The notes beneath the pieces were generated by a model that saw nothing but the letters and a program-made list of their open reading frames with translations, had not been told where the DNA came from and made no database searches. The position numbers and the translations under genes are program-made. A stretch of DNA of 64,000 nt, taken from positions 396,537 through 460,536 of the forward strand of contig CAYHBZ010000002.1 in assembly GCA_964355175.1 (NCBI GenBank), in the 5' to 3' direction. Numbering within the stretch: position 1 is the stretch's first letter; each line of letters starts with the position of its first letter. Below, one piece after another: positions 1-64,000 of the stretch. This DNA is from an uncultured Gammaproteobacteria bacterium. Lineage in GTDB: Bacteria > Patescibacteriota > Patescibacteriia > Magasanikbacterales > GWA2-37-8.

Positions 1-1
1 T

Positions 2-574
2 TTGGGTACTACATTATTACTCCTGTTTGTGGAATGGAGTTTTTCCTGGGGTCTGGTAGCTTTGATCTATCTGATTTTTCCGTTTATCAGTTTTTGGCTG
101 TTACCGTCCAAGAGCCAGAACTTTTTGTCTTTTGTGCAAAAACCATATCGTCGTTGGCGATTTTGGATTACCTCTTTTGGGCTATATGGTATTTGGACCG
201 GCATATTTGCTTCGGTTTCTTTGCAGATTTTAAATATAAATTTTTGGTGGTTGTTAATTTCTGGCGCTGCCTTTACCGCCATAGTAAGTATGTGGTGGTG
301 GAAAGAGTATGGCATTGAGATGAAAGATAAATTGTGGTGGTGGGTCCTGGCAATCGGGGTATTCCTGTTGGAAATTTCCTGGGTTTTGTATTTATGGCCA
401 TTGGGATATTTTGTCAGCGCGCTGATGCTGGTGTGGCTGTGGTATGATATTTGGTTGATGGGCCGTTTTTATTTATTGCCAGCGGGCATTAATTGGAAGA
501 AACAAATTTCATTTTTCATTAGTAACGGGTTGTTGCTCTTGATTTTTTTGGCATTAATTGTTAAATGGAAGTAG
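2..574 (+). CDS. polytopic membrane protein, N-terminus outside window
   Basis: ORF open at window edge; Trp/Leu-rich translation with several hydrophobic helices; host-like AT-rich codons. Confidence 0.5.
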   Translation: MGTTLLLLFVEWSFSWGLVALIYLIFPFISFWLLPSKSQNFLSFVQKPYRRWRFWITSFGLYGIWTGIFASVSLQILNINFWWLLISGAAFTAIVSMWWWKEYGIEMKDKLWWWVLAIGVFLLEISWVLYLWPLGYFVSALMLVWLWYDIWLMGRFYLLPAGINWKKQISFFISNGLLLLIFLALIVKWK

Positions 575-607
575 TATCTTGAATCAACATTAGAAATTAT
601 AAATTTT

Positions 608-1669
608 ATGACCATCCCTCCACACATTCCCGCACCTAGTTGCAATATCTCTACTCACAAACAATGGCAGAATATCAGGGTCCTATTGTTGGCCGTAATT
701 TTCGGTTTGTTTGCTGGACTCACCGGAGCCGCTATTATGCTTGGTTGGATCTGGCCTAGTATTGGGGTGGGAGAAAGTTGGATTGGGACTTCTGATAATT
801 TGGTATCTTCTCGTGACACTCTGTCCGATAATGTGCGCGCCGAGAGTGAAGATCGTTTGGGCACGGTCTATCGTGAGGTGGCCAGTAGCGGCGGACTGAA
901 TTATCTCAGTAATGACAAAAAAATCGGTGAAGCGGTTTTTATTTCCAGTGATGGTTGGATGGCGATGTATTATCCAAATTTTGACGGTAATTATAAAAAT
1001 TGGAAAGTGCTTTTGAAAAACGGCGCTTATATGGGTGTGCAAAAAGCGCTCCATGATAGCTATACCAATTTGGTATATTTAAAAGTTGCGGCCACTCAGG
1101 CCGGCGCTCAATTCAAGGTGGCCAATTTTAATGATCAGCTAAAATCCGGACAGGATATGTTTATCCACACTTCGGTCAATTGGCGTCATAGTTTTTTTAA
1201 TGATTACTCTGCCCAGGCTTTTGTTTATCCGCATTTGGATACCGCTCCGAGTATAGTGCTCAAGCTCAATGACAGCTTTGAAACCGGTAGCTGGGTAGTA
1301 GACAGCAGCGGTAAATTTGTTGGAGTAATGGCCGGCGGCAATAATGTGTTGCCAAATAATTATCTGACTACGGTATTGTCGACAGTATTGAGCAATCAAA
1401 AAATATTTTATCGCACTTTGGGAGTAAGCGGTTGGTTTTCTATTGAACAGCCGATAGTGGTGGGCTCCGAACGCCTCAACGGTTTTGCCGTATCTAAAAT
1501 TATCAGTGCCAAGGAACTAAAAGTAGGGGATGTTATTATGTCTATAAACGGACAGCTAGTGTCGCCAGATAATTTGTGGTATAATATTAACAATTATCAA
1601 AGTGTTAAATTACAAGTTTGGCGCAAAGGTAAGCTAATCGAGTTAGTGGAAACTACTAAACAAATTTAG
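608..1669 (+). CDS. membrane-anchored PDZ-domain protein with degenerate trypsin/HtrA-like core
   Basis: N-terminal TM (VLLLAVIFGLFAGLTGAAIML); C-terminal PDZ-like GFAVSKII..VGDVIMSINGQLV; no clear GNSGG catalytic motif. Confidence 0.5.
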   Translation: MTIPPHIPAPSCNISTHKQWQNIRVLLLAVIFGLFAGLTGAAIMLGWIWPSIGVGESWIGTSDNLVSSRDTLSDNVRAESEDRLGTVYREVASSGGLNYLSNDKKIGEAVFISSDGWMAMYYPNFDGNYKNWKVLLKNGAYMGVQKALHDSYTNLVYLKVAATQAGAQFKVANFNDQLKSGQDMFIHTSVNWRHSFFNDYSAQAFVYPHLDTAPSIVLKLNDSFETGSWVVDSSGKFVGVMAGGNNVLPNNYLTTVLSTVLSNQKIFYRTLGVSGWFSIEQPIVVGSERLNGFAVSKIISAKELKVGDVIMSINGQLVSPDNLWYNINNYQSVKLQVWRKGKLIELVETTKQI

Positions 1670-1690
1670 TTTTTAATTTTTTGCTTTTTT

Positions 1691-2296
1691 ATGTTTGAAA
1701 TTTTGAGCCGTAGTTTTAAATTGATTTTAACTTGGGGAATTTTGGCGGCGGTATTATCGGCTGGTATTAGTTTGCTTTTTCCTTGGAAATATAGCGCGGA
1801 AAGTCAGGTGCTGATTATTTCACGCGATCGTACTGGTGTAGATCCATATACTCAATCCAAATCGGCTGAACGCATCGGTGATAACCTCACTCAGGTAATG
1901 CAGACAGCTGATTTTATGCAGAAAGTGATGGAAACACCCAACACCGCTTTTGACAAATCCCGTTGGCAGAATATGACTGATCGCAAAATGCGTAAACAGT
2001 GGAAACAAGATGTAGTTGGAGAGATGCAGTATGGTAGTAGTATTATGAAAGTGACTGTATATAGTACCAAAGATGATGTGTTGCCTTTGGCCAATTCGGT
2101 CACCGGTGCTGTGGTCACTCATGGTTGGGAATATGTCGGCGGTGATGTGGCTCTAAAAACTGTCAGCGCGCCACTCGTGTCCCGTTGGATTGCGAAACCA
2201 AATATTATTTTGAATGGACTTCTTGGATTTTTGGCCGGTGTAATTTTATCTTCGGCCTGGGTTATTAAATATCAGCGCCATTTGTTTGGCCGTTAA
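1691..2296 (+). CDS. Wzz/chain-length-determinant-like bitopic membrane protein
   Basis: TM at both N- and C-termini flanking a ~140 aa soluble domain, the architecture of short Wzz-like proteins. Confidence 0.4.
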   Translation: MFEILSRSFKLILTWGILAAVLSAGISLLFPWKYSAESQVLIISRDRTGVDPYTQSKSAERIGDNLTQVMQTADFMQKVMETPNTAFDKSRWQNMTDRKMRKQWKQDVVGEMQYGSSIMKVTVYSTKDDVLPLANSVTGAVVTHGWEYVGGDVALKTVSAPLVSRWIAKPNIILNGLLGFLAGVILSSAWVIKYQRHLFGR

Positions 2297-2309
2297 TTTA
2301 AATTATTTT

Positions 2310-2636
2310 ATGACGGACCAGAATATCTCAAACGAACAATCCGACGCGCAATTATTGGGCGCCAAGCTTGGTTTATTTATTTCCTCAATGCCAATTGACG
2401 ACGCGGCCAAAGCTTCGATGGTAGAAGCGGCTCTTTTGATGAATGAACAAGAATTGACGGAATTCGTCAGCGCGCTCGAAACCCAATATGCTACTTTCAA
2501 AACCGAGGGTTTTAAAGAAGAATTAAAACAAAATTTGTCGGGAGTAAAGAATAAATTTGATGCCAAACGAGAAGCTCTGAAGAAAGAAGCTTTGGCCGAG
2601 ATGTCCGATTTGGAAAAAGAATTGGATAACTTATAA
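2310..2636 (+). CDS. hypothetical acidic helical protein
   Basis: ATG at 2310 inside ORF 2286..2636; tightly spaced with the next two genes (operon-like). Confidence 0.45.
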   Translation: MTDQNISNEQSDAQLLGAKLGLFISSMPIDDAAKASMVEAALLMNEQELTEFVSALETQYATFKTEGFKEELKQNLSGVKNKFDAKREALKKEALAEMSDLEKELDNL

Positions 2637-2642
2637 ATTTTT

Positions 2643-2834
2643 ATGGAGGAAAATGTTGATCAAACTAAAAAAGATTCCGACGAGCGTTACCAAAAGTTGG
2701 TACAAGCTTTTTTGGCGGTAGAGCAGGAATTAGATCAACTCAAATCCGAAGGTTTTAATATCAAACACGATATATTTAAAGCAATCGATCACAACAAAAA
2801 GAAAAAAATAATAGACTTCATAAGTAAATTATAA
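2643..2834 (+). CDS. hypothetical small coiled-coil protein
   Basis: 63-aa ORF, 6 nt after previous stop and 4 nt before giant gene. Confidence 0.4.
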   Translation: MEENVDQTKKDSDERYQKLVQAFLAVEQELDQLKSEGFNIKHDIFKAIDHNKKKKIIDFISKL

Positions 2835-2838
2835 TTTT

Positions 2839-5800
2839 ATGGCTAGAAGTAATGCGGCCAAAAACCCCGCGCTCGAAACAGCAACGCCACCAGTGGTGCT
2901 GGTGGAAGACCTAAAAGAAAAGGAAATAAAACAAAAAAAAGAAATGAAGTTGGAAAAGATTGAGAGTGTCTTTGACGCGGCGAAGGAAAGGGTGAAAGGA
3001 AAAGAAGACCACCTGGCGGCGATGCACGCGGAATTGGTAGGTTTGCTTAATCAGATCCCGGATAAGGAAAATGGGGATTTTACGGTGCGATTACATAGAT
3101 TCGCGGATAGATTTGGAACTATTAAAAACCATTTAGATAATATGGTAGCCGAAAGCCAATTGCCGGAATTGGAATCGGGTGCTTTTGCGCCAGTGGATGC
3201 GACGGAGTCGTCGCCGGTGTCAAAGAGCAATAGTCATATTTCGGAATTAAAAAATTTCAAAGATACTAGTGGTGCTATTTTAAATGGGGCTGTAAATGAA
3301 AAAATAAAAGATAAACCGATTTTTCGCGGCAGCATGGTGTTTAAAAATGGTGACCATTATGTTGGTTTCTCTATTCTCTCAGCTGACGGATCTTATAAAT
3401 TTCACGGTGAAGGTTCTCTAGAAAAGGATGGGGGTAAGATGGCGCTTGAAGGTTTTTTTCAAAATGGCAAATTAAAAAATGGCCATCTGATTGAAAAATT
3501 AGCAGATGGTAGAACAAGAGTGGTATTTGCTGAAAATGAAAAAGCTGCGCGAGTTGAAACTGGATATTTTAATAGCAACAATCAGTTGGAAGGAGTGGGA
3601 GAAATTATTGATCAAAAACACGGTGTTAAAGAGCGTGGAGATTTTGTGAACGGCGAGCTTCGTGATGGTTATGTGGTAGATCTGATAAGCGGTAAACCGT
3701 TGGAAAAATGGGAAAATGGCAAACAAGTCGAAGCGGGAGAAAATTTACCAGCCGAAATCACTAATTCGGAAAAAAGTTTTGACAGAAGACTGGCTGCCAG
3801 AGAAAAAGAAAGAGAAATCAAAGTCGAAGAAGTTTTTGAAGCAGTCTCCGGTCTAGATGGTTTGGTAAACTTTGAGGATGTTTCCAATCAGGTTTTAAAT
3901 GGGAAAATCACTCACACGCCTAAAAGCGAACATATTTTTGACGGAGAAATAAAATCCGACAGTAGAGGCTATAAATACCAAGGCCAGGCTATTTTGGAAA
4001 GTGACGGTGTTTTCAGATTCCACGGCCAAGGAAAGCGTACCGCTGAGATGGCTTATGCAGGAAAGGTAGAACAGGAAGGTGAATTTTCCTATGGAACTTT
4101 TTTGAACGGTGTAGGAATATATACTGGCCAAGATATGGGCTACGGTGCAGATAAAGTTACAGAAAAAATGGAAAATGGCAAGACTGTAGAAAGAGTATTT
4201 TATCTTGAAAAATACAAAGATAAAAAGGATGTATTATTTGCCGGTCAGATGTTTGAAAAAGAATTTTCCAAAGACAATCTATATGTCGGTGAATTCACTA
4301 TGCCTAATGGCTCCGTATATAAAGGAGAGGCCTTTAAAAATAAAAAAGGTCAATTTGAATTGGTGAGCGGAAAGTCAGAGAGAATAAAATCCGCTACAGT
4401 GATAGATAAGTTTAAAGATTTATTTAGATTTGGTAGAAATAAAAAAGAAGAATCAAAATTAGCTACAGCCGAAGTTCAATCGGAAGTTGAGGCAGAAGCA
4501 GAACAGGCTCCGGAAGTTGTGGGCGAACAAGCGTTTCTTCTCGTCACTCCTGGAGGAGAAAATTACGCACTTAAAGGTATCGCCACTGATCAATCCGACG
4601 GCAGTAGGAAATTTAATGGAGAAATAAAAAATATTGATAACGGTGGTGAAGAGACTGGCTTCCAATATTCTGGTGAAGCAATTCTTTCTAGTAACAATGA
4701 AATAACTTTTCATGGCAAAGGAAAAAAGAGTGGCGCCTTTTTTGATGAAACCGGTGAATGGAATATGGGTGAGTTGGAAAATGGTGAAATCCATTCTAAA
4801 GATGGAGAACTTTTGAAAAAATATGTAAATGGACAAGAGGTGGCCGTGACCAAACCAGCTGAGAAGTCCAAAGAAAAAAGTTGGATCGGTAAAAAGTTGG
4901 AATCAGCCAAAGAGTCTGTAGCTTCCGCGTACAATTTTGTCACTACCAAAGAAGGAGCAAGGTTATCCAACCAAGCGGCCTATAAAATTGCCACTGGTTT
5001 TGTTGGTATTAAAATTGGAACGGATATAGCTTTGGCGGCCTATGCTGGCGCTTTGAATAAAGTTGGTGAAAAGGATTGGTTTTCGGAAGCTTTTAAAAAA
5101 CGATTGAAAGAGGAAGCGGCTGTAGCCGGAGAGTATAGTGATGTCTATAAACATCTGGGTGGTAGGGAGCAGATAGCTGCTATCAAAGCTGGATTTGCCG
5201 AATTTATGTCGGCCGTAAATCCAGAAGAAAATGAGAATGTGGAATTGAATCTGGTAGACGAGAAATATTCCGCTCTCAAAGCAAAAATCGAATCCTCCAA
5301 TAGAATCAACCAAGAAGCCAAAGGAAAATTTTTGGCTAAATTGGAAGAGATAAACCAAAAATTTGATCACAGAAATGAAAAGTTGGATGAACAGGAAGTG
5401 GCGGAAGCTAGCGCTTATATGAAAGCCTATATCGTAAATGATACGGCTGCTATGCAGATTGCCAGAGATAGTATCAGTGGCGTGGCCAAAGCGGTGATGG
5501 TTGGTGCCAGTGGCGGTAGCAGTCTTCTTTTGGCAGGAGCTATCGGCAGGGTGATGGGTATGGCCACTACCAAAGTAGTGGAGCGTGCGCAAAAAAGCCG
5601 CAGATTCAATGAACAAGCGGCATTGGAAAACAAAAAGACATTTAACGCCGCCGAGGATATCAAAGCCGCTTTGCTTGAGACAATGCACGGTTTGACTTTT
5701 AGTAAATTTAACGCGGGTAAAGATGTAAAGACCGGCAAAGATCTGGACAAGAAAGCTCTCTTTGCCAATTTTGCTAAATCGTTTGGTAATGTATTGATAA

Positions 5801-7815
5801 GCGCCGGTGTGGTGCTTGGTTTGGAAGGCAAGACTATCGGCAGTGCAATAAATGAGCTTGTCCATAAAATTTCCGGAGATGGATCAAATGCGGAATTTGG
5901 TCGTCAGATGGCGCAAAATGTTTCAGCCAAGGTTGCGGAAGCTAAAGGTGTAAATCTGGGTAAAATACCAGATAATGCTCCGGTCGCTGCCGCAATTGCC
6001 GCCGCCGAAGCCAAAGCAGCTGCTGTGGCAGCGGGCACAGCTTCAGATCATGTAGCGTCCAATGGTTTGGAAAACTCCGCCGATACCGGCGCTGGTGAAA
6101 ATTCAGCTTTGGAGACTTTCTACCAAGAGCATCCAAAATTATCGAGTGATGCCAAAGCTTTTTTTGATGATCTTGTAAAACAACATACTAAATTAAACAA
6201 TCCTGATTTTCTCAAAAAACTTTGGGAAGTTTCTGGTAATTCTAAATCTTCGCTTGATATCACCGGTGCCAAAGTACAGACCGCTATTTTCACCGAGATT
6301 ATTCACAGTGAGGGCAAGGAAGCGGCCGTAGCTTATTTGAAAGATGAAACTCATTTGCACGGTTTGGCTTTGCAAAAATTAGGAAAAGATGGCGTTGAAG
6401 CTTTTGTGGAAAGATATCTCAAAGGTGATGCTGGTGTGCAAGCCAAGTTGGAAAATAAATTATATGGGGCCATGAAAGCTGATATTGATACCGATCTTAC
6501 AAACAAAGGTTTTATCCAGAGACACGGTGATGGATCGGTTCGGGATGTCGGTGCGGCTAAAGGCCGACATTTCTTTGGGGTTGGTAAAGACGGCAAGCCT
6601 GTATTAGACGATGGTAAGGTTTCTAGGTTTACCCATCACAGCCCTGAACATTCGGTGGCCGGAAGTGGTAAAACAGCTTTGGACAAAATAGTATCCGGTG
6701 AAAAGTTACCTAAAGTTGGTTTACATGAACAAAAAATTGGCATTGGTCCAAATATTCAAAAAGGAATTCCAACTGGTTGGGCCGCCGCTAGTGAAGCAGG
6801 TCCAAAAGGGCAGGCTATGGTAAATGGTTTTATGGATGAACAGGGCCATGGAAGATTTTTAATTCATTCTACTGATCCTGGATCAGAATTTGATGTGGAT
6901 AGAGACATGCGCATGGTGGATTCTAATAGCGGCAAAATTTTTGATCTCGATGGAAATCATGTCGGTTATCTAAATGCTCCGATGGCAGAGAATACTCCAA
7001 CACCAGTGTCCGCAACTCCAGGCAGAGCTAGTTGGTCTAGTGGTGGAAATGGTTCTGAAAAAGGTAACGCCACCCAAAATGTAGTCAGAGCAGAAAGATC
7101 TGTTGATCACGGCGGCGGCGGTGCTCCGAAAGAACAAGCGGTAGTAGCTCCTGCAGAACAAGAACCTGCTCCAGAAGAGAAGAAGCCAGTTCGAGAAACA
7201 AGAGCACAAGTAAAAGCTCCCGGTATTGAAGACATGCTAAAAGCCGAACAAACTCTACAAGAAGATATGAAAGTTGGTAAATCCGTGGAGGCTGAACCTG
7301 TTCCGGTGGTAAAAGAAATTACTTCATTGGAGGATGGGCGTGAGGCGATTGCGGCTTTAGAATATTTGGACGGCGAAGAAAAAACTCGTTTGAGTAATTT
7401 TAGTTACTTACTCCAATGGCAACATGATCTCTATGGTCAAAACGGTTCAACTTTGCGCAACATGCTGGAAGGACAGGATGCGTTTGGTACTCTTGGTAAA
7501 GATCAGATCAATAGTATGATGGCCGAGTTGGCTCATAATAATGAACTGGCCAGTCGAGAGTTTATGAGAGCAGTATCAGATCATCAGCCGTATGATAAAA
7601 TTATAGAAAAATTGAATGATAAGATGCCTGGTTACGCGATGTTCCATGATGAGGATAATGCCGGCTTTGTCGATAAGATTATAAAAACGGATCTTTCGCA
7701 AAATGCAGGCGAAAATAAGGCCGCTTTTAGAGATTTGGAACTGGCAAGAGTGAAAGAAATGGTGGATCAGGCCGAGGTAAACAAGCTAATGCAGGCTCGA
7801 CAGGCAAAAAGATAA
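2839..7815 (+). CDS. giant 1658-aa protein: MORN-like repeat modules, central hydrophobic/Ala-rich region, Pro/Glu-rich spacer, C-terminal helical domain
   Basis: Single uninterrupted ORF; three ~60-aa modules (F.GEIK..G..Y.G.AIL.SDG...FHG.GK) at about aa 165-215, 360-420 and 585-645. Confidence 0.8.
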   Translation: MARSNAAKNPALETATPPVVLVEDLKEKEIKQKKEMKLEKIESVFDAAKERVKGKEDHLAAMHAELVGLLNQIPDKENGDFTVRLHRFADRFGTIKNHLDNMVAESQLPELESGAFAPVDATESSPVSKSNSHISELKNFKDTSGAILNGAVNEKIKDKPIFRGSMVFKNGDHYVGFSILSADGSYKFHGEGSLEKDGGKMALEGFFQNGKLKNGHLIEKLADGRTRVVFAENEKAARVETGYFNSNNQLEGVGEIIDQKHGVKERGDFVNGELRDGYVVDLISGKPLEKWENGKQVEAGENLPAEITNSEKSFDRRLAAREKEREIKVEEVFEAVSGLDGLVNFEDVSNQVLNGKITHTPKSEHIFDGEIKSDSRGYKYQGQAILESDGVFRFHGQGKRTAEMAYAGKVEQEGEFSYGTFLNGVGIYTGQDMGYGADKVTEKMENGKTVERVFYLEKYKDKKDVLFAGQMFEKEFSKDNLYVGEFTMPNGSVYKGEAFKNKKGQFELVSGKSERIKSATVIDKFKDLFRFGRNKKEESKLATAEVQSEVEAEAEQAPEVVGEQAFLLVTPGGENYALKGIATDQSDGSRKFNGEIKNIDNGGEETGFQYSGEAILSSNNEITFHGKGKKSGAFFDETGEWNMGELENGEIHSKDGELLKKYVNGQEVAVTKPAEKSKEKSWIGKKLESAKESVASAYNFVTTKEGARLSNQAAYKIATGFVGIKIGTDIALAAYAGALNKVGEKDWFSEAFKKRLKEEAAVAGEYSDVYKHLGGREQIAAIKAGFAEFMSAVNPEENENVELNLVDEKYSALKAKIESSNRINQEAKGKFLAKLEEINQKFDHRNEKLDEQEVAEASAYMKAYIVNDTAAMQIARDSISGVAKAVMVGASGGSSLLLAGAIGRVMGMATTKVVERAQKSRRFNEQAALENKKTFNAAEDIKAALLETMHGLTFSKFNAGKDVKTGKDLDKKALFANFAKSFGNVLISAGVVLGLEGKTIGSAINELVHKISGDGSNAEFGRQMAQNVSAKVAEAKGVNLGKIPDNAPVAAAIAAAEAKAAAVAAGTASDHVASNGLENSADTGAGENSALETFYQEHPKLSSDAKAFFDDLVKQHTKLNNPDFLKKLWEVSGNSKSSLDITGAKVQTAIFTEIIHSEGKEAAVAYLKDETHLHGLALQKLGKDGVEAFVERYLKGDAGVQAKLENKLYGAMKADIDTDLTNKGFIQRHGDGSVRDVGAAKGRHFFGVGKDGKPVLDDGKVSRFTHHSPEHSVAGSGKTALDKIVSGEKLPKVGLHEQKIGIGPNIQKGIPTGWAAASEAGPKGQAMVNGFMDEQGHGRFLIHSTDPGSEFDVDRDMRMVDSNSGKIFDLDGNHVGYLNAPMAENTPTPVSATPGRASWSSGGNGSEKGNATQNVVRAERSVDHGGGGAPKEQAVVAPAEQEPAPEEKKPVRETRAQVKAPGIEDMLKAEQTLQEDMKVGKSVEAEPVPVVKEITSLEDGREAIAALEYLDGEEKTRLSNFSYLLQWQHDLYGQNGSTLRNMLEGQDAFGTLGKDQINSMMAELAHNNELASREFMRAVSDHQPYDKIIEKLNDKMPGYAMFHDEDNAGFVDKIIKTDLSQNAGENKAAFRDLELARVKEMVDQAEVNKLMQARQAKR

Positions 7816-7841
7816 AAAATCTATATTGTAGTAATCATAGT

Positions 7842-7867
7842 AAAATCCCCTAATGTAGGGGATTTTT
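7842..7867 (+). terminator. intrinsic terminator after giant gene
   Basis: AAAATCCCCTA-ATG-TAGGGGATTTTT hairpin plus T-run. Confidence 0.6.
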
Positions 7868-7925
7868 ATTATTATATATTTTTGGCTAATTTTAGCCAAA
7901 ATAATTGATTTATTGGCCATACCCC

Positions 7926-7954
7926 TTGACAAAATTCGTAGATGGTGCTATACT
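7926..7954 (+). promoter_or_regulatory. sigma70-like promoter upstream of cassette A
   Basis: TTGACA (7926-7931), 17-nt spacer, TATACT (7949-7954). Confidence 0.5.
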
Positions 7955-8072
7955 AATCAGTTAAAATCAAATTTAACACCACGAATTATTGCGCCAGGTT
8001 TTGAGAGAGGCCCTAGCAATACATATAGACAGCTAGGTTAATTCTCTCTCAAAGGAGAATTTTTTACTTGTC

Positions 8073-8084
8073 GTTCTTTACAAT
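8073..8084 (+). promoter_or_regulatory. GTTCTTTACAAT box, copy 1 (followed by long leader hairpin, about 8093-8140)
   Basis: Exact 12-mer shared with 8941-8952 and 10397-10408. Confidence 0.5.
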
Positions 8085-8245
8085 AAATAGTGCTGAGCCC
8101 ACATGAGATCAAGAATTTCTTGATTTGATGCGGGTTCAGTGCACACAGCATTGACGTCCTCCGCGATTTTGCGGATTCGTTCAGTGCTGCGTACTGCAGC
8201 CAGGTCACGCGCCCACCTCAGTGGCGTTTCGTTCAGGAGTTTCCG

Positions 8246-8779
8246 ATGACCACCGCAAAGCACCCCGATCCGAACCATCCGGACCCCGGCACCACCGAAG
8301 AGCCCGTCGTCGACAAGGCGAAGGGCGACACGGTGGTGACCACGACGACCACCACGAGCGTTTCGTCGGCCGAGCCCATCAAGGCAAAGCCGGTGGCGAC
8401 CACCGACACCACGGCTGGCAAGACGGCGACCCAAGAGCCCAAGAAGGGTGGCTGGCCGCTCGGGACCATCGCCGGAGCTGTCGTGCTCGGTCTTCTGCTC
8501 CTCGGCGGCGTCTACTGGTTCGGCAGCCACAACAGCAGCACGCCGGTCGTCCCGCCCATCGCGGTCGCCGGTTGCTGTCTTCCCCAGGCCACCGTCGCGA
8601 GCCCCTGCTGCCCGCAACCGCCGGCTCCGCCCCCGCCGCCCGCCCCCGTCGTCAAGAAGAAGACGGTCGGCGAGTGCGTCGCCCAAGCCGTCGCCGGCAT
8701 GGAGGTCGCCCATGAGGACGACCGCCTCGCCGCGATGGACGGCGCCCGCGAAGAATGCGAGGAAGAATACGGCAAGTAG
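8246..8779 (+). CDS. GC-rich cassette A: bitopic membrane protein (Thr/Pro-rich N-terminal region, one TM, Cys/Pro-rich C-terminal region), no recognised family
   Basis: AGGAG 6 nt before ATG; strong G/C at codon position 3 in this frame only; TM WPLGTIAGAVVLGLLLLGGVYWF preceded by KKGG. Confidence 0.65.
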   Translation: MTTAKHPDPNHPDPGTTEEPVVDKAKGDTVVTTTTTTSVSSAEPIKAKPVATTDTTAGKTATQEPKKGGWPLGTIAGAVVLGLLLLGGVYWFGSHNSSTPVVPPIAVAGCCLPQATVASPCCPQPPAPPPPPAPVVKKKTVGECVAQAVAGMEVAHEDDRLAAMDGAREECEEEYGK

Positions 8780-8940
8780 CCGTTCCTGTCTCGCGTCGCT
8801 ATGTCGGTTCGGCGGGCCCTCAGCAATGAGGGTCCGCCGGCCGACTGGCTCGAATAGGACCTTTGTAGATTCCACTAGGGAAACTCCAAAGGTCCCCTAG
8901 ATTACATTCTTTTGGAAACAAGAGGATGTTGATAGGAAAA

Positions 8941-8952
8941 GTTCTTTACAAT
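8941..8952 (+). promoter_or_regulatory. GTTCTTTACAAT box, copy 2 (TTGATA 12 nt upstream)
   Basis: Exact 12-mer; about 35 nt upstream also similar to the copy 3 region. Confidence 0.5.
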
Positions 8953-9196
8953 TAAAACCAACAAAATTTTTTCCCACCTAAAAAGAATTATTATTTATAG
9001 TAATTCACTCTCGGTGGGAAAAAGTGTGGCGGAAATTCCGTTGCATAGCCTCCGACAGAGTCCCAATTGGGGCAAGTGCCCCGCGTGCGGGCTACTCTGT
9101 TACAGCGACCATTTCTGGGAAGCTGACCGAACGGCCCGCACGGCCGGTGTTCCAGTGTCTTGGTTTCGTGGGGTGAAAGTCCCCTGGAGTACAGCG

Positions 9197-10192
9197 ATGA
9201 ACAAGAATTCGAAGTTCCACAACCTCAGCATCTTGCTGACCCTGGCCATGGGGATCATGGTCGCTTCCAATTCCTACGCCGACGTGGCCACGGCTCGCGC
9301 TCGTGCCGAAGCCGCTCGTAGCCAGGCCAATCGGGCTGAGGTGAAAGCGGTCGACGCACAGACTGCGGCCAACGCGGCCAAGACCGGCGCCACCAACGCC
9401 CAGACCGCGGCCGATCAGGCCAAGGTCGAAGCGACCGCGGTGGGCACCAAGGCGGCCACTGACCTCGCTACGGCGATCCGCGCCCTCAACGGTGCGGTCG
9501 GCGGTGCGCGTGCGGCAGCGGTCAACGGTGATCGTCAGCTCGAGCGCAAGTTCAAGGCGGAGGCCGAGCGCCTTCAGACCGAGATCGAAGCGCTCAAGAA
9601 GCGGGCGCAGCACGAGTGTGCGGCGTTCGATGACAAGGGCAGCCAGGCGGCCTGTCTGACCATGCTCGAGAAGATCAACGCCAAGAACGGCGAAGTCACC
9701 ATGCACGGGCAAGACAAGGACACGGAGGTCCAGATCGCCAAGGTGGGACAGCAGTCCAAGGTGGTCCAGGAGATCTTCGACAACGCAAACCAAAACATGG
9801 ACGCCATCAAGGCGATCCAAATGGGTTGCGTCAACCAGGCCTTCGTCGACAAGGACGGCGTCAGCAAGAGCAAGTGGGAATGCCCCAAGGACATGAAGCG
9901 CGGCCCGCAGTTGCGCTACGAGCTCACGAACGTCTCGAAGTACGGCGACCACAGCGTCGTCATCGAGCCGGCCGAGAGCGGTGGCAATTCCAAGTGGGGC
10001 AAAGTGCTCGGCTTCGGCGCCATCGGTGGTGCTGCTGGCGGTGCTCTTGGCTGGGCCTTCTTCCCGAACCATGAAACCATGGAAGATGGCAGCGTCATGC
10101 ACCGGAATTACACCGGTCTCGTCGCTGGCACGGCCATCGGTTTCGTGGTCACGGCGGTGGCCACCCTGGTCATCGAAGAACTGACCGAATAG
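9197..10192 (+). CDS. GC-rich cassette B: secreted Ala-rich coiled-coil protein with C-terminal Gly-rich hydrophobic anchors, no recognised family
   Basis: GGAG 7 nt before ATG 9197; signal-peptide-like MNKNSKFHNLSILLTLAMGIMVASNSYA; GC3-biased frame; 9014-9196 treated as 5' leader. Confidence 0.65.
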   Translation: MNKNSKFHNLSILLTLAMGIMVASNSYADVATARARAEAARSQANRAEVKAVDAQTAANAAKTGATNAQTAADQAKVEATAVGTKAATDLATAIRALNGAVGGARAAAVNGDRQLERKFKAEAERLQTEIEALKKRAQHECAAFDDKGSQAACLTMLEKINAKNGEVTMHGQDKDTEVQIAKVGQQSKVVQEIFDNANQNMDAIKAIQMGCVNQAFVDKDGVSKSKWECPKDMKRGPQLRYELTNVSKYGDHSVVIEPAESGGNSKWGKVLGFGAIGGAAGGALGWAFFPNHETMEDGSVMHRNYTGLVAGTAIGFVVTAVATLVIEELTE

Positions 10193-10396
10193 GTCAACGG
10201 GTGAGGAGATCACCCCAAAGGATTGCAAGTGTGTTGGTTCACTTGCGCCAAATCTCGGTGTAGCTTATCTTGTCCCGCATTCGCGGTACGAGAGAAAGTT
10301 CACTAAACCGGTGGCGTGAACGATGGCTCAAATAGAGCTGTCGGTCACGCCCCAACAACTATCTTCTGTTTTTCAAACAGGGGATTGAGTTGGTAA

Positions 10397-10408
10397 GTTC
10401 TTTACAAT
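10397..10408 (+). promoter_or_regulatory. GTTCTTTACAAT box, copy 3 (TTGAGT 12 nt upstream; followed by hairpin, about 10426-10476)
   Basis: Exact 12-mer. Confidence 0.5.
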
Positions 10409-10641
10409 TTATTTCGTTAGATTTTCTCATACAGGACATAGGATATTTTTTGTATCTTGTGTCCTGTGTGAGAAGCCCCCAGTGGGGGTTGCCTGGGTGA
10501 AAACCCGACTAGGTCGGGGCGTTCGCTCCGGCAATTCCTCACTAGGGTGGTAAAAACGCCATCCGGACGGGTCAACTTCGACCTTTTCGGTAAAGTAGCA
10601 GTGTCTTTCTTTGTCCGCCCTTTAGTGGGCCGGAGGTTCTG

Positions 10642-12063
10642 ATGCGTAACCGGTTTCAATTGGTCGCGACTCTCGCGATGGCGGCTGCAGCCTGTGCAGC
10701 GTGTGGTGTCATCGAACATCCGGCCGATGCGGTCGTGATCGTGGTCGAAAAAGACGCCAGCAGCCAGGATGTCCAGCAGGACAACGGTCCGGCGCAGCAG
10801 CCCGAGATCGCGCAGACGGCCGACATCGCGCAGGACAACGGTCCGGCGACGAAGCCTGAGTGCGCGGTCGACAGCGACTGCGACGACAAGAACCCCTGCA
10901 CGACGGACGTCTGCGGCAGCAACGCCTGCGTCCACGTGGCCAACTCGGTCTCGTGCGACGACGGCAACGCCTGCACCAGCAACGACAAGTGCGGCTCCGA
11001 GAAGTGCTCGGGTGACCAGAAGGTCTGCGACGACAACAACCCCTGCACCGACGACGGCTGCGTCAGCGACGGCACCTGCCTGCACGGCGTCAACATCGTC
11101 AACTGCGACGACAGCGACGCCTGCACGGAAAAGGACCAGTGCGCCAACGGTAAGTGCGTCGGCCAGGTGAAGTCGTGCGACGACAAGGACAACTGCACGA
11201 CGGAATCGTGTGACAAGCTCAACGGGTGCTCGTCCACTCCGGTCGTCTGCCAGGACGCCGGGGATCCGTGCACGACGGAATCGTGCGACAAGGCAACGGG
11301 CAAGTGCTCGTCCACCACCGACTGCGACGACAAGGACGTCACCACGTTGGATGCCTGTGAACCGCTGCTCGAGACCGTGGGAATGGAGAAATGCCTCCAC
11401 ATCAAGATGCAGACCAAGTGCACCAAGAATGCGGATTGCGACGAGGACGGCGATCCGTGTTCGTTCGAGTTCTGTTCCCAGATCGGCTACTGCGCCAGCA
11501 AGTGGAAGTTGTGCGATGACGGAGACTACTGCACCCAGGACGAATGCGTCCCTCAGGCCGACTACGCCTGGTGCAAGAGCACTCAATACTCATGCGACGA
11601 CTACAACGCCTGCACGCTGGACTCCTGCACCAACGGCTACTGCCAACACAAGGGCAACGCCGCCATGTGCGACGACAAGGACTCCACCACCGCCGACTCG
11701 TGCAACCCTTCCCAGGGCTGCGTCAACACGCCGATTCCTCAACCCGGCGTGCCGAGCTCGACTCCTCCCTCGAATCCCTCGACCTGTGCGGCCTGGGGAG
11801 CGTGGATTTACTTGCCCACGGGCAACTGGCGCGGCGGCTATGACCTGACCGGTTCGTCTTCGCAAGAAACGGACCTGACAATCAGCGTCGACCAGTGGTA
11901 CGGCTTCAGCAACGCTCATTCTGTGTGGGCGTGGCTCAAGCCGTGGGGCAGTGCGGTACCGGCAAGCGTCAAGTGCACTGATCGGTGTGGTGTGGTCTTC
12001 CCCGCGAAGATCAGTGCCATGGCGGGTGGCTTCATCGCCATCTGCAGCACCGACCAGAAGTAG
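10642..12063 (+). CDS. GC-rich cassette C: Cys-rich repeat lipoprotein/secreted protein (tandem C-D-D-x-N-x-C-T-x-D-x-C units, Dicty_CTDC-like)
   Basis: GGAGG 5 nt before ATG; N-terminus MRNRFQLVATLAMAAAACAAC (signal/lipobox-like); 12 or more repeats of ~24 aa with spaced Cys; unrelated ~120-aa Trp-rich C-terminal domain. Confidence 0.75.
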   Translation: MRNRFQLVATLAMAAAACAACGVIEHPADAVVIVVEKDASSQDVQQDNGPAQQPEIAQTADIAQDNGPATKPECAVDSDCDDKNPCTTDVCGSNACVHVANSVSCDDGNACTSNDKCGSEKCSGDQKVCDDNNPCTDDGCVSDGTCLHGVNIVNCDDSDACTEKDQCANGKCVGQVKSCDDKDNCTTESCDKLNGCSSTPVVCQDAGDPCTTESCDKATGKCSSTTDCDDKDVTTLDACEPLLETVGMEKCLHIKMQTKCTKNADCDEDGDPCSFEFCSQIGYCASKWKLCDDGDYCTQDECVPQADYAWCKSTQYSCDDYNACTLDSCTNGYCQHKGNAAMCDDKDSTTADSCNPSQGCVNTPIPQPGVPSSTPPSNPSTCAAWGAWIYLPTGNWRGGYDLTGSSSQETDLTISVDQWYGFSNAHSVWAWLKPWGSAVPASVKCTDRCGVVFPAKISAMAGGFIAICSTDQK

Positions 12064-12330
12064 GCGGGGCTCAGGGGGTCTAACGGAAAAAGTTTTTGCT
12101 CTTTGGTAAAAGCAAACGGAAGGAGGTGTTCCTTTCGATAGGCCATTTCGGCCACCCATGCCAGAGGCGAGCGATCGCTAAAGGCTGGTCAACTAGGGGT
12201 GGTGTTGCTTCACCGCACACCACCCCGACCATCTCTAGCTCACAATATCTGTTGTGATCTGAAGATGGAAATAGCAATATGTCCATGACAAAAATACCAC
12301 CCTTCTCTCGGGCGGTTTTTTGTTTTTTAA

Positions 12331-12356
12331 GATTCCTCGCTACGCTCGGAATGACA
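12331..12356. repeat. REP-like element, half site (GATTCCTCGCTACGCTCGGAATGACA)
   Basis: Reverse-complement orientation of the GTCATTCCGAG...GAGGAATC family seen five more times. Confidence 0.6.
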
Positions 12357-12358
12357 AC

Positions 12359-13741
12359 TTAGACCTTGGCACTCCAATAACCCCATACTGCCCACCACCA
12401 CCAGATCACCGGGGTGTGGTGAAGCATGTTATCAGAAGCACTCAAAGTGAGATAAACAAAGATGCTAGTGATGAATACAAAATTTGTCCAAGCATTTTTT
12501 TTGCCCCATTTTATTTCTCGATAAAGTAAACTGATAAAAATTCCAATATACAGAGCTAGGCCTATAAGTCCGGATTCAAACCCAATTTTGAGATAATCAT
12601 TATGGGCCTCGGAAGTGGAGTCCCAGATGTTTTCCACCCCTTTATTATCATCCCAAACTTTGGCAAAGCTACCATAGCCGTAGCCAGTGAGAGGGTGTTT
12701 GCTCCAAAGTGGAATTACTTTATTAAAAAGATCCGCGCGCCAAGAGATAGAGTCGGCTTCCATGTTGCGGCTGGTCATACGGGCCACGAGCGGGCTTTGC
12801 TGTAGGTTTACATTTAGGGTAGTTTTGAGCCAATAATTTATTGGGAAGAATAGTCCATACAATATTAAAATTCCGGCGGTAAAAATAATGGTTTTTTCGC
12901 GAGCATATTTGAGGCCAATAGCCAATAAAAATATGGCCAAACCAATCCAGGCAATGCGGGTATAGGTAAGAGCGATAGCTACGGCCAAGAATACCATGGT
13001 CAAAACATATAGTTCACCTTTGGATTCTTTAAATAAATTTGGTTTAAATTTGAGCAGTTTGCTGGCGTGCTCTAGGTAATTATGATATTTATGAAACAAA
13101 AATATAAATAAAATTAGGGAAAAAGTGGCTAGGATATTGGGGTGGGCGAAAGTGCCATAGATGCGATTGGGGGTGCCGTCGATATCCATGCCGGTTTTGG
13201 TAATAAACTGGTAAATAGCCAGTAAGAATGTGGCAATGCCGGAAGAAATAAACAACCAAAAGAAAATTTTATCAAAAAATTCACCGTGTTTGCGGCGTAA
13301 AATATAGCTCATTCCAAACAGGGCAAATAGGTTGGCGCCTTTGAGAGTTTCGGTGATAGTGGCCATTGTATCAAAGCTCCAGAAAAAAGTGGCGCCACTC
13401 CAGACTATAAAAGCTATCCATATTCCGGTCAAAGGAACATTTTTAAATTCGCTAAAATGTTTGTAAAAAAATATTACGGACCAGGCTAATAGTAACAATG
13501 ATACGGCCGCGTTGAGATTGAGGTGAATGGCGTTGTAGGAAAAAATGACATAGTCGCGCCAGTAGTCCATGGTCGGGCGGGCTAGCAATAGGGTGAGTAG
13601 GGCATAGTCGCCAAAGAACTTGTAGAGTACGATGACCACGATGGCCAAGAGGGCTAGGATATCGCCGCCGGTGGTGGGATTGAAAATGGTAAAAATTAGT
13701 AGTCCGCCGATGAGCCACTGGGTAAGGGAGAGCTTGTTCAT
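12359..13741 (-). CDS. O-antigen ligase/Wzy-like polytopic membrane protein
   Basis: 460 aa, 10 or more TM helices with a large loop in the C-terminal half, typical of the Wzy_C/O-antigen ligase family. Confidence 0.6.
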   Translation of the reverse strand: MNKLSLTQWLIGGLLIFTIFNPTTGGDILALLAIVVIVLYKFFGDYALLTLLLARPTMDYWRDYVIFSYNAIHLNLNAAVSLLLLAWSVIFFYKHFSEFKNVPLTGIWIAFIVWSGATFFWSFDTMATITETLKGANLFALFGMSYILRRKHGEFFDKIFFWLFISSGIATFLLAIYQFITKTGMDIDGTPNRIYGTFAHPNILATFSLILFIFLFHKYHNYLEHASKLLKFKPNLFKESKGELYVLTMVFLAVAIALTYTRIAWIGLAIFLLAIGLKYAREKTIIFTAGILILYGLFFPINYWLKTTLNVNLQQSPLVARMTSRNMEADSISWRADLFNKVIPLWSKHPLTGYGYGSFAKVWDDNKGVENIWDSTSEAHNDYLKIGFESGLIGLALYIGIFISLLYREIKWGKKNAWTNFVFITSIFVYLTLSASDNMLHHTPVIWWWWAVWGYWSAKV

Positions 13742-13804
13742 AATTGGGGTTAAGTGATTTGATTATAGCATAAATTTAAGGTAAAATATAGTAGTATATA
13801 AATT

Positions 13805-13828
13805 GTCATTCCCGTGTAAACGGGAATC
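13805..13828. repeat. REP-like element variant (GTCATTCCCGTGTAAACGGGAATC)
   Basis: Hairpin variant of the same family; generates the spurious TTG-start N-terminus MSFPCKRESK of ORF 13803. Confidence 0.55.
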
Positions 13829-13841
13829 TAAAATTAATGTT

Positions 13842-14840
13842 ATGTCCCATACCAAAATGCCGATTGACTGCGTGGTAGCGCTCACCTACAACTGTAACGC
13901 CCGCTGTACCATGTGTGATATTTGGAAAATAAAAAACTCTCCGGAATTGACTTTGGAAGATTTGGCCAAATTGCCCGACTCATTGCGTGATGTGAATATT
14001 TCGGGCGGTGAAACTTTTTTGCGTAAAGATTTGCCGGAAATTGTGGCCGTGATTAAAAAAGCTTGCCCGAAAGCGCGTCTGGTAATTTCATCCAATGGAT
14101 TTTTGCCGCCGGTGGTAGATAAGGCGATGGACAAAATTCTCAAAATCGCGCCGGATATTGGCGTGGCGATTTCTATTGATGGTATGGGTAAGATGCATGA
14201 TGAAATGCGCGGCACTCCGGGCGGATTTGATCGCTGTATGGAAACCATTCGTATTCTGAAATCCAAAGGCATGACCAACTTGCGCTTGGCTTTTACTATT
14301 ACCGAATACAATGCGGAACATTTTCCGCTAGTGTATGATCTGTCTCAGGAGCTCGGCATTCAATTCACACACAGTTTTGCTCAAAGCAGTGAATTTTATT
14401 TTGGCGGCAAACAAAATATTAATAATCCGCCGCGTGAATTGTTGGTGAAAGGCTATACGCATATTATTCGCAGTGAGCTCAAAAGCTGGAATGTGAAGCG
14501 CTGTTTGCGTGCCTTTTTTGCCAGCGGTATGTTTCGGTTTATTACGAGCAAAAATCCGGTGCTCGATAATGCGCCGGGTCGTGACTTTTTCTTTTTGGAT
14601 CCGGCCGGTGATATTTATCCGTCCGTAGTGCACAATTTTATTTTGGGTAATATTCGCAAGGTAGATAATTTTCGAGAATTTTGGCTGAACCCTGACACCG
14701 ATGAGCGCCGTAAAAAGGTAGATGCGCTCAAAGTACCGGTATGGATGATCTGCACCGCGCGTACGGCTCTATACAATCATCCGTTTGCCGTAGGTTGGTG
14801 GATTTTTAGACATAAATTTTTTGGATTTAATATTCAGTAA
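13842..14840 (+). CDS. radical SAM enzyme
   Basis: CNARCTMC (CxxxCxxC) near N-terminus; ATG 13842 downstream of the REP element. Confidence 0.75.
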   Translation: MSHTKMPIDCVVALTYNCNARCTMCDIWKIKNSPELTLEDLAKLPDSLRDVNISGGETFLRKDLPEIVAVIKKACPKARLVISSNGFLPPVVDKAMDKILKIAPDIGVAISIDGMGKMHDEMRGTPGGFDRCMETIRILKSKGMTNLRLAFTITEYNAEHFPLVYDLSQELGIQFTHSFAQSSEFYFGGKQNINNPPRELLVKGYTHIIRSELKSWNVKRCLRAFFASGMFRFITSKNPVLDNAPGRDFFFLDPAGDIYPSVVHNFILGNIRKVDNFREFWLNPDTDERRKKVDALKVPVWMICTARTALYNHPFAVGWWIFRHKFFGFNIQ

Positions 14841-14847
14841 CAACAAT

Positions 14848-14902
14848 GTCATTCCGAGTGTAAGGAGGAATCTTTAAGATTCCTCACTTTGTTCGGGATG
14901 AC
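14848..14902. repeat. REP-like element, full palindrome (two inverted half sites)
   Basis: GTCATTCCGAGTGTAAGGAGGAATC-TTTAA-GATTCCTCACTTTGTTCGGGATGAC. Confidence 0.65.
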
Positions 14903-14911
14903 AAATTATAT

Positions 14912-16108
14912 ATGAAAATAGTATTGGTCAATAAATTTTGGTTTTCTCGCGGGGGAGCGGAAAAGGTGGCTATCCTTACCAAGGAGCTACTGGAGCAAGC
15001 CGGTCATACGGTGGAAGTTTTTGGTATGCGTCACCAAGATAATTTATTTGAGAATAAATATTTTACCGATTTTATAGATTACAATCAGGCTTCTTTTTGG
15101 CAGAAAATAAAATTTGCCGGCCGAACGATATATAATTTTCAAGCCGCGCGCAATTTCGAAAAGTTGTTGAGTGACTTTCAGCCGGATGTTGTACACTTCC
15201 ATAATATTTACCATCAGCTATCTTGCTCAATTATTGGTGTGGCCAAAAAGATGAATATCAAAACGGTAATGACTTTGCATGATTATAAATTAATTAGTCC
15301 AAACTATAATCTTTATCATCACGGTGGCGTGTCGGCGGAGTGTGTGGGTGGAAAATATTATCGTTGTTTACTTCATAATTGTATGGAGGATAGGGCACAG
15401 AGTGTGTTGGCTACTATAGAAGCATATTTTGTGGACCTGATGGGGTATAAAAAAATGGTTGGAAAATATTTGAGCCCTAGTGATTTTCTGCGTACCAAAT
15501 TTATCAACGCGGGATTTGATAGTGATGAAATACAAGTCTTGCCAAACCCACTGAGGGCCAATGAATTTGTTTTGGCGGGAGCGACTTCAGATTATGTCGG
15601 CTATATTGGGCGCTTGGCACCGGAAAAAGGGGTAGAATATTTATTGCAGGCCGCTGAGCTTTTGCCTGATATTGATTTCAAAATTGCCGGGGCCGGGCCA
15701 AGCCGAAAATATTTAGAAAATCTAATTGAGAAAAATAAAATTAGTAATGTGGAATTGGTAGGACAAAAACACGGAGCGGATTTGCAGAATTTTATTTTGC
15801 AGTCCCGTCTGCTAGCTGTGCCATCGGTATGGCATGAAAACGCGCCGATGAGCGTGGTGGAAGCCAAGGCACACGGCAAAGTGGTAGTGGCCTTTGCGAT
15901 GGGCGGAATTTCTGAAATTTTACCGCCGGAATTATTGGTAAAACCAAAAAATGTTTCCGAGTTGGCGCAAAAAATAAAAACTTGGTATGAAGCCGGCCCA
16001 GAAAGATTATTGGATATGGGCAAGGAATTACAAGCTCAGGCGAAACAAAATAACAGTCCGGAAGTGTATTTGGAAAGATTGTTGAAAGTTTATAAAGATG
16101 AAAAATAA
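14912..16108 (+). CDS. glycosyltransferase, GT4/GT-B family
   Basis: 398 aa; N-terminal KFWFSRGGAEKV and C-terminal E..P.SVVEA..G.VVV motifs typical of GT4. Confidence 0.8.
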   Translation: MKIVLVNKFWFSRGGAEKVAILTKELLEQAGHTVEVFGMRHQDNLFENKYFTDFIDYNQASFWQKIKFAGRTIYNFQAARNFEKLLSDFQPDVVHFHNIYHQLSCSIIGVAKKMNIKTVMTLHDYKLISPNYNLYHHGGVSAECVGGKYYRCLLHNCMEDRAQSVLATIEAYFVDLMGYKKMVGKYLSPSDFLRTKFINAGFDSDEIQVLPNPLRANEFVLAGATSDYVGYIGRLAPEKGVEYLLQAAELLPDIDFKIAGAGPSRKYLENLIEKNKISNVELVGQKHGADLQNFILQSRLLAVPSVWHENAPMSVVEAKAHGKVVVAFAMGGISEILPPELLVKPKNVSELAQKIKTWYEAGPERLLDMGKELQAQAKQNNSPEVYLERLLKVYKDEK

Positions 16109-18095
16109 ACTGATACTCTATAGGTCAGCCGTCGCGATATTTTTGGGGATTTTTATCTCAGTTTTTTGTTATTTCAATTCGTATGTTTATGGTGCTCCAA
16201 TTTTGGCCAACTATATTTTGGGTACATTGCCACAAGATAGCGACTCGATTGCCCAGCTGGCCAAATTTGATTTGCTCATAGTTTCCGCCGAGCAGGGAGT
16301 GGTGCGCAAAGCAGTTTTGCAAAAAGTGCGTGAACTAAATCCAAAAATAATTTTGTTGGCCTATGTGCCGTCGCAAAGCACCAATGATTCCTGGAAAGAA
16401 TATCCGGCCAATACTTTGTATGGAAATTTTCAGATGAATGATAACTGGTGGCTACGTGATACGGCCGGCCGTCAGATTTCTGATTGGCCGCGTCTGCACA
16501 ATGTTGATCTTAGTCAGGGTTGGTCCGATTACCTGATTGGTTATGTAAAAAATAATATTTTATCTCAAGGACTTTGGGATGGAATATTTTATGATATGTT
16601 TTATGACAGTATTGCGGATAGAAATCATGGCGATATTGATCTCAATCGTGATGGCATGAGAGATGATGCGAGTTGGGCCAACGCGCAGTGGGTGAGTAGG
16701 ATGAGTTATTTGCTCAGCGCCAGCCAACAGCGCCTCGGAGTGAAATATATTATGATCAATGGAAATTCGATTCCTTCTTTGCAAAGTATGGCCAATGGCC
16801 GTATGTATGAAAATTATCCGACTCCGTGGGAAGTTGGTGGTAGTTGGACCGGTATTATGACCGGTCTCAAACGCAATCAGTCGCTCAACGCCAAACCTCA
16901 GCTCTATGTCTTCAATGCTAATACGGCCAATACCGGCAATCAAAAAGATTATCGTCGGATGCGCTTTGGTTTTGCCAGCAGTTTGATGCTAGACAATGTT
17001 TATTTTAGTTTTGATTACGGGGATAGAGATCACAATCAGATCTGGTGGTATGATGAGTATGGTGTAGGGCTGGGAAATTCCGTTGCCAATCCAATTTCCC
17101 AAAACGGTCAGGTGCAATTTAATGCCAGCGATATTTGGCGTCGTGATTATGAGCATGGTATTGCTTTGGTCAATCCTAGTGGCAACACTCAGACGATTGA
17201 TCTAGGAAATGAGTACGAAAAAATTATCGGCAAACAAGATGCTTTTACCAACAACGGTGAAATCACTTCCAATGTTACTATTCCGGCTCGTGATGGATTA
17301 ATAATGCTCAAAACTTCCCAAACTTTACAAAATGTTTCTTTTAAAAATGGTAGTTTTGTCAGATTCTTTGATATGTTTGGCAAAAGAGCGCGTAACGGTT
17401 TTTTTGCCTTTGAAGATAGTAGTCCCGGTGGCGCAATAGTTTTTCGTGGGGATTTAAATAATGACAATACGGTAGAAAAGGTAATGTCTTCCCAGGGTAG
17501 ATTTCAAATTTTTAATACAGCGGGTCAGATTTGGTATGATAATTATCCATACAATGGTAATTATAATTCTGATCTTCGGTTTGCGGTAGGCCAGAGTTTT
17601 GGTCAAGAAAATCAGATATTAATTTCTCCGGCATCGGGTGGCAAGGCGGTTTTGTATAATTATCACGGGGGTGTGCTAAAGGATGATTTCTACCCTTTTG
17701 GTGCCAAATATAAAATGGGTTTTTATGGCGGTTTGGGACATTTTGATAGCTTGGACAGCTGGCAAATGGTTTTTGGATCAGGGGGAAAACAGGCTGGAGT
17801 AGTGCTTATTTATGATACCCAGGCAAACAAAGTGAAACAAAAGTTCTATCCTTTCAGTATAAAGTACTTGGGAGCGGTGAAAATTGCTGTCGGTAATTTG
17901 ACCGGTGACACCCATTCGGAAATAGTAGCTATGGCTAAGATTGGCCATAAAAATATTGTTCGAGTCTTTGATATGAAAGGTAAACAACTCTCTGAGTTTT
18001 CCGTCGGCGGTCCATTTGATGGGGGTGACCTAAATATCTATACTTCGGATATAAATTTCGATGGTTTCTCAGAACTGGTAATAGTAGGGGAATAG
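16098..18095 (+). CDS. exported protein: putative glycoside-hydrolase-like (GHL15-type) N-terminal domain plus FG-GAP/VCBS-like C-terminal repeats
   Basis: Signal anchor; N-terminal half resembles the hypothetical glycosyl hydrolase-like family; C-terminal D.N.D...E repeats. Confidence 0.45.
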   Translation: MKNKLILYRSAVAIFLGIFISVFCYFNSYVYGAPILANYILGTLPQDSDSIAQLAKFDLLIVSAEQGVVRKAVLQKVRELNPKIILLAYVPSQSTNDSWKEYPANTLYGNFQMNDNWWLRDTAGRQISDWPRLHNVDLSQGWSDYLIGYVKNNILSQGLWDGIFYDMFYDSIADRNHGDIDLNRDGMRDDASWANAQWVSRMSYLLSASQQRLGVKYIMINGNSIPSLQSMANGRMYENYPTPWEVGGSWTGIMTGLKRNQSLNAKPQLYVFNANTANTGNQKDYRRMRFGFASSLMLDNVYFSFDYGDRDHNQIWWYDEYGVGLGNSVANPISQNGQVQFNASDIWRRDYEHGIALVNPSGNTQTIDLGNEYEKIIGKQDAFTNNGEITSNVTIPARDGLIMLKTSQTLQNVSFKNGSFVRFFDMFGKRARNGFFAFEDSSPGGAIVFRGDLNNDNTVEKVMSSQGRFQIFNTAGQIWYDNYPYNGNYNSDLRFAVGQSFGQENQILISPASGGKAVLYNYHGGVLKDDFYPFGAKYKMGFYGGLGHFDSLDSWQMVFGSGGKQAGVVLIYDTQANKVKQKFYPFSIKYLGAVKIAVGNLTGDTHSEIVAMAKIGHKNIVRVFDMKGKQLSEFSVGGPFDGGDLNIYTSDINFDGFSELVIVGE

Positions 18096-18125
18096 CAGTT
18101 ATTTTAGCGGGTATTTGCTTGCATA

Positions 18126-18154
18126 TTGACAGGCGCTGGTTTTTTTGATTTAAT
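18126..18154 (+). promoter_or_regulatory. sigma70-like promoter of cassette D
   Basis: TTGACA, 17-nt spacer, TTTAAT; same hexamers as cassette E promoter. Confidence 0.55.
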
Positions 18155-18306
18155 AATAAGTCGTTTGTTCTTTATTTGGCAGGATAATTTTGGATTAAAA
18201 TTTTTAATTCAGAGTTATCGTGCCAACTTTCTCAATGCGTGTCGGCGAAATGCGTCGATATGTAAAGAGAGGTGCGAGAGCCTACATGGTAGGCAGGAGA
18301 GCAGGA

Positions 18307-19122
18307 ATGGCAGACAGCAGCCACAACGTTACTCAGGTCGGCATCACCGTCGGGCCGCCCAACGCCGATCTCGGCAGTGTGGTGGTTCGTCAGGAGGCGG
18401 CCAGGGCGGATCTCAATGAGCGGCGTACGCATCTCAGCTTGGTTGTCAAGCCCTCGGTCGATGATCTGGTCGCGCGGCTGAATGTCGAGCGGCAGGAAGT
18501 CGACCGCATCGGCGCGCTGGTCGATGCGGTAGAGCGCGAACAGGCGAAGAGCGTCAAGCACTTCGAATCGACGCTCGGCGGGCAGGCGCGGCTCTGGAAG
18601 AAGGGTTTCGACGCCCATGAGCGCTCGATCTTCTGGGTCAAGCTCCTCGGCGTCGTCGGCCTGGTCCTGGTCGGTATCGTCCTGGTCCTGAACCTGTCGT
18701 CCTCCTCGGACATCTCCACGGCCAAGTCGGAAGCCATCTCGGCCAAGACCACCGTGGCGGAGTTCAAGAAGGCCACCCAAGGCGAGGTCGTCAAGATCAA
18801 GAAGAGGCTCGATGCCAACAAGCTCGACATGGATCAGCTCAAGGATCAGATCAAGGTCGTCGGGCTCAAGGCTGACAAGAGCGTCGTCACTCGCATGGGC
18901 GAAGAGCTCAAAGAAGCCAACATCGAGCAGGACGGTCGGATCCAGGACATCGCCACCGCGATCATGGGCAAGGCCGACATAGCCGATCTCAAGAGCGTGA
19001 GGAGCGCAGTCGCGCAGGTTCGCCGGGCCAACGGCAAGGTGAACACGAAGATGACCAGGCTCGAAGCTCAGGTCCTGGAGCTCAAGGCCCAACTCCAGGC
19101 CCAACAGCCCAAGACCATGTAG
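18307..19122 (+). CDS. GC-rich cassette D: bitopic membrane protein with extracytoplasmic coiled coil, no recognised family
   Basis: AGGAGA 6 nt before ATG 18307; TM WVKLLGVVGLVLVGIVLVLNL; heptad-like K/D/L-rich C-terminal half; GC3-biased frame. Confidence 0.65.
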   Translation: MADSSHNVTQVGITVGPPNADLGSVVVRQEAARADLNERRTHLSLVVKPSVDDLVARLNVERQEVDRIGALVDAVEREQAKSVKHFESTLGGQARLWKKGFDAHERSIFWVKLLGVVGLVLVGIVLVLNLSSSSDISTAKSEAISAKTTVAEFKKATQGEVVKIKKRLDANKLDMDQLKDQIKVVGLKADKSVVTRMGEELKEANIEQDGRIQDIATAIMGKADIADLKSVRSAVAQVRRANGKVNTKMTRLEAQVLELKAQLQAQQPKTM

Positions 19123-19185
19123 TCCGTTCCCGATCTGTTCGGGCACTTGTAGTTTAGCCTTGATTTCTGAAGGCAAAAGCTCGGT

Positions 19186-19300
19186 GAGGACGCAAAATCC
19201 CCCCAAGGGTGTGTCGTTTACTCGACACTACCTGCTTAGTTCGCAAAAAATTGTTTGCTGAGCAGAATAAAAAATCCGCTATTATGGTGGATTTTTTAAT
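19186..19300 (+). repeat. 3' repeat R1, copy 1 (three hairpins, the last a terminator)
   Basis: About 80% identical to 20118-20238; bulged hairpin GGTGTGTCG-TTTACT-CGACACTACC; ends AAAAAATCCGC...GGTGGATTTTTT. Confidence 0.6.
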
Positions 19301-19330
19301 CTAAAATATGCTGTTTTTAGGTCAGTAGTA

Positions 19331-19359
19331 TTGACAAAGTAGGATTTTTATGTTTTAAT
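19331..19359 (+). promoter_or_regulatory. sigma70-like promoter of cassette E
   Basis: TTGACA, 17-nt spacer, TTTAAT. Confidence 0.55.
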
Positions 19360-19504
19360 AGTTCATTAGATTGTTCTTTTTAATCAATTCGCGCGACAAT
19401 TATAAATTAAAATTTTTCAATTTATAATCGTCGTGCGAATTTCAGTTTATCAATGACGGCCAGTCGGAGGTTCCGATTGGTTCAGCTCTTTCTGCGAGGT
19501 GAGC

Positions 19505-20074
19505 ATGGTTGATTTCAATCCCCCGGATCCAGTGGATCCAGAGAAGAAAAAGAAGCCTTCGTCGGCTGTGGAGACAGACCACAATTGGGAAGCCTGGGCC
19601 AACGATAATTCGGTCGATGACGGCAGTCATCCTCTGCCTGGTGAAGCCGAATACGTCGGACGGTCCGACCTTCCCATGACACGGGCACAGAAAGAGCGCA
19701 TCGCCGCGATCGTAGTCGGTACGGCCTTCCTGGTGTTGGTTTTCTTTGTCATCAATTTCGCTATCGGCAACAAGCTCAAGCATTCTGAAGCGGCCTCGTC
19801 CAACGAGGCTGGCAAGCAGAGCGCTCAGGCAAGTGCCGAAGTAGAATTGAAGGCAGAAGAAGCCGCCTCAGAGCAGGATCATACGGTCTCGCTGCCGGAT
19901 CACGCTTCGCAGGAAGATGATCTGGACGATGCTCGCGCGACCATCAAGGTCGTCGGTTTGGAGAAACGGCGCGTTCGAGATCCAGAGATGGAGCGGATCG
20001 CCGCAACCATCAAGATCGTGCCACTGCGTGTCAGTCCTGTCGCGGTACCGCTTCCAGCGGCCGCTACTCAGTAG
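19505..20074 (+). CDS. GC-rich cassette E: bitopic membrane protein with acidic C-terminal region, no recognised family
   Basis: GAGGTG just before ATG 19505; TM IAAIVVGTAFLVLVFFVINFAIG preceded by RAQKER; GC3-biased frame. Confidence 0.6.
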   Translation: MVDFNPPDPVDPEKKKKPSSAVETDHNWEAWANDNSVDDGSHPLPGEAEYVGRSDLPMTRAQKERIAAIVVGTAFLVLVFFVINFAIGNKLKHSEAASSNEAGKQSAQASAEVELKAEEAASEQDHTVSLPDHASQEDDLDDARATIKVVGLEKRRVRDPEMERIAATIKIVPLRVSPVAVPLPAAATQ

Positions 20075-20117
20075 TAGTCAAACATACTTTGAACCTAAAA
20101 GTGTGTGAGACTCCTGA

Positions 20118-20238
20118 ACAGGACAAAAAATCCCCAAAAGGGTGTGCCGACTGAAAAGTCGGCACTACCTGCTTAATCAATAAAACATTGTTTATTGAGC
20201 AGAATAAAAAATTCACTTTGAAAGGTGGATTTTTTAAT
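20118..20238 (+). repeat. 3' repeat R1, copy 2
   Basis: Same three-hairpin layout as 19186-19300; stem 1 differs by paired substitutions (GGTGTGCCGAC / GTCGGCACTACC). Confidence 0.6.
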
Positions 20239-20245
20239 TAGTTTT

Positions 20246-21136
20246 TTATTGTCCGGTAATTAGGCACGCTACCGGTCCGTTAAATTTCCAATTATTTTTT
20301 ATGGCTTGATGTAATCCTGCCACGGCCAAAGCGCTGTTGGGTGAAAGTTTTATTTTTTCTGTTCTAGATGTCAGTTGTATTGCTGAGGTTATTTCTGTAT
20401 TGCCGGCTACCCAACCAAACCCACGATTTTGTTTTAACGCTTTTAGTACGGCTGGTTTTCTGAGTGCGATTTTATCCACTATCGCTGTTGCCAGAGATTC
20501 ATTTTCTATTTCACAGCGTAATTGTGAAAAATTTTGCGCCATTGGATGTACTGATGCGGTCTGTACTATATGTATCTGAATTTTTAATTTTAATTTTTTA
20601 AATCCTTCGTCGAGACCCAGAGCGGTAGTACCAGAAGAAGTCGGCACAAACACCGCGGACAGGTTTTTTATTTTGGATAATTCTTTGGCCAGTTCAAAAT
20701 ATCCAAGTAGAGCGATGTCATCGGTCGATTGACGCAGCCATAGCGCTCGATTATTTTTTTCTAACTGAAAAGCGGATTGTTTGGGTTTTTTTATTTGGGT
20801 CAGAGTGATATTTCTATCCACTAGTTTTTGTAATTTTTTTAGTTTGGCTAAATCTATTTTTTCACCCACAAAGATTTGCAGAGTAATTTTATTTTTACTT
20901 TTCTGGTTCAGTTTTTTGATATAGAACGCGCTGGCGAGAGCCGCGTTGCCGGAAGACGAAACTACAAAATCCTTTGTCCCTGTTTTGAGGTGAGCATCAA
21001 TCATGATTGGCAAAGAGCGGCCCTTGTGTGACAGTAGCGGGTGTAGATCTTCACGCTTAAAATACAGCGGCTGTGAGAGGCCGATGGTCTGGGCTAATTT
21101 GGGATGTTTGGTTTGGGGAGTGAGCATACTTGCCAA
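20246..21136 (-). CDS. PLP-dependent enzyme, Trp-synthase beta-like fold (threonine synthase/cysteine synthase-like)
   Basis: LLSHKGRS (Lys) and VSSSGNAALA motifs typical of PALP-family enzymes. Confidence 0.55.
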   Translation of the reverse strand: MASMLTPQTKHPKLAQTIGLSQPLYFKREDLHPLLSHKGRSLPIMIDAHLKTGTKDFVVSSSGNAALASAFYIKKLNQKSKNKITLQIFVGEKIDLAKLKKLQKLVDRNITLTQIKKPKQSAFQLEKNNRALWLRQSTDDIALLGYFELAKELSKIKNLSAVFVPTSSGTTALGLDEGFKKLKLKIQIHIVQTASVHPMAQNFSQLRCEIENESLATAIVDKIALRKPAVLKALKQNRGFGWVAGNTEITSAIQLTSRTEKIKLSPNSALAVAGLHQAIKNNWKFNGPVACLITGQ

Positions 21137-21193
21137 AAGGCTAATTTTATGGTATGATTATGTTCGTTTCTCTTATATATTAATCTAATCTTT

Positions 21194-21358
21194 ATGTTAC
21201 TAGTTTGTCCAGAATGCAAGAACCAAATTGATTTGGTTTCCTACCCGGATCTAGAAGTGGGTCATGTGGTAGAATGTGAAATGTGTGGAATCACTTTAGA
21301 AGTGAACAATATGGACGGTGATCAGGTACAGGCTGGAATCGTAGACGAAGGTAAATAA
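21194..21358 (+). CDS. LysW-like zinc-ribbon carrier protein (54 aa)
   Basis: MLLVCPECKNQIDL...GHVVECEMCGITLEV...; CxxC...CxxC ribbon plus acidic tail; below the ORF-track length cutoff. Confidence 0.45.
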   Translation: MLLVCPECKNQIDLVSYPDLEVGHVVECEMCGITLEVNNMDGDQVQAGIVDEGK

Positions 21359-21366
21359 ACTTTTGG

Positions 21367-21397
21367 AAATCCCTCGACTTAGTCGGGGGATTTTTTT
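21367..21397 (+). terminator. intrinsic terminator with CGACTTAGTCG core
   Basis: AAATCCCTCGACTTAGTCGGGGGATTTTTTT. Confidence 0.6.
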
Positions 21398-21415
21398 ATT
21401 TACAAACACTCTGTT

Positions 21416-21964
21416 TTATTCCGGGAATAATATTTTTTTGAATTCACCGAGTTTTTTATCCGCCTTTAGTTTGTTCAGATAAAATGATAGCCAATTGCGG
21501 CGCCAATCGCTGGTATAAAATTCCACGAATTCTTCAAAGGACATTTCTACCAATTTTATTTTTTCACCGTTGTCCAATTTTGGTTCGGATACTTTTTCAC
21601 AATCGTGGGCAATATATAGGTGCATATCCCAATCCATTTTTACCAAAGGCTGACAGCTATGGAAAAGTTTCCATTTTTTGCTGGCCAGTCCGGACTCTTC
21701 TTTTAATTCTCTTTTAGCGGCTTTGAGTGCCGGTTCATTTTTTTCACAGCGACCGCCTAGCAGTGATAATCCGCGTTTGATACCGGGCTGGGCTTCGTCG
21801 GCCATGATTATTTTATTACCTTTGATAGGAATTACTTGTACCGTATCCACTCGGCTAATCATTTCAAAAGTGGCGGTAGAGCCGTCAAACATTTTTTGCG
21901 GCCATTGGTAAATATCAAATATTTCTCCGGAAAATACCTTTTTGGCTTTTTTAGGTAACTTCAT
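21416..21964 (-). CDS. NUDIX hydrolase
   Basis: Nudix box GGRCEKNEPALKAAKRELKEESGL. Confidence 0.8.
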   Translation of the reverse strand: MKLPKKAKKVFSGEIFDIYQWPQKMFDGSTATFEMISRVDTVQVIPIKGNKIIMADEAQPGIKRGLSLLGGRCEKNEPALKAAKRELKEESGLASKKWKLFHSCQPLVKMDWDMHLYIAHDCEKVSEPKLDNGEKIKLVEMSFEEFVEFYTSDWRRNWLSFYLNKLKADKKLGEFKKILFPE

Positions 21965-21969
21965 AAAAT

Positions 21970-23331
21970 TTATTTTATAACTTCTTCAATCATTCCGCGG
22001 AAACTATGACTGCCCATAAAGACGACAGCGTCATCTGGGCCAGGATTAGTTCTCAGGTAGTTTACCAGATCGGCATCATTTTCTATATAGCGCGTGTTGG
22101 TGTGGGTTTTGGCAATTATTTCGGCTAGTCCTGGTCCGTCTATGCTGCCTGGAGTTTTTACGGTGGTGAGGCGGGGGATTATTACTTCGTCGGCGCCATT
22201 AAAATGATTATCATATTCCGGAAAAGATTCGCTTTGGCGATTGCCGGTGTTGGGCTCAAATACGGCAAAAACTTTCCCTGGATAAATATTTTTGAGATTA
22301 TTTAAAATGGCTTGGGCCTTGGCGGGTGAGTGGGCAATATCATCATAGACATCCGCACTGTTTACAGTGGCGCCGCGTTTTTCTAGGCGTCGCTTTATTC
22401 CTTTAAAATTTTTAATTGCTTCAATGATGCGTTTTGGCTCTACTCCTAGTTCTTTGGCCATGATAAAAACCCCACAAATATTTTTAGCTGTAAAATCTCC
22501 CAGCATTGGCGAAGATAAATTAAAGTATTCGCCAAAATTTTCAATAGTAAAATCAACACTATTTTTAGTTTGGCTAATGTCTTCGTACATGTAGTTACTG
22601 TCGGTCGCGCCGTATTTTACTACCGGAGCCTTGGCGCCGGAAATTATTTTGCGAATATTTTCTTCGTCAATATTAGCGACTATCAAACCGGTTTCTGGTA
22701 CGGAAGCAATTAATTTTTCAAAGGCCTCTAAATATGATTCTTCGGTGGGGTAGACATCGGCGTGGTCCCATTTGATGCCGGTAAGCAAGAGGTGGGTAGG
22801 TTTGTAGGAAAAAAATTTGGCGCGCAGATCATCGCGACTGGTTTTGTATTCGTCACCTTCAATCACACTATATTCGCCACCCAAATCATCGGCGCTCAGA
22901 TCTAGAGAACTGGAAATCCCACCAAACATATAGGCTGGATCCAAGTTGGCTTCTTTGAGCACATAGGCGAGCATGGCGGTGGTGGTGGTCTTGCCATAAG
23001 TACCGGCACAGACGATAGAATTTTCTCTGATCAGATTTTGAGCGATTAATTCCGGATAAGAAACATGAGGAATGTTGTTCGCCAAAACATATTGCAATTC
23101 TGGATTATTGCTTCCAGCAACATTGCCCACTACTACCAAATCAGGTGTACCCATTTTTTCTGTGTGCCAGCCCGGATAGTATTCAATCTTATGTTCATTG
23201 AGGTGGGTTGAAACCGGCGGATAAAAACCAACATCACTGCCAGTGACTTTCCAACCTTTTTTCTGCCACAAAATCGCCAAGGCACTCATCCCAACTCCGC
23301 AGATACCGATAAAGTGTATGTGTTTGTTCAT
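21970..23331 (-). CDS. Mur ligase family protein (Mpl/MurC-type)
   Basis: HFIGICGVGMSALA N-terminal Rossmann motif and GTYGKTTTT P-loop. Confidence 0.8.
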   Translation of the reverse strand: MNKHIHFIGICGVGMSALAILWQKKGWKVTGSDVGFYPPVSTHLNEHKIEYYPGWHTEKMGTPDLVVVGNVAGSNNPELQYVLANNIPHVSYPELIAQNLIRENSIVCAGTYGKTTTTAMLAYVLKEANLDPAYMFGGISSSLDLSADDLGGEYSVIEGDEYKTSRDDLRAKFFSYKPTHLLLTGIKWDHADVYPTEESYLEAFEKLIASVPETGLIVANIDEENIRKIISGAKAPVVKYGATDSNYMYEDISQTKNSVDFTIENFGEYFNLSSPMLGDFTAKNICGVFIMAKELGVEPKRIIEAIKNFKGIKRRLEKRGATVNSADVYDDIAHSPAKAQAILNNLKNIYPGKVFAVFEPNTGNRQSESFPEYDNHFNGADEVIIPRLTTVKTPGSIDGPGLAEIIAKTHTNTRYIENDADLVNYLRTNPGPDDAVVFMGSHSFRGMIEEVIK

Positions 23332-23717
23332 AATTCATTTGTTGAGGCCAGTAGTTTTATTTGTTTTTTATAGATTAGTACTGGAACTAATATCACTAGC
23401 ACTGGTGTTGTCAATAAAAATATTATGTATATTATTGCTGGAAAACCTTTTAGATGTACAATGGGTAGTACAGGTAATAAAATTAAATTATACTCAAAAT
23501 TGTTAAATAACGCCTGGCCAAAAGTACATTCGTTTGATTCTTCCTTTCCCCAATCATAACAAGAGTACGTATTATTTTTATTTAAATTAGATAATTTTTG
23601 AGAGTTTTTATTTGGCCAAGAAATTATTAACGCTACTGTAAAAAATATTATTAAAAATGAGGCAAATATTTTATAAATTATAATTTCAGTTGCCGCTAAA
23701 GCCTGTTTGTTTAACAT
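23328..23717 (-). CDS. hypothetical membrane protein
   Basis: 129 aa, two hydrophobic helices; start overlaps upstream stop. Confidence 0.4.
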   Translation of the reverse strand: MLNKQALAATEIIIYKIFASFLIIFFTVALIISWPNKNSQKLSNLNKNNTYSCYDWGKEESNECTFGQALFNNFEYNLILLPVLPIVHLKGFPAIIYIIFLLTTPVLVILVPVLIYKKQIKLLASTNEL

Positions 23718-24127
23718 AAAATTTTGTTTAAATCCCCATTTAAAACAGTCGGTTTCATCGCAATAATCTCTGTTTCGTAATAAGGCATTTTTGGAATTGG
23801 GTTCAAAAGATAAATTGGTTTTTTCAAAATATACGCAAAACCCATTTCTAAAAAACTATTACCGCCAATGTATCCAGGGATGTCGTGTTTTTCAATATTT
23901 AACACCAAAACTTTGTCGCATTTTTCAATTACACTCCAATGTTCGCGCATCGCGTCTTTTTCGTATTTGTGAAACAATTTTAATTTTTCTTGTTCGTCTT
24001 CACTTAGTCCCAAATATTGATTATTGAAACTAGAAGCAAACGCCTCATGTCCGGCGGCACGAAAAAAATCTTCTGCCTCTCGAGCTTTCTGTGCGTGTTG
24101 CATGCTGTGACAAATCGCTATCCTCAT
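23711..24127 (-). CDS. hypothetical protein, possibly nucleoside 2-deoxyribosyltransferase-like fold
   Basis: 138-aa ORF; pattern VLVLN...GYIGGNSFLEMGFAY..KPIYLL; weak recall only. Confidence 0.3.
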   Translation of the reverse strand: MRIAICHSMQHAQKAREAEDFFRAAGHEAFASSFNNQYLGLSEDEQEKLKLFHKYEKDAMREHWSVIEKCDKVLVLNIEKHDIPGYIGGNSFLEMGFAYILKKPIYLLNPIPKMPYYETEIIAMKPTVLNGDLNKILC

Positions 24128-24128
24128 A

Positions 24129-24830
24129 TTATTTCAACTCTTTCTTCAGGCTGGCCAAATCCGCATGCCAGCTATTACCATCAAACCACTCCAATCCAGC
24201 AAATTGCAATTTGTAAGTGTCAGTGGGGCGAGAAGCAGAGCCGAGATAAATATATTTTTTATCAGCTTCTTGCGCCAGGACTATAGCTTTGAGCATCATG
24301 CCTAGGCCTAAATTTTGGATTTTGGAATCCAAATGATAAAAAGGATAACAATAATGCAAAGTATTTTTGGTTTCCAGAGCAATACAATATCCAATAGGAT
24401 ATCCGTTGGCATGTTTATCGTCTGAATCTTTGAAAGCAATGTGTTTCAGTATCTTTATAGGAGCAAAATAATTCAGCACCCTGTTAAAATTACTTTTTTC
24501 TTTATCCGTAATCAATTCTTTTATTTTTTGAGCGGAAAAAGTTTTCTCACCAAATTTTCTGGAATAAAAATCTTTGCCAAGTTTGTGGATAGTCCAGTCG
24601 TAGTCAGGATAGGGAATAATACTAGCGCTTATTTCCACGCTCTCCACATGTTTGAGTACCCGGCGATTTTCACTATTCAGTTTAAATTTATCCAAATTAA
24701 TTCTCAAACTACGCGTCTGATACATATCACCCCTGCCAGTACGAGTAAACAAAAATCCCTCATCATAAAGAGTCTCAATATTTTTATCAGAAAAATCGTC
24801 AATGGTTTTTGTCTTCCAAGTCAGGTACAT
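24129..24830 (-). CDS. putative aminoacyl-tRNA-protein transferase (ATE/Bpt-like) / GNAT-fold protein
   Basis: ATG at 24830 chosen because 24841-24872 belongs to a palindromic repeat arm; motif recall is weak. Confidence 0.4.
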   Translation of the reverse strand: MYLTWKTKTIDDFSDKNIETLYDEGFLFTRTGRGDMYQTRSLRINLDKFKLNSENRRVLKHVESVEISASIIPYPDYDWTIHKLGKDFYSRKFGEKTFSAQKIKELITDKEKSNFNRVLNYFAPIKILKHIAFKDSDDKHANGYPIGYCIALETKNTLHYCYPFYHLDSKIQNLGLGMMLKAIVLAQEADKKYIYLGSASRPTDTYKLQFAGLEWFDGNSWHADLASLKKELK

Positions 24831-24840
24831 ATTTATCAGA

Positions 24841-25008
24841 ATTATTAGACGGTATTTTTTTACATTGAACAAGCGAGGAAATAATTTGTGAGCCGTGAGG
24901 CGTGGCTAGCCCTGCTGTTTGAGGAGCCGAGCGACGAGTTCAGGGCTAGAGCCGAGTGGGTTGCAAATTATCCGAGCGGTTCACTGTAAAAAAATACCGT
25001 CTAATAAT
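24841..25008. repeat. palindromic GC-cored intergenic element E1
   Basis: Perfect 24-bp terminal inverted repeat (24841-24864 / 24985-25008); ~100-nt core homologous to 35968-36066. Confidence 0.65.
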
Positions 25009-25028
25009 TCGCAACTATGTAACTGTAA

Positions 25029-26141
25029 CTAGTAAAACACCGCCCAAATCCCCACAACCACCATAAAAGCATGAATAATCCAAAACCGCATCACAATCTT
25101 TTCTTCACTCCACCCCTTAAATTCAAAATGATGGTGCAACGGCGCCATTTTAAACAAGCGTTTTCCCAGCAAGCGGCGTGACATTATTTGTAAAATGACA
25201 ACCGCGGTTTCCAAATAAAAAATAAAACCAAAAAATGGAATGAATAAAGTTTTATCAATCGCGATCATATTTATCGCCAGCAATGCGCCTAATCCGAGCG
25301 ACCCCACATCGCCCATCTGAAAGCGTGCCGGTTTGACATTGAAATAAGTGTAAGCTAAAAGTGCTCCTGCCACCGTGGCATTGAGCGGTGCAAAAGCGGT
25401 GCGGCCTTCAATCCAGCTCACTACGGTAAGACCAACAAAAGTAATAATCAAAGATCCGCCAGCCAAACCATCCAGACCGTCCGCGATATTCACGGCGTTG
25501 GCCGTAAACATTACAAAGAAAATAATCAAAGGAATAATCAGCCAACTGACATCGAGGCGACCATCAAATGGTACGGCCATGGTATGCCAATGATTGTCTA
25601 ATTTAGTGTATACCCACCACGCCGCCACCGCGCCGGCGGCAAATTGTAATAATAATTTTTCATGCACCTGGACACCGCGTCCCGGATGTGAACCGAGGAT
25701 ATGAGCGAATCTTTTAAATACCGCCCATGGCAAAGTGATGATATGCCATAATCTGGTATACCAATGACGATGGACCTTGATCAGGGTAAAAGTTTGAGAA
25801 AGGGTGCGAAGACGACGCTTGGCCCCAAAAGTATTGAGCAGATCATCGGCCGCGCCGAGCAATGCGGCGATACCCATCACGCCTATTGGTACATAGGTAT
25901 ATTTACGACTCCAATTGAAAAGCATGGTGATGGCGGTGACTACTATTATTACCAGCAGCCCGCCCATTATTGGTGTGCCTACTTTTACTTGTCGGTCGCC
26001 ATAGAGAGTGAAATCATATTCAGAGCGACGGGTAATTTTGAATTTATAAAGTAATTTGGTCAGCAAGGGTGCCAACAAAAAAGAGAGGGCGCAAGCCCCG
26101 ATAAAAAACAGTAAAGATGTTTCTAAAAGACTAATAGACAT
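25029..26141 (-). CDS. mraY: phospho-N-acetylmuramoyl-pentapeptide transferase
   Basis: NAVNIADGLDGLAGG and PLHHHFEFKGWSE motifs. Confidence 0.9.
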   Translation of the reverse strand: MSISLLETSLLFFIGACALSFLLAPLLTKLLYKFKITRRSEYDFTLYGDRQVKVGTPIMGGLLVIIVVTAITMLFNWSRKYTYVPIGVMGIAALLGAADDLLNTFGAKRRLRTLSQTFTLIKVHRHWYTRLWHIITLPWAVFKRFAHILGSHPGRGVQVHEKLLLQFAAGAVAAWWVYTKLDNHWHTMAVPFDGRLDVSWLIIPLIIFFVMFTANAVNIADGLDGLAGGSLIITFVGLTVVSWIEGRTAFAPLNATVAGALLAYTYFNVKPARFQMGDVGSLGLGALLAINMIAIDKTLFIPFFGFIFYLETAVVILQIMSRRLLGKRLFKMAPLHHHFEFKGWSEEKIVMRFWIIHAFMVVVGIWAVFY

Positions 26142-26190
26142 GGCTAAATATTAGCTTAAATTCAAGGAAAAATCAAGTTTTTGCGAAAAA

Positions 26191-27483
26191 CTAATCACTC
26201 CACTCCTTGGTTTGGCGCACCAATAATTTGGGAGCGTCGAGTGGTTCGGCCATCACTTCTTTGACAATTTTTTCCATGCGCATGCTCTGGGATCCTTTGA
26301 TGAGTACCACATCGCCTTGATTTAATTTTTCTTGAAGAAATTTTCCGGCCGTTTTGCTATCGGCAAAAGAGGCAATTTGATTATCATCCATTCCGGCTTC
26401 GCGCGCGGCGATAGCCGTATGTTTACTGGATTCGCCCACGGTAATCAGGAAATCTATTCCTAGTTCGGCAGTCTTTAAACCCACTTCACGATGAGTATTT
26501 TCCGTTTCTGATCCGAGTTCCAACATATCCGCCAACACCGTAATGCGTTTACCACCATCGTGGGGGGTGATTTTTGATAAAGTATAGAGCGCCGATTTTA
26601 CCGGCTCCGGACTGGAATTGTAGGTATCGTCGATGAGTAAAGTGTTTTTAATTCCATTGATAATGCACATGTGTCCAGGCAGTGGCTCTATTTTTCGAAG
26701 TGCGATAGCGGCTTCTACTACATTAATACCTAAGATATGTCCGACTGCTACCGCGGACAAAGCCGAAGGAATAAGGTGGACAGCGATTGCTCCCGGTAAA
26801 AACATCGGAACAATATTGCCGTCGTAATTTAGTTTGAAATTTAAGCCCGATGGCCAGCCGGTTTTTTCGTCGATAATAATATTGATATCAGTAGCCTGGA
26901 AAGTAGCACCATCTTTAAAACCAAAAGTGACCACTTCGGCTTTGGTGGTATTGCCATTTTGCATTACCATGTCATTGTCATAATTTAAAACCGCAAAACC
27001 ATCGCGTTGTAAATGTGAAATGATAATACGTTTTTCTTGAGCGATTTTTTTAATGGTTTTGAAAGTCTCGGTATGAGCGTGAGAAATATAAGTAAGCACA
27101 CCAATTTTACAAGGAGCAAGTTCGGTAAGGTAAGCAATATCTCCCGGTTTGTCAGCGCCCATTTCCAATACCAAAATTTCGGGATAATTTTTGTCGGTAA
27201 CGAGAAGCAGCTCAATGGCTTTTATTATCACCATTATCCAGCCGAACACTGAGCTATTTGGAGATTTTTCTACGCCAATAATTGCCAGCGGTATGCCAAT
27301 TTCGTTGTTGTAATTTTTAAAACTTTTGCGAACATTAAATTTGCTTTTCAAAACTAAATAGATTGCTTCCTTGGATGAAGATTTTCCAATCGAGCCGGTA
27401 ATGCCAATCACATCTGGATGATATTTCTGGATAATTTTTTTGGAGAGTGATCGTAGTATCAAATTTAAGAAATTTCTAAACAT
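26191..27483 (-). CDS. murF: UDP-MurNAc-tripeptide--D-Ala-D-Ala ligase
   Basis: Mur ligase P-loop GITGSIGKSS; position between PBP gene and mraY. Confidence 0.8.
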   Translation of the reverse strand: MFRNFLNLILRSLSKKIIQKYHPDVIGITGSIGKSSSKEAIYLVLKSKFNVRKSFKNYNNEIGIPLAIIGVEKSPNSSVFGWIMVIIKAIELLLVTDKNYPEILVLEMGADKPGDIAYLTELAPCKIGVLTYISHAHTETFKTIKKIAQEKRIIISHLQRDGFAVLNYDNDMVMQNGNTTKAEVVTFGFKDGATFQATDINIIIDEKTGWPSGLNFKLNYDGNIVPMFLPGAIAVHLIPSALSAVAVGHILGINVVEAAIALRKIEPLPGHMCIINGIKNTLLIDDTYNSSPEPVKSALYTLSKITPHDGGKRITVLADMLELGSETENTHREVGLKTAELGIDFLITVGESSKHTAIAAREAGMDDNQIASFADSKTAGKFLQEKLNQGDVVLIKGSQSMRMEKIVKEVMAEPLDAPKLLVRQTKEWSD

Positions 27484-27499
27484 ATTCTATAGGGTTATT

Positions 27500-29227
27500 T
27501 TATTTATCATTTGGTACCGCGTAGTATTGCAGAGCAAAAGTAAGTAGATCACGAAATATTGGTAGGGTAGTCTGCTCCGCCCACTGACGCTGGGGCTCTT
27601 CATATTTTACCACCAAAACAAATTGTGGGTTAGAGGCGGGTGCAAAACCAGCAAAGGTGTGGTTGGTGCGATCCACACTATATTTGCCCGCTTCGGCAAT
27701 TTGAGCGGTACCGGTTTTGCCGGCCACATAATAGCCAGGGATCTTGGCAGCGCGGTAATGGTTTTCCACCACTGATACTAGCATACCACTAACTAACTTG
27801 GCAGTGCGAGCCGAGATTACGGATTCGGAAGTCAAAGGGGAAGTGATTTCTTTTTTCCCATCGGGATAGTGCACTTCCGAAATGATATATGGTTTTGGCA
27901 TGAGGCCTTGGTTCGCTATAGCAGAATAAGCGGAAGCGAGTTGCAATGGAGTAGCGGTGAGACCCTGGCCAAATGATCCTACGGCGGCATAGATCTGACC
28001 TTTTTTGTCCAGCGAAGAAATATCCGCACCAGATTCAGGAGATAGTTCAATGCCGGTTTTTTGGCCAAAGCCAAATTTTTTAGCGTAATCAGACAAGCGT
28101 TCGTGACCAAGTTTATCGGCCACAAACATCATCCCGGTATTTACCGAGTTTTCCAAGACCTGAGTCATATTTATAGTGCCGTAACATTTATTTTGAGCGT
28201 TGCGAATTGGGAAGCCGCCATACACGCGCACGCACGGATCGGTAAAAGTGGTGTTGGGTGAAATCAGGCCGAGGTCTATGCCGGCCGACATAGTGATAGG
28301 TTTAAAAACCGATCCTGGTTCATAAGGAGTAAAAATAGCGGTGTTGTTGTACTGTCGAATATCTTTTACTTGTGAATAATCGTTCGGATTAAAATCCGGC
28401 AGACTGCACATCGCTAGGATAGCGCCGGTCTTTGGATTCATCATTACCAGTGACGCGCTTTTGGCTTGGTATTCTTCCAAACCTTTTTGTAATAGCAAAC
28501 AAGCTTTGTATTCTAGGCTACGGTCTATGGTTAGCACTATGTCCGCGCCGTCTTGAGCGTTCACTTGAGAATGGTCTGACATGGCTACCAAACTACCAAA
28601 AGCGCCGCGTTCACCAATGGCAAAACCTTTGCGTCCGGATAAAATTTTATTCCAATAACCTTCGGTGCCGTAGCTGCCGATTTGTTCGGTGCCGCTGTCG
28701 TCTAGTCGGCAAAAGCCCAAAATTGGACCGGCTAAATTTTGTTCGGGATAATAACGGTATTCCTGTTCGTTGGCATAAATTCCCGGTAATTTTTCCGTTT
28801 TTAATTTTTCGTAAGTATCACTATCAATTTTTTTGGCAACCGGTTCGTAGAGGTCGTTACTTTTGGATAATTTTTTATTTAAAATTTCTCGATCGGTTTC
28901 TGGCAAGTTTAATATTTTTATTAATTTGTCCACGGTCATGGCTATCTCTTCCGGTTTTATATTTTTGGGTATAGCATAAATTAGATAATATTGGCGATTG
29001 ATAGCCGCCGGGAAAAGAGTTTTGGTGCGAGTATCTTGGAAAAATATTTCTCCGCGTTTGGGGTGAAGTTGTTTGTAAATTTCATGGCTGTTTAGTGCCA
29101 GAGTGTGATAATAATTATATTGTACTATTTGCAACAAAAATAATTTGATAATTATTATCAAAGCTACCGCTAAAAAGAAAACAGCGATAAAACGTAAACG
29201 GTTATCAGTTTTTTCTTTGTGCGTCAT
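27500..29227 (-). CDS. class B penicillin-binding protein (FtsI/PBP2-type transpeptidase)
   Basis: N-terminal TM; SVFKP (SxxK), SVN (SxN) and KTGT motifs. Confidence 0.85.
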   Translation of the reverse strand: MTHKEKTDNRLRFIAVFFLAVALIIIIKLFLLQIVQYNYYHTLALNSHEIYKQLHPKRGEIFFQDTRTKTLFPAAINRQYYLIYAIPKNIKPEEIAMTVDKLIKILNLPETDREILNKKLSKSNDLYEPVAKKIDSDTYEKLKTEKLPGIYANEQEYRYYPEQNLAGPILGFCRLDDSGTEQIGSYGTEGYWNKILSGRKGFAIGERGAFGSLVAMSDHSQVNAQDGADIVLTIDRSLEYKACLLLQKGLEEYQAKSASLVMMNPKTGAILAMCSLPDFNPNDYSQVKDIRQYNNTAIFTPYEPGSVFKPITMSAGIDLGLISPNTTFTDPCVRVYGGFPIRNAQNKCYGTINMTQVLENSVNTGMMFVADKLGHERLSDYAKKFGFGQKTGIELSPESGADISSLDKKGQIYAAVGSFGQGLTATPLQLASAYSAIANQGLMPKPYIISEVHYPDGKKEITSPLTSESVISARTAKLVSGMLVSVVENHYRAAKIPGYYVAGKTGTAQIAEAGKYSVDRTNHTFAGFAPASNPQFVLVVKYEEPQRQWAEQTTLPIFRDLLTFALQYYAVPNDK

Positions 29228-29228
29228 G

Positions 29229-30233
29229 TTAACTGATATTTTTTAGGAAATCTTTTAAGACCAGTTCTGGCTTTGCTCCGTTCCAAACAATTTCATGGAC
29301 AACTTTGGCTAGCGGCATGGTGACGCGGTATTTTTTGGCCAAAGCCAAAACGGTTTTGCAAGTTTCGACACCCTCTACGGTTTGGCCGATAGCTTTGGCA
29401 GCTTGTTCTTTGTTTAAATATTTTGGCAAACAGGCGCCAAAGCGACGGTTGCGGGAATGCTCGGACATCGCGGTGCCGATGAGATCGCCGAGTCCGGCCA
29501 AATCATAGACGGTTTTTTCGTGTCCGCCCATTTTTTTCACCAAGGTGGAAATTTCTTTGAGGGCGGAAACAAAAATTGCGGCCTTGGTATTCATCGGATA
29601 GTCATAACAGTCGCACAATCCGATAGCGATAGCATAAACATTTTTGAGAGAGCCGGCTACTTCGGTGCCAACCAAATCATCACTTTTTATCAGACGCAAA
29701 TTATCATTTTCCAAAACTTTTTTGGTGAGCGCGACGGCGGATTTGGCGCCGGCAATATTCATGGCGGTAAAATAATTTTTTACCATGTCGGTCGCTACGG
29801 CCGGACCGGAAATTACCACAATATTATTTCGCAGGTTGGATGGTAAATTGCGAGATATTATTTTGGAGACAGTGGATAGACTCATGCTGTCGAGCCCTTT
29901 GGAAGCATTAACGCAGACAGTTTTTTTGGAAAGATAAGGGGAAATTTTTTTTGTCACCTCGCCAATAAATCCACTCGGCACGGCTAAAAATATTATGTCA
30001 GTTTTGGAAACAGCAGTGAATAATTCTTTTTCTACTTTGATGTTTTTGGATAATTTTATTCCCGGTAAATATTTTTTATTTTCACCAGTTTGGCTGATCT
30101 GATTTAGTGGTTCTACATCACCTTCGTAGTTCCATAGTCTTGCTACGAAGCCATTGTTGGCAATTATATTTGCCAAAGCGGTGCCCATGTTGCCGGCACC
30201 GAGCACAGTGACTGAAATATTTTTTGTTGCCAT
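29229..30233 (-). CDS. gpsA: NAD(P)H-dependent glycerol-3-phosphate dehydrogenase
   Basis: VTVLGAGNMGTALA dinucleotide fold and overall GpsA-like sequence. Confidence 0.85.
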   Translation of the reverse strand: MATKNISVTVLGAGNMGTALANIIANNGFVARLWNYEGDVEPLNQISQTGENKKYLPGIKLSKNIKVEKELFTAVSKTDIIFLAVPSGFIGEVTKKISPYLSKKTVCVNASKGLDSMSLSTVSKIISRNLPSNLRNNIVVISGPAVATDMVKNYFTAMNIAGAKSAVALTKKVLENDNLRLIKSDDLVGTEVAGSLKNVYAIAIGLCDCYDYPMNTKAAIFVSALKEISTLVKKMGGHEKTVYDLAGLGDLIGTAMSEHSRNRRFGACLPKYLNKEQAAKAIGQTVEGVETCKTVLALAKKYRVTMPLAKVVHEIVWNGAKPELVLKDFLKNIS

Positions 30234-30242
30234 ATTAGATTT

Positions 30243-31292
30243 TTAAACTTTATCTTTATTGGCCAACTGTCCGCAGGCGGCGGCGATATCCAGACCTTGT
30301 GAACGACGCACGGTGCAGACAATATCTTTGTCGTTCATTTTTTGTTGCCAATGTTTGATGGTTTCCATCGGAGTGGTACCAAAAAAATCATTACTGCTAG
30401 CCGGATTGTAAGGGATCAGGTTCACGCGTACGGAGCCCATTTTGTGAACTAGTTTTATGAGAGCGTCGAGATTTTTTGGAAAATCGTTGACGCCACCAAG
30501 CATGATATATTCAATGCCGATAAAATGCGTGCGACTAGGAAAGGCTTTGTGATAACGGCGCGCCCAGTCTACCAAAAATTCCAAAAAGTCACTGCGGTTG
30601 GAAGGCATGATGGAAGTACGGTTTTCGTTGATGGCGCTGTGGAGTGACAAAGCAAAACGGACCGGTGGCCAATTTTTATCATCTACCATTTTGTCCATCG
30701 TAGTGGCCAAGCCGACGGTGGATACTGTAATTTTGCGTGGACCCATTTTGGCGGCCTTGATCAAAATATTAATAGCCTGTTTTACATTGTTATAATTTAA
30801 GAGTGGCTCACCTTGGCCCATAAAAACAATGTTATCTACTTCACCTTCGTTATTTTTCCATAGTATTTGTTGCCAGTAGCGCATCTGATCCACAATTTCG
30901 CGATAAGTAAGATTGCGCGCAAAACCCATTTTACCGGTAGCACAAAAAGTACAGGCCATCGGACAGCCAACTTGAGACGATACACAAATAGTATAGCGCG
31001 GACGATCCCCAGGAATCATTTTTTTGCTCACACGCGGCATCAGCACACTCTCGATTACTTTGCCGTCACTAAATTCTAGCAAGGCTTTGCGAGTGCCGTC
31101 GATTTTGCTCTGCAATAATACTTTTTCTTTTACTGTCACCCAAGGAATGTCCTTGAGCTTGGCGCGTAGATCTTTGGATAGGGTAGTGATCTCTTCAAAC
31201 GAATTTATTTTTTTATCAAACCAGGATAAATAAATTTGTTGGCGGCGAAAGGCCGGTTCGTCTTTGAGGATTTCTTCTAAATTATCGTTCAT
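30243..31292 (-). CDS. rlmN: 23S rRNA/tRNA adenine-C2 methyltransferase (radical SAM)
   Basis: CPMACTFCATG cluster motif and RlmN-like N-terminal domain. Confidence 0.85.
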   Translation of the reverse strand: MNDNLEEILKDEPAFRRQQIYLSWFDKKINSFEEITTLSKDLRAKLKDIPWVTVKEKVLLQSKIDGTRKALLEFSDGKVIESVLMPRVSKKMIPGDRPRYTICVSSQVGCPMACTFCATGKMGFARNLTYREIVDQMRYWQQILWKNNEGEVDNIVFMGQGEPLLNYNNVKQAINILIKAAKMGPRKITVSTVGLATTMDKMVDDKNWPPVRFALSLHSAINENRTSIMPSNRSDFLEFLVDWARRYHKAFPSRTHFIGIEYIMLGGVNDFPKNLDALIKLVHKMGSVRVNLIPYNPASSNDFFGTTPMETIKHWQQKMNDKDIVCTVRRSQGLDIAAACGQLANKDKV

Positions 31293-33793
31293 ATTTTTTT
31301 AGGTCTTAAGGCCAATCCGGTCAAGATCATAGCGGATATGGAAATGGTGATTAAAGCTAAGAATTGATTTTGATTTATTTTTACAAGGTGAAATATTTCT
31401 CTGAGCTGTGGTATCGACATTATGAGCGTGAGAGCTATGATTGTTAGTACCCAAATGCTCATCAACAGGAAATTATGTTTTATTTGTTCCCATTCGCGGG
31501 TGACCATTATTAGTGTGACCTGGGTGATGGTGAGCGAGGCAAAAGTAAAGGTGCGGGCCATATCAGTATCATGTCTATAAAGGGCGTGGTAGCAGTAAAA
31601 ACTAGCCGCCACGGCCGTGATAGCCAATCCTTGAATAATAACTTTTTTAAATAGTTTGGGATTTATTAGCGGTTCTTTAATTGGTCGGGGTTTTTCGGTC
31701 ATGAGGCCTTTGCGGGCTCGATCGCGTTCAAATCCTATTACGGAAGCGGGGTCGCAGAATAATTCCAGGAATACTACATTGATAGGGAAGAAGACCAATG
31801 GTTCGCCCAGGATCAGAGGAAATATAGCCATAGCCACTATCGGAATATGAAAAGAAAATAAAAAGACAAAAGCTTGGCGCAGATTATCATAGATGCGACG
31901 TCCTTCTTGTATGGCACTGACGATAGTATTGAAATTATCATCAAGTAAAACTATGCCGGCAGCGGCCCGAGCCACTTCGGTGCCTTTTTCGCCCATAGCG
32001 ATACCGATGTTGGCTTTTTTTAGAGCAGGGGCATCGTTCACTCCATCGCCGGTCATGGCTACAATTTCACCTTGTTTTTGCAGAGCTTCCACAATTTGAT
32101 ATTTTTGTTCCGGTTTGACACGAGAAAAAATATCGTGGTTTCGGACAATTTCGTCGAATTGATCGGCGGAAATATTTTCCAATTCATGGCCGATAATTAT
32201 TTTTTCGTTGTGTTTTAGTCCAATAGACACGGCGATATTTTTGGCGGTCAGATGATTATCACCGGTAATCATGATTACACGGATGCCGGCTTTTTGACAG
32301 ATGTCGATAGCTTCCTTCACATTAGCGCGCGGCGGATCGCTCATCGCTAGCAAGGCCACAAATTCCAGATCATATTTTTCAATTTGTTTTTTGTCTCCCA
32401 GATTTTTTTGGGCAATCGCGATTACGCGGTAGCCTTGTTCAGCCAAAGCTTCGTATTTTTTTTGGATTTCATCTTTTTCGATGACGGATAAATTTGATTT
32501 GGCAATAATAGATTCGGGAGCGCCGGCACTATATTGAACTGAAATTTTTTCAGGATTTTGAAATAGGTGATGAAGAGTCTTGGTGGTGGATTCAAAGGGG
32601 TGGGTCTCGAGATGAGCGTGTTCGTTGAAATGGTTGGTGGTATCAATGCCGAGACTGGTGGCAAATCTCTGCACTTCTACTTCCATCGGATCGGCGGCGA
32701 TGCGTTCGAGCGACAATAGAGTTATTTTCATTAATTCCTTTAGATCTTCTCTGTTGGTCGCAAAATCTTTTTTACTATAGTTTTTATTTTGATAAAAAAT
32801 TTCTTCCAAAGACATTTTGCCTTCAGTGAGCGTGCCGGTCTTGTCGGTGCAAATTACGGTAGCCGATCCCAAAGTTTCTACCATCGCCATTTCGCGCACC
32901 AAAGCTTTTTGTTTGGTCATGCGCCATACGCCCATGATGAGAAATACACTGAACACAATCGGAAATTCTTCCGGTATCAGAGCCATAGCCAAAGTGACCG
33001 AGCCGAGTAGTCCATTTACCAAAGAAGTTTTTAAAGCAATTAAAATACCGACCAAAAAAGAGGTGCTGATGGCGATGATAGCCACGCTCTTTATTAGTCG
33101 GCGAATATTTTTTTGTAGAGGAGTGTCCAAGCGTTCGATATTTTCCAATAAATTTCCCAGTTTGCCATAGGCAGTATGGGCGGCCGTGTCGGTGACCAAC
33201 AGGTAACCTTCGCCTTGAGCGATTAAAGTTCCTTGAAAAAGTTTATTTTCTTCGGTTATTTTTTGCAGGTCTTGGGTGGAATTTTTGGAAACTACTATCG
33301 ATTCACCGGTTAGCATTGATTCGTCTACCAATAAACCGACCGAATCTAGCAAAACACCGTCCGCCGGAGCTTTGTCGCCGGCATTTAGATACACCAGATC
33401 ACCCGGTACTAAATTTTTTATTTCAGTTTTTTGGATTTTTTCATCGCGAAATACGCGGCAAAAATCTACTACAATTTTATCCAATGCTTCGATGGCTTTG
33501 TCCGTGCGTCTTTCTTGAATAAATTCAATAATTAAAATTGGAACAATTGAAACCAGCAATATGATGGTATCCACATGGTCGCCCAAAAAAAGATAGGCCA
33601 AAGCGGCTATAAACAATAACAAGATCATCGGCTCGGAAATTATCTTGGCCAGACGCTTGAAACTACTTTGTTTTTTCTTGGCGGGACGCAAATTCAGACC
33701 GTATTTTGCCAAGGCAATTTTATATTGCTCAGAAGACAGGCCTTTGTATTTTGTTTTTAACGCTAAAACTGCTTCCAAAATTTCGGTATTCAT
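31289..33793 (-). CDS. cation-transporting P-type ATPase (type II-like)
   Basis: DKTGTLT, MITGDN and GDGVNDAPAL motifs; 834 aa. Confidence 0.9.
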   Translation of the reverse strand: MNTEILEAVLALKTKYKGLSSEQYKIALAKYGLNLRPAKKKQSSFKRLAKIISEPMILLLFIAALAYLFLGDHVDTIILLVSIVPILIIEFIQERRTDKAIEALDKIVVDFCRVFRDEKIQKTEIKNLVPGDLVYLNAGDKAPADGVLLDSVGLLVDESMLTGESIVVSKNSTQDLQKITEENKLFQGTLIAQGEGYLLVTDTAAHTAYGKLGNLLENIERLDTPLQKNIRRLIKSVAIIAISTSFLVGILIALKTSLVNGLLGSVTLAMALIPEEFPIVFSVFLIMGVWRMTKQKALVREMAMVETLGSATVICTDKTGTLTEGKMSLEEIFYQNKNYSKKDFATNREDLKELMKITLLSLERIAADPMEVEVQRFATSLGIDTTNHFNEHAHLETHPFESTTKTLHHLFQNPEKISVQYSAGAPESIIAKSNLSVIEKDEIQKKYEALAEQGYRVIAIAQKNLGDKKQIEKYDLEFVALLAMSDPPRANVKEAIDICQKAGIRVIMITGDNHLTAKNIAVSIGLKHNEKIIIGHELENISADQFDEIVRNHDIFSRVKPEQKYQIVEALQKQGEIVAMTGDGVNDAPALKKANIGIAMGEKGTEVARAAAGIVLLDDNFNTIVSAIQEGRRIYDNLRQAFVFLFSFHIPIVAMAIFPLILGEPLVFFPINVVFLELFCDPASVIGFERDRARKGLMTEKPRPIKEPLINPKLFKKVIIQGLAITAVAASFYCYHALYRHDTDMARTFTFASLTITQVTLIMVTREWEQIKHNFLLMSIWVLTIIALTLIMSIPQLREIFHLVKINQNQFLALITISISAMILTGLALRPKKI

Positions 33794-34000
33794 ATCGGAT
33801 ATTCTATCAGAAATAAGGGTATTTTACAAGGAATAAAAAATACCCTACCAAAGGTAAAGTATTTTTATAATAATGCCTATTTTACCGAGATCTCCTGTTA
33901 AATTTTTACCAATATATTTGATAAAGATTTAGCATTGGGAGATCTTGGTGGACCGCGACCTCCCAACGCCAGACTTGCGTCGGTCTGTCGGTAGGCGAGT

Positions 34001-34354
34001 CTACCAGGCGCCCATGGGCTGAGACGTAGGCTTGGCGACTTCCAGTTCCTGGGCCGTGGCCAGACGCGCTCCGGCACAGGTGCCCAGCACCCACTGGATC
34101 ACGAGCAGGTCACCGACCTTGGTCTCCTTGGGGACGAACAACGGGAAGCCGCTGCGGTCCTCGTCGGCTCCGCGCTTGTGTTCGTTCTCTGCGAAGTAGC
34201 GATGGCCGCTCTTGTCGCTACGTCCGAGCACGTAGAAGATCGGAGTCTCCGGATGCTGGTCGGCGTTGTTGCTGTCGCGACGGATGAGTTTGCCTTGGGG
34301 TACAAAGATACCGACACCGGTTTCGAGCCGGAAGACACCGTGAAAGATAAGCAT
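34001..34354 (-). CDS. GC-rich cassette F: 117-aa soluble protein, no recognised family
   Basis: AAGGA 6 nt before ATG; GC3-biased frame on minus strand; own promoter and leader hairpin. Confidence 0.6.
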   Translation of the reverse strand: MLIFHGVFRLETGVGIFVPQGKLIRRDSNNADQHPETPIFYVLGRSDKSGHRYFAENEHKRGADEDRSGFPLFVPKETKVGDLLVIQWVLGTCAGARLATAQELEVAKPTSQPMGAW

Positions 34355-34401
34355 TGATTGTCCTTGAGTTGCATCAACCGAAACGCTCGGCTGATATGAT
34401 G

Positions 34402-34430
34402 TATATACACTGATTTTAGCAAAAAGTCAA
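34402..34430 (-). promoter_or_regulatory. sigma70-like promoter of cassette F
   Basis: Minus strand TTGACT (34430-34425), 17-nt spacer, TATATA (34407-34402). Confidence 0.5.
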
Positions 34431-34502
34431 TGGTAAATTGGTTTTTTGAGATAATAAAATAAAAAATCCCCTATTTTATTAGGAGATTTTAGTTTTAATT
34501 TT

Positions 34503-35906
34503 TTAAGAAAAATATTTTTTTTCCAGCGATTTTATTTTTTCACTCAGTTGGTCTATGGAAAGTGGTGGATTAATCTGAGATTTTTCTAGTAACTCGATTA
34601 TTGTTTTTAGCAGTTGTTTGGCGCCGGGTATAATATGATTATTACGATCTTCCGCGTATGATAAGCGCAGATAGCCACTTCCGCCACTGCCAAAATCGCT
34701 GCCTGGTATGGCCGCAAAGCCTTTTTCTTGTAGTAGCCAGCGGCTGAAATCTTTATCATTTTTTATTTTTAGATCTTCAGCCACATATTTTAATTTCAAA
34801 ATGTTTTCAATATTTGGAAACAAATAAAAAGCGCCCTCGGCTTGATTTGGTAAGATAAAAGGGGAGAGCAGTGAGAGAGATTCGAATAAAAATTTACCTT
34901 TTTTCTCGTACTCGGCAAAATCGGTTTGTAAAATTGGTTCAATTTTTTCGCGTACCGATGGATAGTGGCATCCGTCCAAATCGACATCGCCAAAAATCGT
35001 GCCCGCCACAATCTGGTTGGCGCGACTGACACAACTCCATTTATTTACTGCGAGTTGTCCGAAAATTTCTATGAGCCACTCGGGTGCTATCACAAATCCC
35101 ACACGCCAGCCGGTCATCGCATAATTTTTGGAACAACCATTGAGATTGATAGTAAAATCAAGCATGCCCGGCACCGATAAAATGCTAAAATGCTTGCGAC
35201 CGTCAAAAGTAATTTGATCGTAAATGTCATCAAACACCACCATGAAGCGATATTTTTTGGCCAGTTCGGCCACAGCGCGCAATTTTTCTTCGCCCATCAT
35301 CATGCCGGTCGGATTTTGCGGCGTGTTGAGAAAAAGTAATTTTATATTTTTATTTTCCAATAAGATTTTTTCCAAATCCGATACATTAAAATCCAAAGTT
35401 TTATCATCCGGATTTTGTCGGGCTGTCCATTCCAAAGGTTTTTTGCGCGTATAAAAATTAGAGAGCGAAGCGTAGATAGGATACGAAGGATTTTGGACAA
35501 TAATTTGATCATCTTTATTCACCAAAGCTTGCAAAGATAATTCAATTGCCGGTTTGCCGCCCGGTTCAAGCAAAATATTTTCTTTTTTAATTTCCACCCC
35601 ACGCGTAGTCGTCCAAAATCGCGCAATGTTTTCGCGCACCTGCGGATACCCCAAGAAATGCCCATATTTGGTCTGCTTATCTCGAAGAGCCTGAATCGCC
35701 ACCTCAATAATCGGTTCCGGAGTCTTTGGACCAGTATCCCCAATATGAAATTTATAAACAGTCAAAAACTTTTTCGAAGCCTCCACTTTCGCCACCTCCA
35801 CCCCAAAAGCAAACGAAGATTCATCCCCCAAAAAATTCAAATCACGATTATAATCCACCTTCGGAGACATTTCATCATTATTCAAAAATTTCGCAGACAA
35901 TTTCAT
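34503..35906 (-). CDS. class I/II aminotransferase
   Basis: NTPQNPTG and SKNYAMTGWRVG (PLP Lys) motifs; ATG at 35906. Confidence 0.8.
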   Translation of the reverse strand: MKLSAKFLNNDEMSPKVDYNRDLNFLGDESSFAFGVEVAKVEASKKFLTVYKFHIGDTGPKTPEPIIEVAIQALRDKQTKYGHFLGYPQVRENIARFWTTTRGVEIKKENILLEPGGKPAIELSLQALVNKDDQIIVQNPSYPIYASLSNFYTRKKPLEWTARQNPDDKTLDFNVSDLEKILLENKNIKLLFLNTPQNPTGMMMGEEKLRAVAELAKKYRFMVVFDDIYDQITFDGRKHFSILSVPGMLDFTINLNGCSKNYAMTGWRVGFVIAPEWLIEIFGQLAVNKWSCVSRANQIVAGTIFGDVDLDGCHYPSVREKIEPILQTDFAEYEKKGKFLFESLSLLSPFILPNQAEGAFYLFPNIENILKLKYVAEDLKIKNDKDFSRWLLQEKGFAAIPGSDFGSGGSGYLRLSYAEDRNNHIIPGAKQLLKTIIELLEKSQINPPLSIDQLSEKIKSLEKKYFS

Positions 35907-35927
35907 ATCCAATTTAAAGTATAAAGA

Positions 35928-36104
35928 AAATAAATATTTCCCCTGAACGAGCCGCTGAAAATCCGAGCAAATAATTTGTGAGCCGACGAGGCGTCTCTGG
36001 CCGTGCTGTTTGAGGAGCCGCGCGACGAGTTCACGGCCAGAGTCTCGACGGGTTGCAAATTATGCGAAGATTTTCACAGGCGAGAGAAGGGGAAATATTT
36101 ATTT
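35928..36104. repeat. palindromic GC-cored intergenic element E2
   Basis: 16-bp perfect outer inverted repeat (35928-35943 / 36089-36104); core homologous to E1 with paired substitutions. Confidence 0.65.
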
Positions 36105-38324
36105 GATAATAGCACGAAGAATTTTAGATTCAATTTCCGGCGGAGTCAAATGCGCCAATTCATAAACCTCATCCACATTCCCAGACTTCAAATAAGTATC
36201 AATACAAATAGAGCGCTTCTCATAATTCTTCGGCAACATGAAAGGATACAAAAATCCTTTCCAGCCATTGTGCAAAGCCACCACCAATTCACGCTCATGA
36301 TCCGGCAAAATTTGTTGAGCCACGCGCTCGTTGGTATGGCGTAGTTCTTCAAATAACTCCGGAGAAGTGACGCAAATAATTTTTACATCATAATCTTTTT
36401 CCAAATTTGGCAGAATCTCCAGAGTGTTAAACAGCATATGCGCGCCACAAATCGCCAATACAGTTTTTTGTTGGCCGTTTTCTTTGAAAGGTTTGTAAAC
36501 ATAGGCGCCCCAAGTGGCCGCGATAGCTGGCGGCACATCACCGCCGCGTTTGATTACCGGAGTATCCGGACGCATGGCCGAGAGCGCGATTGGTTCACCT
36601 TTTTCTAGAGCATAAAATAACATTTCTACCATTTCATTGGCATCCATTGGTTTGTATACTTTTATTCCTGGAATAGCATTATACAAACTCATCCAGTACA
36701 AACCCTGATGAGTAGGGCCGTCTTCACCAGTTTCCGGGCCGTCATGGGCCGCGTACATTATGAAGAAGCCTTTGTGAGCGGGGAAGAGATGGTTGTTAAT
36801 TACCGCCAAGCGCACACAGTTGGCTATCATGGTAGTGAACACAGCATAAGTACCAAATACGGAAATAGGATGAAATCCGCCCGGCAAAATATCCTGGGTC
36901 AAAGTCGCGCTCATCATCGCCATGTTTTGCTCGGCAATACCAAAGCGAATACCGCGACCCAAAGGATTTTTTGGCGTAATTAAGCCATAGACATTTTCCG
37001 CTGCCGCCGTGAGTACGGATCCGGAAAGATCGCCCGCACCGGCATAAAAAAAGGCGGTTTGAGTCATGAGCCATTTATACCACGCGCCCGCGGCTTTGCG
37101 AGTCGCTACTTTTGACCCCTCTTCAAAAATTAATTCCGGTGGCAAAGTTTCCGGGCGGCGCACGGAGGTGGGATTTACCAAGGCGCGTCCGTTTAGAGCC
37201 AGAGCCATTTGGCGTACCAATTCAGATTCCGGTTTTATTTTTTTAGCGGCAATATCCAATTTTTCCAAAACATATTTTTCATCTTCCGGTGAAATATTTT
37301 TTAGGATCACTTCAATATCTTTTATCGCTTCACCTTTTATTCCCGGAATATCAAAGCCGAGATTTTTCATGACTTCGATGTATTCTTCATGTTTTATCGG
37401 AGCACCGTGACTGGCCGCGGTATTTTCTTTACTGCCATATAATTTACCTTTTAGCGTGTGGCAAATTATTACCGTTGGTCTGTTATTATTAAAAATTTTT
37501 GGTGCGAGGCGATAGGCGTACATTACTTCAAGTACATTATGTCCATCTACTTCGATCATATTCCAGCCCATGCCACGCCAATGATCAATATAAGTAGAAT
37601 TCATCGCTTCTTCTATCGGGCCATCAATACCAAAATGGTTGTAATCCAAACTGACGATCATATTATCCGTACCGGTAGCGGCCAAGACATTGCGGGCTTC
37701 ATAAGTCATACCTTCTTCGCTTTCGGCGTCACCCATCATTACATATACTTTAGTTGGCAAGCCACAAGATTTGTGGACTATTGCCATACCGCCGGCCCCA
37801 GAAAAGCCGTGACCAGATGGGCCGGTAGAGGTGTCGGCTAAGGGATAATGGCCCTCAGCGTGGCCTTGTGGGCCATCAGTGTGGCGAAAGCGTAAAAGAT
37901 GTTCTGGGAAAACCGGCTGAACCACCGCTTCCGAAAATTGTCGGCCACTGCGGCGTAGAATTTCATAGATTAGAGAATTCATCGCGAAAAGACCGGGCGT
38001 ACAATGTCCCGCGCTCCAAATAATACGATCGCGTCCGGAATTTTTAGGATTGATTGGGTCAAAAGCTAAATTTTCTCCCAGCACCAAAGCCAATAGTTGC
38101 TCTACTTTGCCGCTACTGCCACCGGGATGTCCGCTTTGACCAGCTTCGACCGCCACAAAAATAAAAGCACGCAAAATCTGAGCCAAATGTTGCAGTCGCT
38201 TCACATCTACTCCGGGAAGATCCGTTAAATCTGTGCCGGATAAATTTATGTAGTTTCCGTTTACCCTGTTTTTATCTTTGGAAAATTTTTTCCAATCTTT
38301 TTCTTCAAACAAATTCAAACTCAT
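36099..38324 (-). CDS. tkt: transketolase (741 aa)
   Basis: SGHPGGS thiamine-diphosphate motif region and full-length transketolase-like sequence. Confidence 0.85.
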   Translation of the reverse strand: MSLNLFEEKDWKKFSKDKNRVNGNYINLSGTDLTDLPGVDVKRLQHLAQILRAFIFVAVEAGQSGHPGGSSGKVEQLLALVLGENLAFDPINPKNSGRDRIIWSAGHCTPGLFAMNSLIYEILRRSGRQFSEAVVQPVFPEHLLRFRHTDGPQGHAEGHYPLADTSTGPSGHGFSGAGGMAIVHKSCGLPTKVYVMMGDAESEEGMTYEARNVLAATGTDNMIVSLDYNHFGIDGPIEEAMNSTYIDHWRGMGWNMIEVDGHNVLEVMYAYRLAPKIFNNNRPTVIICHTLKGKLYGSKENTAASHGAPIKHEEYIEVMKNLGFDIPGIKGEAIKDIEVILKNISPEDEKYVLEKLDIAAKKIKPESELVRQMALALNGRALVNPTSVRRPETLPPELIFEEGSKVATRKAAGAWYKWLMTQTAFFYAGAGDLSGSVLTAAAENVYGLITPKNPLGRGIRFGIAEQNMAMMSATLTQDILPGGFHPISVFGTYAVFTTMIANCVRLAVINNHLFPAHKGFFIMYAAHDGPETGEDGPTHQGLYWMSLYNAIPGIKVYKPMDANEMVEMLFYALEKGEPIALSAMRPDTPVIKRGGDVPPAIAATWGAYVYKPFKENGQQKTVLAICGAHMLFNTLEILPNLEKDYDVKIICVTSPELFEELRHTNERVAQQILPDHERELVVALHNGWKGFLYPFMLPKNYEKRSICIDTYLKSGNVDEVYELAHLTPPEIESKILRAIIK

Positions 38325-38680
38325 ACGGTAATTGTATACTCTTTGCCTTCACGCACTTTGCGTTTATCTTTTTTATCTTTTTCGCGTTGCATTACTTTGT
38401 GTTTTTTTAGCTCACTTTCCAGATAATCGCGTACTTTGTCTATCGCTTTGTAAACATCTTTTTCATTTTTGGAAGCAAACAGGTCGTTGCCCGGCACTTC
38501 CAGTTTACATTCGCATATAAAAATTTTTCCTTTCAAGTGGTGGTTGGTTTCTAAACCCACTCGTACTTGAGCGCGCATTATTTTATCGTAAAATTTATCC
38601 AAACCATTAATTTTCTTTTCTACGTATTCTTGAATAGAGGAGGTGAGCTCGATTCCTTTGCCGGTAATTTGGATTTGCAT
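38321..38680 (-). CDS. hpf: ribosome hibernation promoting factor / RaiA family
   Basis: MQIQITGKGIELT..I.EYV.KK...L.KF, typical of HPF. Confidence 0.8.
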   Translation of the reverse strand: MQIQITGKGIELTSSIQEYVEKKINGLDKFYDKIMRAQVRVGLETNHHLKGKIFICECKLEVPGNDLFASKNEKDVYKAIDKVRDYLESELKKHKVMQREKDKKDKRKVREGKEYTITV

Positions 38681-38708
38681 AGCATTAGGGCTAGTGAATT
38701 AAAACTTT

Positions 38709-39650
38709 TTATTGGACTATTTCTACTTCCGGTTCGATATTTAATTTAAACTTATTATACGCTTTTTCTTTCATTATTTCAACAATTTTTAGCACATCTT
38801 CCTGTTTGGCGTTGTTGAAGTTGATCACGAAGTTTCCATGTTCGTCGGATACTTTGGCGCCGCCGATGGTGAGGCCTTTGAGATCCAGTTGTTCCATTAC
38901 CCAGCCCACCGGTATCATACCGCGTTCACGGAATAGCTCTGGTAATTCTTCTTTATTTCCCGGCCATTTGGATATTTGGATATTTTTGAAGAAACTTCCG
39001 GCTGATGGGGTATGTGGGTAGCGTCCGGATCTTTGCTTCATATAGGTAGTGGCGCGTTGCATTATTTCTTTTTTGTCGCCAGGCTTCAGCTTGAACCAAG
39101 CGCGTAGTACAATGTCACCATTAAATTTGAAATGACTTTCGCGGTAATCAAATCCACACTCGGAATTTTGTAATTCAATCACTTCGCCGTCACGCCAGAT
39201 CTGTACTTTTTCCATACAGGTGGCAATATTTTTGCCCATGGCTCCGGCATTGCCGCGCACCGCTCCGCCTACCGTACCTGGCACGCCCACGCCCCATTCC
39301 AGTCCTTCTAGGCTATGAGCCAGAGATAAATTTATTAGAGTACCAAAGCCTACCCCAGCATCGGACATGATGGTGGTGTCGTCTGCCATCTCTACTTTTT
39401 TGGTTTGAATTTTTACGGTGACGCCCTCGATATCTCGGTCCGGCATGAGTAAATTACTACCGCCTCCCAAGATAAAAAAGTCTACGCCATTATTTTTGAG
39501 ATAATTCAGCAAGCCAACCAATTTTTCGGTATCGGTCACGGTGACCAACCGCTGGGCCATTTCTCCCACCGCAAAAGTAGTCATTTTTTTGAAAGATACG
39601 TTGGTCTTTACGTCACCAAAATTTTGTAATTCTTTGTACAGGTCATCCAT
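38709..39650 (-). CDS. murB: UDP-N-acetylenolpyruvoylglucosamine reductase
   Basis: FAD-binding ILGGGSNLL motif and MurB-like C-terminus. Confidence 0.85.
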   Translation of the reverse strand: MDDLYKELQNFGDVKTNVSFKKMTTFAVGEMAQRLVTVTDTEKLVGLLNYLKNNGVDFFILGGGSNLLMPDRDIEGVTVKIQTKKVEMADDTTIMSDAGVGFGTLINLSLAHSLEGLEWGVGVPGTVGGAVRGNAGAMGKNIATCMEKVQIWRDGEVIELQNSECGFDYRESHFKFNGDIVLRAWFKLKPGDKKEIMQRATTYMKQRSGRYPHTPSAGSFFKNIQISKWPGNKEELPELFRERGMIPVGWVMEQLDLKGLTIGGAKVSDEHGNFVINFNNAKQEDVLKIVEIMKEKAYNKFKLNIEPEVEIVQ

Positions 39651-39695
39651 AGTATATAATTGCCAAAAGGTGGTTATTTTAGTATAATCTCCTAT

Positions 39696-40901
39696 ATGCC
39701 ATTTTCTCTAAAACAGCCAATAATTTATGTAGCGCGGGATCTAGAGCGAACTCTGGGATTACCTCTGAGTACCCCTGGCAACTATATTATCTCAAATTTT
39801 ACTTCCTTTGCCAATAGTTTGGCCAGAGGGCATAAAAATGTTTTATTAATCAAAAATAAGGCGCTTTTGGATACCAGGGATCTGCTCACACATCCAAAGG
39901 CCGAGAAGTTTATCGCGGGTTTAAAAAATCCCGGGATTTTGGTTTTTAAAAATACGCCACTATTGGAAAAAATCTGTGTTCAAAAAGGATACCGACTGCT
40001 AAATCCTAGTGCTGAGCTGGCCAATACCGTGGAAGAAAAAGTCACTCAGGTAAAGTGGCTGGGAAATTTGAGAAAATTTTTGCCACCGCATGAAATAAAA
40101 CCATCCAAAGAAATAAAATGGAAAGGTAAGAAATTTATTTTACAATTTAACCATGCCCATACCGGCAACGGCACTTTGCTCATTACCAATGAAAATCAGC
40201 TCAAAGAAGTGCAAAAAAATTTTCCCGACCGACCGGTGCGCGTGACCAAATATATCGATGGTATTATGCTTACCAATAATAATGTGGTGGCCGATAAAAA
40301 AATATTGTGTGGAAACATCAATGTGCAACTCACCGGCATTCTTCCTTTTACTATTCGGCCGTTTGCCACTGTCGGCAATGATTGGGCCTATCCTCACAAA
40401 ATTTTAAATAACGCGCAAAAAAAGAGCTATGAAAAAATAGCCAAAGCCGTGGGGGAGAGATTGTATCAAAATAATTGGCGCGGGCTATTTGGGATTGATG
40501 TTATTTTTGAAAAAAGCACCGGCAAATTATTTTTAATTGAAATCAATGCGCGTCAACCGGCCAGCACCAGCTTTGAATCTATTTTGCAGATGAGAAAAAA
40601 TAAAATAGGGCTGACCACTTTTCAAGCGCATCTTTTGGCTGTGACCGGTATGAAAATCGGCGGCAAACTTACGACCATAAAAAATGGCGCCCAGATCACT
40701 CAAAAAGTTTTGGATAAAAAAATTGATAATAAAAAATTGAATAAGGAAGTGGCACGATTGCAGAAAGCAGGTTTTGGTGTATTTAAGTATGACAATACGG
40801 AAGTTGAATCGGATTTTGTGCGTATGCAATCGAACCAGGGGATTTTGGAAAGTGAAAATGTTTTAAATAGCGTCGGTAAGAAGCTAATATTGAATATATA
40901 A
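39696..40901 (+). CDS. ATP-grasp domain protein
   Basis: C-terminal GLFGIDVIFE...LFLIEINARQ ATP-grasp motif; ATG 39696 preferred over TTG 39660. Confidence 0.6.
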   Translation: MPFSLKQPIIYVARDLERTLGLPLSTPGNYIISNFTSFANSLARGHKNVLLIKNKALLDTRDLLTHPKAEKFIAGLKNPGILVFKNTPLLEKICVQKGYRLLNPSAELANTVEEKVTQVKWLGNLRKFLPPHEIKPSKEIKWKGKKFILQFNHAHTGNGTLLITNENQLKEVQKNFPDRPVRVTKYIDGIMLTNNNVVADKKILCGNINVQLTGILPFTIRPFATVGNDWAYPHKILNNAQKKSYEKIAKAVGERLYQNNWRGLFGIDVIFEKSTGKLFLIEINARQPASTSFESILQMRKNKIGLTTFQAHLLAVTGMKIGGKLTTIKNGAQITQKVLDKKIDNKKLNKEVARLQKAGFGVFKYDNTEVESDFVRMQSNQGILESENVLNSVGKKLILNI

Positions 40902-40920
40902 GAATGATACAGAATTTATT

Positions 40921-41718
40921 ATGTTATCTACAAAAGCTCAAAAAGTTTTAAATGATTATTTCAATCTTCCCTTTGAAGGTTTGTCTGGCGTGCGTTGTCC
41001 TTATTTTAATAATGCCCGCCTCAAACAGCGCGCGCAATTGCGGGTGTTGGTAGGCAAAGGATCCCCGGCCGAGATTGTGGAGGAGGCCAAAATTATTTCC
41101 GTGCAATACCATGCGGGATTATTTGATAAAGCCGGACATTGCTGTCTGCATAATGAGCACACCGGTGAAGAAATTACTGCGGAGCAATTGCGTAAATTTT
41201 TAATCGATAATAATCTGGGGATTGAATGTTCCGGTTTTATCACTCAGATTCTGCGCGCGCACTTTTTGGAAACCCGGGATGTGGATATAGCGCGTAAGTT
41301 TTTTATAGTTTCGCCGCGACATGTTTTCCGCTATTTTATTTCTCTTTTGCGCCCGGTAGAAAATATCGGTGTAAAACATTACAGCGATGATCGCAATACC
41401 AAGAAAATTTCTTGGAACGAGGCTCAAACCGGCGATGTGGTGGTAATGCTCGAAGCCGGTGCCAAAAATAACTTCAATCATATTTTGCTGATTACCGAAA
41501 AAACTGCTGATGTTATCAAATACGTCCATGCCCGCACCTGGGATAGTGAAGGCAGATATGGTCATGGCGTATCTCTAGGAGAAATAAAAATTTCCCAACC
41601 CGTCGGTTCGCTACTGGATCAGCGCTGGGTAGAGCAAGGATTGGAAGGAGAAAAAAATGAAACTTTTGTGGAAGCCAAGCAGGCAAAAATTTTGGAAGTA
41701 AGGAGAATAAGATACTAA
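40921..41718 (+). CDS. NlpC/P60-like (papain-fold) cysteine amidase, no signal peptide
   Basis: GIECSGFITQIL resembles the G-x-D-C-S-G catalytic Cys motif; downstream NHILLI His candidate. Confidence 0.45.
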   Translation: MLSTKAQKVLNDYFNLPFEGLSGVRCPYFNNARLKQRAQLRVLVGKGSPAEIVEEAKIISVQYHAGLFDKAGHCCLHNEHTGEEITAEQLRKFLIDNNLGIECSGFITQILRAHFLETRDVDIARKFFIVSPRHVFRYFISLLRPVENIGVKHYSDDRNTKKISWNEAQTGDVVVMLEAGAKNNFNHILLITEKTADVIKYVHARTWDSEGRYGHGVSLGEIKISQPVGSLLDQRWVEQGLEGEKNETFVEAKQAKILEVRRIRY

Positions 41719-41719
41719 T

Positions 41720-42946
41720 ATGGATAAGAGAAGATTTGTAGATATTAATGCCATCGGCATTGATCCCAACAAAGATGTAAGTAAAAAATTTGTAAATGTC
41801 GGTCCTTTAGAAATATTTTTTGGTAAAAAAGAACAAAAAATTACTCAAGCCGATGTTGCGGCCTATGCTCGAGAAATTTTGTCTGTTTGTAAAAGATTTG
41901 TCGATAGTAATCAGTCCGATTTAGGTATTTCTTTTTTGATTCATTCTCTATCTACCGATAAATTATTTGCCGATCTTGGATTTACCGCCACCTCACTGTT
42001 TTATTATCCCCGAAAGGAAGATTTTGAAGAGAATGCCGATGTCGCTTTAAACAGATTGCGCGCCGGGCTAATGGAAGAAATTAAAAAACAGCTTAATTCT
42101 AGTGAAGAATTTGCCAATTTGAATCAAGATGATATTTTCATGAAAAATTTTAGTGCCAGTGATTTTGGTGTAGAAAATGAGGTTGGAGAAATTACCAATA
42201 TTCCAGGGAAGCAATTTTATTTTAAAAGATTGAAGTTAAAAAATTTGGATAGAGAAGATTTGGAAAAACTTAATAGAAGCCGTTTAGAATTTTTGACCAA
42301 GGCTCAGGAAGATAAGAAAAAAGGTACATTGCCTCCATCTATTTTGCTTCCTCAGTCTGCCAGTCCCGAGTCCACTGAATTACTTAGTGTGAAGCGTGAA
42401 ATGTTTGTCTTGAATGATTTAATTCAAGTAATAAAAAGTAATAAAGGAATTGACCACAAAAAAGTGTTAGAGGATTTATCAGTGGCTGTCCAAATGATTT
42501 TGGATGCCGCGCGCGGCTGTCTTTATATTCAGGAGCAGGGTTTTGTTTTGATGGATATCGATCGATATAATATTGGTTATGATATGCAAGACAAACACGG
42601 GATTATGTTTGATTGGGATTGTATGGCCAAAATTGGCGATGAAATCGGGGATGATAGATTGCATAAAGCGCCTTTGTATAGGGATGATAAATTTAAGTAT
42701 GGTAAATATGCCCATGCTCAGGAAATGGTTTTTCAATTAGGTGTGGCCCTCAAAGAAGTCGCCAACCTGGGTAAAAATTATTTATCGGATAAAGTTTTTG
42801 GAGAGCTTTACGCTCTATCTTTAATGATGGTAAAATTTGATGGGAGAGAGGGGCAAACAGATGTCACACCTTTATCCTCCAAGATCGGTCAGCCCGATTT
42901 GAAGCGGGTAATAGAGGTGCTAGAGGAAAATCATAAGGAAATATAA
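41720..42946 (+). CDS. hypothetical protein, possibly protein-kinase-like fold
   Basis: VLMDIDRYNIGYD ... MFDWDCMAK resembles catalytic-loop and DFG-like spacing; weak. Confidence 0.35.
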   Translation: MDKRRFVDINAIGIDPNKDVSKKFVNVGPLEIFFGKKEQKITQADVAAYAREILSVCKRFVDSNQSDLGISFLIHSLSTDKLFADLGFTATSLFYYPRKEDFEENADVALNRLRAGLMEEIKKQLNSSEEFANLNQDDIFMKNFSASDFGVENEVGEITNIPGKQFYFKRLKLKNLDREDLEKLNRSRLEFLTKAQEDKKKGTLPPSILLPQSASPESTELLSVKREMFVLNDLIQVIKSNKGIDHKKVLEDLSVAVQMILDAARGCLYIQEQGFVLMDIDRYNIGYDMQDKHGIMFDWDCMAKIGDEIGDDRLHKAPLYRDDKFKYGKYAHAQEMVFQLGVALKEVANLGKNYLSDKVFGELYALSLMMVKFDGREGQTDVTPLSSKIGQPDLKRVIEVLEENHKEI

Positions 42947-42950
42947 TTTT

Positions 42951-43454
42951 ATGTCATTTTATTTTACTCTATTGGCCTGTGTAGTGTTGTTAGGGTTTAT
43001 TTTTTCACCATTGTTTTTGGGTGTGCCATTTTTGCCGACCCATCGTCGTCAAGCTCGCAAGATGATGGAGTTGGCAGAAATAAAGCCCGGTATGAAAGTG
43101 ATCGATTTGGGATCAGGGGCTGGCCGGCTGTTGTTTATGGCAGCGAATCAAGGGGCGACGGCTATTGGCTATGAACTCAATCCATTTTTGGTTATTTGGA
43201 CAAAACTAATGATTTTATTAAAAGGCAAAAGGGGACAAATAAAAGTTTTTTATAAATCAATTTATGACGCGGATATCGCTGATGCCGATGCTATCATGAT
43301 GTTTTTGTATCCACCTCACATGAAAAAATTGGAAAGTAAGATATTTAACGAGGCCAAGCCGGAAGTGAAGATACTATCATATGTTTTTCAATTCCACAAT
43401 TATACACCGATAGCCAATGAGCAGGGGATTTTTATTTATAAAAAAACACTATAA
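42951..43454 (+). CDS. class I SAM-dependent methyltransferase with N-terminal TM
   Basis: VIDLGSGAGRLL motif I. Confidence 0.6.
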   Translation: MSFYFTLLACVVLLGFIFSPLFLGVPFLPTHRRQARKMMELAEIKPGMKVIDLGSGAGRLLFMAANQGATAIGYELNPFLVIWTKLMILLKGKRGQIKVFYKSIYDADIADADAIMMFLYPPHMKKLESKIFNEAKPEVKILSYVFQFHNYTPIANEQGIFIYKKTL

Positions 43455-43541
43455 ATATTGACCAAACCGTTTTTTTGTTGTAGTATTTGGAAATATTTGG
43501 CCCGTGAGACACTTCGTGTCCGGTCGGGCCGGCATTCACTT

Positions 43542-43616
43542 GGCCCGTTCGTCTATCGGCTAGGACATGGCCTTCTCAAGGCTAGAAGAGGGGTTCGACT
43601 CCCCTACGGGCTACCA
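43542..43616 (+). tRNA. tRNA-Glu (anticodon CUC), CCA encoded
   Basis: Hand-folded cloverleaf: acceptor GGCCCGT/ACGGGCT, anticodon loop TTCTCAA, T-arm AGGGG-TTCGACT-CCCCT, 3' ACCA. Confidence 0.85.
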
Positions 43617-43617
43617 C

Positions 43618-43655
43618 AAAAACACTCTCCTTAAATAGGAGAGTGTTTTTGTTTT
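43618..43655 (+). terminator. intrinsic terminator after tRNA-Glu
   Basis: AAACACTCTCC-TTAAAT-AGGAGAGTGTTTTTGTTTT. Confidence 0.65.
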
Positions 43656-43737
43656 GAATTTTTTAACCAATGTGGTGTGGCACTGAAGACGGCCCGTGGA
43701 TTTTTTTTGGCTGGTTGTAAAAAAGTACAATGTATAT

Positions 43738-43977
43738 TTAGTTTCCGTTTGTCTGTTGTGTCGCCGGTGCTGGAGATGGTTGCGGAGTCGGCAATTGAAC
43801 GTTAATATTGGTAGTAGGTTTTTGCGTTGGTTTTTGGTAATTTCGTATCATAGGCAAACCGTAGGCGAAAAACACAAAAAAGAGAGAGGCTAAAATCAGA
43901 ATAGTAACCACAACGGCAGCCACTCCGGAAGAAGAATTATCGTTGCCTCCAGCTGGGGTATTTACTATAGTTGTCAT
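43738..43977 (-). CDS. small bitopic membrane protein (Pro/Thr/Gln-rich tail)
   Basis: 79-aa ORF with one TM, downstream of the ArsR gene on the same strand. Confidence 0.45.
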   Translation of the reverse strand: MTTIVNTPAGGNDNSSSGVAAVVVTILILASLFFVFFAYGLPMIRNYQKPTQKPTTNINVQLPTPQPSPAPATQQTNGN

Positions 43978-43997
43978 ATATTTTTAGTTAGAATAAA

Positions 43998-44336
43998 TTA
44001 AATTTGTTTTGCTATTTTTTCAGATTGCTGAATCGTTTTAATAACCAGCTTAACGATCGGGCTGCTGTGTTCAAGTTTGGCAAAAACTTTTTCCCCTTTC
44101 CTTTCCTTTTGGATAAGGTTGGTATTAGTTAAGATTCTCAAATGTTGCGACGCTAAAGATAAGGAAATGTCCAAAATTTGCGCGATATTAGTAATGGAAA
44201 GCTGTGGCTGTTTGAGGAGAATCCGAAACATTCGATATCGATTAACGTCGCTTAGAACTTTAAAGACCAGTGTCATTCTTTTGTCAGTTTCGCTAAATAT
44301 TTTACGATTTTTTAGAATTTCTTTTTTTTCAAGCAT
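43998..44336 (-). CDS. ArsR/SmtB-family transcriptional regulator
   Basis: Winged-helix pattern LSDVNRYRMFRILL...SITNIAQILDISLSLASQHLRIL. Confidence 0.75.
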   Translation of the reverse strand: MLEKKEILKNRKIFSETDKRMTLVFKVLSDVNRYRMFRILLKQPQLSITNIAQILDISLSLASQHLRILTNTNLIQKERKGEKVFAKLEHSSPIVKLVIKTIQQSEKIAKQI

Positions 44337-44682
44337 AGATGTTTAAATTTAATACTTGTTTAATATTTAAAGTGGACGCCTGATTGGATAACCTGTCAAG
44401 GATTCACATCGGTATGGTTGCTTTATTAGTGGAGTTTTTTTAATCTCAGAAAGCTTCACGTCTTTCCGTTGACTTTTCAAAATACTGTTATCATTGACAG
44501 GTTTCCGTTTTAGATATATAATTGAATAGTTAAACAAGTATTTAATTATAATTATCTATGCTCGATGATAAAGAATTGCGAAAAGCACGCCGGATACTGA
44601 GCAAAACTAATAAAAACATGGCGGTGGCATTAAAGATAGCATAAGAGAGTGGATTTAGTAGCTAATTAATTGAAATTATTAT

Positions 44683-45738
44683 ATGAAAAAAAGTAAAAAA
44701 ACAGCAGTGTTCTTTCTAGTAGCCCTTTCGTTCGCGCTTGGGCTTGTCGGTCCACTGGCCGCATTGGCTGGTCCAACCAAGATTGAACTTTTGTCGGCCG
44801 ATAATTTTGCCATCCTTGCCGGTTCCACCATTACCAACATTGGATCGAGCATCGTTGGCGGAGATCTTGGCTTGAGCCCGGGTACCGCGGTCACCGGGTT
44901 TCCACCGGGAATTGTGAACGGAACCCAGCATGTGGCTAATGCCGTTGCCGCTCAGGCGCAGTTAGATGTCACTACCGCTTATACGACAGCGCTTGGATTT
45001 GCGTCTATTTCCACTATACCAACCGAACTTGGCGGAACGACTAAAACCCCTGGTGTTTATGATTCCGCGGCTGGGACTTTTGGAATCACTGGTACACTAA
45101 CGCTCGACGGTGAGGGTGATGCGAACGCGGTGTTTATTTTTAAAACCGCTACCACTTTTATCATGGCCGCAGGGAGTAAGGTGGTTCTTGTGAACGGCGC
45201 GCAAGCGTGTAACATCGTTTGGCAAGTAGGTAGTTCAGCGACGCTTGGAACAAATTCTACGTTACAAGGCAGTATTCTAGCGTTTACTTCCGCCACGCTT
45301 AATACTGGCGCACATGTCCAAGGGCGAGTATTAGCTCGCAATGGCGCCGTTACTTTAGATTCTAGTACTGTTACCAAAGCTACTTGTGCTGTGCCTGTTG
45401 TGGAACCAATTGTGGTATCAGCGCCTCAGCCCACATCGACTCCTAATTTTTCGACATCCACTCCTACATCCGTGATAATACCATCGTTTTCAACTTCAAC
45501 ATCAATGCCAGCGCCCAGCACAACACCATTGGTATTCTCAGCCACTGTGACAGCTTCGCCTACACTGAATGTTGCTCCGCTTGTGTCTACATTTATTCCT
45601 GATTTTCCCAATACCGGTCTTTCTCCACAAGAGACAAGTATGTGGTGGGGTAGTCGATTGTTTGTCGCTAGCGCGCTTTTGATTTTGACTTTATTGTTGG
45701 TAATCTTAAAAAAACGTTCATCATCTTTGGGTGTTTAA
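44683..45738 (+). CDS. ice-binding-like (DUF3494) surface protein with sortase sorting signal
   Basis: Signal peptide; FAILAGSTITNIGSSIVGGDLGLSPGTAVTGFPPG motif; C-terminal FPNTG plus hydrophobic helix plus KKR. Confidence 0.75.
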   Translation: MKKSKKTAVFFLVALSFALGLVGPLAALAGPTKIELLSADNFAILAGSTITNIGSSIVGGDLGLSPGTAVTGFPPGIVNGTQHVANAVAAQAQLDVTTAYTTALGFASISTIPTELGGTTKTPGVYDSAAGTFGITGTLTLDGEGDANAVFIFKTATTFIMAAGSKVVLVNGAQACNIVWQVGSSATLGTNSTLQGSILAFTSATLNTGAHVQGRVLARNGAVTLDSSTVTKATCAVPVVEPIVVSAPQPTSTPNFSTSTPTSVIIPSFSTSTSMPAPSTTPLVFSATVTASPTLNVAPLVSTFIPDFPNTGLSPQETSMWWGSRLFVASALLILTLLLVILKKRSSSLGV

Positions 45739-45739
45739 T

Positions 45740-46342
45740 ATGTCTAGTCGTGTAAAGATGAGTCTCGTTGCCTTAGTTGTTTTTTTCTTCATTCTCGGCC
45801 TGTCTGTCTCTGAACTCTATACGAAGGTACCTTTGTCCGCAAATACGCTTGCAACCTCGACGCAGTTGATAGTCCCATCAGAGCAAACGCTTCTAGGCTT
45901 GCCGATACATCTCACGATCCCACGGATCCATGTCGATGCCTCCCTTGAATATGTTGGCCTCACAGCGACCGGGGCAGTGGATGTGCCAACAGTGCCAGCG
46001 AATCCAGCCTGGTACTCGCTGGGGCCGCGTCCGGGGCAAACTGGCAGTGCGGTGATTGTCGGGCATTTCGGCTGGAAAAAAGGGATGCCAGCGGTTTTTG
46101 ATGATTTGTCTACTCTGCGTAAGGGCGATAAGTTGTATGTCAAAAATGAACACGGAGCGACTACTACTTTTATAGTACGCGAGTTGCGAAGCTATAGCGC
46201 GCATGACAGTGCTGTGGAGGTATTTAGCTCTAGTGATGGGAAAGCGCATCTGAATTTGATCACCTGTGAAGGAACTTGGAATAAAATTGAGGAGAGTTAT
46301 TCAAAGCGACTGGTGGTATTTGCTGATTTAGAAGATAGATAA
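45740..46342 (+). CDS. sortase (class E/F-like)
   Basis: N-terminal TM; VIVGH His, LITCEG (TLxTC-type Cys) and C-terminal Arg; overlaps end of its likely substrate gene. Confidence 0.8.
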   Translation: MSSRVKMSLVALVVFFFILGLSVSELYTKVPLSANTLATSTQLIVPSEQTLLGLPIHLTIPRIHVDASLEYVGLTATGAVDVPTVPANPAWYSLGPRPGQTGSAVIVGHFGWKKGMPAVFDDLSTLRKGDKLYVKNEHGATTTFIVRELRSYSAHDSAVEVFSSSDGKAHLNLITCEGTWNKIEESYSKRLVVFADLEDR

Positions 46343-46439
46343 AATTTGATGGTTATTTTTAATAAAAGGTGTATAATAAAATATAGAGCTAGTGTTAATG
46401 GTTAAAGGTCGGAAATTTAATTTATTAACTTATAATTGT

Positions 46440-46595
46440 ATGATACAATTTTTTGATCCACCAGCAGAGGAATTGGAAAAAGAAGCTCGTGAACATACCA
46501 AAGAAACAGTAAAAGAAGCAGTAGAAGAAGGGGCTAAAGAAGGTAAAGAAGAAGGAGAAAGAGAAGCAAAAGATGATATCCATAATGAAGAATAA
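46440..46595 (+). CDS. small highly acidic Glu/Lys-rich protein (51 aa)
   Basis: ATG 46440 within ORF 46392..46595; followed by hairpin terminator; low-complexity product. Confidence 0.3.
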   Translation: MIQFFDPPAEELEKEAREHTKETVKEAVEEGAKEGKEEGEREAKDDIHNEE

Positions 46596-46765
46596 TGGAG
46601 AAAAATCTAAATAAAAAATCAGTCATATTGTGGCTGATTTTTTATTTTCTTAATTATAAGTATTGACAAAAATCCTAGCATTTTTTGACTAGGCACTTGA
46701 CCAATTTTCAAAAACCCCTTATAATTGTTATAGTAAATTTAATTATTAATTAATTTTATCCATAT

Positions 46766-47047
46766 ATGGCTAAAATGACAAAGTCAGCGATCATCGCTTC
46801 TCTTGCCGAATCCACTGGTTTGAGCAAGAAACAGGTAGACGGTTTACTCGGTGAAATGGCCACTTTGGCTTACAAGGAAGTCAAAAAGAGTGGTGAATTC
46901 GTAGTTCCAGGTTTGGGCAAATTGGTGAAAATCAAGAGAGCTGCTCGTCAGGGACGCAACCCAGCTACTGGTGAAACTATCCAGATTGCCGCCAAGACTG
47001 TGGTGAAATTCCGCGTTGCTAAGGCTGCCAAAGAAGCTGTATTGTAA
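46766..47047 (+). CDS. hup: DNA-binding protein HU
   Basis: Full-length HU pattern incl. RNPATGE..I; upstream TTGACC-17-TATAAT (46697-46725). Confidence 0.9.
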   Translation: MAKMTKSAIIASLAESTGLSKKQVDGLLGEMATLAYKEVKKSGEFVVPGLGKLVKIKRAARQGRNPATGETIQIAAKTVVKFRVAKAAKEAVL

Positions 47048-47062
47048 TTTTTACAACAATCA

Positions 47063-47093
47063 AAGAATCCCGACTAGTCGGGATTCTTTTTTT
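47063..47093 (+). terminator. intrinsic terminator after HU gene
   Basis: AAGAATCCCGACTAGTCGGGATTCTTTTTTT. Confidence 0.7.
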
Positions 47094-47134
47094 ATGGTAA
47101 AATCTTGTCACCGTTAATTTATAAAAATCATTTT

Positions 47135-47485
47135 ATGCAAGACCTACAGCAGATCTTCAATCACATTCAGGAAATCAAAAAAAAACAGAAAGATATTAAA
47201 GCCGCTTATCGTGATGCTTTGGCCGCCAGCAGTGAATATAAAAATTTAACCGACAAATCCAAAGAATTACGCGGGCGCAAAAAAGAAATTGAAATGTCGG
47301 TAAAGTCGGATTTTTCTAGTGAGTTTCAAAAATTGGATGATTACAAAGTAGATTTGGAATCAGATATGACCATGCTCTCGGATGCCGCTATGACCAAACT
47401 AATGAAAGGTGAGACGGTGCAGGTCACCGATGAGTATAATACTAATTACGAACCGGTATTCAGCGTGAAATTTAAAAAAGCATAA
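47135..47485 (+). CDS. hypothetical coiled-coil protein
   Basis: ATG 47135 within ORF 47105..47485. Confidence 0.45.
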   Translation: MQDLQQIFNHIQEIKKKQKDIKAAYRDALAASSEYKNLTDKSKELRGRKKEIEMSVKSDFSSEFQKLDDYKVDLESDMTMLSDAAMTKLMKGETVQVTDEYNTNYEPVFSVKFKKA

Positions 47486-47514
47486 TTGTCTTGGCAAAAT
47501 CGTAGTTAATATTT

Positions 47515-48708
47515 ATGAATAAACAAAAGTGGACCATTGCCTTTACGGTACTGATGGATGTGATTGGGCTTGGTATCGTATTGCCGTCGTTGCCTTTTTA
47601 TATTGCCAGATTTGGCGGCTCGGCCGTGGAAATTACTTATCTATTTGCCGCTTACGCGGTTTGTTCGTTTTTAAGTACGCCGATGTTGGGCGCACTTTCT
47701 GATCGTATTGGTCGTCGTCCGGTGTTGATGGCTAGCATTGGTAGTACGGCCATAGGTTGGCTGGTATTTGCTTCGGCCAAAGCTTTGCCGATTTTATTTT
47801 TGGGTCGCATTATTGATGGTTTGGCCGCCGGTAATTTTTCTACTGCCCAAAGTTATTTGGTGGATATATCCAAGGATGAAGTGGATAGAACCCATAATTT
47901 GGGAATGATTGGTGCTTTGTTTGGAATTGGATTTATTATTGGCCCAATACTTGGCGGTGTGCTGGGCGCTATTTCGCCATCGCTGCCTTTTTGGGTAGCG
48001 GGTGCTTTGGCTGGTTTGAATTTTATTGCCGCTTATTTCTTTTTGCCTGAAACCAATCACAATCGCAATACGGACAAGATGTCTATTAATCCTTTTCGTC
48101 CGATAGTGCGCGCTTGGGCTAATAAGCAGTTACTTCCTTATTTTATAGTTTGGTTTTTATTTGGCGTGGCCGTGTCGGGTGTTTTTTCAATAAACTCTAT
48201 TTATTTCGCGGATAGATTTGGTTTTAACGCCTTTACTATCGGTGTCATCATGGCGATACAGGGAGTAATTATGGCCGTAAACCAAGTGGTCTGGCTCAAG
48301 CGTTTCTGGCTGTATCGTTTCAAAGAGCCGCAGTTGGTATTGATGATGTTCTTGGCGTTTGCGGTTGGTTATGTTTTGATGGGAATGTATTATGCTATTT
48401 TCTTTTTTACCGGAATTTTATTTTCTGTTTTCGCGCAGTCCATTTTGCGGGCGGTGTTTACTAGCGAAGTAATTGGTTTGGCGGAGCCAAAAGTAAAAGG
48501 CGAAGTGATGGGTATTCTGGGTTCGGTGACATCTTTGGGAATGGTGGTGGGGCCACTGATTGCTGGTGTGGTTTATAGCTACCGAGATAATCTTTCTTTT
48601 ATAGCCAGCGCGGTCTATATGTTTATTGCTTTTGTAATAATTTATCGCCATCGTCAGAAATTGACCAATGTGGTGCCTGACGAAAATGCCGAAGTGAATG
48701 TAGTTTAA
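47515..48708 (+). CDS. MFS transporter
   Basis: 12-TM profile; GALSDRIGRRPV loop 2-3 motif. Confidence 0.8.
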   Translation: MNKQKWTIAFTVLMDVIGLGIVLPSLPFYIARFGGSAVEITYLFAAYAVCSFLSTPMLGALSDRIGRRPVLMASIGSTAIGWLVFASAKALPILFLGRIIDGLAAGNFSTAQSYLVDISKDEVDRTHNLGMIGALFGIGFIIGPILGGVLGAISPSLPFWVAGALAGLNFIAAYFFLPETNHNRNTDKMSINPFRPIVRAWANKQLLPYFIVWFLFGVAVSGVFSINSIYFADRFGFNAFTIGVIMAIQGVIMAVNQVVWLKRFWLYRFKEPQLVLMMFLAFAVGYVLMGMYYAIFFFTGILFSVFAQSILRAVFTSEVIGLAEPKVKGEVMGILGSVTSLGMVVGPLIAGVVYSYRDNLSFIASAVYMFIAFVIIYRHRQKLTNVVPDENAEVNVV

Positions 48709-48778
48709 ATTTAAACCTGCCATTTTGGCAGGTTTTTTAATAGTTGATCTTTGATTTTTTTAGGTATATTATAGAGCC

Positions 48779-49879
48779 ATGTCCAATTTTAGATTTAAAT
48801 TTTATCGGAATACTTCCGACGCTCTGGCCGCCATGCGTGAGGCGATTTTGGGCGCGCAAAAATCTATTTACTGGGAAATTTATACTTTGATAGATGACCA
48901 GGTCGGCGGTCAATTTTTGGATATACTATGCGACAAGGCCCGAGCTGGAATGGAAGTAAAGGTAATAGTGGATGGAATTGGGAGCTTTGAGCTGTCGCGT
49001 AGTGGCTTTGATCGTCTGTTGGCGGCAGGTGTGGATGTGGTTACTTATAATCCGTTATTTCGCGGCTGGTCTTTGCGTGGCTGGATGCGTTCTTTTTGGT
49101 ATAGGAACCATCGCAAAATTTTGGTGGTGGATGAAGATATAGTATTTATCGGCGGAGTAAATGTGGCTCATATGTATGCCGCTTGGGATGATCTGCATGT
49201 GCGTCTCACCGGCCGAGTGGTGTCGCCGCTATTGCGATCTTTTGCCCAATCCTATGTGCGCGGCGGGGGAGATAAAAATAAAGTCAAACATCTTTTGCGA
49301 CTGCCTTTTAAAAAAGAATGGGAAGAGTTTAAAAATCGCTATAGTTTTATTTTGAACTCACCTTTGCAAAATAAAAAGCCGCGCGCGCAAAAAGTTTTTT
49401 TTAATAGTTTGGCCAAAGCCAAAACACGTTTTAGTATCTTGACGCCGTATTTCGTGCCGGATAAAAGTTTTTTTAAATTGGTAAAAGAAGCCAAAGCGCG
49501 CGGGGTAGTGGTAGAATTATTTTTGCCTATTCGCCAGGATAAAAAATATTTGGAGTGGGTATTGGGTTTGTATTCTACTATCGCTCACAAAAAAGGCATT
49601 GATGTGTATCTTTCCGAGAAAATGCATCATGGCAAAGCAATGATTGCCGATGATGTGGTGGGTTTTATTGGGAGCACCAATTTTACCTATCGTAGTTTTT
49701 TTATCAACGATGAAGCTGGGATTGTTTTTCATGATACTGCCATGATTAGAGAGCTCAGTACTGTCTTTGAAGATTTGCGTCATACTAGTATCAAATTAAC
49801 TGAAAAAAATTATTTGCATCACGGTTGGCTAGGAAAAATTAAAGATTGGCTGGGTAAAAAATTTGGAGATTTAATATGA
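48779..49879 (+). CDS. phospholipase D/cardiolipin synthase-like protein
   Basis: Two HKD motifs (NHRKILVVDE; HHGKAMIADD). Confidence 0.75.
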   Translation: MSNFRFKFYRNTSDALAAMREAILGAQKSIYWEIYTLIDDQVGGQFLDILCDKARAGMEVKVIVDGIGSFELSRSGFDRLLAAGVDVVTYNPLFRGWSLRGWMRSFWYRNHRKILVVDEDIVFIGGVNVAHMYAAWDDLHVRLTGRVVSPLLRSFAQSYVRGGGDKNKVKHLLRLPFKKEWEEFKNRYSFILNSPLQNKKPRAQKVFFNSLAKAKTRFSILTPYFVPDKSFFKLVKEAKARGVVVELFLPIRQDKKYLEWVLGLYSTIAHKKGIDVYLSEKMHHGKAMIADDVVGFIGSTNFTYRSFFINDEAGIVFHDTAMIRELSTVFEDLRHTSIKLTEKNYLHHGWLGKIKDWLGKKFGDLI

Positions 49880-51129
49880 CAAACTTCGCGCCTTTACCGG
49901 ATAGAATGCGTCCGCAAAATTTTGAAGAATTCTTTGGGCAGGAAGAAATTGTGGGCAAAGGGAAAATGCTCAGGAATCTAATTGAATCGGATCAATTGTC
50001 TTCGATAATTCTTTGGGGACCGCCGGGAGTGGGCAAGACTACTTTGGCGCAAATTATTGCCAAACAAACCAAAGCCCATTTTGTTTCCATTTCGGCCGTA
50101 ATGGGCGGCAAAGACGAATTACGCAAAGCCGTGGAAGATGCCGAATATCATCGTCGTTTGGAAAATAAACGCACGGTCTTATTTATTGATGAAATCCATC
50201 GCTGGAACAAAGCTCAGCAGGACGCACTTTTGCCGTATGTAGAAAAAGGTTTAATAATTTTGATTGGCGCTACTACTGAAAATCCTTCTTTTGAAATTAT
50301 CGGCGCTTTGCTTTCGCGCTCGCGGGTTTTTATTTTGAAATATTTGGAGAAAAAAGATTTGGTAAAAATTATCAATCAAGCTTTGGCTGATAAAGAGCGG
50401 GGGCTTGGAAATCTGAATATTAAAATTGAGAAAAAAGAAATAGAGATGCTGGCGGATTTGGCTTCAGGTGACGCGCGCGCCGCGCTCAATAGTCTAGATT
50501 TGGCCGTGAAATCCAAAAGTAATGTCGCCAACAAAGCTGTCATCCCGAACAAAGTGAGGGATCTTATAAAAATTACCGCCGAAGACATCAAAGAGGCTCT
50601 ACAAAAAACTCATTTGGTTTTTGATAAAAAAGGCGAAGAGTTTTATAATCTAATTTCAGCCTTGCATAAAAGTATGCGTGGCAGTGACGCGAATGCGGCA
50701 ATTTATTGGCTCGCTCGCATGCTCGAGGGCGGAGCAGATCCACTATATATCGCGCGTCGGGTATTGCGTTTTGCCAGCGAAGATATTGGTATGGCTAATA
50801 GCGAAGCGATGATCCAGGCCAACGCCGCCTATGATGCCTGTCATAAAATTGGTTTTCCGGAATGCAGTGTGCATTTGGCACAGGCGGTAGTGTATTGCGC
50901 AAAATCCAAAAAATCTAATTTGCTATACAGTGCCTACAACGAAGCCAAAGTGGATGCGCTGGCCACTTCACATTTGGGTGTGCCTATCCATCTGCGCAAC
51001 GCGCCGACGAAATTTATGAAAGAGATTGGGTATGGCAAAGATTATAAATATAATCCGGATTTTGATGAGCCGGTGGAGCAGGATTATTTGCCGAAGGAAT
51101 TGAAAGGGAGGAAGTATTTCGGAAAATAG
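49876..51129 (+). CDS. rarA: replication-associated recombination protein A (AAA+ ATPase)
   Basis: [13 protein letters not shown] Walker [12 protein letters not shown] Walker B; contains an in-frame REP-like insert at 50539-50563. Confidence 0.85.
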
Positions 51130-51130
51130 C

Positions 51131-51329
51131 GATAAAAAAATAAAACAAAAAAATACCGTGCAATTTTTACCTGATAAAAGTTCGCATAATTGGCTATAAA
51201 TTTTCGTTACGGCTCTAAGGGTAGAGCCGTTGCCCTACGGGGCACCACTCAAATTTATTTAACGCCAATTAGGGGCTCACTTTTATGTGGTAAAAATTGC
51301 ACGGTATTTTTTTGTTTTATTTTTTTATC
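51131..51329. repeat. palindromic intergenic element E3 (41-bp perfect inverted repeat, branched GC-rich core)
   Basis: 51131-51171 is the exact reverse complement of 51289-51329; lies between convergent rarA and tsaE; right arm overlaps the tsaE stop. Confidence 0.65.
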
Positions 51330-51745
51330 GTTATTTTCCTCTGATTATCTTCGGAATGCTCGATGGTGATGGTTGTGGTTTTTTTGTCTTTTAATAGGTT
51401 GGCAATTTTTTCTGGCCATTCTATGATGCAGAGTGTGTCAGGCTTGCCGAGATAATCTTCTGCGCCAATTTCGATTAATTCTTGCTCGTCTTTCAGGCGG
51501 TAGGTATCAATGTGTACTAGAGTTTTTATTTTTTCTAAATCTACCGGATAGGTATTTAGTAGGGTGAAAGTGGGGCTGGTGATTTCATATTTTATTTTTA
51601 ATCCGATAGCCAAGCCTTTTACTAGGGTGGTTTTACCGGCGCCAAGCTCGCCTTCCAATAATAAAATATCGCCACCTTGTAGCTGGGTGGCTAATTTTTT
51701 ACCGAATTCAGTGGTTTCCTCGGTTGTTTTGGTGATTATTTCCAT
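51317..51745 (-). CDS. tsaE: tRNA t6A biosynthesis ATPase TsaE
   Basis: GELGAGKTTLVKG P-loop; 142 aa. Confidence 0.8.
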   Translation of the reverse strand: MEIITKTTEETTEFGKKLATQLQGGDILLLEGELGAGKTTLVKGLAIGLKIKYEITSPTFTLLNTYPVDLEKIKTLVHIDTYRLKDEQELIEIGAEDYLGKPDTLCIIEWPEKIANLLKDKKTTTITIEHSEDNQRKITIKK

Positions 51746-51785
51746 ATGGGGTCTGGCGGGTTGTAAGTTTTAGTTTAGAAAAAAA

Positions 51786-52001
51786 TTAATTTCTTTTTTT
51801 CAAAAACATTGTTTTTAATACAAGGGTGGTTTTTCCATCGCGGCATTCAATTGTTTCGGTGTCATCTGTAATTCGGATATTTTTAAAAACGGTTCCAATT
51901 TTATAAGTAGTGGAAGAACCTTTTAGTTTTAAATCTTTATTGAGTTGCACAGAATCGCCCTCATTTAGTACATTGCCGTTGCAATCTTTTGTTTCTGACA
52001 T
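51786..52001 (-). CDS. PhnA/YjdM C-terminal-domain-like small protein
   Basis: DCNGNVLNEGDSV..NKDLKLKGSS...KIGT..KNIRI pattern; ATG at 52001. Confidence 0.55.
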   Translation of the reverse strand: MSETKDCNGNVLNEGDSVQLNKDLKLKGSSTTYKIGTVFKNIRITDDTETIECRDGKTTLVLKTMFLKKRN

Positions 52002-52155
52002 AGGTTTATAATTAATTTTTATAAAAAATATCACTAATTTATGTCGTTATTGTGATACAAATACACTCTAGTGTCAAGTTTAACTTTTAGAATCATTAGG
52101 TTTGCTTTTTTGCCAAGTATTTTGTATAATAGCCACATCGTTTTTATAGAAATTT

Positions 52156-52455
52156 ATGTCTTTATCCATTGAAGAAGTACGAAAGATTGCTCTGTTGGCT
52201 CGTCTGAAATTGACTCCGGCCGAAGAAAAGCGTCACGCCGAAACCATTTCCACGGTTTTGGATTTTGTTGCCCAATTAAATGAAGTAGATACAGAGGGGG
52301 TAGAGCCGACCGCGCAGGTGACCGGGCTGGAGGATGTGTCGCGCGAAGATTTGTCGCGTGATTGTGCGCACAAAAAAGAACTTTTGGCGCAGATGCCGAT
52401 GGTAGAAAATAATCTATTAAAGGTGCCGGCTGTTTTTAAAGATAGTGAAGAGTAG
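52156..52455 (+). CDS. gatC: Asp/Glu-tRNA amidotransferase subunit C
   Basis: IEEVRKIALLARLKLTPAEE start typical of GatC; precedes gatA. Confidence 0.85.
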   Translation: MSLSIEEVRKIALLARLKLTPAEEKRHAETISTVLDFVAQLNEVDTEGVEPTAQVTGLEDVSREDLSRDCAHKKELLAQMPMVENNLLKVPAVFKDSEE

Positions 52456-52459
52456 ATTT

Positions 52460-53884
52460 ATGAAATTAAATGAACTTACAATTAAAGAAGCTCGCTCTGG
52501 TTTGGATAGCAAAAAATTTACAGCGGTAGAATTGACCGAGGCTTGTCTAAAAAGAATAAACGAAAGAAATAAAGAAATCAACGCGTTTATTACGGTGTCG
52601 GATGATTTGGCCCTAGGGCAAGCTCGCGCGGCAGATAAATTAATTAGCGCCGGGAAACAAATGCCGCTTACAGGTATTCCTTTTGCCGTGAAAGATGCTA
52701 TTTGTACCGCTGGTGTACGCTCTACCGCTTCGGCCAAAATTCTTGATACTTATACGCCGCCATATAATGCCACTGTAATTCAGAAAATTTTGGATCAGGG
52801 TGCGGTGATGATTGGTAAAACAAATTGTGATGCTTTTGGTCATGGAGCCAGTAATGAAAATAGTATGTATGGCTCGGTAGCCAATCCGCATGATCTGACC
52901 AAAGTATCCGGTGGTTCATCTGGCGGTTCAGCCGCGGCGGTGGCCGATAATATGTGTTTGTTTGCGATTGCCGAAGATACTGGTGGATCTATTCGTCAGC
53001 CGGCTAGTTTTTGTGGCATTGTGGGTTTGCGTCCTAGTTATGGTCGTAATTCTCGTTTTGGTATTATGCCGATGGCTTCTTCTTTTGATACTGTCGGTCC
53101 AATGACCAAAACCGTGGAGGATATGACCGTAGTAATGCAGGTGATGGCTGGACAAGATGAACTGGATGCTACGACCGTGCCAGAAATTGTGCCGGATTAT
53201 TCCGCAGAATTTGAAAAAGATATTACCGGTTTGCGCGTCGGTGTGCCACGAGAATATTTTGAAAATGAAAGTATCGACGCGGAAGTAAAACAAGCAATGG
53301 AGAAACAGATAAAAAATTTAGAATCGCAAGGTGCAAAAATTATTGATGTATCTTTGCCAATGACCAAATACGCCATTTCTGTTTATTATATTCTGGTGCC
53401 GAGCGAAGATAGCTCTAATTTGGGACGCATGGATGGTGTGCGCTATGGTGTGCGCGCGGATGGAAAAGATTTATTGGATCTCTATGCCAATAGTCGCGAG
53501 CAGGGTTTTCCTGAAGAAGTAAAGCGTCGTATCTTAATCGGTACTTACGCTTTATCGGCCGGATATTATGATGCTTATTACAAAAAAGCTCAGCAGGTGC
53601 GTACTTTAATTCGTCGTGATTTTGATCGTGTGTTTAGTGAAGTGGATGTGTTGATCACGCCAACCTCACCATTTGCCGCTTTTAATATCGGTGAAAAATC
53701 CAGCGATCCTATGCAAATGTATTTGGCAGATGTGTTTGTGTCTCCGGCTTGTAGTGCCGGCATCCCGGGTATTTCCGTGCCCGCCGGTATGACCAAATCC
53801 GGTTTGCCTATAGGCGCTCAGATTATGGGGCCGCGTTTGAGCGAAGGTTTGGTAATGCGTGTTGCTAATAAAATTAAAATTTAA
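52460..53884 (+). CDS. gatA: Asp/Glu-tRNA amidotransferase subunit A
   Basis: Amidase signature GGSSGGSAAAVA; ATG 52460. Confidence 0.9.
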   Translation: MKLNELTIKEARSGLDSKKFTAVELTEACLKRINERNKEINAFITVSDDLALGQARAADKLISAGKQMPLTGIPFAVKDAICTAGVRSTASAKILDTYTPPYNATVIQKILDQGAVMIGKTNCDAFGHGASNENSMYGSVANPHDLTKVSGGSSGGSAAAVADNMCLFAIAEDTGGSIRQPASFCGIVGLRPSYGRNSRFGIMPMASSFDTVGPMTKTVEDMTVVMQVMAGQDELDATTVPEIVPDYSAEFEKDITGLRVGVPREYFENESIDAEVKQAMEKQIKNLESQGAKIIDVSLPMTKYAISVYYILVPSEDSSNLGRMDGVRYGVRADGKDLLDLYANSREQGFPEEVKRRILIGTYALSAGYYDAYYKKAQQVRTLIRRDFDRVFSEVDVLITPTSPFAAFNIGEKSSDPMQMYLADVFVSPACSAGIPGISVPAGMTKSGLPIGAQIMGPRLSEGLVMRVANKIKI

Positions 53885-53889
53885 TTTCT

Positions 53890-55311
53890 ATGCCAAAAGC
53901 CAAAGTAAAAACTTTTCCGCTGAAATCGCTAGGCACTATGCCGATGCCAGAGCCGCTTGAGGTGACCATGCCTATCATGACCATCACCTCGCCGACTGAG
54001 CGTATTTTGCCGCCGGAAAATTTTACTACGGCTGGTGAAGTGGTGAATTTTCGTGATAGTTGGAGAATTTTCAAAATTATCAGCGAGTTTATTGACGGCT
54101 ATGATTTTCTCAAACAATTCAAACGCGAAGTTACTATTTTAGGTTCGGCGCGTTTGCCAAAAAATGACCACTATTACAAAGAAGCACAGGAGCTCGGCTA
54201 TATGTTGGCCAAGCATGGCTTCACTACTATTACTGGTGGTGGTCCGGGCATCATGGAAGCCGCCAACCGTGGCGCGTTTGAAGGCGGCGGTGAAACTGTG
54301 GGTATTAATATCCAATTGCCATTTGAACAGCGCATCAATCCTTATGTGAAACATTCGGTCGGTTTTTATTATTTCTTTACTCGCAAGGTGATGCTCACTT
54401 CGCCGGCCAATGCCTTTGTGTTTTTCCCGGGCGGTTTTGGTACGCTTGATGAATTTTTTGAAGTAGTGGATTATATGGAGCTTGGCTATATGCCGAAGTC
54501 GCCGATAGTTTTGGTCGGTCGTACTTTTTGGGATCCGGTAATTAAATTTTTAAGAGAAAATTCTAGCGGTTTAGTGCACTGTGTATCGGAAGAAATTATC
54601 GATAGCTGGAAAGTAGCCCATACGGCGCAGGAAGCTTTTGAATTTATCAAGGATTCAGAAGACAGACCAAATGATTTTGATACTACCCCTGATCAAATCC
54701 AATCTAAAGGCGGGCCAGATTGGCGCGTATTTCGTATCATGGCCGAATTGGTAGATGGTTTTGAATTTTTGGCCACGATGAAAAATGAAGTCACTGTTTT
54801 TGGCACCAAAAGTATTTTACCAGGATCTTCGTACTATCAAGCCGCTCAGGCGACCGGAGAATTATTGGCAAAAAACGGATTCTCGGTTATTACCGGCGGG
54901 GGAGCCGGCACGATGGAAGCGGCCAACCGTGGCGCGTTTGAAGCGGGTGGTGAAAGTGTCGGTATGACTATTGTGCGTGAGAATGCTATTCAGAATAATA
55001 ATTATCTCACGAAATCAATTGGCTTTTCTTTTCCATTTGTGCGCAAATTAATTATTACCGCCCCTTCCAAAGCCTTTATATTTTTCCCGGGCGGTTTTGG
55101 TACGCTTCATCAATTATTTGAACTCCTTACTTTGCAAGAAACCGGGAAGATGCCTTTGACTCCGGTAATTTTGTTTGGCCGAGATTTTTGGCATCCAATG
55201 ATTGAATACTTCCATATGCTCTATGGTAACTTTAAGACCATCAGCATGGTAGATCAGAAATTGGTAAATGTTGTAGACAGGCCGGAAGAAATTTTGAGAT
55301 TTATCAAATAA
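53890..55311 (+). CDS. tandem-duplicated LOG/TIGR00730-family (Rossmann-fold nucleotide-binding) protein
   Basis: Two copies of GGGPG.MEAANRGA ... PGGFGTL(D/H)E within one 473-aa ORF. Confidence 0.75.
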   Translation: MPKAKVKTFPLKSLGTMPMPEPLEVTMPIMTITSPTERILPPENFTTAGEVVNFRDSWRIFKIISEFIDGYDFLKQFKREVTILGSARLPKNDHYYKEAQELGYMLAKHGFTTITGGGPGIMEAANRGAFEGGGETVGINIQLPFEQRINPYVKHSVGFYYFFTRKVMLTSPANAFVFFPGGFGTLDEFFEVVDYMELGYMPKSPIVLVGRTFWDPVIKFLRENSSGLVHCVSEEIIDSWKVAHTAQEAFEFIKDSEDRPNDFDTTPDQIQSKGGPDWRVFRIMAELVDGFEFLATMKNEVTVFGTKSILPGSSYYQAAQATGELLAKNGFSVITGGGAGTMEAANRGAFEAGGESVGMTIVRENAIQNNNYLTKSIGFSFPFVRKLIITAPSKAFIFFPGGFGTLHQLFELLTLQETGKMPLTPVILFGRDFWHPMIEYFHMLYGNFKTISMVDQKLVNVVDRPEEILRFIK

Positions 55312-55312
55312 T

Positions 55313-56116
55313 ATGATTCCATATTTCCAAGCCAATGCTTTTGCGATTGGGCCAATCACTATCCAAGTGTGGGGGTTGATGGTGTCACTTGGAATGTTGG
55401 TAGGATTGGTGATTTCTTATAAATATGCCCGTCGATATTTTTTGTCCGAACAGGTCATTTTGGATTTAGCGCTCTGGAGTATTATTGGCGGATTTATCAT
55501 GGCTCGAATTTTCCATATAATTTTTTACGCGCCGGATTATTATCTTTTACACCCGTCGGAAGTAATTTATTTTTGGCAGGGTGGAGCTTCGTCTATTGGT
55601 GGATTTGTCGGAGCCGCTTTGGCGATTTATATTTTTGCCAAAATAAAAAACTTTTCTTTTGTTGAGTTGCTGCCATATTTTGATGTGATGGCGGTGGGAT
55701 TGTGGATTGGATGGGCGATAGGGCGTATCGGCTGTTTCCTTATTCATGATCATCCAGGCACATTATCGCATTCGTTGTTGGCAGTGAGGTTTCCGGATGG
55801 CGCTCGATTTGATTTGGGTTTGTTTGATTCCATTTTAGCTTTTTTCATATTTTTTATTTCTGTTTTGTCTTTTAAAAAATTGGTTAAAATCCGTTATGGC
55901 CTGATATCCAAACTATCTTTTATGATATATGCTTTCGCGCGTTTTTGGTTAGATTTTCTGCGCGCATCGGATTTGAGTCAGTCTGATATGCGTTATGCCC
56001 ATCTCACGCCGGCGCAATGGGGGATGGCTGTGATTTTTATAGGATTGACTTTTTCTCTCTTTTTTGATAAAATCAAGTCCGATGTCATCCCGAATGAAAT
56101 GAGGGATCTTAAATAA
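55313..56116 (+). CDS. lgt: prolipoprotein diacylglyceryl transferase
   Basis: GRIGCFL motif and multi-TM profile; last 9 codons derive from a REP-like element. Confidence 0.85.
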   Translation: MIPYFQANAFAIGPITIQVWGLMVSLGMLVGLVISYKYARRYFLSEQVILDLALWSIIGGFIMARIFHIIFYAPDYYLLHPSEVIYFWQGGASSIGGFVGAALAIYIFAKIKNFSFVELLPYFDVMAVGLWIGWAIGRIGCFLIHDHPGTLSHSLLAVRFPDGARFDLGLFDSILAFFIFFISVLSFKKLVKIRYGLISKLSFMIYAFARFWLDFLRASDLSQSDMRYAHLTPAQWGMAVIFIGLTFSLFFDKIKSDVIPNEMRDLK

Positions 56117-56121
56117 TCACT

Positions 56122-56206
56122 GGAGAGGTCGCATAGTGGCCGAGTGCGCCGCCTTGGAAAGGCGGTATACCGCAAGGTATCGAGGGTTCAAATCCCTCTC
56201 TCTCCG
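56122..56206 (+). tRNA. tRNA-Ser (anticodon GGA), long variable arm, CCA not encoded
   Basis: Hand-folded: acceptor GGAGAGG/TCTCTCC, anticodon stem CCGCC/GGCGG with loop TTGGAAA, 16-nt variable arm, T-arm GAGGG-TTCAAAT-CCCTC. Confidence 0.85.
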
Positions 56207-56244
56207 CTGGGTCACGCTTATATGAGCAAAGGGTTCATATTCCA

Positions 56245-56276
56245 AAAACATCTCGACTAAGTCGGGATGTTTTTTT
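56245..56276 (+). terminator. intrinsic terminator after tRNA-Ser
   Basis: AAAACATCTCGACTAAGTCGGGATGTTTTTTT. Confidence 0.65.
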
Positions 56277-56405
56277 ACCAGATAAAAAAATAATTCTTCA
56301 TAAAAACACACCGTCGGGTGTGTTTTTATATTGACAAAAATGTATTTTTAGTATAGGCTCTAGCCTGATCGTTCTCGCGGATTTCTCGCGCTACAGGAGG
56401 ACATC

Positions 56406-56774
56406 ATGGCAGATTCTCTGCCGTTCCAAGAAGATCTGCGTAAGCCATTCCACATCTCAGTCTGCGACCGGATCGCTCTCTGCCTCACGGCAATGAGCAT
56501 CTCCGGTGGAAGGGAGATCCCGCTCGGCATCCAGGAGGTGACCAGAGACCTGGATCTCTTGGACAAGACCAAGGTCCCGGCCAAGGAACTGCCCAGTGTG
56601 ACAAAGGCCCTCTACGGCCTGCGGGTGATGTACGGCCCTCTCATGCCGACGGTTTCTCAGCGCCTGACCCAATCGATCGACCTCTTGGTCGTGTATCAAG
56701 AGGAGCTGGCCGAGGATGGCAAGCTGGATCGCGACCTCGTGTGGTTGCCGCCTGTCGTCGACCCGGTAGCCTAG
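56406..56774 (+). CDS. GC-rich cassette G: 122-aa soluble protein, no recognised family
   Basis: AGGAGG 5 nt before ATG; GC3-biased frame; TTGACA at 56331. Confidence 0.6.
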   Translation: MADSLPFQEDLRKPFHISVCDRIALCLTAMSISGGREIPLGIQEVTRDLDLLDKTKVPAKELPSVTKALYGLRVMYGPLMPTVSQRLTQSIDLLVVYQEELAEDGKLDRDLVWLPPVVDPVA

Positions 56775-56900
56775 CTGGTCTGTAGATTTTCACCCGGTCT
56801 TCGTCTATGTCCGGGTTGAGAGGTGTTCATACACCACTCCGTCCCGACTTAGTCGAGACGTGAATCACCGCAAGGTAGTGACGAGAACATCAGACATTCA

Positions 56901-56970
56901 GACTGTTCGCGCTCACTTAAGATTATAACTTGATTATAGTTTTAAGTGACGAACAGTCTTTTTGTTTTTT
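56901..56970 (+). terminator. long hairpin terminator of cassette G
   Basis: AGACTGTTCG..TCACTTAA-(AT-rich apex)-TTAAGTGACGAACAGTCT followed by TTTTTGTTTTTT. Confidence 0.6.
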
Positions 56971-57041
56971 CTAAAGGATATTTTATAGATACGGATGGCA
57001 ATACTTTTGGTTTGCATCAGCCGGATGAAAAGGCGGCATAA

Positions 57042-57070
57042 TTGACTTTTTTGAATTTAATCGCTAAAAT
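57042..57070 (+). promoter_or_regulatory. sigma70-like promoter of cassette H
   Basis: TTGACT, 17-nt spacer, TAAAAT. Confidence 0.55.
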
Positions 57071-57105
57071 GGTGTTCAGCCATTTTGGCTTTTTGGAGTT
57101 TCGCC

Positions 57106-57327
57106 ATGAGTGTAAAATATCGTCCGGGAACCGGCAGGGAGCCGCGCATCTTCCATGAGAGTATGGGCTTGCCCAGCCGGACGGTCGTTCAGATCGACTG
57201 GTGGACCTGTCCGAACCTGATCGTGAAGGATGAGCAGTTCGGAAATCGCGAACTCTGTGACTTTCAGAACCCGTCTTGGGAACACAAGTGCCAGGGTTGC
57301 GGTGCCGATCGTCCCGATAAGTCCTAG
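57106..57327 (+). CDS. GC-rich cassette H: 73-aa protein with RanBP2-like zinc-ribbon (WWTC...C-x3-N-x6-C-x2-C-GA-x-RP)
   Basis: TGGAG 7 nt before ATG 57106; GC3-biased frame; C-terminal motif shared with cassette I. Confidence 0.6.
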   Translation: MSVKYRPGTGREPRIFHESMGLPSRTVVQIDWWTCPNLIVKDEQFGNRELCDFQNPSWEHKCQGCGADRPDKS

Positions 57328-57335
57328 GAGGACTC

Positions 57336-57362
57336 ATGCGTATCCGCGCACCCCCGCCTTAA
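57336..57362 (+). CDS. putative arrest-type mini-ORF MRIRAPPP*
   Basis: Stop of cassette H embedded in TAGGAGGA; ATG 3 nt after the SD; 8 codons ending RAPPP-stop; homologous to 58764..58793. Confidence 0.4.
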   Translation: MRIRAPPP

Positions 57363-57387
57363 AAAAGGCACAGGGAAGTAGCGGAAT

Positions 57388-57453
57388 AAAAACCGCCGCC
57401 AACCTGTTTTGTTTCCAAATACAATTGGAGATGGGATAGGCTGGCGGTTTTTT
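57388..57453 (+). terminator. long hairpin terminator of cassette H
   Basis: AAAACCGCCGCCAACCTGTTTTGTTTCCAA...TTGGAGATGGGATAGGCTGGCGGTTTTTT. Confidence 0.6.
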
Positions 57454-57455
57454 GT

Positions 57456-57484
57456 TTGACTTCCAGAGAGGGATTTGATAGTTT
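57456..57484 (+). promoter_or_regulatory. sigma70-like promoter of cassette I
   Basis: TTGACT, 17-nt spacer, TAGTTT; -35 abuts the terminator T-run. Confidence 0.45.
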
Positions 57485-57523
57485 TGATGGGCGCAAATTT
57501 CGCGCCAACCAGTGAGGAACACA

Positions 57524-57925
57524 ATGACTTGTGGTCAACGTCGCAAACTGCGTCTTGATATGATCGTGGTCAAGGGCTGGAACGGTCGTCGCCTCTCCAA
57601 GGGGTGTCGGAAGTACATACGCCGTCACCTGCCTCTGGAATGGCAGGCGATCGAGGATCGTGCTCAACAGGAGCGTGAGCTGGTGCGGCAGATCGAGCTG
57701 CACAAGGCGGCTGCTCGCAACAAGCAGACGGCTACGCGGCCGAGCTTCTCCGCGCCGTCGTTCGCTACGGCGAAGCCTGCACCGGTGCCGGTCAAGCCTC
57801 CGCGGGATCCATGGTGGACCTGCAAGGCCGAAACCAAGGGAGGTTATTTCTCCGGCGCCTGCAACGAGCTGAACTACAGTAATACCTCCTGCACCTACTG
57901 TGGTGCGGCTCGCCCGGCAGCGTGA
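57524..57925 (+). CDS. GC-rich cassette I: 133-aa basic protein with C-terminal RanBP2-like zinc-ribbon
   Basis: GAGGA 5 nt before ATG 57524; C-terminus PWWTC..(11)..C-NEL-N-YSNTS-C-TY-C-GAARP, paralogous to cassette H tail. Confidence 0.6.
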   Translation: MTCGQRRKLRLDMIVVKGWNGRRLSKGCRKYIRRHLPLEWQAIEDRAQQERELVRQIELHKAAARNKQTATRPSFSAPSFATAKPAPVPVKPPRDPWWTCKAETKGGYFSGACNELNYSNTSCTYCGAARPAA

Positions 57926-57931
57926 GGAATC

Positions 57932-57958
57932 ATGCACTACTCCACCGGACCGCCTTGA
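57932..57958 (+). CDS. putative arrest-type mini-ORF MHYSTGPP*
   Basis: Stop of cassette I embedded in TGAGGA; ATG 3 nt after; 8 codons ending GPP-stop. Confidence 0.35.
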   Translation: MHYSTGPP

Positions 57959-57988
57959 AATATAGGTGGGCAGGGCGGAGGAAGATTA

Positions 57989-58053
57989 CATCGACCACCA
58001 AACTGCTTTGTATGAAAATTTTTTATATAGAGCAGAGTGGTCGATGTTTTTTT
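57989..58053 (+). terminator. long hairpin terminator of cassette I
   Basis: CATCGACCACCAAACTGCTTTGTAT...ATATAGAGCAGAGTGGTCGATGTTTTTTT. Confidence 0.6.
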
Positions 58054-58064
58054 ATTTGAAATAC

Positions 58065-58093
58065 TTGACAAAAGCTCTATTTTTGTCTATAAT
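58065..58093 (+). promoter_or_regulatory. consensus sigma70 promoter of cassette J
   Basis: TTGACA, 17-nt spacer, TATAAT. Confidence 0.6.
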
Positions 58094-58197
58094 CATTAGT
58101 TAATTAATGGTCATCATATGATGCACGCCCAAAGAGGTTGGTCGTGTTTCATACCGTGATCCGTTAAGGAACATGGGCAACTCGCGTAGGGGGAAAT

Positions 58198-58746
58198 ATG
58201 TTGGAAATCATTTTGGAACCGAAGCTCAAGAACAAGTTCCTGACCGCTCGGGTCAAGGCGCATTGCGGGGTCATGACATGGTCGTTTTGCACCGCTGAAG
58301 GCGGTGTGGCGATCATCGAAGCGTTCGTCCGCGAACGCGTCTGGGGCTGGCAGGAAACTCGTCCGCTCTGCCGCCAGATGGAAGCGACTTTCCCCAAGGA
58401 TGCCAGCAAGTTGGCCGCCTGGCTCAACATGTTCGAGTCCTCCTCGTGCGATGTGGCCGTTCAGCCCATCCATCTCGTGGATCAAGCCGGCGCTTCCCTC
58501 GCTATCAGTGGCAACCAGCTGCATGATGGTGTGGTCGCTACGATCGGTACGGCCGTCTGCATGCTGGATCACTACCTCGTTCGCGGGGTGTTGCGCAACG
58601 GCGACTGCATCTCCGCGACGCAGCAGATGCTCCAGGCTGGCATGACCGACGTCATTTCGGAAAAGGCGTTTCGTGCTTTGACCGGTGGCATTCCGCTGTC
58701 CGGTTTCAACGAGTACGACTACCGTCGGATGGTCGGTCAACTCTAG
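58198..58746 (+). CDS. GC-rich cassette J: 182-aa soluble Cys-containing protein, no recognised family
   Basis: GGGGG 4 nt before ATG; clear GC3-biased frame. Confidence 0.65.
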   Translation: MLEIILEPKLKNKFLTARVKAHCGVMTWSFCTAEGGVAIIEAFVRERVWGWQETRPLCRQMEATFPKDASKLAAWLNMFESSSCDVAVQPIHLVDQAGASLAISGNQLHDGVVATIGTAVCMLDHYLVRGVLRNGDCISATQQMLQAGMTDVISEKAFRALTGGIPLSGFNEYDYRRMVGQL

Positions 58747-58763
58747 TCAAAGAGGAGGAGAAC

Positions 58764-58793
58764 ATGGTTTCTATCCGTGCTCCGCCCCGATAA
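58764..58793 (+). CDS. putative arrest-type mini-ORF MVSIRAPPR*
   Basis: AGAGGAGGAG then 3 nt then ATG, 17 nt after cassette J stop; 9 codons containing IRAPP. Confidence 0.4.
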   Translation: MVSIRAPPR

Positions 58794-58824
58794 AGGGCGA
58801 TAGGAAGGAGTACGGAGACAAAGA

Positions 58825-58888
58825 AAGCCGCGCACCAACCTATTTTGTTTCTAAATTTTTGGAAATAGAATAGGGTGCGTGGCTTTTG
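58825..58888 (+). terminator. long hairpin terminator of cassette J
   Basis: AAAGCCGCGCACCAACCTATTTTGTTTCTAAAT...GGAAATAGAATAGGGTGCGTGGCTTTTGTTTT; homologous to 57388-57453. Confidence 0.6.
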
Positions 58889-58947
58889 TTTTCCCCTATA
58901 CAAAACCTCATTTTTTGTGTAGGATAAGGGTTGATAACTTAATCAAT

Positions 58948-59919
58948 ATGTACGAAATAGTCTTATTTTATAAATACATTCACATAGCCGATCCGGAAGC
59001 CTTGATGAAGGCTCAGCGACAGGTGTGTACCGACCTTGGTCTCAAAGGCCGTCTTATTATTGCTACCGAGGGAGTCAATGGTACTTTTGAAGGTACTAAA
59101 GAAAATATTGCCAAATATATTGCCATCCTCAAAAAAGATGAGCGTTTTAATAATATTCATTTTAAATTAAGTTCCGGTACGGGGGGTGCTTTTCCTAGAT
59201 TATCTATAAAAGTGCGCAATGAAATTGTGAGCTCTCATCTTGGTGAAAAAGATATTGATCCTCGCACTACGACTGGTAAATATCTACAAGCCGAAGAATT
59301 ACACGAATGGATCCATGGTGGCAAAGAATTTTATATCGTGGATATGCGTAATGATTATGAATTTGAAGTTGGCCGCTTTGCCGGTTCGATTTTGCCACCG
59401 CTGAAAAATTTTCGTGATTTATCTGGAATTTTGCCGTCTCTAAAAAGTCTCAAAGATAAAACTGTGCTTACGGTTTGTACTGGTGGTGTGCGCTGTGAAA
59501 AGGCGTCAGGGTTTTTGGTAGACAATGGTTTTGCCGATGTGTATCAGCTGTACGGTGGTATTGTGACTTATATGGAAAAATATCCAAATGAAGATTTTAA
59601 AGGCGCACTGTATGTTTTTGATGGTCGTGTCACCATGGGTTTTAATTTGACTGATCCAAAACACGAAGTGGTAGGGAAGTGTTGGTTGTGCAAAAATCCC
59701 GCTGAAAAATATTTGGATTGTGCCTTTTTACACTGTCGCGGCAAGCGTCACTTTCTCTGCTGTCAGAGTTGTGAAAAAACCAAACAAGGATATTGTGGCA
59801 CAATTTGTAAATTGAAAGAAAAATTAGGACCAGTATCGTTGACCATTGAACGTTTTTACTATAAAATAAGTAGTGTAATCAAAAAATACCATGTCCAAAA
59901 AAACCACTCTACAAATTAA
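58948..59919 (+). CDS. trhO: rhodanese-domain UPF0176/TrhO-family protein (tRNA U34 hydroxylase-like)
   Basis: N-terminal LFYKY..I.DPE...GL.GR.I.A.EG.NGT and CTGGVRCEKAS rhodanese loop; ATG 58948. Confidence 0.7.
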   Translation: MYEIVLFYKYIHIADPEALMKAQRQVCTDLGLKGRLIIATEGVNGTFEGTKENIAKYIAILKKDERFNNIHFKLSSGTGGAFPRLSIKVRNEIVSSHLGEKDIDPRTTTGKYLQAEELHEWIHGGKEFYIVDMRNDYEFEVGRFAGSILPPLKNFRDLSGILPSLKSLKDKTVLTVCTGGVRCEKASGFLVDNGFADVYQLYGGIVTYMEKYPNEDFKGALYVFDGRVTMGFNLTDPKHEVVGKCWLCKNPAEKYLDCAFLHCRGKRHFLCCQSCEKTKQGYCGTICKLKEKLGPVSLTIERFYYKISSVIKKYHVQKNHSTN

Positions 59920-60658
59920 AAATCTTCAAGCTTCAATCGATGGTATTAAAATTCTCAACGGTGTTTCTTTAAATGTCACTTCTGGTGAAGTGCATGTGAT
60001 AATGGGGCAAAATGGCTCTGGAAAATCCACTCTGCTTTCGGTACTCATGGGCCATCCTAGATATGATGTCGATGGCGGCAGTGTGATGCTCGACAAAAAA
60101 AATATTTTGAAAATGTCTCCGGATGAGCGTGCTCACGCTGGATTGTTTTTGGGTTTTCAGCATCCGCAAGTTGTGGCCGGTGTATCGTATGGAAATTTTT
60201 TGCGTACTGCTCGCAATACTGTAGCGACTGCCCGTGACAAAAAAGCCGCTGCAATTTCTCCAATGGATTTTTCCAAAGCCATGAAAGAAGAAATGGGCCG
60301 ATTAAAAATTGATCCAATTTTTATTTCTCGTTCTGTAAACGAAGGATTCTCGGGCGGTGAAAAGAAAAAATCCGAAGTGTTGCAGATGGCGATGCTCGAG
60401 CCCACAATCGCATTTTTAGATGAAATAGATTCTGGATTGGATATTGATGCTCTAAAAATTGTCGCCAAAGAATTAGTCGCACTTCATAAAAAACAAAAAA
60501 TGGCTTTGATTGTAGTAAGTCACAATCCAAAATTGATTGCGCTATTGTCTCCAAAAAAAGTACATGTAATGTCCAAAGGTAAAATAGTGAAAAGCGGTGG
60601 CAAAGATCTGGTAAAAAAAATTGAAAAAGGCGGCTACGACGCGTTTCTAAAAAAATAA
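59891..60658 (+). CDS. sufC: Fe-S cluster assembly ATPase
   Basis: GQNGSGKSTL Walker A, ABC signature FSGGEKKK; precedes sufB. Confidence 0.9.
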   Translation: MSKKTTLQIKNLQASIDGIKILNGVSLNVTSGEVHVIMGQNGSGKSTLLSVLMGHPRYDVDGGSVMLDKKNILKMSPDERAHAGLFLGFQHPQVVAGVSYGNFLRTARNTVATARDKKAAAISPMDFSKAMKEEMGRLKIDPIFISRSVNEGFSGGEKKKSEVLQMAMLEPTIAFLDEIDSGLDIDALKIVAKELVALHKKQKMALIVVSHNPKLIALLSPKKVHVMSKGKIVKSGGKDLVKKIEKGGYDAFLKK

Positions 60659-60667
60659 TTTTGGCCT

Positions 60668-62086
60668 ATGGCCGTACCTCAAAAAACCAAAAAGCTTCTT
60701 GCCAATACCGGTGACTCTTCCGCTTTTAGTTTCAAAACAGAAACTAAAAGTGTTTTTCAATCTCAGCGTGGTCTTACCGAGCGAGTGATTCGTGAAATTT
60801 CCGCTTTCAAAGATGAACCGCAGTGGATGCTCGACTATCGTCTCAAAGCCTATAAAATTTTTCTAGAAAAATCTATGCCGACTTGGGGCGCGGATTTATC
60901 CGGCATTGATTTTGAAAATATTCGCTACTATGTGCGTCCGCAAGATAAAGCCAAAACCAAATGGGAAGATGTCCCGTCTGAAATTAAAGATACTTTTGAA
61001 AAATTAGGCATCCCCGAAGCCGAAAGAAAATTTTTGGCTGGTGCGGGCGCGCAATTTGAATCGGAAATGGTATATCACTCGGTACAAGAAAGCCTTTCTA
61101 AACAAGGTGTGATTTTTGAGTCCACTGATGATGGGTTGAAAAATCATCCTGAACTTTTTAAAAAATATTTTGGTACAATTATTCCAGCGCATGATAATAA
61201 ATTTTCCGCACTCAATTCAGCGGTATGGTCCGGTGGATCTTTTATCTATATTCCCAAAGGTGTGCATGTAGAATTACCACTACAAGCATATTTCCGTATC
61301 AACACTGAAAACATGGGTCAGTTTGAGCGTACCTTAATTATTGCCGACGAAGGCAGTAGTGTGCACTATGTAGAAGGCTGTACCGCTCCGACTTATTCCT
61401 CTGATTCTCTACATAGCGCGGTGGTAGAAATTATTGTAAAAAAAGGCGCGCGTGTGCAATATACTACTATTCAAAATTGGTCTAGTAATGTTTATAATCT
61501 GGTGACTAAGCGTGCCTTTGCGCATGAAGACGCTGAGATGTTTTGGCTAGATTGTAATTTGGGATCCAAAGTGACGATGAAATATCCAAGCATTATTTTG
61601 GGAGGCCGTCGCGCCAAAGGTGAAATTCAGTCCTTGGCTTTTGCGGCGCACGGTCAACATCAGGATGCGGGTGGTAAAGTAATTCACTTGGCTCCGGATA
61701 CTAGCTCCACAATTATTTCCAAATCTATTTCCAAAGATAACGGTCGCTCTACTTATCGCGGACTCGTAAAAGTAGTGAAGGGTGCCACCAATGTAAAAAC
61801 TCGTGTGGTTTGTGACGCGCTCATGCTTGACGCGTCTTCTCGCTCCGATACCTATCCTACTATGGATATTAAAGAGCAAGATGTAGCCGTAGCGCACGAA
61901 GCCACTGTGGCCAAAATTGGCGAAGAAGAATTATTTTATCTCATGAGTCGTGGACTCACCGAAGAACAGGCGGCGACAATGATAGTAAATGGTTTTGCCG
62001 CTCCGATTGTAAAACAGTTGCCGATGGAATATGCGGTTGAGCTTAATCGTTTGTTGGCGCTGGAAATGACCGGATCAGTTGGATAA
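60668..62086 (+). CDS. sufB: Fe-S cluster assembly scaffold SufB
   Basis: 472 aa with conserved SufB C-terminal half (HEATV.KI.EE.LFYL.SRG). Confidence 0.9.
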
Positions 62087-62090
62087 TTTT

Positions 62091-62702
62091 ATGAAACAAG
62101 AAATTCGTTTTATTGAAACTATACCGGACGAAACTATTACCTTGGCTCCCAAGGCTGATTTAGTTTTGGTAGCACTGGTGACTAAAGGTTGGGAAGGTAC
62201 GCGTGAATTTAAAGTAGATGCTTCCGGGGAGGGAAGTATCTTTAGAGGAATATTTTTTGTGCTGGGAGAAAAGAGTGATTCCTTTTTGTTAAACATTACC
62301 ACTATTCATAGTGCCAACGATACTCTGATTCATACCCGCATGCGCGCGGCTCTCACCGATAGCGCGGTTTGTAATGTGTCGGGTGTAGCTAAAGTACAAG
62401 AAAAAATAATTGGCGCTGATTCGTATTTCTCTCACCATACATTATTGCTCTCGGGAAATTGCTCCGCTAAAGCGGCACCAAATTTGGAAATAAAAAGTGA
62501 TAGTGTAAAAGCCGGACATGCCGCCAGTGTGGGTAAAGTAGATGAAGAAGCTTTGTTCTATTTATTATCTCGTGGTATTAGCCGGAAAGACGCGAAAGCA
62601 TTATTGGTGCAAGGATTTTTTGAAACTGAAATGAGTGAGATTGAAGATGAATATATTAAAAGCGCTATTCGCGAAGCTCTCACTAAATTTCTTTTTAAAT
62701 AA
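62091..62702 (+). CDS. sufD: short SufD-like protein
   Basis: HAASVGKVDEEALFYLLSRGI motif; only about 200 aa; position between sufB and sufS. Confidence 0.6.
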   Translation: MKQEIRFIETIPDETITLAPKADLVLVALVTKGWEGTREFKVDASGEGSIFRGIFFVLGEKSDSFLLNITTIHSANDTLIHTRMRAALTDSAVCNVSGVAKVQEKIIGADSYFSHHTLLLSGNCSAKAAPNLEIKSDSVKAGHAASVGKVDEEALFYLLSRGISRKDAKALLVQGFFETEMSEIEDEYIKSAIREALTKFLFK

Positions 62703-62704
62703 TT

Positions 62705-63925
62705 ATGCCTCTCAATATCCAAAAAGATTTTCCAATTCTCAAACGCCGCATCAATGGCAAACGATTGGTGTATTTGGATAACGCCGCTACTTCTCAAAAA
62801 CCAAAAGTAGTTTTGGATGCTTTACAAAATTTTTATACTACGATGAATGCCAATATTCATCGCGGTGTGCATACATTGTCCGAAGAATCCACGGCCGCCT
62901 ACGAAGCGGTGCGTGAAAAAACTGCCAAATTTATCGGCGCTAAATCTGCCGGTGAAGTTGTATTTACCAAAAACGCGACCGAATCTATCAATTGTGTGGC
63001 CGTCAGCTGGGCCAAGAAAAATATTAGAAAAAGGGACGAGGTAATCGTGAGTGCGCTGGAGCACCATGCGAATCTAGTGCCGTGGCAAGAACTTTGCCGT
63101 GAAACTGGAGCGGTGCTAAAAATCATTCCATTGACCGAAGATTTTTTATTGGATATCGAAGGATTTCAAAAATTATTAAACCTCAATACTAAATTGGTTT
63201 GTGTCGCCGGTATGTCCAATGTTACCGGCAGTATTGTGCCAATAAAAGAAATTATTGAACTATCCCATGTTGTAGGAGCAAAAGTTCTAGTAGATGCTTC
63301 TCAAAGTATCGTGCATAGCGCGGTAAATGTGCAAAATATTGGTTGTGATTTCTTAGTTTTTTCTTCTCATAAAATGCTCGGCCCGATGGGAGTGGGTGTT
63401 TTATATATTAAAGAAAGTTTGATTGCCGCAATGGATCCGTATATGTACGGTGGTGATATGATTGAAACCGTAGATCAATATACTTCCAAATATAAAACTG
63501 ATTATTCCAAATTTGAAGCTGGTACACAAAATGTGGCGGATGTGATTGCTTTTGGTGCGGCTTTAGATTATCTTAAAAAAATTGGTATGAGCGCGATTGA
63601 AAAGCATGATCGTGAATTGCTTGTTTACGCCAAAACTCAATTTAGTAAATTTAAACAAGTAAAATTATTTAGTCCAAAAAATATTAAAAATTGCGGACCA
63701 GTATTATCGTTTGTAGTAGCTGGTGTGCATCCGCATGATATTGCTAGTGTATTTGATAGCGAAGGCGTGGCGATTCGTGCCGGTTTTCACTGTGCGGAGC
63801 CGCTAGTGCGTCGCTTGGGCGTGGCTTCTACTGCCAGAATGAGTTTTTATCTGTATAATACCAAAGCGGATGTCGATGTGGCCATGAAAGCTCTGCAAAA
63901 AACTCTTAAGATTTTTAAGGTTTAA
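62705..63925 (+). CDS. sufS: cysteine desulfurase, SufS type
   Basis: HKMLGP PLP-Lys motif and RAGFHCA active-site Cys region. Confidence 0.9.
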   Translation: MPLNIQKDFPILKRRINGKRLVYLDNAATSQKPKVVLDALQNFYTTMNANIHRGVHTLSEESTAAYEAVREKTAKFIGAKSAGEVVFTKNATESINCVAVSWAKKNIRKRDEVIVSALEHHANLVPWQELCRETGAVLKIIPLTEDFLLDIEGFQKLLNLNTKLVCVAGMSNVTGSIVPIKEIIELSHVVGAKVLVDASQSIVHSAVNVQNIGCDFLVFSSHKMLGPMGVGVLYIKESLIAAMDPYMYGGDMIETVDQYTSKYKTDYSKFEAGTQNVADVIAFGAALDYLKKIGMSAIEKHDRELLVYAKTQFSKFKQVKLFSPKNIKNCGPVLSFVVAGVHPHDIASVFDSEGVAIRAGFHCAEPLVRRLGVASTARMSFYLYNTKADVDVAMKALQKTLKIFKV

Positions 63926-63930
63926 TTGAT

Positions 63931-64000
63931 ATGGATCTTTATTCCGAAAATATTTTGGATCATTATCAAAATCCGCACAACAGCGGTGAAATTAGCGATC
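63931..64000 (+). CDS. sufU: SufU/IscU-like scaffold, 3'-truncated by window edge
   Basis: MDLYSENILDHYQNPHNSG N-terminus typical of SufU/NifU-like proteins. Confidence 0.6.
   Translation, partial: MDLYSENILDHYQNPHNSGEISD

Follow-up and report, generated by a model that had tools for sequence, protein, structure and literature searches.

Neighboring genes D and E of a Magasanikbacteria genome share conserved RNA ends around fast-evolving, GC-rich coding parts

Genes D and E are neighbors in an uncultured Magasanikbacteria (CPR) bacterium and probably arose long ago by tandem duplication of a self-contained transcription unit and have since diverged. The unit is specific to a clade of Candidatus Magasanikbacteria, occupies a fixed chromosomal site, and combines conserved RNA ends with a fast-evolving coding middle. 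Its likely function, as modeled here, would be the post-transcriptional control of fast-evolving surface proteins. Both units are read on the + strand of the 64,000-nt stretch of DNA that was analyzed (the window), in the order promoter, box, hairpin, coding sequence (CDS), R1 repeat, and terminator; a further unit, D', has the same order. The initial annotation had described D and E as twin cassettes that share their non-coding parts and encode dissimilar membrane proteins, and all of the features that it listed were found where it had placed them. In local alignments scored against 200 dinucleotide shuffles, the 5′ parts of the two units gave z = 11.1 and the 3′ parts z = 34.4, whereas the CDS DNA gave z = 1.8; the unit is modular, with conserved non-coding modules and a diverged coding part. 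The same annotation had considered that the non-coding likeness might be a chance match of AT-rich sequence. The generic character of a TTGACA hexamer and of T-rich terminators and the 9-mer box, which is not rare alone, are in keeping with such a match, but its probability is negligible given z scores of 11 and 34, R1 covariance scores of 107 to 128 bits compared with at most 24.6 bits elsewhere in the window, and conservation and covariation across 18 loci.

The two promoters have the same hexamers, as first annotated (TTGACA-17-TTTAAT). The D promoter (18126 to 18154) consists of TTGACA (18126 to 18131), a 17-nt spacer ending in TG (18146 to 18147), and TTTAAT (18149 to 18154), and the E promoter (19331 to 19359) of TTGACA (19331 to 19336), a 17-nt spacer of the same TGn type, and TTTAAT (19354 to 19359); reading of the sequence adds the extended -10 TGn to the original description (TGATTTAAT in D and TGTTTTAAT in E). 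The promoter copies are 72% identical over 32 nt, and TTGACA-17(TGn)-T(A/T)nnAT lies upstream of all 15 D, E, and D' units examined. A simple scanner with fixed rules missed the promoters and terminators of both units; TTTAAT escaped it because the usual A at position 2 is absent. The box TTGTTCTTT, placed by the annotation 12 to 13 nt after the -10 hexamer, is an exact match in both D (18165 to 18173) and E (19371 to 19379). In D it covers approximately +5 to +13 of the predicted transcript, where it would serve as the anti-Shine-Dalgarno strand. It is found downstream of the consensus promoter in 15/15 D, E, and D' units, and its core GTTCTTT is invariant in the nine leaders aligned. The 9-mer alone has five exact copies in the 64 kb and, with one mismatch, 46 copies against 35 expected, and it is the position and cross-genome conservation of the box that count, not its rarity. 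In many units, a -10-like TAMAAT is located immediately 3′ of the box (GTTCTTTACAAT in locus 1), and no consensus promoter was found within 95 nt upstream of the locus 1 box; the box could therefore alternatively act at the DNA level, as an element of a promoter or an operator. A weaker box and hairpin module also precedes the GC-rich genes A and C of locus 1 (31.9 and 19.4 bits, respectively, with the covariance model R2).

The long imperfect leader hairpin reported for both units (P1) is recovered by the R2 model, which comprises box and hairpin, with 83.9 bits in E and 68.8 bits in D; the antisense strand of D scores 39.4 bits. P1 of D (18177 to 18226) has approximately 23 bp with an AT-rich apex and several G-U pairs. 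P1 of E (19386 to 19441; GCGCGAyrATTAT...TATAATCGTCGTGC) is a sequence homologue of P1 in D and D', and its arms (19386 to 19412 and 19415 to 19441) are 89% complementary. In the P1 alignment, 93.7% of the cells are paired, compared with 32 to 45% in slid controls, and 10 of the 23 pairs show compensatory changes. The rest of the D leader (18227 to 18306) contains P2 (CTTTCTC...GAGAG around a GC-rich stem), P3 (GCCTAC...GTAGGC), and the Shine-Dalgarno sequence (SD) AGGAG (18295 to 18299). The fold of positions 18160 to 18309 reaches -65.1 kcal/mol (z = -9.1) on the sense strand and -28.6 kcal/mol (z = -3.1) on the antisense strand, and a three-way junction is predicted for the D leader as well as for four orthologues. 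In the minimum free energy (MFE) folds, the box is paired with the SD AGGAG in eight leaders (D in five genomes and D' in three), and a U-to-C variant of the box in the D leader of L139 turns a U-G pair with the SD into a C-G pair; this pairing was not found in the MFE folds of the E and L134a leaders. The predicted box-SD helix shows no compensatory change and hence has no covariation support, because both of its strands are nearly invariant. In the rest of the E leader (19442 to 19504), four E orthologues and alifold give a hairpin CCAGTCGGAGGTTCCGATTGG together with a local one, in whose stem the SD GAGGUGA (19497 to 19503) is paired to CUCUUUCU; the E leader fold has z = -7.0.

At the 3′ ends, the covariance model of R1 matches positions 19179 to 19297 (107 bits) and 20112 to 20235 (128 bits), which makes the repeat, first described as having approximately 115 nt, about 120 nt long. 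These are the only two copies in the window, the next best match scoring 24.6 bits. In D, a proximal 3′ untranslated region (UTR; 19123 to 19178) that is kept from the stop codon on in orthologues folds into two small hairpins (CCCGATCTGTTCGGG and GCCTTGATTTCTGAAGGC) and is followed by R1 (19179 to 19300), which comprises GAGGAC-A(n)-UCCCC-A(n)-GGGU, a variable stem H3, an AU-rich hairpin H4, and the terminator hairpin H5 with a U-run. The 3′ UTR of E (20075 to 20238) includes R1 (20112 to 20235) and the terminator (fold z = -8.3). In the R1 alignment, 94.4% of the cells are paired, compared with 38 to 51% in slid controls; eight pairs, with 20 cells, are changed on both sides, a level that was reached by 0 of 500 shuffles, and at three positions of H4 the most frequent pair is G-U. 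H5 (AAAAAATCCGC...GTGGATTTTTT) folds in D and E and is 96% paired across 11 copies, and each unit ends in an intrinsic terminator, i.e., a GC-containing hairpin with a U-run. The invariant, A-flanked UCCCC lies upstream of three hairpins and a terminator, and its CCCC stretch is able to pair with a neighboring GGG in the fold.

Both covariance models score the sense strand approximately 30 bits above the antisense strand. P1 and R1 are structured cis-acting RNAs, i.e., sense-strand structures kept by compensatory change, and both are more conserved than the synonymous sites of neighboring genes; R1 is the most conserved part of the locus. Only two tRNAs in the window pass the Rfam gathering threshold, and the best sub-threshold matches between positions 18050 and 20300 have at most 25 bits against thresholds of 40 to 211; the P1 leader hairpin and R1 are absent from Rfam. 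A hammerhead-like reading of CTCGATGAGGAC in R1 was rejected, as it had no Rfam support. A kissing interaction between P2 and H3 of R1, which would join the 5′ and 3′ ends, was rejected by eye; H3 varies between orthologues, and P2 does not covary with it.

The D gene (18307 to 19122) encodes 271 amino acids (MADSS...) with one transmembrane (TM) segment at residues 113 to 131 and a helical C-terminal tail ending in PKTM. Its start is ATG 18307 and not further upstream, because an indel breaks the frame of the extension in orthologues. The E gene (19505 to 20074, starting at ATG 19505) encodes 189 amino acids with one TM segment at residues 69 to 87, and an acidic tail with two IK(V/I)V(G/P)L motifs and the end PLPAAATQ. 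Of the description of both products as N-in single-pass proteins, the single pass stands, with exactly one hydrophobic segment each, and the N-in part is weak (4 versus 2 and 3 versus 2 basic residues); from the one segment and this weak charge bias, D and E are probably exposed at the surface and may have this orientation. Neither has a significant profile match in Pfam, NCBIfam, PHROGs, or PDB, the best sub-significant ones being E with SAG1386/EF1546 (18.9 bits; cut-off, 80) and D with a PDB chain (E = 0.085). D is an orphan family with nine cluster representatives among 1.84 billion proteins, and its AF2 model, built on a five-sequence alignment, is all-helical with low confidence (pLDDT, 44.6).

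The annotation saw no obvious similarity between the two ORFs. This holds for their DNA, as the z score of 1.8 indicates, but not quite for the proteins, in which a TM segment, approximately 55 to 60 residues, and an IKVVGL motif are colinear (BLASTP E = 0.012; hhalign probability for the motif, 79.6%, E = 1.5e-5). D' is 27% identical to D over 171 amino acids (E = 7e-11) and by this comparison is a clear D paralogue, and D, E, and D' have homologous promoters, P1 hairpins, and R1 elements. Because the colinear motif is kept and D' is a paralogue, D and E look like diverged tandem duplicates rather than unrelated cargo, which is the outcome that the annotation itself had set against its cassette reading. 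The kinship of D and E is drawn from a motif of 19 columns and the shared non-coding parts, and an unrelated ORF may instead have been recruited into a duplicated chassis. Orthologous R1 copies cluster together, which makes the duplication an old one; in L080, the 3′ halves of the two R1 copies are identical.

A search of related genomes for further copies of the chassis, which the annotation had proposed, gave 29 R1 copies at 18 loci, and in all 29 a D, D', or E gene lies directly 5′ of the repeat. All of the loci belong to a single syntenic site in Magasanikbacteria, GT1-GHL15-[units]-PALP-LysW, where the PALP-enzyme gene is convergent to the units and the GHL15-family gene lies on the other side. 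Flanking proteins are as little as 45% identical between loci, and the synteny is kept even where GHL15 itself is at 45%. The unit sets differ between genomes ({D}, {D'}, {D',D}, and {D,E}), and the D and E orthologues keep the same positions across genomes. The identical E product was found on one 463,850-bp contig and in five other assemblies. A loose 16-base pattern run against genome contigs gave mostly chance matches and recovered at least five Magasanikbacteria loci.

The coding parts evolve approximately 5 to 25 times faster than the flanking genes, with amino acid identities of about 37 to 52% for D and E versus 84 to 96% for their neighbors. Between L006 and L007, fourfold-degenerate sites differ by 0.63 to 0.64 in D and E, where they are saturated, and by 0.26 to 0.37 in flanking genes. 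The D and E phylogenies are incongruent with those of the flanking genes, and the D-E intergenic region of the window is 89% identical to that of L007, whereas L006 and L007 share 73%, which contradicts the genome tree. In L138 and L006, which are otherwise approximately 100% identical, a segment of approximately 215 nt inside D is at 53 to 65% identity; it lies within the CDS, and its edges are conserved coding motifs, not R1 or P1. The D and E coding parts are mosaics produced by recombination, including this strain-level segment swap in D. A diversity-generating retroelement target is marked by a nearby reverse transcriptase, a template repeat that matches the variable repeat, and A-specific differences; this candidate was rejected, because no reverse transcriptase domain is present nearby, no internal or nearby D-like repeat was found, and the L138/L006 differences are not limited to A positions. 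Pathogens carry mosaic antigen genes. Hypervariable mosaic surface-protein loci are known from host-dependent microbes, an example being the diversified surface proteins reported for Nanoarchaeota symbionts (PMC6142677). D and E resemble such loci and the pathogen antigens in coding sequences that diverge far faster than the genome, in alleles that predate the species split, in segmental replacement between near-identical strains, and in conserved flanks. They differ from them in that the 64-kb window was found to contain no silent cassettes that could act as donors for D or E, in that D and E are strongly GC-rich in an AT-rich genome, and in that both UTRs are covariation-supported RNA structures. 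A literature search on GC-rich hypervariable genes in CPR returned nothing relevant; PMC6851277 deals with another repeat locus.

In the proposed mechanism, the strong extended -10 promoter would drive transcription of an mRNA that begins with a structured leader (the pyrimidine box GTTCTTT, the 23-bp P1, additional hairpins, and finally the SD), continues with a GC-rich CDS that encodes an orphan membrane protein of the single-pass type, and closes with a structured 3′ UTR in which R1 ends in the terminator. In the full-length leader, box UUCUUU would pair with the SD and close the three-way junction, so that translation would be off by default; in the E unit, the local CUCUUUCU hairpin would hide the SD instead. 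Release could come from melting, from a trans factor, or from cleavage of the long P1 duplex, a putative RNase III-type substrate, with the box being cut off as a result. R1 would terminate and probably stabilize the transcript, and its exposed UCCCC and GAGGAC may bind a factor; alternatively, R1 may work as a small RNA derived from the 3′ end. Leaders that sequester the SD include the fourU and ROSE RNA thermometers and RNase III-activated leaders such as that of Escherichia coli adhE. The predicted pairing of UUCUUU with AGGAG in the D leader would hide the ribosome-binding site as in these systems, and, as in adhE, a long near-perfect duplex beside it could plausibly be cut by RNase III, which would free the SD. 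Unlike the short local hairpin of fourU and ROSE, however, the predicted D pairing is long-range and closes a three-way junction of approximately 130 nt; the D leader motif matches no Rfam family, and the box also fronts locus 1 genes with no nearby promoter. The D and E proteins, probably exposed at the cell surface, would experience diversifying selection imposed by contact with hosts or phages, and hypervariable coding parts would therefore come to lie between constant regulatory ends, which as repeated sequences could supply the homology for duplication, loss, and allele exchange.

The annotation had read the shared chassis as a cassette-exchange or expression-platform system. What stands of this is the modularity, the variation in number and type of units at one site, and the exchange of coding segments between strains; a general platform for unrelated cargo does not, with 29/29 R1 copies behind D, D', or E at one site, no recombinase domain found in the 20-kb neighborhood, and pairing of the RNA type. 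In the stricter form of the idea, R1 and/or the box and hairpin would be recombination sites, as in integrons or shufflons, at which a site-specific recombinase inserts unrelated GC-rich ORFs into the AT-rich chassis. In integrons, the integrase is a tyrosine recombinase, attI lies by the array, the inverse core RYYYAAC and the core GTTRRRY of attC flank an imperfect palindrome, and the cassettes are usually promoterless with unrelated cargo. The D and E units recall such cassettes in their ORF-sized modules, in an off-host base composition, in a variable module number, and in an imperfect hairpin that is kept more in structure than in sequence, and the weak box and hairpin matches before the unrelated genes A and C of locus 1 fit as well. 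No integrase, transposase, or other recombinase domain and no reverse transcriptase was found, however, in the 20-kb neighborhood (Pfam on nine neighbors together with precomputed hits over 20 to 22 kb), and R1 (19179 to 19300 and 20112 to 20238) and P1 (18177 to 18226 and 19386 to 19441) contain no attC cores, GTT occurring only as GTTTACT, GTTCGCA, and GTTTGCT. Since the hairpins have no core sites and pair as RNA does, with many G-U pairs and a folding preference for the sense strand, the attC reading was rejected. In addition, every unit comes with a promoter and a terminator of its own, the cargo always belongs to one protein superfamily at one syntenic locus, R1 was not found in the viral contigs of IMG/VR, orthologues keep their positions, and the L138 swap is not bounded by R1 or P1. 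We regard recombination sites of this kind as very unlikely, and the unit is not a general gene-cassette exchange system.

R1 might also act mainly in trans, as a small RNA (sRNA) from the 3′ ends of the D and E mRNAs whose C-rich seed (AAAAUCCCCAAAA) would target G-rich ribosome-binding sites; its conservation would then reflect its targets and not the control of D and E. RsaE and RoxS are sRNAs with such C-rich seeds, and R1 resembles them and 3′-UTR-derived sRNAs in its layout, in which an unpaired, invariant UCCCC between A runs precedes three hairpins with the intrinsic terminator at the mRNA end. The rank of R1 as the best-conserved element of the locus is also consistent with an sRNA. 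R1 differs from this class in its tie to one gene family and in having no Rfam match, and its CCCC can pair with the neighboring GGG; a mainly trans-acting role seems unlikely.

The reading preferred here, control through the UTRs of diverged tandem units, comes with two covariation-supported motifs that are new to Rfam, the 5′ box and hairpin leader and the 3′ UTR element of approximately 120 nt; to our knowledge, almost no regulatory RNA is known in CPR. The locus, a clade-restricted and fast-recombining membrane-protein locus, is a natural candidate for the surface with which these uncultured episymbionts meet hosts or phages. It also calls for caution, as a conserved chassis with different cargo could arise from tandem duplication and diversifying selection without any cassette machinery. 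The persistent GC-richness of the coding parts lies outside the account of tandem units under UTR control. The GC-rich ORFs of the annotation are borne out by GC3 values of 0.81 in D (overall GC, 0.61) and 0.62 in E versus 0.34 to 0.39 in host genes, and further GC-rich islands occur within the window, one of which adjoins a tRNA gene. Both the GC3 contrast and these islands would suit a recent horizontal acquisition, in which D and E came from a GC-rich donor and were placed behind host promoters, the shared non-coding parts being ordinary host promoters and terminators. Such an origin is highly improbable, as all 14 loci checked have GC-rich D, D', or E genes at this one syntenic site, with flanking proteins only 45 to 65% identical between loci and fourfold sites saturated, the D family with its nine representatives has no GC-rich donor, no viral homologue or viral reservoir of D was found, and what the units have in common outside their CDS is a set of specific structured elements rather than generic signals. 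The clade may keep dedicated GC-rich, hypervariable surface-protein genes (D, D', and E, perhaps with loci 1 and 3), whose UTR modules would serve both as RNA regulators and as fixed homology arms for continual exchange of alleles or segments, and whose GC-richness would either have been left by unusually strong GC-biased gene conversion or be selected, for A-poor, nuclease-resistant mRNA or for codon-gated translation with a minimal tRNA set. We offer this reading as a possible one of rather low probability; if true, it would give reduced symbionts a new means of antigen-like variation. In every genome, GC at the fourfold sites of the D, D', and E genes is 0.55 to 0.90, compared with 0.28 to 0.57 in flanking genes; such values, held through deep divergence in an AT-rich genome, provide a test case for GC-biased gene conversion versus mRNA selection (compare PMC4450053). 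At the fourfold sites of D, D', and E, the fraction of A is 0.01 to 0.16.

The window belongs to a 463,850-bp contig (ENA ERZ4201063 NODE_6), and an identical assembly of the D-E region was found in several other samples. The two GC-rich genes are surrounded by genes for Wzy, glycosyltransferases, a GHL15-family protein, a PALP enzyme, LysW, NUDIX, and Mur ligases; the host genes have a GC content of ~0.40 and a GC3 of 0.34-0.39. The same locus is found in GTDB genomes labelled Candidatus Magasanikbacteria, which places the organism in this CPR/Patescibacteria group. One matching locus (L080; CAZXEV010000017.1) is labelled as an uncultured Gammaproteobacteria MAG, yet it has a Magasanikbacteria-type syntenic arrangement (D', a D-like paralogue, followed by D, R1, PALP, and LysW) with a GC content of 0.42, and is probably a mis-binned contig.

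The features listed in the initial annotation are all present where it placed them. Both promoters consist of TTGACA, a 17-nt spacer, and TTTAAT, in which the canonical A at hexamer position 2 is missing, and both have an extended -10 TGn. The box TTGTTCTTT is located at 18165 in D and 19371 in E, the leader hairpins (P1) at 18177-18226 and 19386-19441, and the copies of the 3' element R1 at 19179-19297 and 20112-20235. The likeness of the two units is real and significant: in alignments scored against dinucleotide shuffles, z reaches 11.1 for the 5' regions and 34.4 for the 3' regions, while the coding regions do not align (z = 1.8). The ORFs on the plus strand (D, 18307-19122; E, 19505-20074) are the genuine ones, since their in-frame GC3 values are 0.81 and 0.62, respectively. 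D starts at the ATG at 18307, downstream of AGGAG, and E at the ATG at 19505; an upstream extension of the D ORF was ruled out because an indel disrupts it in the orthologues. Each product has one hydrophobic segment, and the N-in orientation is indicated only weakly.

Judging from the base pairing, both ends of the unit are sense-strand RNA structures. The D leader folds with -65.1 kcal/mol (z = -9.1) in the sense direction vs -28.6 kcal/mol (z = -3.1) for the antisense strand. Pairs were counted for specified structures in alignments of 11 R1 copies and 9 box-plus-hairpin copies from various genomes and units. R1 comprises the variable stem H3, which GGGU/ACC closes, the AU-rich hairpin H4, and the terminator H5, and 94.4% of its cells are paired in the 11 copies vs 38-51% in slid controls. 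Eight R1 pairs (20 cells) are altered on both sides, which was matched by 0 of 500 shuffles; the H3 arms of individual copies are GTGTCG/CGACAC, GTGCCGAC/GTCGGCAC, GTACCGAT/ATCGGTAC, GTCCCGAC/GTCGGGAC, and GCCGCGA/TCGCGGC. In P1, 93.7% of the cells are paired vs 32-45% in slid controls, with compensatory changes in 10 of 23 pairs. R1 and P1 are rich in G-U pairs, whose counterparts on the opposite strand would be A-C mismatches, and the covariance models score ~30 bits higher on the sense strand. Neither R1 nor the box-plus-hairpin leader matched an Rfam family, and the two modules framing the unit are new.

In the 64-kb window, the R1 model finds two copies only, and the next match (24.6 bits) is a terminator. 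The specific R1 pattern occurs in nine DNA stretches in JGI metagenomes and in none in IMG/VR. Across 18 loci, the model detects 29 copies; the ORF upstream of R1, wherever it was examined, belongs to the D family, D', or E. The order GT1-GHL15-[units]-PALP(reverse)-LysW is found in every locus with enough flank, and persists at 45% (GHL15) and 60-65% (PALP) identity to the window proteins. The site contains D alone in L065, D' alone in L134 and L135, D' and D in L027, L080, L089, and L136, and D and E in the window, L006, L007/L008, and L052.

The orphan family to which D belongs has 9 cluster representatives in a set of 1.84 billion proteins, and E has 4 relatives; no match to Pfam, NCBIfam, PHROGs, or PDB sequences was obtained for either, and the all-helical AlphaFold2 model of D is unreliable. 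The lack of obvious similarity noted earlier needs qualifying at the protein level. Comparison of the D- and E-family profiles gave a probability of 79.6% (E = 1.5e-5) for a 19-column match that ends in IKVVGL. In each family, this motif follows the TM segment at a distance of 55-60 residues, and the region spanning the two aligns colinearly in pairwise BLASTP (E = 0.012). Since D' is a clear paralogue of D, D and E share this motif, and their promoters, P1, and R1 are homologous, the simplest reading of these sequences is an ancient tandem duplication of the whole transcription unit followed by extreme coding divergence, which counters the view of D and E as unrelated cargo. The R1 copies cluster with their orthologues, that of window D with that of L007 D and that of window E with those of L006/L008 E, and the duplication is therefore older than these genomes. 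Occasional conversion between unit copies is visible in L080, in which both R1 copies have an identical 3' half.

The coding parts are hypervariable. Flanking proteins are 84-88% identical between the window and L006/L007 and 92-96% between L006 and L007, whereas the D and E proteins of the same genomes are 37-52% identical. Among the 4-fold sites of residues that are identical in L006 and L007, 26-37% differ in flanking genes and 63-64% in D and E. Conservation of the non-coding modules far exceeds that of synonymous sites in neighbouring genes. Relationships are incongruent: the nearest relative of window D is L006 and that of window E is L007, and in the D-E intergenic region, identity is 89% for the window vs L007 but 73% for L006 vs L007, which are sister genomes. 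L138 (3370-4137) and L006 (7038-7820), which come from different sequencing runs, are ~100% identical across 3.2 kb except for ~215 nt inside D (53-65% identity), from just past the IKVVGLK codons to the KMTKLE codons, in the ectodomain-coding part. From this comparison, the difference is a segmental allele replacement by homologous recombination; the donor was not among the loci collected, and the window contains no silent D/E copy. Of the cassette-exchange reading, the modular unit with an exchanged coding part stands, while a general cassette platform is wrong. What D and E represent is a duplicated, hypervariable membrane-protein unit specific to this clade.

The GC-richness of the coding parts holds across all 24 D/D'/E genes, whose 4-fold sites have a GC content of 0.55-0.90 (A, 0.01-0.16) vs 0.28-0.57 in flanking genes. 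Recent transfer from a GC-rich donor is excluded because this composition outlasts saturated synonymous sites and deep genome divergence; databases also hold no such donor. GC-biased gene conversion at a recombination hot spot (for comparison, see PMC4450053) and selection on the mRNA are both candidate causes. The AT-rich, small genome with many GC-rich genes also carries a tRNA-Glu(CUC) gene (43542-43616), an "extra" G-ending-codon tRNA that reads only GAG.

In the minimum-energy folds, the box (UUCUUU) pairs with the SD (AGGAG) in the D leaders of 5 genomes and the D' leaders of 3 genomes, and this helix is predicted to close a junction enclosing P1, P2, and P3. A U-to-C variant in the L139 D box turns a U-G pair into a C-G pair; no co-variation of box and SD was observed. 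In E, the SD is predicted to be hidden in a local hairpin with CUCUUUCU, which is kept in four genomes. Because the SD is hidden in both predicted folds, the leader may hold translation off until the box-SD helix opens. Immediately downstream of the box, the 23-bp duplex of P1 could plausibly be cut by RNase III, and such a cut would detach the box. R1 would provide the terminator and probably guard the 3' end; the GAGGAC and UCCCC motifs, which are exposed in R1 and invariant, suggest factor binding or a small-RNA role. That the box acts at the DNA level is a live alternative, as a -10-like TAMAAT often directly follows it. The same consensus promoter lies 5-37 nt upstream of the box in 15/15 box-bearing D/E/D' units, and the box is therefore predicted to be transcribed. 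Before two unrelated GC-rich genes of locus 1, the box-plus-hairpin model gives weaker matches, scoring 31.9 bits for C and 19.4 bits for A; there, GTTCTTTACAAT is present and a consensus promoter is absent within 95 nt upstream.

Locus 1 (7927-12330) contains three genes with GC3 of 0.82-0.87, A (8246-8779), B (9197-10192), and C (10642-12063), each preceded by GTTCTTTACAAT (at 8072, 8945, and 10397) and a long hairpin; of the three, A alone has a consensus promoter (7927). A lipoprotein-like signal is present in C together with Dicty_CTDC Cys repeats, B has weak PHROG tail-fibre matches, and the orthologues in L007 are syntenic and also GC-rich. The 3' UTR of B (10196-10225) contains GGGTGAGGAGATCACCCCAAAGGATTG, similar to the 5' part of R1 (GGTGAGGACGCAAAATCCCCCCAAGGGTG), and the stop-proximal TAGCCGTTCC after A is similar to TAGTCCGTTCC after D; these resemblances hint that the locus 1 UTRs are distant relatives of those of D and E. 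Locus 3 (56122-58900) consists of four GC-rich single-gene units (56407-56775, 57107-57328, 57525-57926, and 58199-58747) directly after tRNA-Ser(GGA) (56122-56207) and possibly represents an island that integrated at this tRNA gene. Every unit carries a consensus promoter of its own, and in the last three, a common 3' motif precedes a long terminator; the proteins encoded at 57107 and 57525 carry a zinc-ribbon-like C-terminal W-x-C...C-x-x-C-G-x-x-R-P. An isolated GC-rich ORF (33950-34355, minus strand; GC ~0.59) has AT-rich flanks and a terminator-like hairpin. A GC-rich, internally palindromic repeat of ~120 nt, possibly a small RNA or miniature mobile element, occurs in two copies 11 kb apart (24868-24990 and 35958-36075), with a 55-nt core of 87% identity and common flanks, AAATAATTTGTGAGCC at one end and GGGTTGCAAATTAT at the opposite end; it has no Rfam match at the gathering threshold. 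Finally, a tandem ~660-bp duplication is located at 54172-55122 (54172-54462 vs 54832-55122, 71-72% identity).

Follow-up and report, generated by a model that had tools for sequence, protein, structure and literature searches.

R1, a conserved structured RNA at the 3′ end of a hypervariable GC-rich gene family in Candidatus Magasanikbacteria

Introduction

Within the 64-kb stretch of DNA analysed here (the window), two intergenic segments, which we call the copies of R1, are about 80% identical, and the ORFs that precede them can barely be aligned. Why should what follows two genes be kept when the genes themselves are not? We address this question with the fold of R1, its relatives in other genomes and its resemblance to known 3′ elements.

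Results and Discussion

The locus and its two copies of R1

The elements of the locus, in window coordinates, are as follows; the z-scores of the folds are relative to shuffles.

18126 to 18154, + strand: promoter-like site of ORF1 (TTGACA, 17 nt, TTTAAT), read from the sequence
18235 to 19122, + strand: ORF1, encoding a 295-aa orphan, a single-pass membrane, helical/coiled-coil protein
19187 to 19297, + strand: R1 copy a (covariance-model scores 114.2 and 104.9 bits; fold −41.2 kcal/mol, z −6.1)
19331 to 19359, + strand: promoter-like site of ORF2 (TTGACA, 17 nt, TTTAAT, with TGT before), read from the sequence and conserved in orthologous loci
19386 to 19482, + strand: structured 5′ UTR of ORF2, with a 24-bp hairpin (19386–19441) and an 11-bp hairpin (19458–19482)
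19505 to 20074, + strand: ORF2, encoding a 189-aa orphan membrane protein, 57% GC
20120 to 20235, + strand: R1 copy b (covariance-model scores 126 and 125.4 bits; fold −44.8 kcal/mol, z −7.6)
20246 to 21127, − strand: PALP, a convergent gene for a PLP-dependent enzyme, with its stop codon 10 nt past the U-tract of copy b

The initial annotation had placed two copies, about 80% identical, at 19186–19300 and 20118–20238. These positions are borne out, with 81% column identity between copy a (19187–19297) and copy b (20120–20235). Conserved R1 blocks occur at only these two sites within the 64-kb window: block AAAATCCCCNAANGGGTGTG has two matches against 0.06 expected, and block CACTACCTGCTTA has two exact matches, both at the R1 copies. 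A covariance model run on the window without filters likewise returned only the two copies, at 125 and 105 bits, with everything else at or below 27 bits. The search in the source organism covered about 64 kb of the 464-kb source contig. Neither there nor in the roughly 110 kb of related loci did the model find a further copy. Nine related Magasanikbacteria genomes have R1, found at this one locus only, in one or two copies each and always between GHL15 and PALP. The word “repeat” thus holds for the existence of two copies and not for a dispersed family, since the unfiltered search finds two paralogous 3′ UTRs and nothing else.

The genes in front of R1 belong to a lineage-specific hypervariable family whose GC content is 54–62%, compared with about 42% genome-wide. 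The GC3 of the family is 0.55–0.89, against about 0.36 for the genome, and is kept while the proteins diverge to 30% identity. ORF1 itself has 61% GC and a GC3 of 0.81, compared with about 0.36–0.39 in the neighbouring host genes. Its family has only nine representatives in 1.84 billion proteins. ORF1 orthologues are 30–55% identical and neighbouring genes 73–96%; in relatives with PALP at 73–77%, the ORF upstream of R1 is down to about 30% amino acid identity. ORF2 orthologues are 42–54% identical. Pfam returned nothing for ORF1 or ORF2, and the AlphaFold2 model of ORF1 is all-helical, with a pLDDT of 44 that is too poor for a fold search. An assembly artefact behind the GC-rich islands was rejected, as the same arrangement is present in independent ENA, Logan, NCBI and JGI assemblies.

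The similarity between ORF1 and ORF2 is weak (27% over 85 aa, E = 0.01; other pairs, E from 8e-4 to 9e-3), and ORF2 is probably a diverged tandem paralogue of ORF1. The two copies in the window probably reflect a tandem duplication, in this sublineage, of the whole cassette of promoter, ORF and 3′ UTR. In single-copy relatives, R1 adjoins PALP in the same way. Neither the cassette duplication nor the tie of R1 to one hypervariable GC-rich gene family had been noticed in the initial annotation. The −35/−10 pattern of ORF1 is also found before ORF2 and other GC-rich genes in the window; a consensus scan missed the ORF1 site because it requires an A at position 2 of the −10 element. Given promoters so near consensus, the ORF1 and ORF2 genes are probably well transcribed. 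For the 5′ UTR of ORF2, RNAalifold on five loci gives 35 pairs, 5 of them compensatory.

R1 folds as sense-strand RNA

As + strand RNA, each copy forms consecutive hairpins: a small CCC/GGG hairpin (P0), H1, H2 and the terminator hairpin H3.

19194 to 19211, + strand: A-rich, conserved leader AAAAUCCCC and P0 of copy a, (nearly) invariant in 14 distinct copies
19211 to 19228, + strand: H1 of copy a (GUGUCG/CGACAC, loop UUUACU), with 7 of 8 pairs compensatory
19232 to 19265, + strand: H2 of copy a (CUGCUUAGU...GCUGAGCAG), rich in G·U
19269 to 19297, + strand: H3 of copy a, of intrinsic-terminator type (A-tract, stem AUCCGC/GUGGAU, U6)
20125 to 20144, + strand: leader and P0 of copy b
20144 to 20165, + strand: H1 of copy b
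20169 to 20202, + strand: H2 of copy b
20206 to 20235, + strand: H3 terminator of copy b

Is this fold selected? We compared 15 copies of R1, 14 of them distinct, from the window and related Magasanikbacteria. Across the distinct copies, 96.2% of cells are paired, and compensatory change occurs in 11 pairs and 35 cells, although the clade sampled is small and part of the compensatory cells reflect shared descent, not separate events. None of 500 shuffles attains the observed pairing and compensation, and slid controls reach 38–49% pairing with at most 5 compensatory pairs. The same helices were recovered by an independent MAFFT/RNAalifold run, whose alignment was not fitted to the model. Selection for structure, proposed initially from the comparison of the two copies, is therefore strongly supported by the pairing (96.2%), the 11 compensatory pairs and the shuffles (0/500); further copies were found, and they covary.

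G·U cells outnumber A·C cells by 42 to 5, which shows that the folded molecule is the sense RNA; H2 carries 36 of the 42 G·U cells. We conclude that R1 acts as a sense-strand RNA whose helices are kept by compensatory substitutions. The evidence is unevenly spread along the element. There is little variation in P0, in most of H2 and in most of H3, and the pairing of these parts rests on thermodynamics rather than covariation; for P0, covariation is silent because the hairpin never varies.

H1 is the opposite case. Its change of stem between the copies is real (GTGTCG/CGACAC in copy a, GTGCCGAC/GTCGGCAC in copy b) and is greatly extended by the orthologues. Identity is 0.55 in the H1 stem, where 93% of cells are paired, and 0.35 in the loops, so H1 is constrained in shape only. 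The unpaired leader and junctions have a sequence identity of 0.77, so sequence is constrained there, which fits recognition by a factor. The unpaired A reported earlier in the 3′ arm of H1 does not hold: once the GGT–ACC pairing is made, the unpaired base is a U at 19229, and the orthologues have U, C or A. Because the GGU/ACC extension of H1 scarcely varies, covariation speaks neither for nor against it; the extension also competes with the CCC/GGG hairpin.

Other readings of the same sequence were rejected. A peptide encoded within R1 is ruled out, as the copies have loops that differ in length by 1, 2 and 4 nt, and the substitutions track base pairs, not codons. R1 is not a DGR template/variable repeat pair, since the copies do not differ specifically at adenines and R1 is not part of an ORF. 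An antiterminator-like switch, in which leader AAAAAAUCC would pair with the 3′ arm of H3, GGAUUUUUU, has no covariation support: the leader is unchanged in the related loci L021 and L023 despite a switch of the H3 stem.

R1 is part of a longer structured 3′ UTR

The conserved structure does not begin where it was first drawn. Its 5′ boundary is the stop codon, some 65 nt before the annotated start, and R1 is the 3′ two-thirds of a structured 3′ UTR of about 180 nt. R1 has at its 5′ edge AGGAC, the 3′ strand of a helix formed with the GUCC directly after UAG.

19122 to 19191, + strand: 3′-UTR domain I of copy a, closed by the helix GUCC 19122–19125/GGAC 19188–19191; in the minimum-free-energy folds of all copies, it encloses hairpin Ha (19129–19143) and a long arm tipped by Hb (19157–19174)
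20075 to 20124, + strand: 3′-UTR domain I of copy b, with Hb (ACAUACUUU/AAAGUGUGU, 20082–20106) and Hc (UCCUGAACAGGA, 20112–20123)

RNAalifold on eight a-type UTRs gives 57 pairs, 17 of them compensatory. The outer stem of Hb in copy b is replaced whole in the related locus L016, by UCUUCUGCCUU/AAGGUAGAAGA.

A terminator, and more than a terminator

H3 has the anatomy of an intrinsic terminator, and termination is predicted from it. Its stem-loop runs straight into a series of at least 5 U on the transcribed strand: a core stem of 6 bp is lengthened by A-U pairs and then followed by U6 (19269–19297 and 20206–20235), the U-tract being U6–7 across copies. All 15 copies have the hairpin, every cell in it is paired (100%), and 2 of its pairs show compensatory change; in L021 and L023 the stem is switched to AUCACC/GGUGAU. 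Its position is that of the end of a transcription unit. The ORF2 promoter follows copy a 34 nt on, and copy b and the single copies of the relatives adjoin the 3′ end of convergent PALP, 10 nt away. A simple terminator scan did not flag H3, owing to its low G-C content, with fewer than 3 uninterrupted G-C pairs under the rule of the scan. In most genomes H3 is a perfect palindrome with an A-tract and a U-tract on either side; given this symmetry, it is probably able to end transcription of the convergent PALP gene as well. A leader or riboswitch for a downstream gene was rejected, because R1 is not followed by a same-strand gene in genomes with one copy.

R1 resembles intrinsic (Rho-independent), partly bidirectional terminators in its stem-loop and U6–7 at the end of the unit, in the symmetry of the upstream A-tract and in its place between convergent genes. 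It differs from plain intrinsic terminators in about 150 nt of extra conserved structure (domain I, P0, H1 and H2) and in its conserved unpaired sequence, none of which is required for termination. What, then, is the remainder for?

Conservation, novelty and origin of the copies

R1 is recognisable at 65–132 bits in genomes whose PALP protein is 65–84% identical to that of the window. On this comparative evidence, R1 is under purifying selection and holds while the upstream gene changes. One may ask whether it is instead a neutral leftover of a recent tandem duplication, functionless beyond the terminator, given that both copies lie in a probable tandem duplication. This is scarcely credible. 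The ORFs have diverged to near-unalignability with R1 still about 80% identical; a-type copies group with a-type and b-type with b-type across genomes, which indicates that gene conversion is not homogenising them; and in H1 the sequence changes while pairing is kept, so that covariation contradicts a neutral origin.

Is R1 a known element, or one that has moved? At the gathering threshold, only two tRNAs in the window pass Rfam 15. At E ≤ 10 in the 2.5 kb around R1, the best match has 25.4 bits against a threshold of 50, and the near-matches are unrelated sRNAs or leaders that resemble a terminator; they reach no more than 25 bits, where the gathering scores are 40–130. The terminator-associated Rfam family that might have claimed R1 was thus not found, and by these searches R1 is a new RNA family without an Rfam relative. 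The full 3′ UTR has no blastn match in phage and plasmid collections. The exact pattern CACTACCTGCTTAN{18,22}TGAGCAG has 4 matches in genome contigs, 4 in metagenome contigs and 0 in viral contigs, one of the matches (L005) inside a metW-like coding region; gap lengths and contexts are wrong and none fits the R1 model, so we take these as chance matches. The looser viral pattern AAGGGTGN{16,32}ACCTGCTTA has at least 80 loci, and none of the 80 matches listed fits the model.

The inverted ends (AAAAAAUCC ... GGAUUUUUU) of a hairpin-rich, intergenic element of about 115 nt might suggest a palindromic repeat, mobile or dispersed, of the REP/BIME, ERIC, Correia or MITE kind, which by chance landed here twice. 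These “inverted ends” are, however, the A- and U-tracts of the terminator. There are two copies in 64 kb and, in about 110 kb of related loci, none at another locus; R1 occupies the orthologous position in 9 of 9 related genomes with no presence/absence polymorphism; the aligned flanks of R1 show no direct repeat or target-site duplication; and scans of genome, metagenome and viral collections gave chance matches only, among the matches listed. A mobile origin is accordingly very improbable.

Does the conserved segment matter as DNA?

The intergenic blocks, R1 included, could matter at the DNA level, as homology anchors or a site for swapping hypervariable GC-rich ORF alleles between lineages. 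The phylogeny is discordant in a manner that would suit such exchange. Between the window and L016, the segment 19076–19367 is 91–93% identical and the flanking genes about 79%; between L014 and L016, identity is about 90% in the flanks, 76–77% in the same segment and 28–55% in ORF1. The related contigs L023 and L024 break off within the GC-rich ORF, a pattern compatible with a heterogeneous population. Nevertheless, exchange in conserved flanks can follow from conservation rather than cause it, and the compensatory changes and the 42:5 excess of G·U over A·C signify selection on a folded sense RNA, which anchors do not need.

The nearest known recombination element would be the integron attC, likewise a structured element with a bulged hairpin at the 3′ end of a gene “cassette”; here, the cassettes are compositionally foreign and variable. 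R1 lacks the attC features that were tested. In the 14 distinct aligned copies, no R″/R′ core sites (RYYYAAC ... GTTRRRY) were found: the ends of R1 are AGGAC-A-rich and GUGGAUUUUUU, with no GTTRRRY at the 3′ boundary. Where attC is a single long bottom-strand hairpin with extrahelical bases, R1 is 3–4 separate hairpins and it is the sense RNA that folds. Where attC cassettes are promoterless, each ORF here has its own TTGACA/TTTAAT promoter-like site. Moreover, no integrase or recombinase domain was found among the 27 ORF translations scanned, which are part of the window's ORFs. We therefore regard a role of R1 as a recombination site or anchor as improbable.

Proposed function

The functions first listed for the hairpins before the terminator were a protein- or RNA-binding site, a processing or stability element, or a recombination site. 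The last is disfavoured by the 42:5 excess of G·U over A·C, and the others are not separable by sequence. Within that narrowed list, we favour the reading that R1 is the 3′ part of a structured 3′ UTR that would combine a terminator with a module for 3′-end stability and/or factor binding, and put its probability at roughly 0.55. The gene to which R1 belongs encodes a membrane protein, evolves fast and is rich in GC, and is specific to a clade of Candidatus Magasanikbacteria (Patescibacteria/CPR). H1, H2, the unpaired leader (AGGAC-AAAAAUCCCC-AAGGGUG) and the junction (ACCUGCUUAGU) would form a 3′-terminal RNA domain. This domain would shield the transcript from 3′-to-5′ decay, and/or it may serve as the docking site for a sequence-specific factor by which mRNA stability or translation is set.

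There are precedents for the first of these roles. The REP/BIME elements of enterobacteria and the “positive retroregulator” of Bacillus thuringiensis cry1Aa are stable hairpins at the 3′ end of mRNA that can block 3′-to-5′ exonucleases, and R1 resembles them as a set of stable hairpins at an mRNA 3′ end, upstream of and including the terminator. Unlike REP/BIME, which are dispersed in high copy number, R1 is confined to one locus; unlike all these stabilisers, it has sequence-constrained single-stranded parts and a multi-domain fold. A plain stabiliser needs neither a conserved unpaired leader nor about 180 nt of structure.

It is tempting to propose instead that R1 is a 3′UTR-derived sRNA, its last ~110 nt being released at the A-rich leader or at the boundary of domains I and II and acting in trans through AAAAAUCCCC and ACCUGCUUAGU. 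CpxQ, SroC and DapZ are sRNAs of this origin: each ends in the terminator of its parent mRNA, carries one or two hairpins ahead of that terminator and has a U-tail as well as an unpaired stretch that is conserved. R1, known here from its sequence, has a similar architecture: two hairpins before a terminator in common with the parent mRNA, a conserved unpaired segment with an A/U-rich stretch before the last hairpin, and a U-tail. The identity of 0.77 in unpaired sequence, against 0.35 in loops, would suit such a role, and the A-rich single-stranded leader (19193–19200 and 20124–20131) is a plausible endonuclease site. On the other side, no internal promoter was seen upstream of R1, the leader, which doubles as the 3′ flank of domain I, may be conserved for structural reasons, and an element present at one locus is not what one would expect of a regulator of many genes. 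We consider an sRNA unlikely, if worth keeping in mind.

A bolder and rather doubtful extension is that R1, domain I and the structured 5′ UTR, which is conserved to a like degree, are the constant “frame” of a cassette system specific to these CPR bacteria. Hypervariable GC-rich surface-protein alleles would be swapped between lineages by recombination within the frame. A dedicated factor would recognise the RNA folds of the frame, or the folds would be freed as an sRNA, and expression of the installed allele would be controlled in this way. If this were true, the persistently high GC3 would reflect a special mutational, recombinational (e.g., biased gene conversion) or selective regime.

Implications

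Should the conservative reading alone prove right, R1 would simply join the 3′ UTR motifs associated with terminators, as a narrowly distributed one. RNA-level regulation in CPR/Patescibacteria is very little known, and R1 is a covariation-supported structured RNA in this group. The gene to which R1 is tied evolves at a far higher rate than its UTRs do, and has kept a foreign-looking base composition across speciation. R1 supplies a ready covariance model for searching CPR genomes and a concrete test case for the control of mRNA 3′ ends in these bacteria. [quoted passage not shown]

The two R1 copies

R1 follows each of two neighbouring GC-rich orphan genes, ORF1 and ORF2, which lie ahead of a convergent gene for a PLP-dependent enzyme (PALP):

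18235-19122: ORF1, 295 aa, 61% GC, GC3 0.81, R1 downstream
19187-19297, + strand: R1 copy a
19505-20074: ORF2, 189 aa, 57% GC, R1 downstream
20120-20235, + strand: R1 copy b
20246-21127, - strand: PALP

The initial annotation described two repeat copies at about 80% identity. These are real: the alignment of 19150-19320 with 20085-20260 has 81% column identity, and the conserved blocks occur at no other site in the 64-kb window (AAAATCCCCNAANGGGTGTG matches twice in 64 kb against 0.06 expected, and CACTACCTGCTTA has two exact matches). As + strand RNA, copy a folds at -41.2 kcal/mol (z-score -6.1 against dinucleotide shuffles) and copy b at -44.8 kcal/mol (z-score -7.6). Each forms a small CCC/GGG hairpin, P0, then hairpins H1 and H2, and ends in a hairpin, H3, that carries a U-tract. 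Comparison with Rfam, suggested at the outset, gave no match at gathering thresholds, the best reaching ≤25 bits at E ≤ 10. In the 64-kb window, about 14% of the source contig, a 15-sequence covariance model run with filters off found just the two copies (125 and 105 bits), the remaining hits being unrelated terminators at ≤27 bits. On this evidence R1 is locus-bound and not a dispersed repeat. The window lies on a metagenomic contig of 463,850 bp (ENA ERZ4201063 NODE_6), and its sequence is found identically in other assemblies. The organism belongs to Candidatus Magasanikbacteria (Patescibacteria), judging by the source names of close homologues of PALP.

R1 in related genomes

Exact-pattern scans of genome, metagenome and viral collections gave, among the matches listed, chance matches only, the genome and metagenome pattern being over-strict. 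Protein-guided retrieval yielded four ORF1 homologues (41-55% identity) on syntenic contigs carrying, in this order, the flanking gene GHL15, ORF1, ORF2 and, on the opposite strand, PALP; R1 lies downstream of both ORFs in each. Homologues of PALP (81-65% identity) led to five further loci, in all of which a covariance model built from seven R1 copies detected R1 at 65-118 bits. The further copies that had been sought as a check were therefore recovered, with covariation. Locus L022 has two copies, and L020, L021 and L025 have one, 3′ of a single ORF1-like gene between GHL15 and PALP. At L023 and L024 one copy is seen, and this does not fix the copy number, since the contigs stop within the GC-rich ORF.

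Both of the latter contigs break off just 5′ of R1 (L023 7017-7177, L024 7012-7113), and L023 has a CCGCCCCCG-type proline-rich repeat at its end, within the ORF. Assembly breaks caused by strain-level hypervariability of the locus would fit these contig ends.

The single ORF1-like gene of the single-copy relatives has 58-59% GC; its identity to ORF1 of the window is about 30% in L020 and L021. ORF2 resembles ORF1 weakly (27% over 85 aa, E = 0.01). The most economical account starts from a single ancestral cassette, whose promoter, ORF and 3′ UTR were then duplicated in tandem in the sublineage of the window; the second R1 copy probably derives from this duplication. As far as seen, R1 is distributed at one locus in one Magasanikbacteria clade.

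Covariation and the folded strand

The initial annotation proposed selection for structure, and this is borne out. When 15 copies (14 of them distinct) are aligned by fitting to the model, 96.2% of cells are paired, and compensatory change affects 11 pairs and 35 cells, although some of these counts reflect common ancestry, as the sampled clade is small. None of 500 shuffles equals the observed values, slid controls give 38-49% pairing and ≤5 compensatory pairs, and alignments not fitted to the model recover identical helices. Most of the signal comes from H1, in which seven of eight pairs are altered on both sides. In H2 two pairs show compensatory change and many others go from G-C to G-U, the H3 stem AUCCAC/GUGGAU becomes AUCACC/GGUGAU in two genomes, and P0 is invariant. 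Since G·U pairs outnumber A·C pairs by 42 to 5, the folded species is the sense transcript and not an antisense RNA, and it is probably not DNA. R1 folds as sense-strand RNA, and purifying selection acts on the structure.

Mean pairwise identity is lowest in the hairpin loops (0.35) and the H1 stem (0.55), intermediate in the unpaired leader and junctions (0.77), and highest in H2 (0.82) and H3 (0.94). H1 is constrained by shape alone, while sequence constraint acts on the leader (AGGAC-AAAAAUCCCC-AAGGGUG) and on the junction (ACCUGCUUAGU).

Larger structures of the untranslated regions

R1 is structured, as first described, but its extent was underestimated: a further structured domain runs from the stop codon onward. 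In copies after ORF1 (a-type), the GUCC that immediately follows the UAG codon pairs with the GGAC that opens R1. This helix encloses one hairpin, Ha, and a long arm with a second, Hb (CCUUG-UUUU-GAAGG), at its tip; the outer stem of Hb covaries. In copies after ORF2 (b-type), Hb is closed by AGUC/GACU and is followed by a third hairpin, Hc (UCCUGAACAGGA). For eight a-type UTRs, RNAalifold predicts 57 pairs, of which 17 show compensatory change.

The 5′ UTR of ORF2 is also structured, with hairpins conserved in five genomes (5 compensatory pairs) and GGAGG in or near the loop of the shorter one:

19386-19482, + strand: ORF2 5′ UTR, with a 24-bp hairpin (19386-19441) and an 11-bp hairpin (19458-19482)

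A related 41-nt stretch, 71% identical, is found upstream of ORF1 (18165-18205 against 19377-19417).

Other hairpins and repeats in the window

In contrast to R1, the palindromic repeat TTTAAGATTCCTCGCTACGCTCGGAATGACAA, with four copies at 83-85% identity, looks like a truly dispersed intergenic hairpin repeat; the copies read (12326 and 56083) lie at gene ends or just 5′ of tRNA-Ser.

12326-12361 and 14873-14908, + strand: TTTAAGATTCCTCGCTACGCTCGGAATGACAA repeat
50538-50571 and 56083-56116, reverse orientation: TTTAAGATTCCTCGCTACGCTCGGAATGACAA repeat

A further repeat, intergenic and about 86 nt long (24866-24951 and 35956-36042, 87% identity, 11.09 kb apart), contains the hairpin CTAGCCCTG...CAGGGCTAG, adjoins the 5′ end of a minus-strand gene at each site, and has no Rfam match at gathering thresholds. 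The terminator AAAATCCCCTAATGTAGGGGATTTTTAT of a 1658-aa orphan gene (7836-7870, +) shares its initial AAAATCCCC with the R1 leader, and leader and P0 together resemble the 5′ half of a terminator of this type. An H2-like hairpin, CTGCTTTGTAT...ATAGAGCAG (58003-58035, +), is nested in another GC-rich gene's terminator (within 57976-58070). In the window the pattern CTGCTTN{10,30}AGCAG matches this site and both H2 hairpins and nothing else, three matches against 0.31 expected by chance. The site, which the R1 models score at 24 bits, may be a distant relative in rearranged form or a shared recognition motif.

Possible functions of R1

R1 has the anatomy of a terminator at the end of a transcription unit and is specific to its locus. 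H3 would terminate the ORF transcript. The convergent PALP gene ends 10 nt from H3, which probably serves as its terminator too, because in most genomes H3 is a near-perfect palindrome between A- and U-tracts. We propose that the conserved leader and junction join H1 and H2 in a 3′ domain for mRNA stabilisation and/or binding of a specific factor. The main rival is a processed sRNA derived from the 3′ UTR. A leader or riboswitch is excluded, since in the single-copy genomes that strand carries no gene downstream. Among the functions initially listed, a stability or factor-binding site would agree with this proposal, and a recombination site is contradicted by specific results, as are a mobile repeat and a neutral remnant.

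R1 resembles a terminator with a 3′ stabiliser, or a 3′ UTR regulatory module, and belongs to no Rfam family, REP/MITE-type or attC class. It is a new family of RNA whose general kind is already known.

The GC-rich genes

Mean GC of the window is about 42%, with islands of 55-62% at about 8.0-12.3, 18.1-20.2 and 56.2-58.8 kb. The genes neighbouring ORF1 and ORF2 have GC3 of 0.36-0.39. Each of the two products spans the membrane once, contains long helical regions and has no Pfam match; an AlphaFold2 model is all-helical at low confidence (pLDDT 44). Each ORF has its own upstream promoter-like site, TTGACA-17-TTTAAT. A collection of 1.84 billion proteins yields only 9 representatives of the ORF1 family.

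The three islands (8000-12300, 18100-20240, 56200-58800) together hold eight genes with 57-69% GC and GC3 of 0.61-0.87, against about 0.33-0.43 for the remaining genes in the genome. Each of the eight has a long structured 3′ end, and the upstream intergenic regions read (five of the eight) contain a near-consensus promoter-like site. Their sole Pfam match is a Dicty_CTDC-repeat protein (10642-12063). The third island begins right behind tRNA-Ser (56122-56207) and, parallel to the situation of R1, contains a second pair of paralogous 3′ modules (57305-57440 and 58735-58885, +, about 76% identical), each with a Shine-Dalgarno site, a RAPP mini-ORF and a long hairpin that ends with ...CCAACCTRTTTTGTTTCYAAAT...TTGGARATRGRATAGG.

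57326-57352, + strand: mini-ORF MRIRAPPP*, strong Shine-Dalgarno site, right behind a GC-rich gene
58764-58793, + strand: mini-ORF MVSIRAPPR*, strong Shine-Dalgarno site, right behind a GC-rich gene

RAPP is known as a motif that arrests ribosomes (PMC7897499, PMC10951233). Here, however, it occurs in very short ORFs just 5′ of large terminator hairpins, and not upstream of Sec or YidC genes; a rhodanese/UPF0176 (TrhO-like) gene follows the second.

Between the window and relatives L014 to L019, neighbouring housekeeping proteins are 84-96% identical in amino acids, ORF1 and ORF2 35-55%, and the intergenic blocks containing R1 82-92% in nucleotides; the UTRs framing the ORFs evolve more slowly than the coding sequence. 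In sliding windows, the window and L016 are 91-93% identical in 19076-19367 and about 79% in the flanks, whereas between L014 and L016 identity is about 90% in the flanks and 76-77% in that segment. These discordant relationships indicate recombination at the locus.

The orthologues of ORF1 and ORF2 are GC-rich throughout, yet their proteins are down to 30-55% identity, and for this reason the GC-rich genes are not a case of simple recent horizontal transfer awaiting amelioration. More unusual than R1 is its partner, a hypervariable gene whose high-GC codons have been kept across speciation in a low-GC genome.

What the first reader, a model, noticed from the sequence alone, without database searches (positions are those of the whole stretch)
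24841..36104. E1/E2: homologous ~170-nt palindromic intergenic elements with a GC-rich core and compensatory stem substitutions
E1 (24841-25008) lies between mraY and the next minus-strand gene. E2 (35928-36104) lies between tkt and the aminotransferase gene. They share a ~100-nt core, AAATAATTTGTGAGCCG..GGCGT...GCTGTTTGAGGAGCCGnGCGACGAGTTCA...GGGTTGCAAATTAT. The inner stem reads CTAGCCCTG/CAGGGCTAG in E1 and CTGGCCGTG/CACGGCCAG in E2, with paired changes that keep complementarity. The ~26-nt apical segment CTGTTTGAGGAGCCG(A/C)GCGACGAGTT is nearly invariant. The outer arms are AT-rich perfect inverted repeats with different sequences (24 bp in E1, 16 bp in E2) and resemble bidirectional terminators. 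A conserved loop, covarying stem and high GC in an AT-rich genome are the signature used to find structured ncRNAs. A MITE-like mobile palindrome is the alternative.
Basis: seen in the sequence. Interest (0 to 1): 0.6.

Follow-up and report, generated by a model that had tools for sequence, protein, structure and literature searches.

The report
Strand-specific long hairpin insertions, conserved cap
E1 and E2 are two copies of a non-coding ~170-base hairpin element that was inserted between housekeeping genes of a Candidatus Magasanikbacteria genome, and its conserved cap also tops long hairpins in many unrelated bacterial and prophage sequences, a family absent from Rfam and from the papers I could search.

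Summary
E1 (24841-25008) and E2 (35928-36104) are homologous 168- and 177-nt imperfect hairpins with one nearly invariant apex, and they are the only two copies in the window.

They are not conserved genes. Relatives with MraY 81-97% identical have 1-5 nt (one has 49 nt) where E1 sits. Relatives at 82-87% have 1-2 nt where E2 sits. Both are therefore lineage-specific insertions, with no visible target duplication and with outer arms that differ between copies.

The "loop" can be drawn as a small helix of tandem G·A pairs, G-C pairs and a triloop. A shorter version, TGTTTGAGCGNAGCGAGTT, has 96 exact hits in viral contigs. There it usually caps 126-191-nt hairpins with unrelated stems. Covariation is 0.595 against 0.211 in shuffles (0/500).

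The motif strand folds better in all 24 long hairpins measured. Orientation relative to flanking genes is mixed. There is no Rfam match, no terminator tail and no conserved reading frame.

Best reading (about 0.45): a dispersed, horizontally spreading hairpin element that acts as single-stranded DNA. It resembles REP elements and the Ssn-related (NTS) hairpins present in the same genome, but it fails the published motif definition. A structured RNA remains a serious rival (about 0.3).

The parts
24841..25008 (+). E1, whole hairpin (168 nt). The + strand is the motif strand.
   Evidence: MFE is -80.6 (+) against -64.6 (-) kcal/mol, z -10.95.
24841..24864 (+). E1 outer 5' arm. It forms 24 perfect bp with 24985-25008 and is unrelated to the E2 arms.
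   Evidence: Its partner arm shares the 13-mer AAAAAAATACCGT with an arm of the other palindrome, P3.
24985..25008 (+). E1 outer 3' arm.
24863..24985 (+). E1 core, homologous to the E2 and L005 copies. It includes tandem G·A internal loops (GCGAGG opposite CCGAGC).
24915..24940 (+). E1 apex, C-TGTTTGAG-GAGCCGAGCGA-CGAGTT. It can be drawn as GA-G-GA-GC-[CGA]-GC-GA-C-GA.
   Evidence: The drawing is my inference from the sequence.
24832..24840 (.). 9 nt of extra non-palindromic DNA between E1 and the ATG of the 233-aa gene. Absent from the empty sites.
25009..25028 (.). About 19-20 nt of extra non-palindromic DNA between the mraY stop codon and E1. Absent from the empty sites.
35928..36104 (+). 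E2, whole hairpin (177 nt). The outermost 6 nt overlap the last Lys codon and stop codon of the transketolase-like gene.
   Evidence: MFE is -86.3 (+) against -75.0 (-) kcal/mol.
35928..35944 (+). E2 outer 5' arm, 17 bp with 36088-36104. It is shared in part with the L005 copy, where a 5-bp block is exchanged on both sides (CCCCT/AGGGG against TAATC/GATTA).
36088..36104 (+). E2 outer 3' arm.
35955..36077 (+). E2 core, homologous to E1.
36006..36031 (+). E2 apex, C-TGTTTGAG-GAGCCGCGCGA-CGAGTT.
35913..35927 (.). Extra non-palindromic DNA between E2 and the aminotransferase start. Absent from the empty sites of relatives.

Best explanation
E1 and E2 are copies of a non-coding, non-autonomous hairpin element family that spreads into intergenic spacers. 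The family is defined by a long imperfect hairpin of about 110-195 nt. Its stem sequence is free to vary. Its tip carries a conserved, asymmetric cap, Y-TGTTTGAG-(GA/GC mini-helix with a triloop)-CGAGTT.

**Shown.**
- Both copies are lineage-specific insertions between a stop codon and the next start codon.
- The fold is selected on one strand only.
- The cap is conserved across unrelated stems and taxa.

**Inferred.** The element works when its motif strand is single-stranded DNA, for example on the lagging-strand template or on DNA entering by transformation or conjugation. The hairpin then presents the cap to a hairpin-specific single-strand enzyme. That enzyme nicks or recombines it, which copies the element or controls incoming DNA. 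REP/RAYT elements and the NTS/SRM hairpins cut by the small GIY-YIG Ssn nucleases work this way.

A candidate partner exists. This lineage carries several small GIY-YIG genes. One of them, in a relative, is an inserted cassette flanked by short hairpins whose cap has the same GA-GC-GNA-GC-GA build.

As a side effect, transcripts through E1 and E2 contain a long hairpin between genes that abut in relatives. This may alter processing or coupling, which is speculative.
For: **Insertion.**
- At the E1 site, L015 (MraY 97% identical) reads TAA-T-ATG. L016-L018 (87%) have 3 nt, L022 (81%) has 5 nt and L019-L021 (82%) have 49 nt. The window has 197 nt.
- At the E2 site, L019 reads TAA-T-ATG and L017 reads TAA-TT-ATG. 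The window has about 190 nt.
- Neither nhmmer nor the covariance model finds a copy in about 100 kb of syntenic DNA from relatives.

**Dispersal.**
- Other copies lie at unrelated housekeeping junctions: map|ruvX in another Magasanikbacteria genome (L005), fmt|GT2 (L007), and NUDIX|ABC2 and prfA|sua5.
- A further copy, E4, lies about 300 bp upstream of the window in the same genome, between divergent genes.

**Strand-specific fold.**
- The motif strand is more stable in 24 of 24 long hairpins, by 11.8 kcal/mol on average.
- G·T pairs outnumber A·C 68 to 32. Purine·purine mismatches outnumber pyrimidine·pyrimidine 165 to 99.

**Conserved cap, free stems.**
- TGTTTGAGCGNAGCGAGTT has 96 exact hits in viral contigs.
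- Over 35 distinct contexts the adjacent 10-bp stem is 66.6% paired against 41.3% in shuffles (0/500). Covariation is 0.595 against 0.211 (0/500), and slid controls give 0.14-0.28.

**DNA-type cap.**
- All four bases occur at N of GCGNAGC. That is the definition of the stable DNA mini-hairpin (PMC13037366).
- The E1 cap core matches 15 of 17 bases of the cap of GTCATT-GCGAGGAGCGAAGCGACGAAGC-AATC hairpins, which have 34 exact hits, nearly all framed by GTCATT and AATC.
- GTCAT-type hairpins with GA-GC-GNA-GC-GA caps occur about 8 times in 83 kb of this genome.
- In relative L022 they flank an inserted GIY-YIG gene as perfect 28-bp inverted repeats.
- L022 also carries canonical NTS-like TGTCATTCCCGCGAAAGCGGGAATCTAT.
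- Ssn nucleases bind such hairpins only as ssDNA and only on one strand (PMC11893778).

**Position and orientation.**
- Orientation relative to flanking genes is mixed, and E4 lies between divergent genes.
- All three copies in this 83-kb stretch are on the G-rich (+) strand.
Against: - No enzyme is linked to the E-type cap. E1, E2 and E4 fail the published SRM search pattern. They have TGTTT where SRMs have the GTCAT tag that SsnA needs.
- No GIY-YIG ORF lies in the 820 kb around the viral copies, nor next to E1, E2 or E4.
- The E1/E2 triloops (CGA, CGC) are not GNA, so the DNA mini-hairpin argument applies fully only to the E4 type.
- G·U pairs, tandem G·A pairs and purine-rich internal loops are equally typical of structured RNA.
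- In P2-family prophages the element is in sense orientation inside the late operon. A subset of copies is followed by a pseudoknot-like module. Both fit RNA.
- Copy number is low: the exact E1-type cap occurs once among 185,579 species genomes and once in JGI metagenomes.
- No target duplication or clean insertion boundary is visible, so the insertion mechanism is unknown.
- The same-strand orientation of three copies is not significant on its own (p = 0.25).
Confidence: 0.45

Rival explanations
1. A structured non-coding RNA, or a cis-acting RNA element. The motif-strand transcript folds into the long hairpin, and its GA-rich cap binds a protein or RNA. When co-transcribed it acts as a processing or stability element inside operons.
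For: - Covariation with a conserved cap across unrelated stems.
- Strand asymmetry with G·U pairs and tandem G·A pairs.
- Sense orientation within the P2-type late operon, between the small terminase and head-completion genes, and at the P0121 and P0122 loci.
- An H-type pseudoknot-like module directly 3' of the hairpin in 5 or more distinct contexts.
- High GC in an AT-rich genome.
Against: - E1, E2 and L005 are antisense to their operons, as are L072, L078 and L091.
- E4 lies between divergent genes, upstream of what looks like the promoter of the + gene.
- No promoter-like site precedes either core on the motif strand, and there is no terminator.
- There is no Rfam match at E<=10 or at the viral copies.
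- The sites are empty in close relatives, so it is not a housekeeping RNA.
- The triloop cap GCGNAGC, with any N, is the DNA mini-hairpin motif rather than the GNRA or UNCG tetraloops usual in RNA (my knowledge plus PMC13037366).
Confidence: 0.3
2. A classical MITE: a deletion derivative of an insertion sequence, moved as double-stranded DNA by a transposase that recognises its terminal inverted repeats.
For: Palindromic, non-coding and intergenic, with presence/absence polymorphism between relatives. E2 and the L005 copy share arm ends.
Against: - The outer arms of E1 and E2 are unrelated, while the asymmetric centre is conserved. This is the opposite of a MITE.
- Subfamilies share only the cap.
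- No target-site duplication is visible at either filled site.
- The inserts carry extra non-palindromic DNA.
- The fold is strand-biased, which dsDNA transposition does not explain.
- No transposase turned up among the window and locus ORFs I screened or in the precomputed Pfam calls for L012, L023 and L025. Most window ORFs were not screened.
Confidence: 0.08
3. An ssoA/palA-like single-strand replication origin, left behind by or belonging to an integrated rolling-circle replicon.
For: - It is a long, orientation-specific imperfect palindrome of about 170 nt with a conserved apex, like palA.
- pT181 carries TAGCGAGTT, and CS-6 is TAGCG(T/A). The L061-type apex reads GCGTAGCGAGTT.
- The E 3' arm reads TTATCCGAGAA, close to RS_B TTATGCCGAGAA.
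- Mini-hairpins occur at ssDNA priming sites (PMC13037366).
Against: - The covariance model gives no hit on pT181 or pE194.
- The conserved ssoA 3' partner AAGGAAATTGGAATAAA is absent, and RS_B lies on the wrong side of the apex.
- The elements sit between chromosomal housekeeping genes, with several copies per genome and no Rep gene nearby.
- Some lie in P2- and Mu-like structural modules.
Confidence: 0.07
4. Bidirectional intrinsic transcription terminators, or operon punctuation that arose in place.
For: Intergenic position, strong hairpins and AT-rich outer arms.
Against: - No terminator-like site is found at either element.
- In E1 the T-run is 5' and the A-run 3' of the inner hairpin.
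- The same cap occurs on unrelated hairpins in many taxa.
- Relatives have the same gene pairs abutting, with 1-5 nt between them.
Confidence: 0.05

Closest known systems
Ssn-related motifs (SRM; Neisseria NTS/dRS3) and the GIY-YIG single-strand nucleases Ssn (Chenal et al. 2025, PMC11893778)
   Same: - Both are directional hairpin repeats in intergenic DNA with a conserved asymmetric sequence.
- Recognition of SRMs is on one strand only, and as ssDNA.
- In this genome the GTCAT-type hairpins carry a GA-GC-GNA-GC-GA cap, identical to the E4 cap.
- The E1 cap core matches 15 of 17 bases of the widespread GTCATT...AATC hairpin cap.
- A GIY-YIG gene flanked by such hairpins is inserted in relative L022.
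   Different: - E1, E2 and E4 do not match the published SRM pattern.
- They have TGTTT in place of the GTCAT tag and lack the ATTCC/GGAAT basal stem.
- They are 110-195 nt long rather than 20-50 nt, and their copy number is low.
- No ssn gene is seen flanked by the E-type cap.
- The L022 GIY-YIG protein is most similar to UPF0213 structures. Its membership of cd10448 was not tested.
REP/BIME elements with RAYT (Y1 HUH) transposases
   Same: - Short hairpins with GCGNAGC-like tips; enterobacterial and Coxiella REPs contain GCGAAGC-type centres.
- They are strand-specific ssDNA substrates, intergenic, and their partner gene is flanked by the repeats.
   Different: No GTAG or CGTC tag, a much longer stem, a single asymmetric cap rather than alternating REP pairs, and no RAYT gene seen in the DNA available.
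Long palindromic intergenic repeats such as ERIC (127 bp) and Neisseria Correia elements
   Same: Imperfect palindromes of 100-170 bp, inserted in transcribed intergenic spacers of housekeeping operons. They are present or absent between relatives and form long RNA hairpins when transcribed (my knowledge).
   Different: Those families conserve the whole sequence including the ends, and Correia elements make TA duplications. Here only the cap is conserved, the stems are free, the fold is strand-biased, and no duplication is seen. Sequence similarity to them was not tested.
ssoA/palA single-strand origins of rolling-circle plasmids
   Same: An orientation-specific palindrome of about 130-200 nt with a conserved apical sequence. 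TAGCGAGTT is shared with pT181. They function as folded ssDNA.
   Different: A different conserved stem (RS_B and its partner), no covariance-model match, and a chromosomal, multi-copy context that is not plasmid-borne.
DNA mini-hairpins d(GCGNAGC) (Hirao; PMC13037366)
   Same: The E4-type cap contains GCGNAGC with all four N observed. E4 carries it three times on the same strand.
   Different: That is a structural motif, not an element family. The E1/E2 triloops are CGA and CGC, not GNA.

Membership tests
Any Rfam family | Covariance-model match. | tested here: not met
   Only two tRNAs reach gathering threshold in the window. There are 0 hits at E<=10 on 24800-25050. No hit lies at the hairpins of 14 viral loci.
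SRM / NTS (Ssn-related motif) | Matches the degenerate search sequence HGTCWYN(0-2)YYVSBRHN(0-5)WNVSBRGN(0-2)RNCYNB. | tested here: not met
   0 hits in E1, E2, E4, L005c and L007c. The same pattern finds 3 canonical sites in relative L022.
SRM / NTS (Ssn-related motif) | A 20-50-nt hairpin with a conserved 5' GTCAT tag that gives it orientation. | tested here: not met
   The cap is preceded by Y-TGTTT, and the element is 168-177 nt.
SRM / NTS (Ssn-related motif) | Directional: only one strand forms the recognised structure. | tested here: met
   The motif strand is more stable in 24 of 24 hairpins. G·T outnumbers A·C 68:32, and R·R outnumbers Y·Y 165:99.
SRM / NTS (Ssn-related motif) | Spatial association with an ssn (single-domain GIY-YIG) gene, often flanked on both sides. 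| tested here: inconclusive
   Small GIY-YIG genes exist in this genome (L023 6090-6353, L025 14211-14459) and in relative L022, where one is flanked by GTCAT-type hairpins. None is next to an E-type element, and none lies in 820 kb around the viral copies.
SRM / NTS (Ssn-related motif) | Bound and cut by Ssn as ssDNA, but not as dsDNA or RNA. | not testable with these tools
   Needs a nuclease assay.
REP / BIME | A GTAG or CGTC 5' tag on a 20-40-nt palindrome, high copy number, and a RAYT gene flanked by REPs. | tested here: not met
   There is no such tag. There are 3 copies in 83 kb. No Y1 or HUH gene was seen in the annotated neighbourhoods.
MITE | Terminal inverted repeats conserved among copies. 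| tested here: not met
   The E1 and E2 outer arms are unrelated, and subfamilies share only the cap.
MITE | Target-site duplication flanking the insert. | tested here: not met
   Filled and empty sites show no direct repeat, and extra non-palindromic DNA of 9-26 nt accompanies the hairpins.
ssoA / palA single-strand origin | RS_B (TTTATGCCGAGAAAA) 5' of a CS-6 (TAGCGT/A) apex, on a rolling-circle replicon. | tested here: not met
   Only partial word matches were found (TTATCCGAGAA in the 3' arm; GAGCGA or AAGCGA in the apex). The model gives no hit on pT181 or pE194, and the context is chromosomal.
Intrinsic (bidirectional) terminator | A GC-rich stem directly followed by a T-run on the transcribed strand. 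| tested here: not met
   and the sequence.
Integron attC | R''/R' core sites (RYYYAAC ... GTTRRRY) at the base of the hairpin, between promoterless cassettes. | tested here: not met
   By inspection, there are no such sites at the bases. The neighbours are core housekeeping genes.
Small protein-coding gene | A reading frame conserved between copies. | tested here: not met
   The LFEEP[SR]DEF frame is shared only across the cap. Judged by hand translation of the sequences, an indel shifts the frame upstream and downstream between E1 and E2.

The most novel reading that the evidence does not exclude
The TGTTTGAG...CGAGTT-capped long hairpin is an undescribed, widely distributed class of strand-specific nucleic-acid element. 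It occurs from CPR bacteria to P2- and Mu-like prophages. It has its own dedicated partner, either a single-strand DNA enzyme or an RNA-binding factor, and its own way of colonising tight intergenic junctions. In that case it would be a new sister system to REP/RAYT and SRM/Ssn, or a new large ncRNA class, rather than a variant of either.
Probability: 0.35. Interest if true: 0.75.

Novelty: new variant of a known kind. Interest (0 to 1): 0.6.

Why it matters
- **A marker for a wider family.** A 19-25-nt cap identifies long hairpins with strong covariation in genomes with GC from 0.31 to 0.65. The family has no Rfam entry, and the motif is absent from the papers I could search.
- **A direct experiment.** If the cap is a handle for a single-strand DNA enzyme, it extends the recently discovered Ssn/SRM and REP/RAYT logic to a new hairpin type and to the reduced genomes of CPR bacteria. 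It would also supply new enzyme and site pairs for ssDNA tools. Mixing the small GIY-YIG proteins of this genome with motif-strand oligonucleotides would test this.
- **If it is RNA.** It would be a new widespread structured RNA found in phage late operons.
- **For annotation.** The elements split gene pairs that abut, and are probably translationally coupled, in relatives. Two contigs of this strain also end at or beside them (L013 inside E2, L024 just after E4).

Tried and rejected
- **Small peptide.** Rejected. The translation was still useful as a probe: it retrieved called ORFs over further copies (P0121, P0122, P0124).
- **Rfam.** Scans at gathering and at E<=10 found nothing.
- **BLAST of E2.** Only chance-level matches against phage and plasmid collections.
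- **BLAST of the P2-type hairpin region.** No match against plasmids or phages.
- **E1-type cap in viral contigs.** No hit with either a fixed or a free triloop.
- **Promoter and terminator scans.** Nothing that would make E1 or E2 a transcription unit or a terminator.
- **Further copies.** nhmmer, fuzzy motif and covariance-model searches of relatives' syntenic DNA found none.
- **ssoA hypothesis.** Only partial word similarity.
- **Ssn-like ORFs near viral copies.** None found.
- **Literature.** Searches for the literal motifs gave nothing relevant.
- **DNA for P0121 and P0122.** Not retrievable.
- The shorter and far more common cap could therefore only be searched in viral contigs.

Full report
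**Observation.** E1 (24841-25008) and E2 (35928-36104) are present as described. They align over a core of about 120 nt. The apical 26 nt, CTGTTTGAGGAGCCG[A/C]GCGACGAGTT, differ at one base, and that pattern occurs twice in the window against 0.00 expected. Each folds into one long imperfect hairpin: -80.6 and -86.3 kcal/mol, z -10.95 and -9.26. The neighbours are MraY and a 233-aa gene for E1, and a transketolase-like gene and an aminotransferase for E2, all on the minus strand. MraY homologs place the genome in Candidatus Magasanikbacteria, a CPR lineage. The source is a 463,850-bp contig, and E1 is present in three independent assemblies. A covariance model run over the whole window with filters off finds only E1 and E2 (48.4 and 44.7 bits; next hit 16.9).

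**They are insertions, not conserved genes.** Where the window has 197 nt between the mraY stop and the next start codon, a relative with 97% identical MraY (L015) reads TAA-T-ATG. Relatives at 87% and 81% have 3 and 5 nt. One at 82% has 49 nt containing a small hairpin of its own. At the E2 site, relatives at 82% and 87% read TAA-T-ATG and TAA-TT-ATG. The inserts are not clean. E1 comes with 9 and about 19 extra non-palindromic nt, and E2 with about 15-26. No direct repeat flanks either insert. The outermost AAATAA of E2 is the pre-existing last codon and stop codon of the upstream gene. About 100 kb of syntenic DNA from relatives contains no copy.

**More copies, and what is conserved.**
- The exact E1-type cap occurs once among 185,579 species genomes. 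That copy (L005) is in another Magasanikbacteria genome, between map and ruvX. It is homologous to E2 over its full length, with a 5-bp block of the outer arm exchanged on both sides.
- It occurs once in JGI metagenomes (L007). That copy has the same 25-nt cap on an unrelated stem, between convergent genes.
- Translating the cap frame and searching protein databases recovered ORFs called over three more L007-type copies. Two lie between co-directional housekeeping genes in sense orientation. One has a different cap centre, so only TGTTTGAG...GAGTT is retained.
- Extending the source genome by 10 kb on each side revealed E4, about 300 bp upstream of the window between divergent genes. It is a hairpin of about 190 nt (-116.7 kcal/mol) with GC-rich arms and the shorter cap CTGTTTGAGCGAAGCGAGTT.

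**The "loop" is a mini-helix (inference from sequence).** GAGGAGC-CGN-GCGACGA can be drawn as two tandem G·A/A·G steps, three G-C pairs and a triloop. The only base that differs between E1 and E2 is the third triloop base. The E4 type, GA-GC-GNA-GC-GA, is the same design one step shorter. Its centre, GCGNAGC, is the stable DNA mini-hairpin motif (PMC13037366). The internal loops of the long stems are again CGAG opposite CGAG, or GCGAAGC opposite GCGAAGC. On the motif strand these are purine·purine contacts, and on the other strand pyrimidine·pyrimidine.

**A wide family.** TGTTTGAGCGNAGCGAGTT has 96 exact hits in viral contigs with GC from 0.31 to 0.65, and all four bases occur at N. In 19 of the viral contexts measured it caps a hairpin of 126-191 nt with unrelated stem sequence. 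Using all 35 distinct contexts, without selecting for pairing:
- the 10 bp next to the cap are 66.6% paired, against 41.3% in shuffles (0/500);
- covariation is 0.595 against 0.211 (0/500);
- slid controls give 0.14-0.28;
- every pair changes on both sides.

About a third of contexts have no stem. These include a large prophage group in which the motif precedes ATCTATA iterons.

In 24 long hairpins the motif strand is the more stable in all 24, by 11.8 kcal/mol on average. G·T outnumbers A·C 68:32, and R·R outnumbers Y·Y 165:99. Part of the energy difference comes from the shared cap itself.

In P2-family prophages the element lies between the small-terminase and head-completion genes, in sense orientation. 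Elsewhere it lies beside Mu-portal or large-terminase genes in either orientation. None of these sites matches Rfam, and the literal motifs are absent from the searchable literature.

**Link to known single-strand DNA hairpins.**
- The 83 kb of this genome hold about eight short hairpins of the form GTCATYCC-[GA GC GNA GC GA]-GGRATC.
- In relative L022 a 96-aa GIY-YIG gene is inserted between murD and the NUDIX gene, which are adjacent in the window. It is flanked by perfect 28-bp inverted repeats of this type.
- L022 also has canonical TGTCATTCCCGCGAAAGCGGGAATCTAT, which matches the published pattern for Ssn-related motifs.
- These motifs are the targets of Ssn, small GIY-YIG nucleases that bind and cut only one strand and only as ssDNA (PMC11893778).
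- The E1 cap core is 15/17 identical to the cap of GTCATT-GCGAGGAGCGAAGCGACGAAGC-AATC hairpins. I recalled that sequence from memory and then verified it: 34 exact hits, nearly all with that frame.
- E1, E2 and E4 nevertheless fail the SRM pattern and lack the GTCAT tag. No GIY-YIG gene adjoins any E-type copy. The relation is a resemblance of the cap, not membership.

**Other comparisons.** Staphylococcal palA/ssoA origins (pT181, pE194) share the general design and the words TAGCGAGTT and CCGAGAA. They do not share the conserved stem, and the model does not hit them. There is no terminator tail and no promoter in front of the cores. The reading frame is not conserved.

**Interpretation.** Shown: E1 and E2 are lineage-specific insertions of a dispersed element whose fold is selected on one strand and whose cap is conserved far beyond this lineage. 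Inferred: it most likely acts as single-stranded DNA. The arguments are:
- the DNA-type cap shared with ssDNA-specific hairpins of the same genome;
- mixed orientation relative to transcription, including a copy between divergent genes;
- mobility;
- all three local copies lying on the G-rich strand, which is weak with n = 3.

I give this about 0.45. A structured RNA remains a serious rival at about 0.3. G·U and G·A pairs fit it equally well, the P2 copies are in sense orientation, and some copies carry a pseudoknot-like 3' module. A classical MITE, an ssoA remnant and a terminator are each unlikely.

**Limits.** Only 83 kb of the genome were available. The broad cap could be searched only in viral contigs. 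No expression or biochemical data exist. The mini-helix drawing is not an energy calculation.

Noticed in passing
window 51121-51339; L025 14446-14630 (about 3.3 kb beyond the window end): A second family of long palindromes, P3 and P3b. P3 has 61-nt arms that are 95% complementary, MFE -114 kcal/mol and z -16. Both copies have two small GC-rich apical hairpins showing compensatory change, different outer arms, opposite orientations and no strand bias. The P3b arm overlaps the stop codon of an 82-aa GIY-YIG ORF. A P3 arm shares AAAAAAATACCGT with an outer arm of E1.
   Followed up: partly
window 12329-12355(-), 13805-13830(+), 14848-14902 (two abutting, inverted), 50539-50565(+), 56084-56110(+); also about 2.1 and 2.9 kb upstream of the window: Short REP-like hairpins, GTCATYCC-[GA GC GNA GC GA]-GGRATCTTAAA. 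They are near-matches to Ssn-related (NTS-like) motifs but fail the strict published pattern. The copy at 50539 lies inside a 417-aa ORF, and the copy at 56084 overlaps the 3' end of lgt.
   Followed up: partly
L022 13171-13580: A GIY-YIG gene cassette inserted between murD and NUDIX in a relative. It is flanked by perfect 28-bp hairpin-containing inverted repeats and by a 17-nt direct repeat, ATAATTTGTATAAATTA. That repeat shares ATAATTTG/CAAATTAT with the inner stem of E1 and E2.
   Followed up: partly
L023 5150-6420 (about 3-4.2 kb upstream of the window): An 87-aa GIY-YIG ORF sits between tRNA-Asp and tRNA-Asp-like fragments whose anticodon arm is replaced by TCCCGACTTAGTCGGGA. The same mini-hairpin is found in the P3b apex and at window 47069-47084. 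This looks like the att-type remains of an integrated element.
   Followed up: no
window 8000-12200, 18000-20000, 56300-58750: GC-rich islands (0.50-0.62) in a genome of about 40% GC. They carry long overlapping ORFs on both strands, and most have no Pfam match. One 473-aa ORF has Dictyostelium-type Cys-rich repeats (PF00526).
   Followed up: partly
L019 11117-11165: At the empty E1 site, one relative has a 49-nt spacer holding its own 10-bp hairpin (TTTTGATAGT/ACTATCAAAA). This junction seems prone to acquiring palindromes.
   Followed up: no
L078, L091, L112, L127, L147 (about 50 nt 3' of the cap); P2-type loci L061, L071: Directly after the long hairpin many viral copies have a second module, CTTGAW - T-rich - WTCAAG - A-rich. 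It can form an H-type pseudoknot. The P2-type copies have a TTCTTTCTTG-CACAAG-CAAGAAAGAA hairpin instead. E1 and E2 lack it.
   Followed up: partly
L065-type loci (about 40 viral contigs); L075-type loci: The same 19-nt motif occurs without a stem in two prophage groups. In one it is followed by ATCTATA iterons, which look like a replication origin. In the other it is preceded by GCGCCAG.
   Followed up: no
L157 (Acinetobacter baumannii plasmid NZ_CP040261) 1515-1665: A non-coding plasmid region with four GAGCG(N)AGCGA-type mini-hairpin words on one strand. About 300 Acinetobacter and 750 Klebsiella plasmid records gave short matches to the cap query.
   Followed up: no
L013 position 1; L024 position 1: Two independent contigs of this strain end at or beside these palindromes. 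L013 ends inside E2, and L024 starts just after E4. Such palindromes probably break short-read assemblies.
   Followed up: no
L096 3881-3947(-): A type II hammerhead ribozyme (71.9 bits) lies on one of the viral contigs carrying the hairpin, about 9.6 kb away from it.
   Followed up: no
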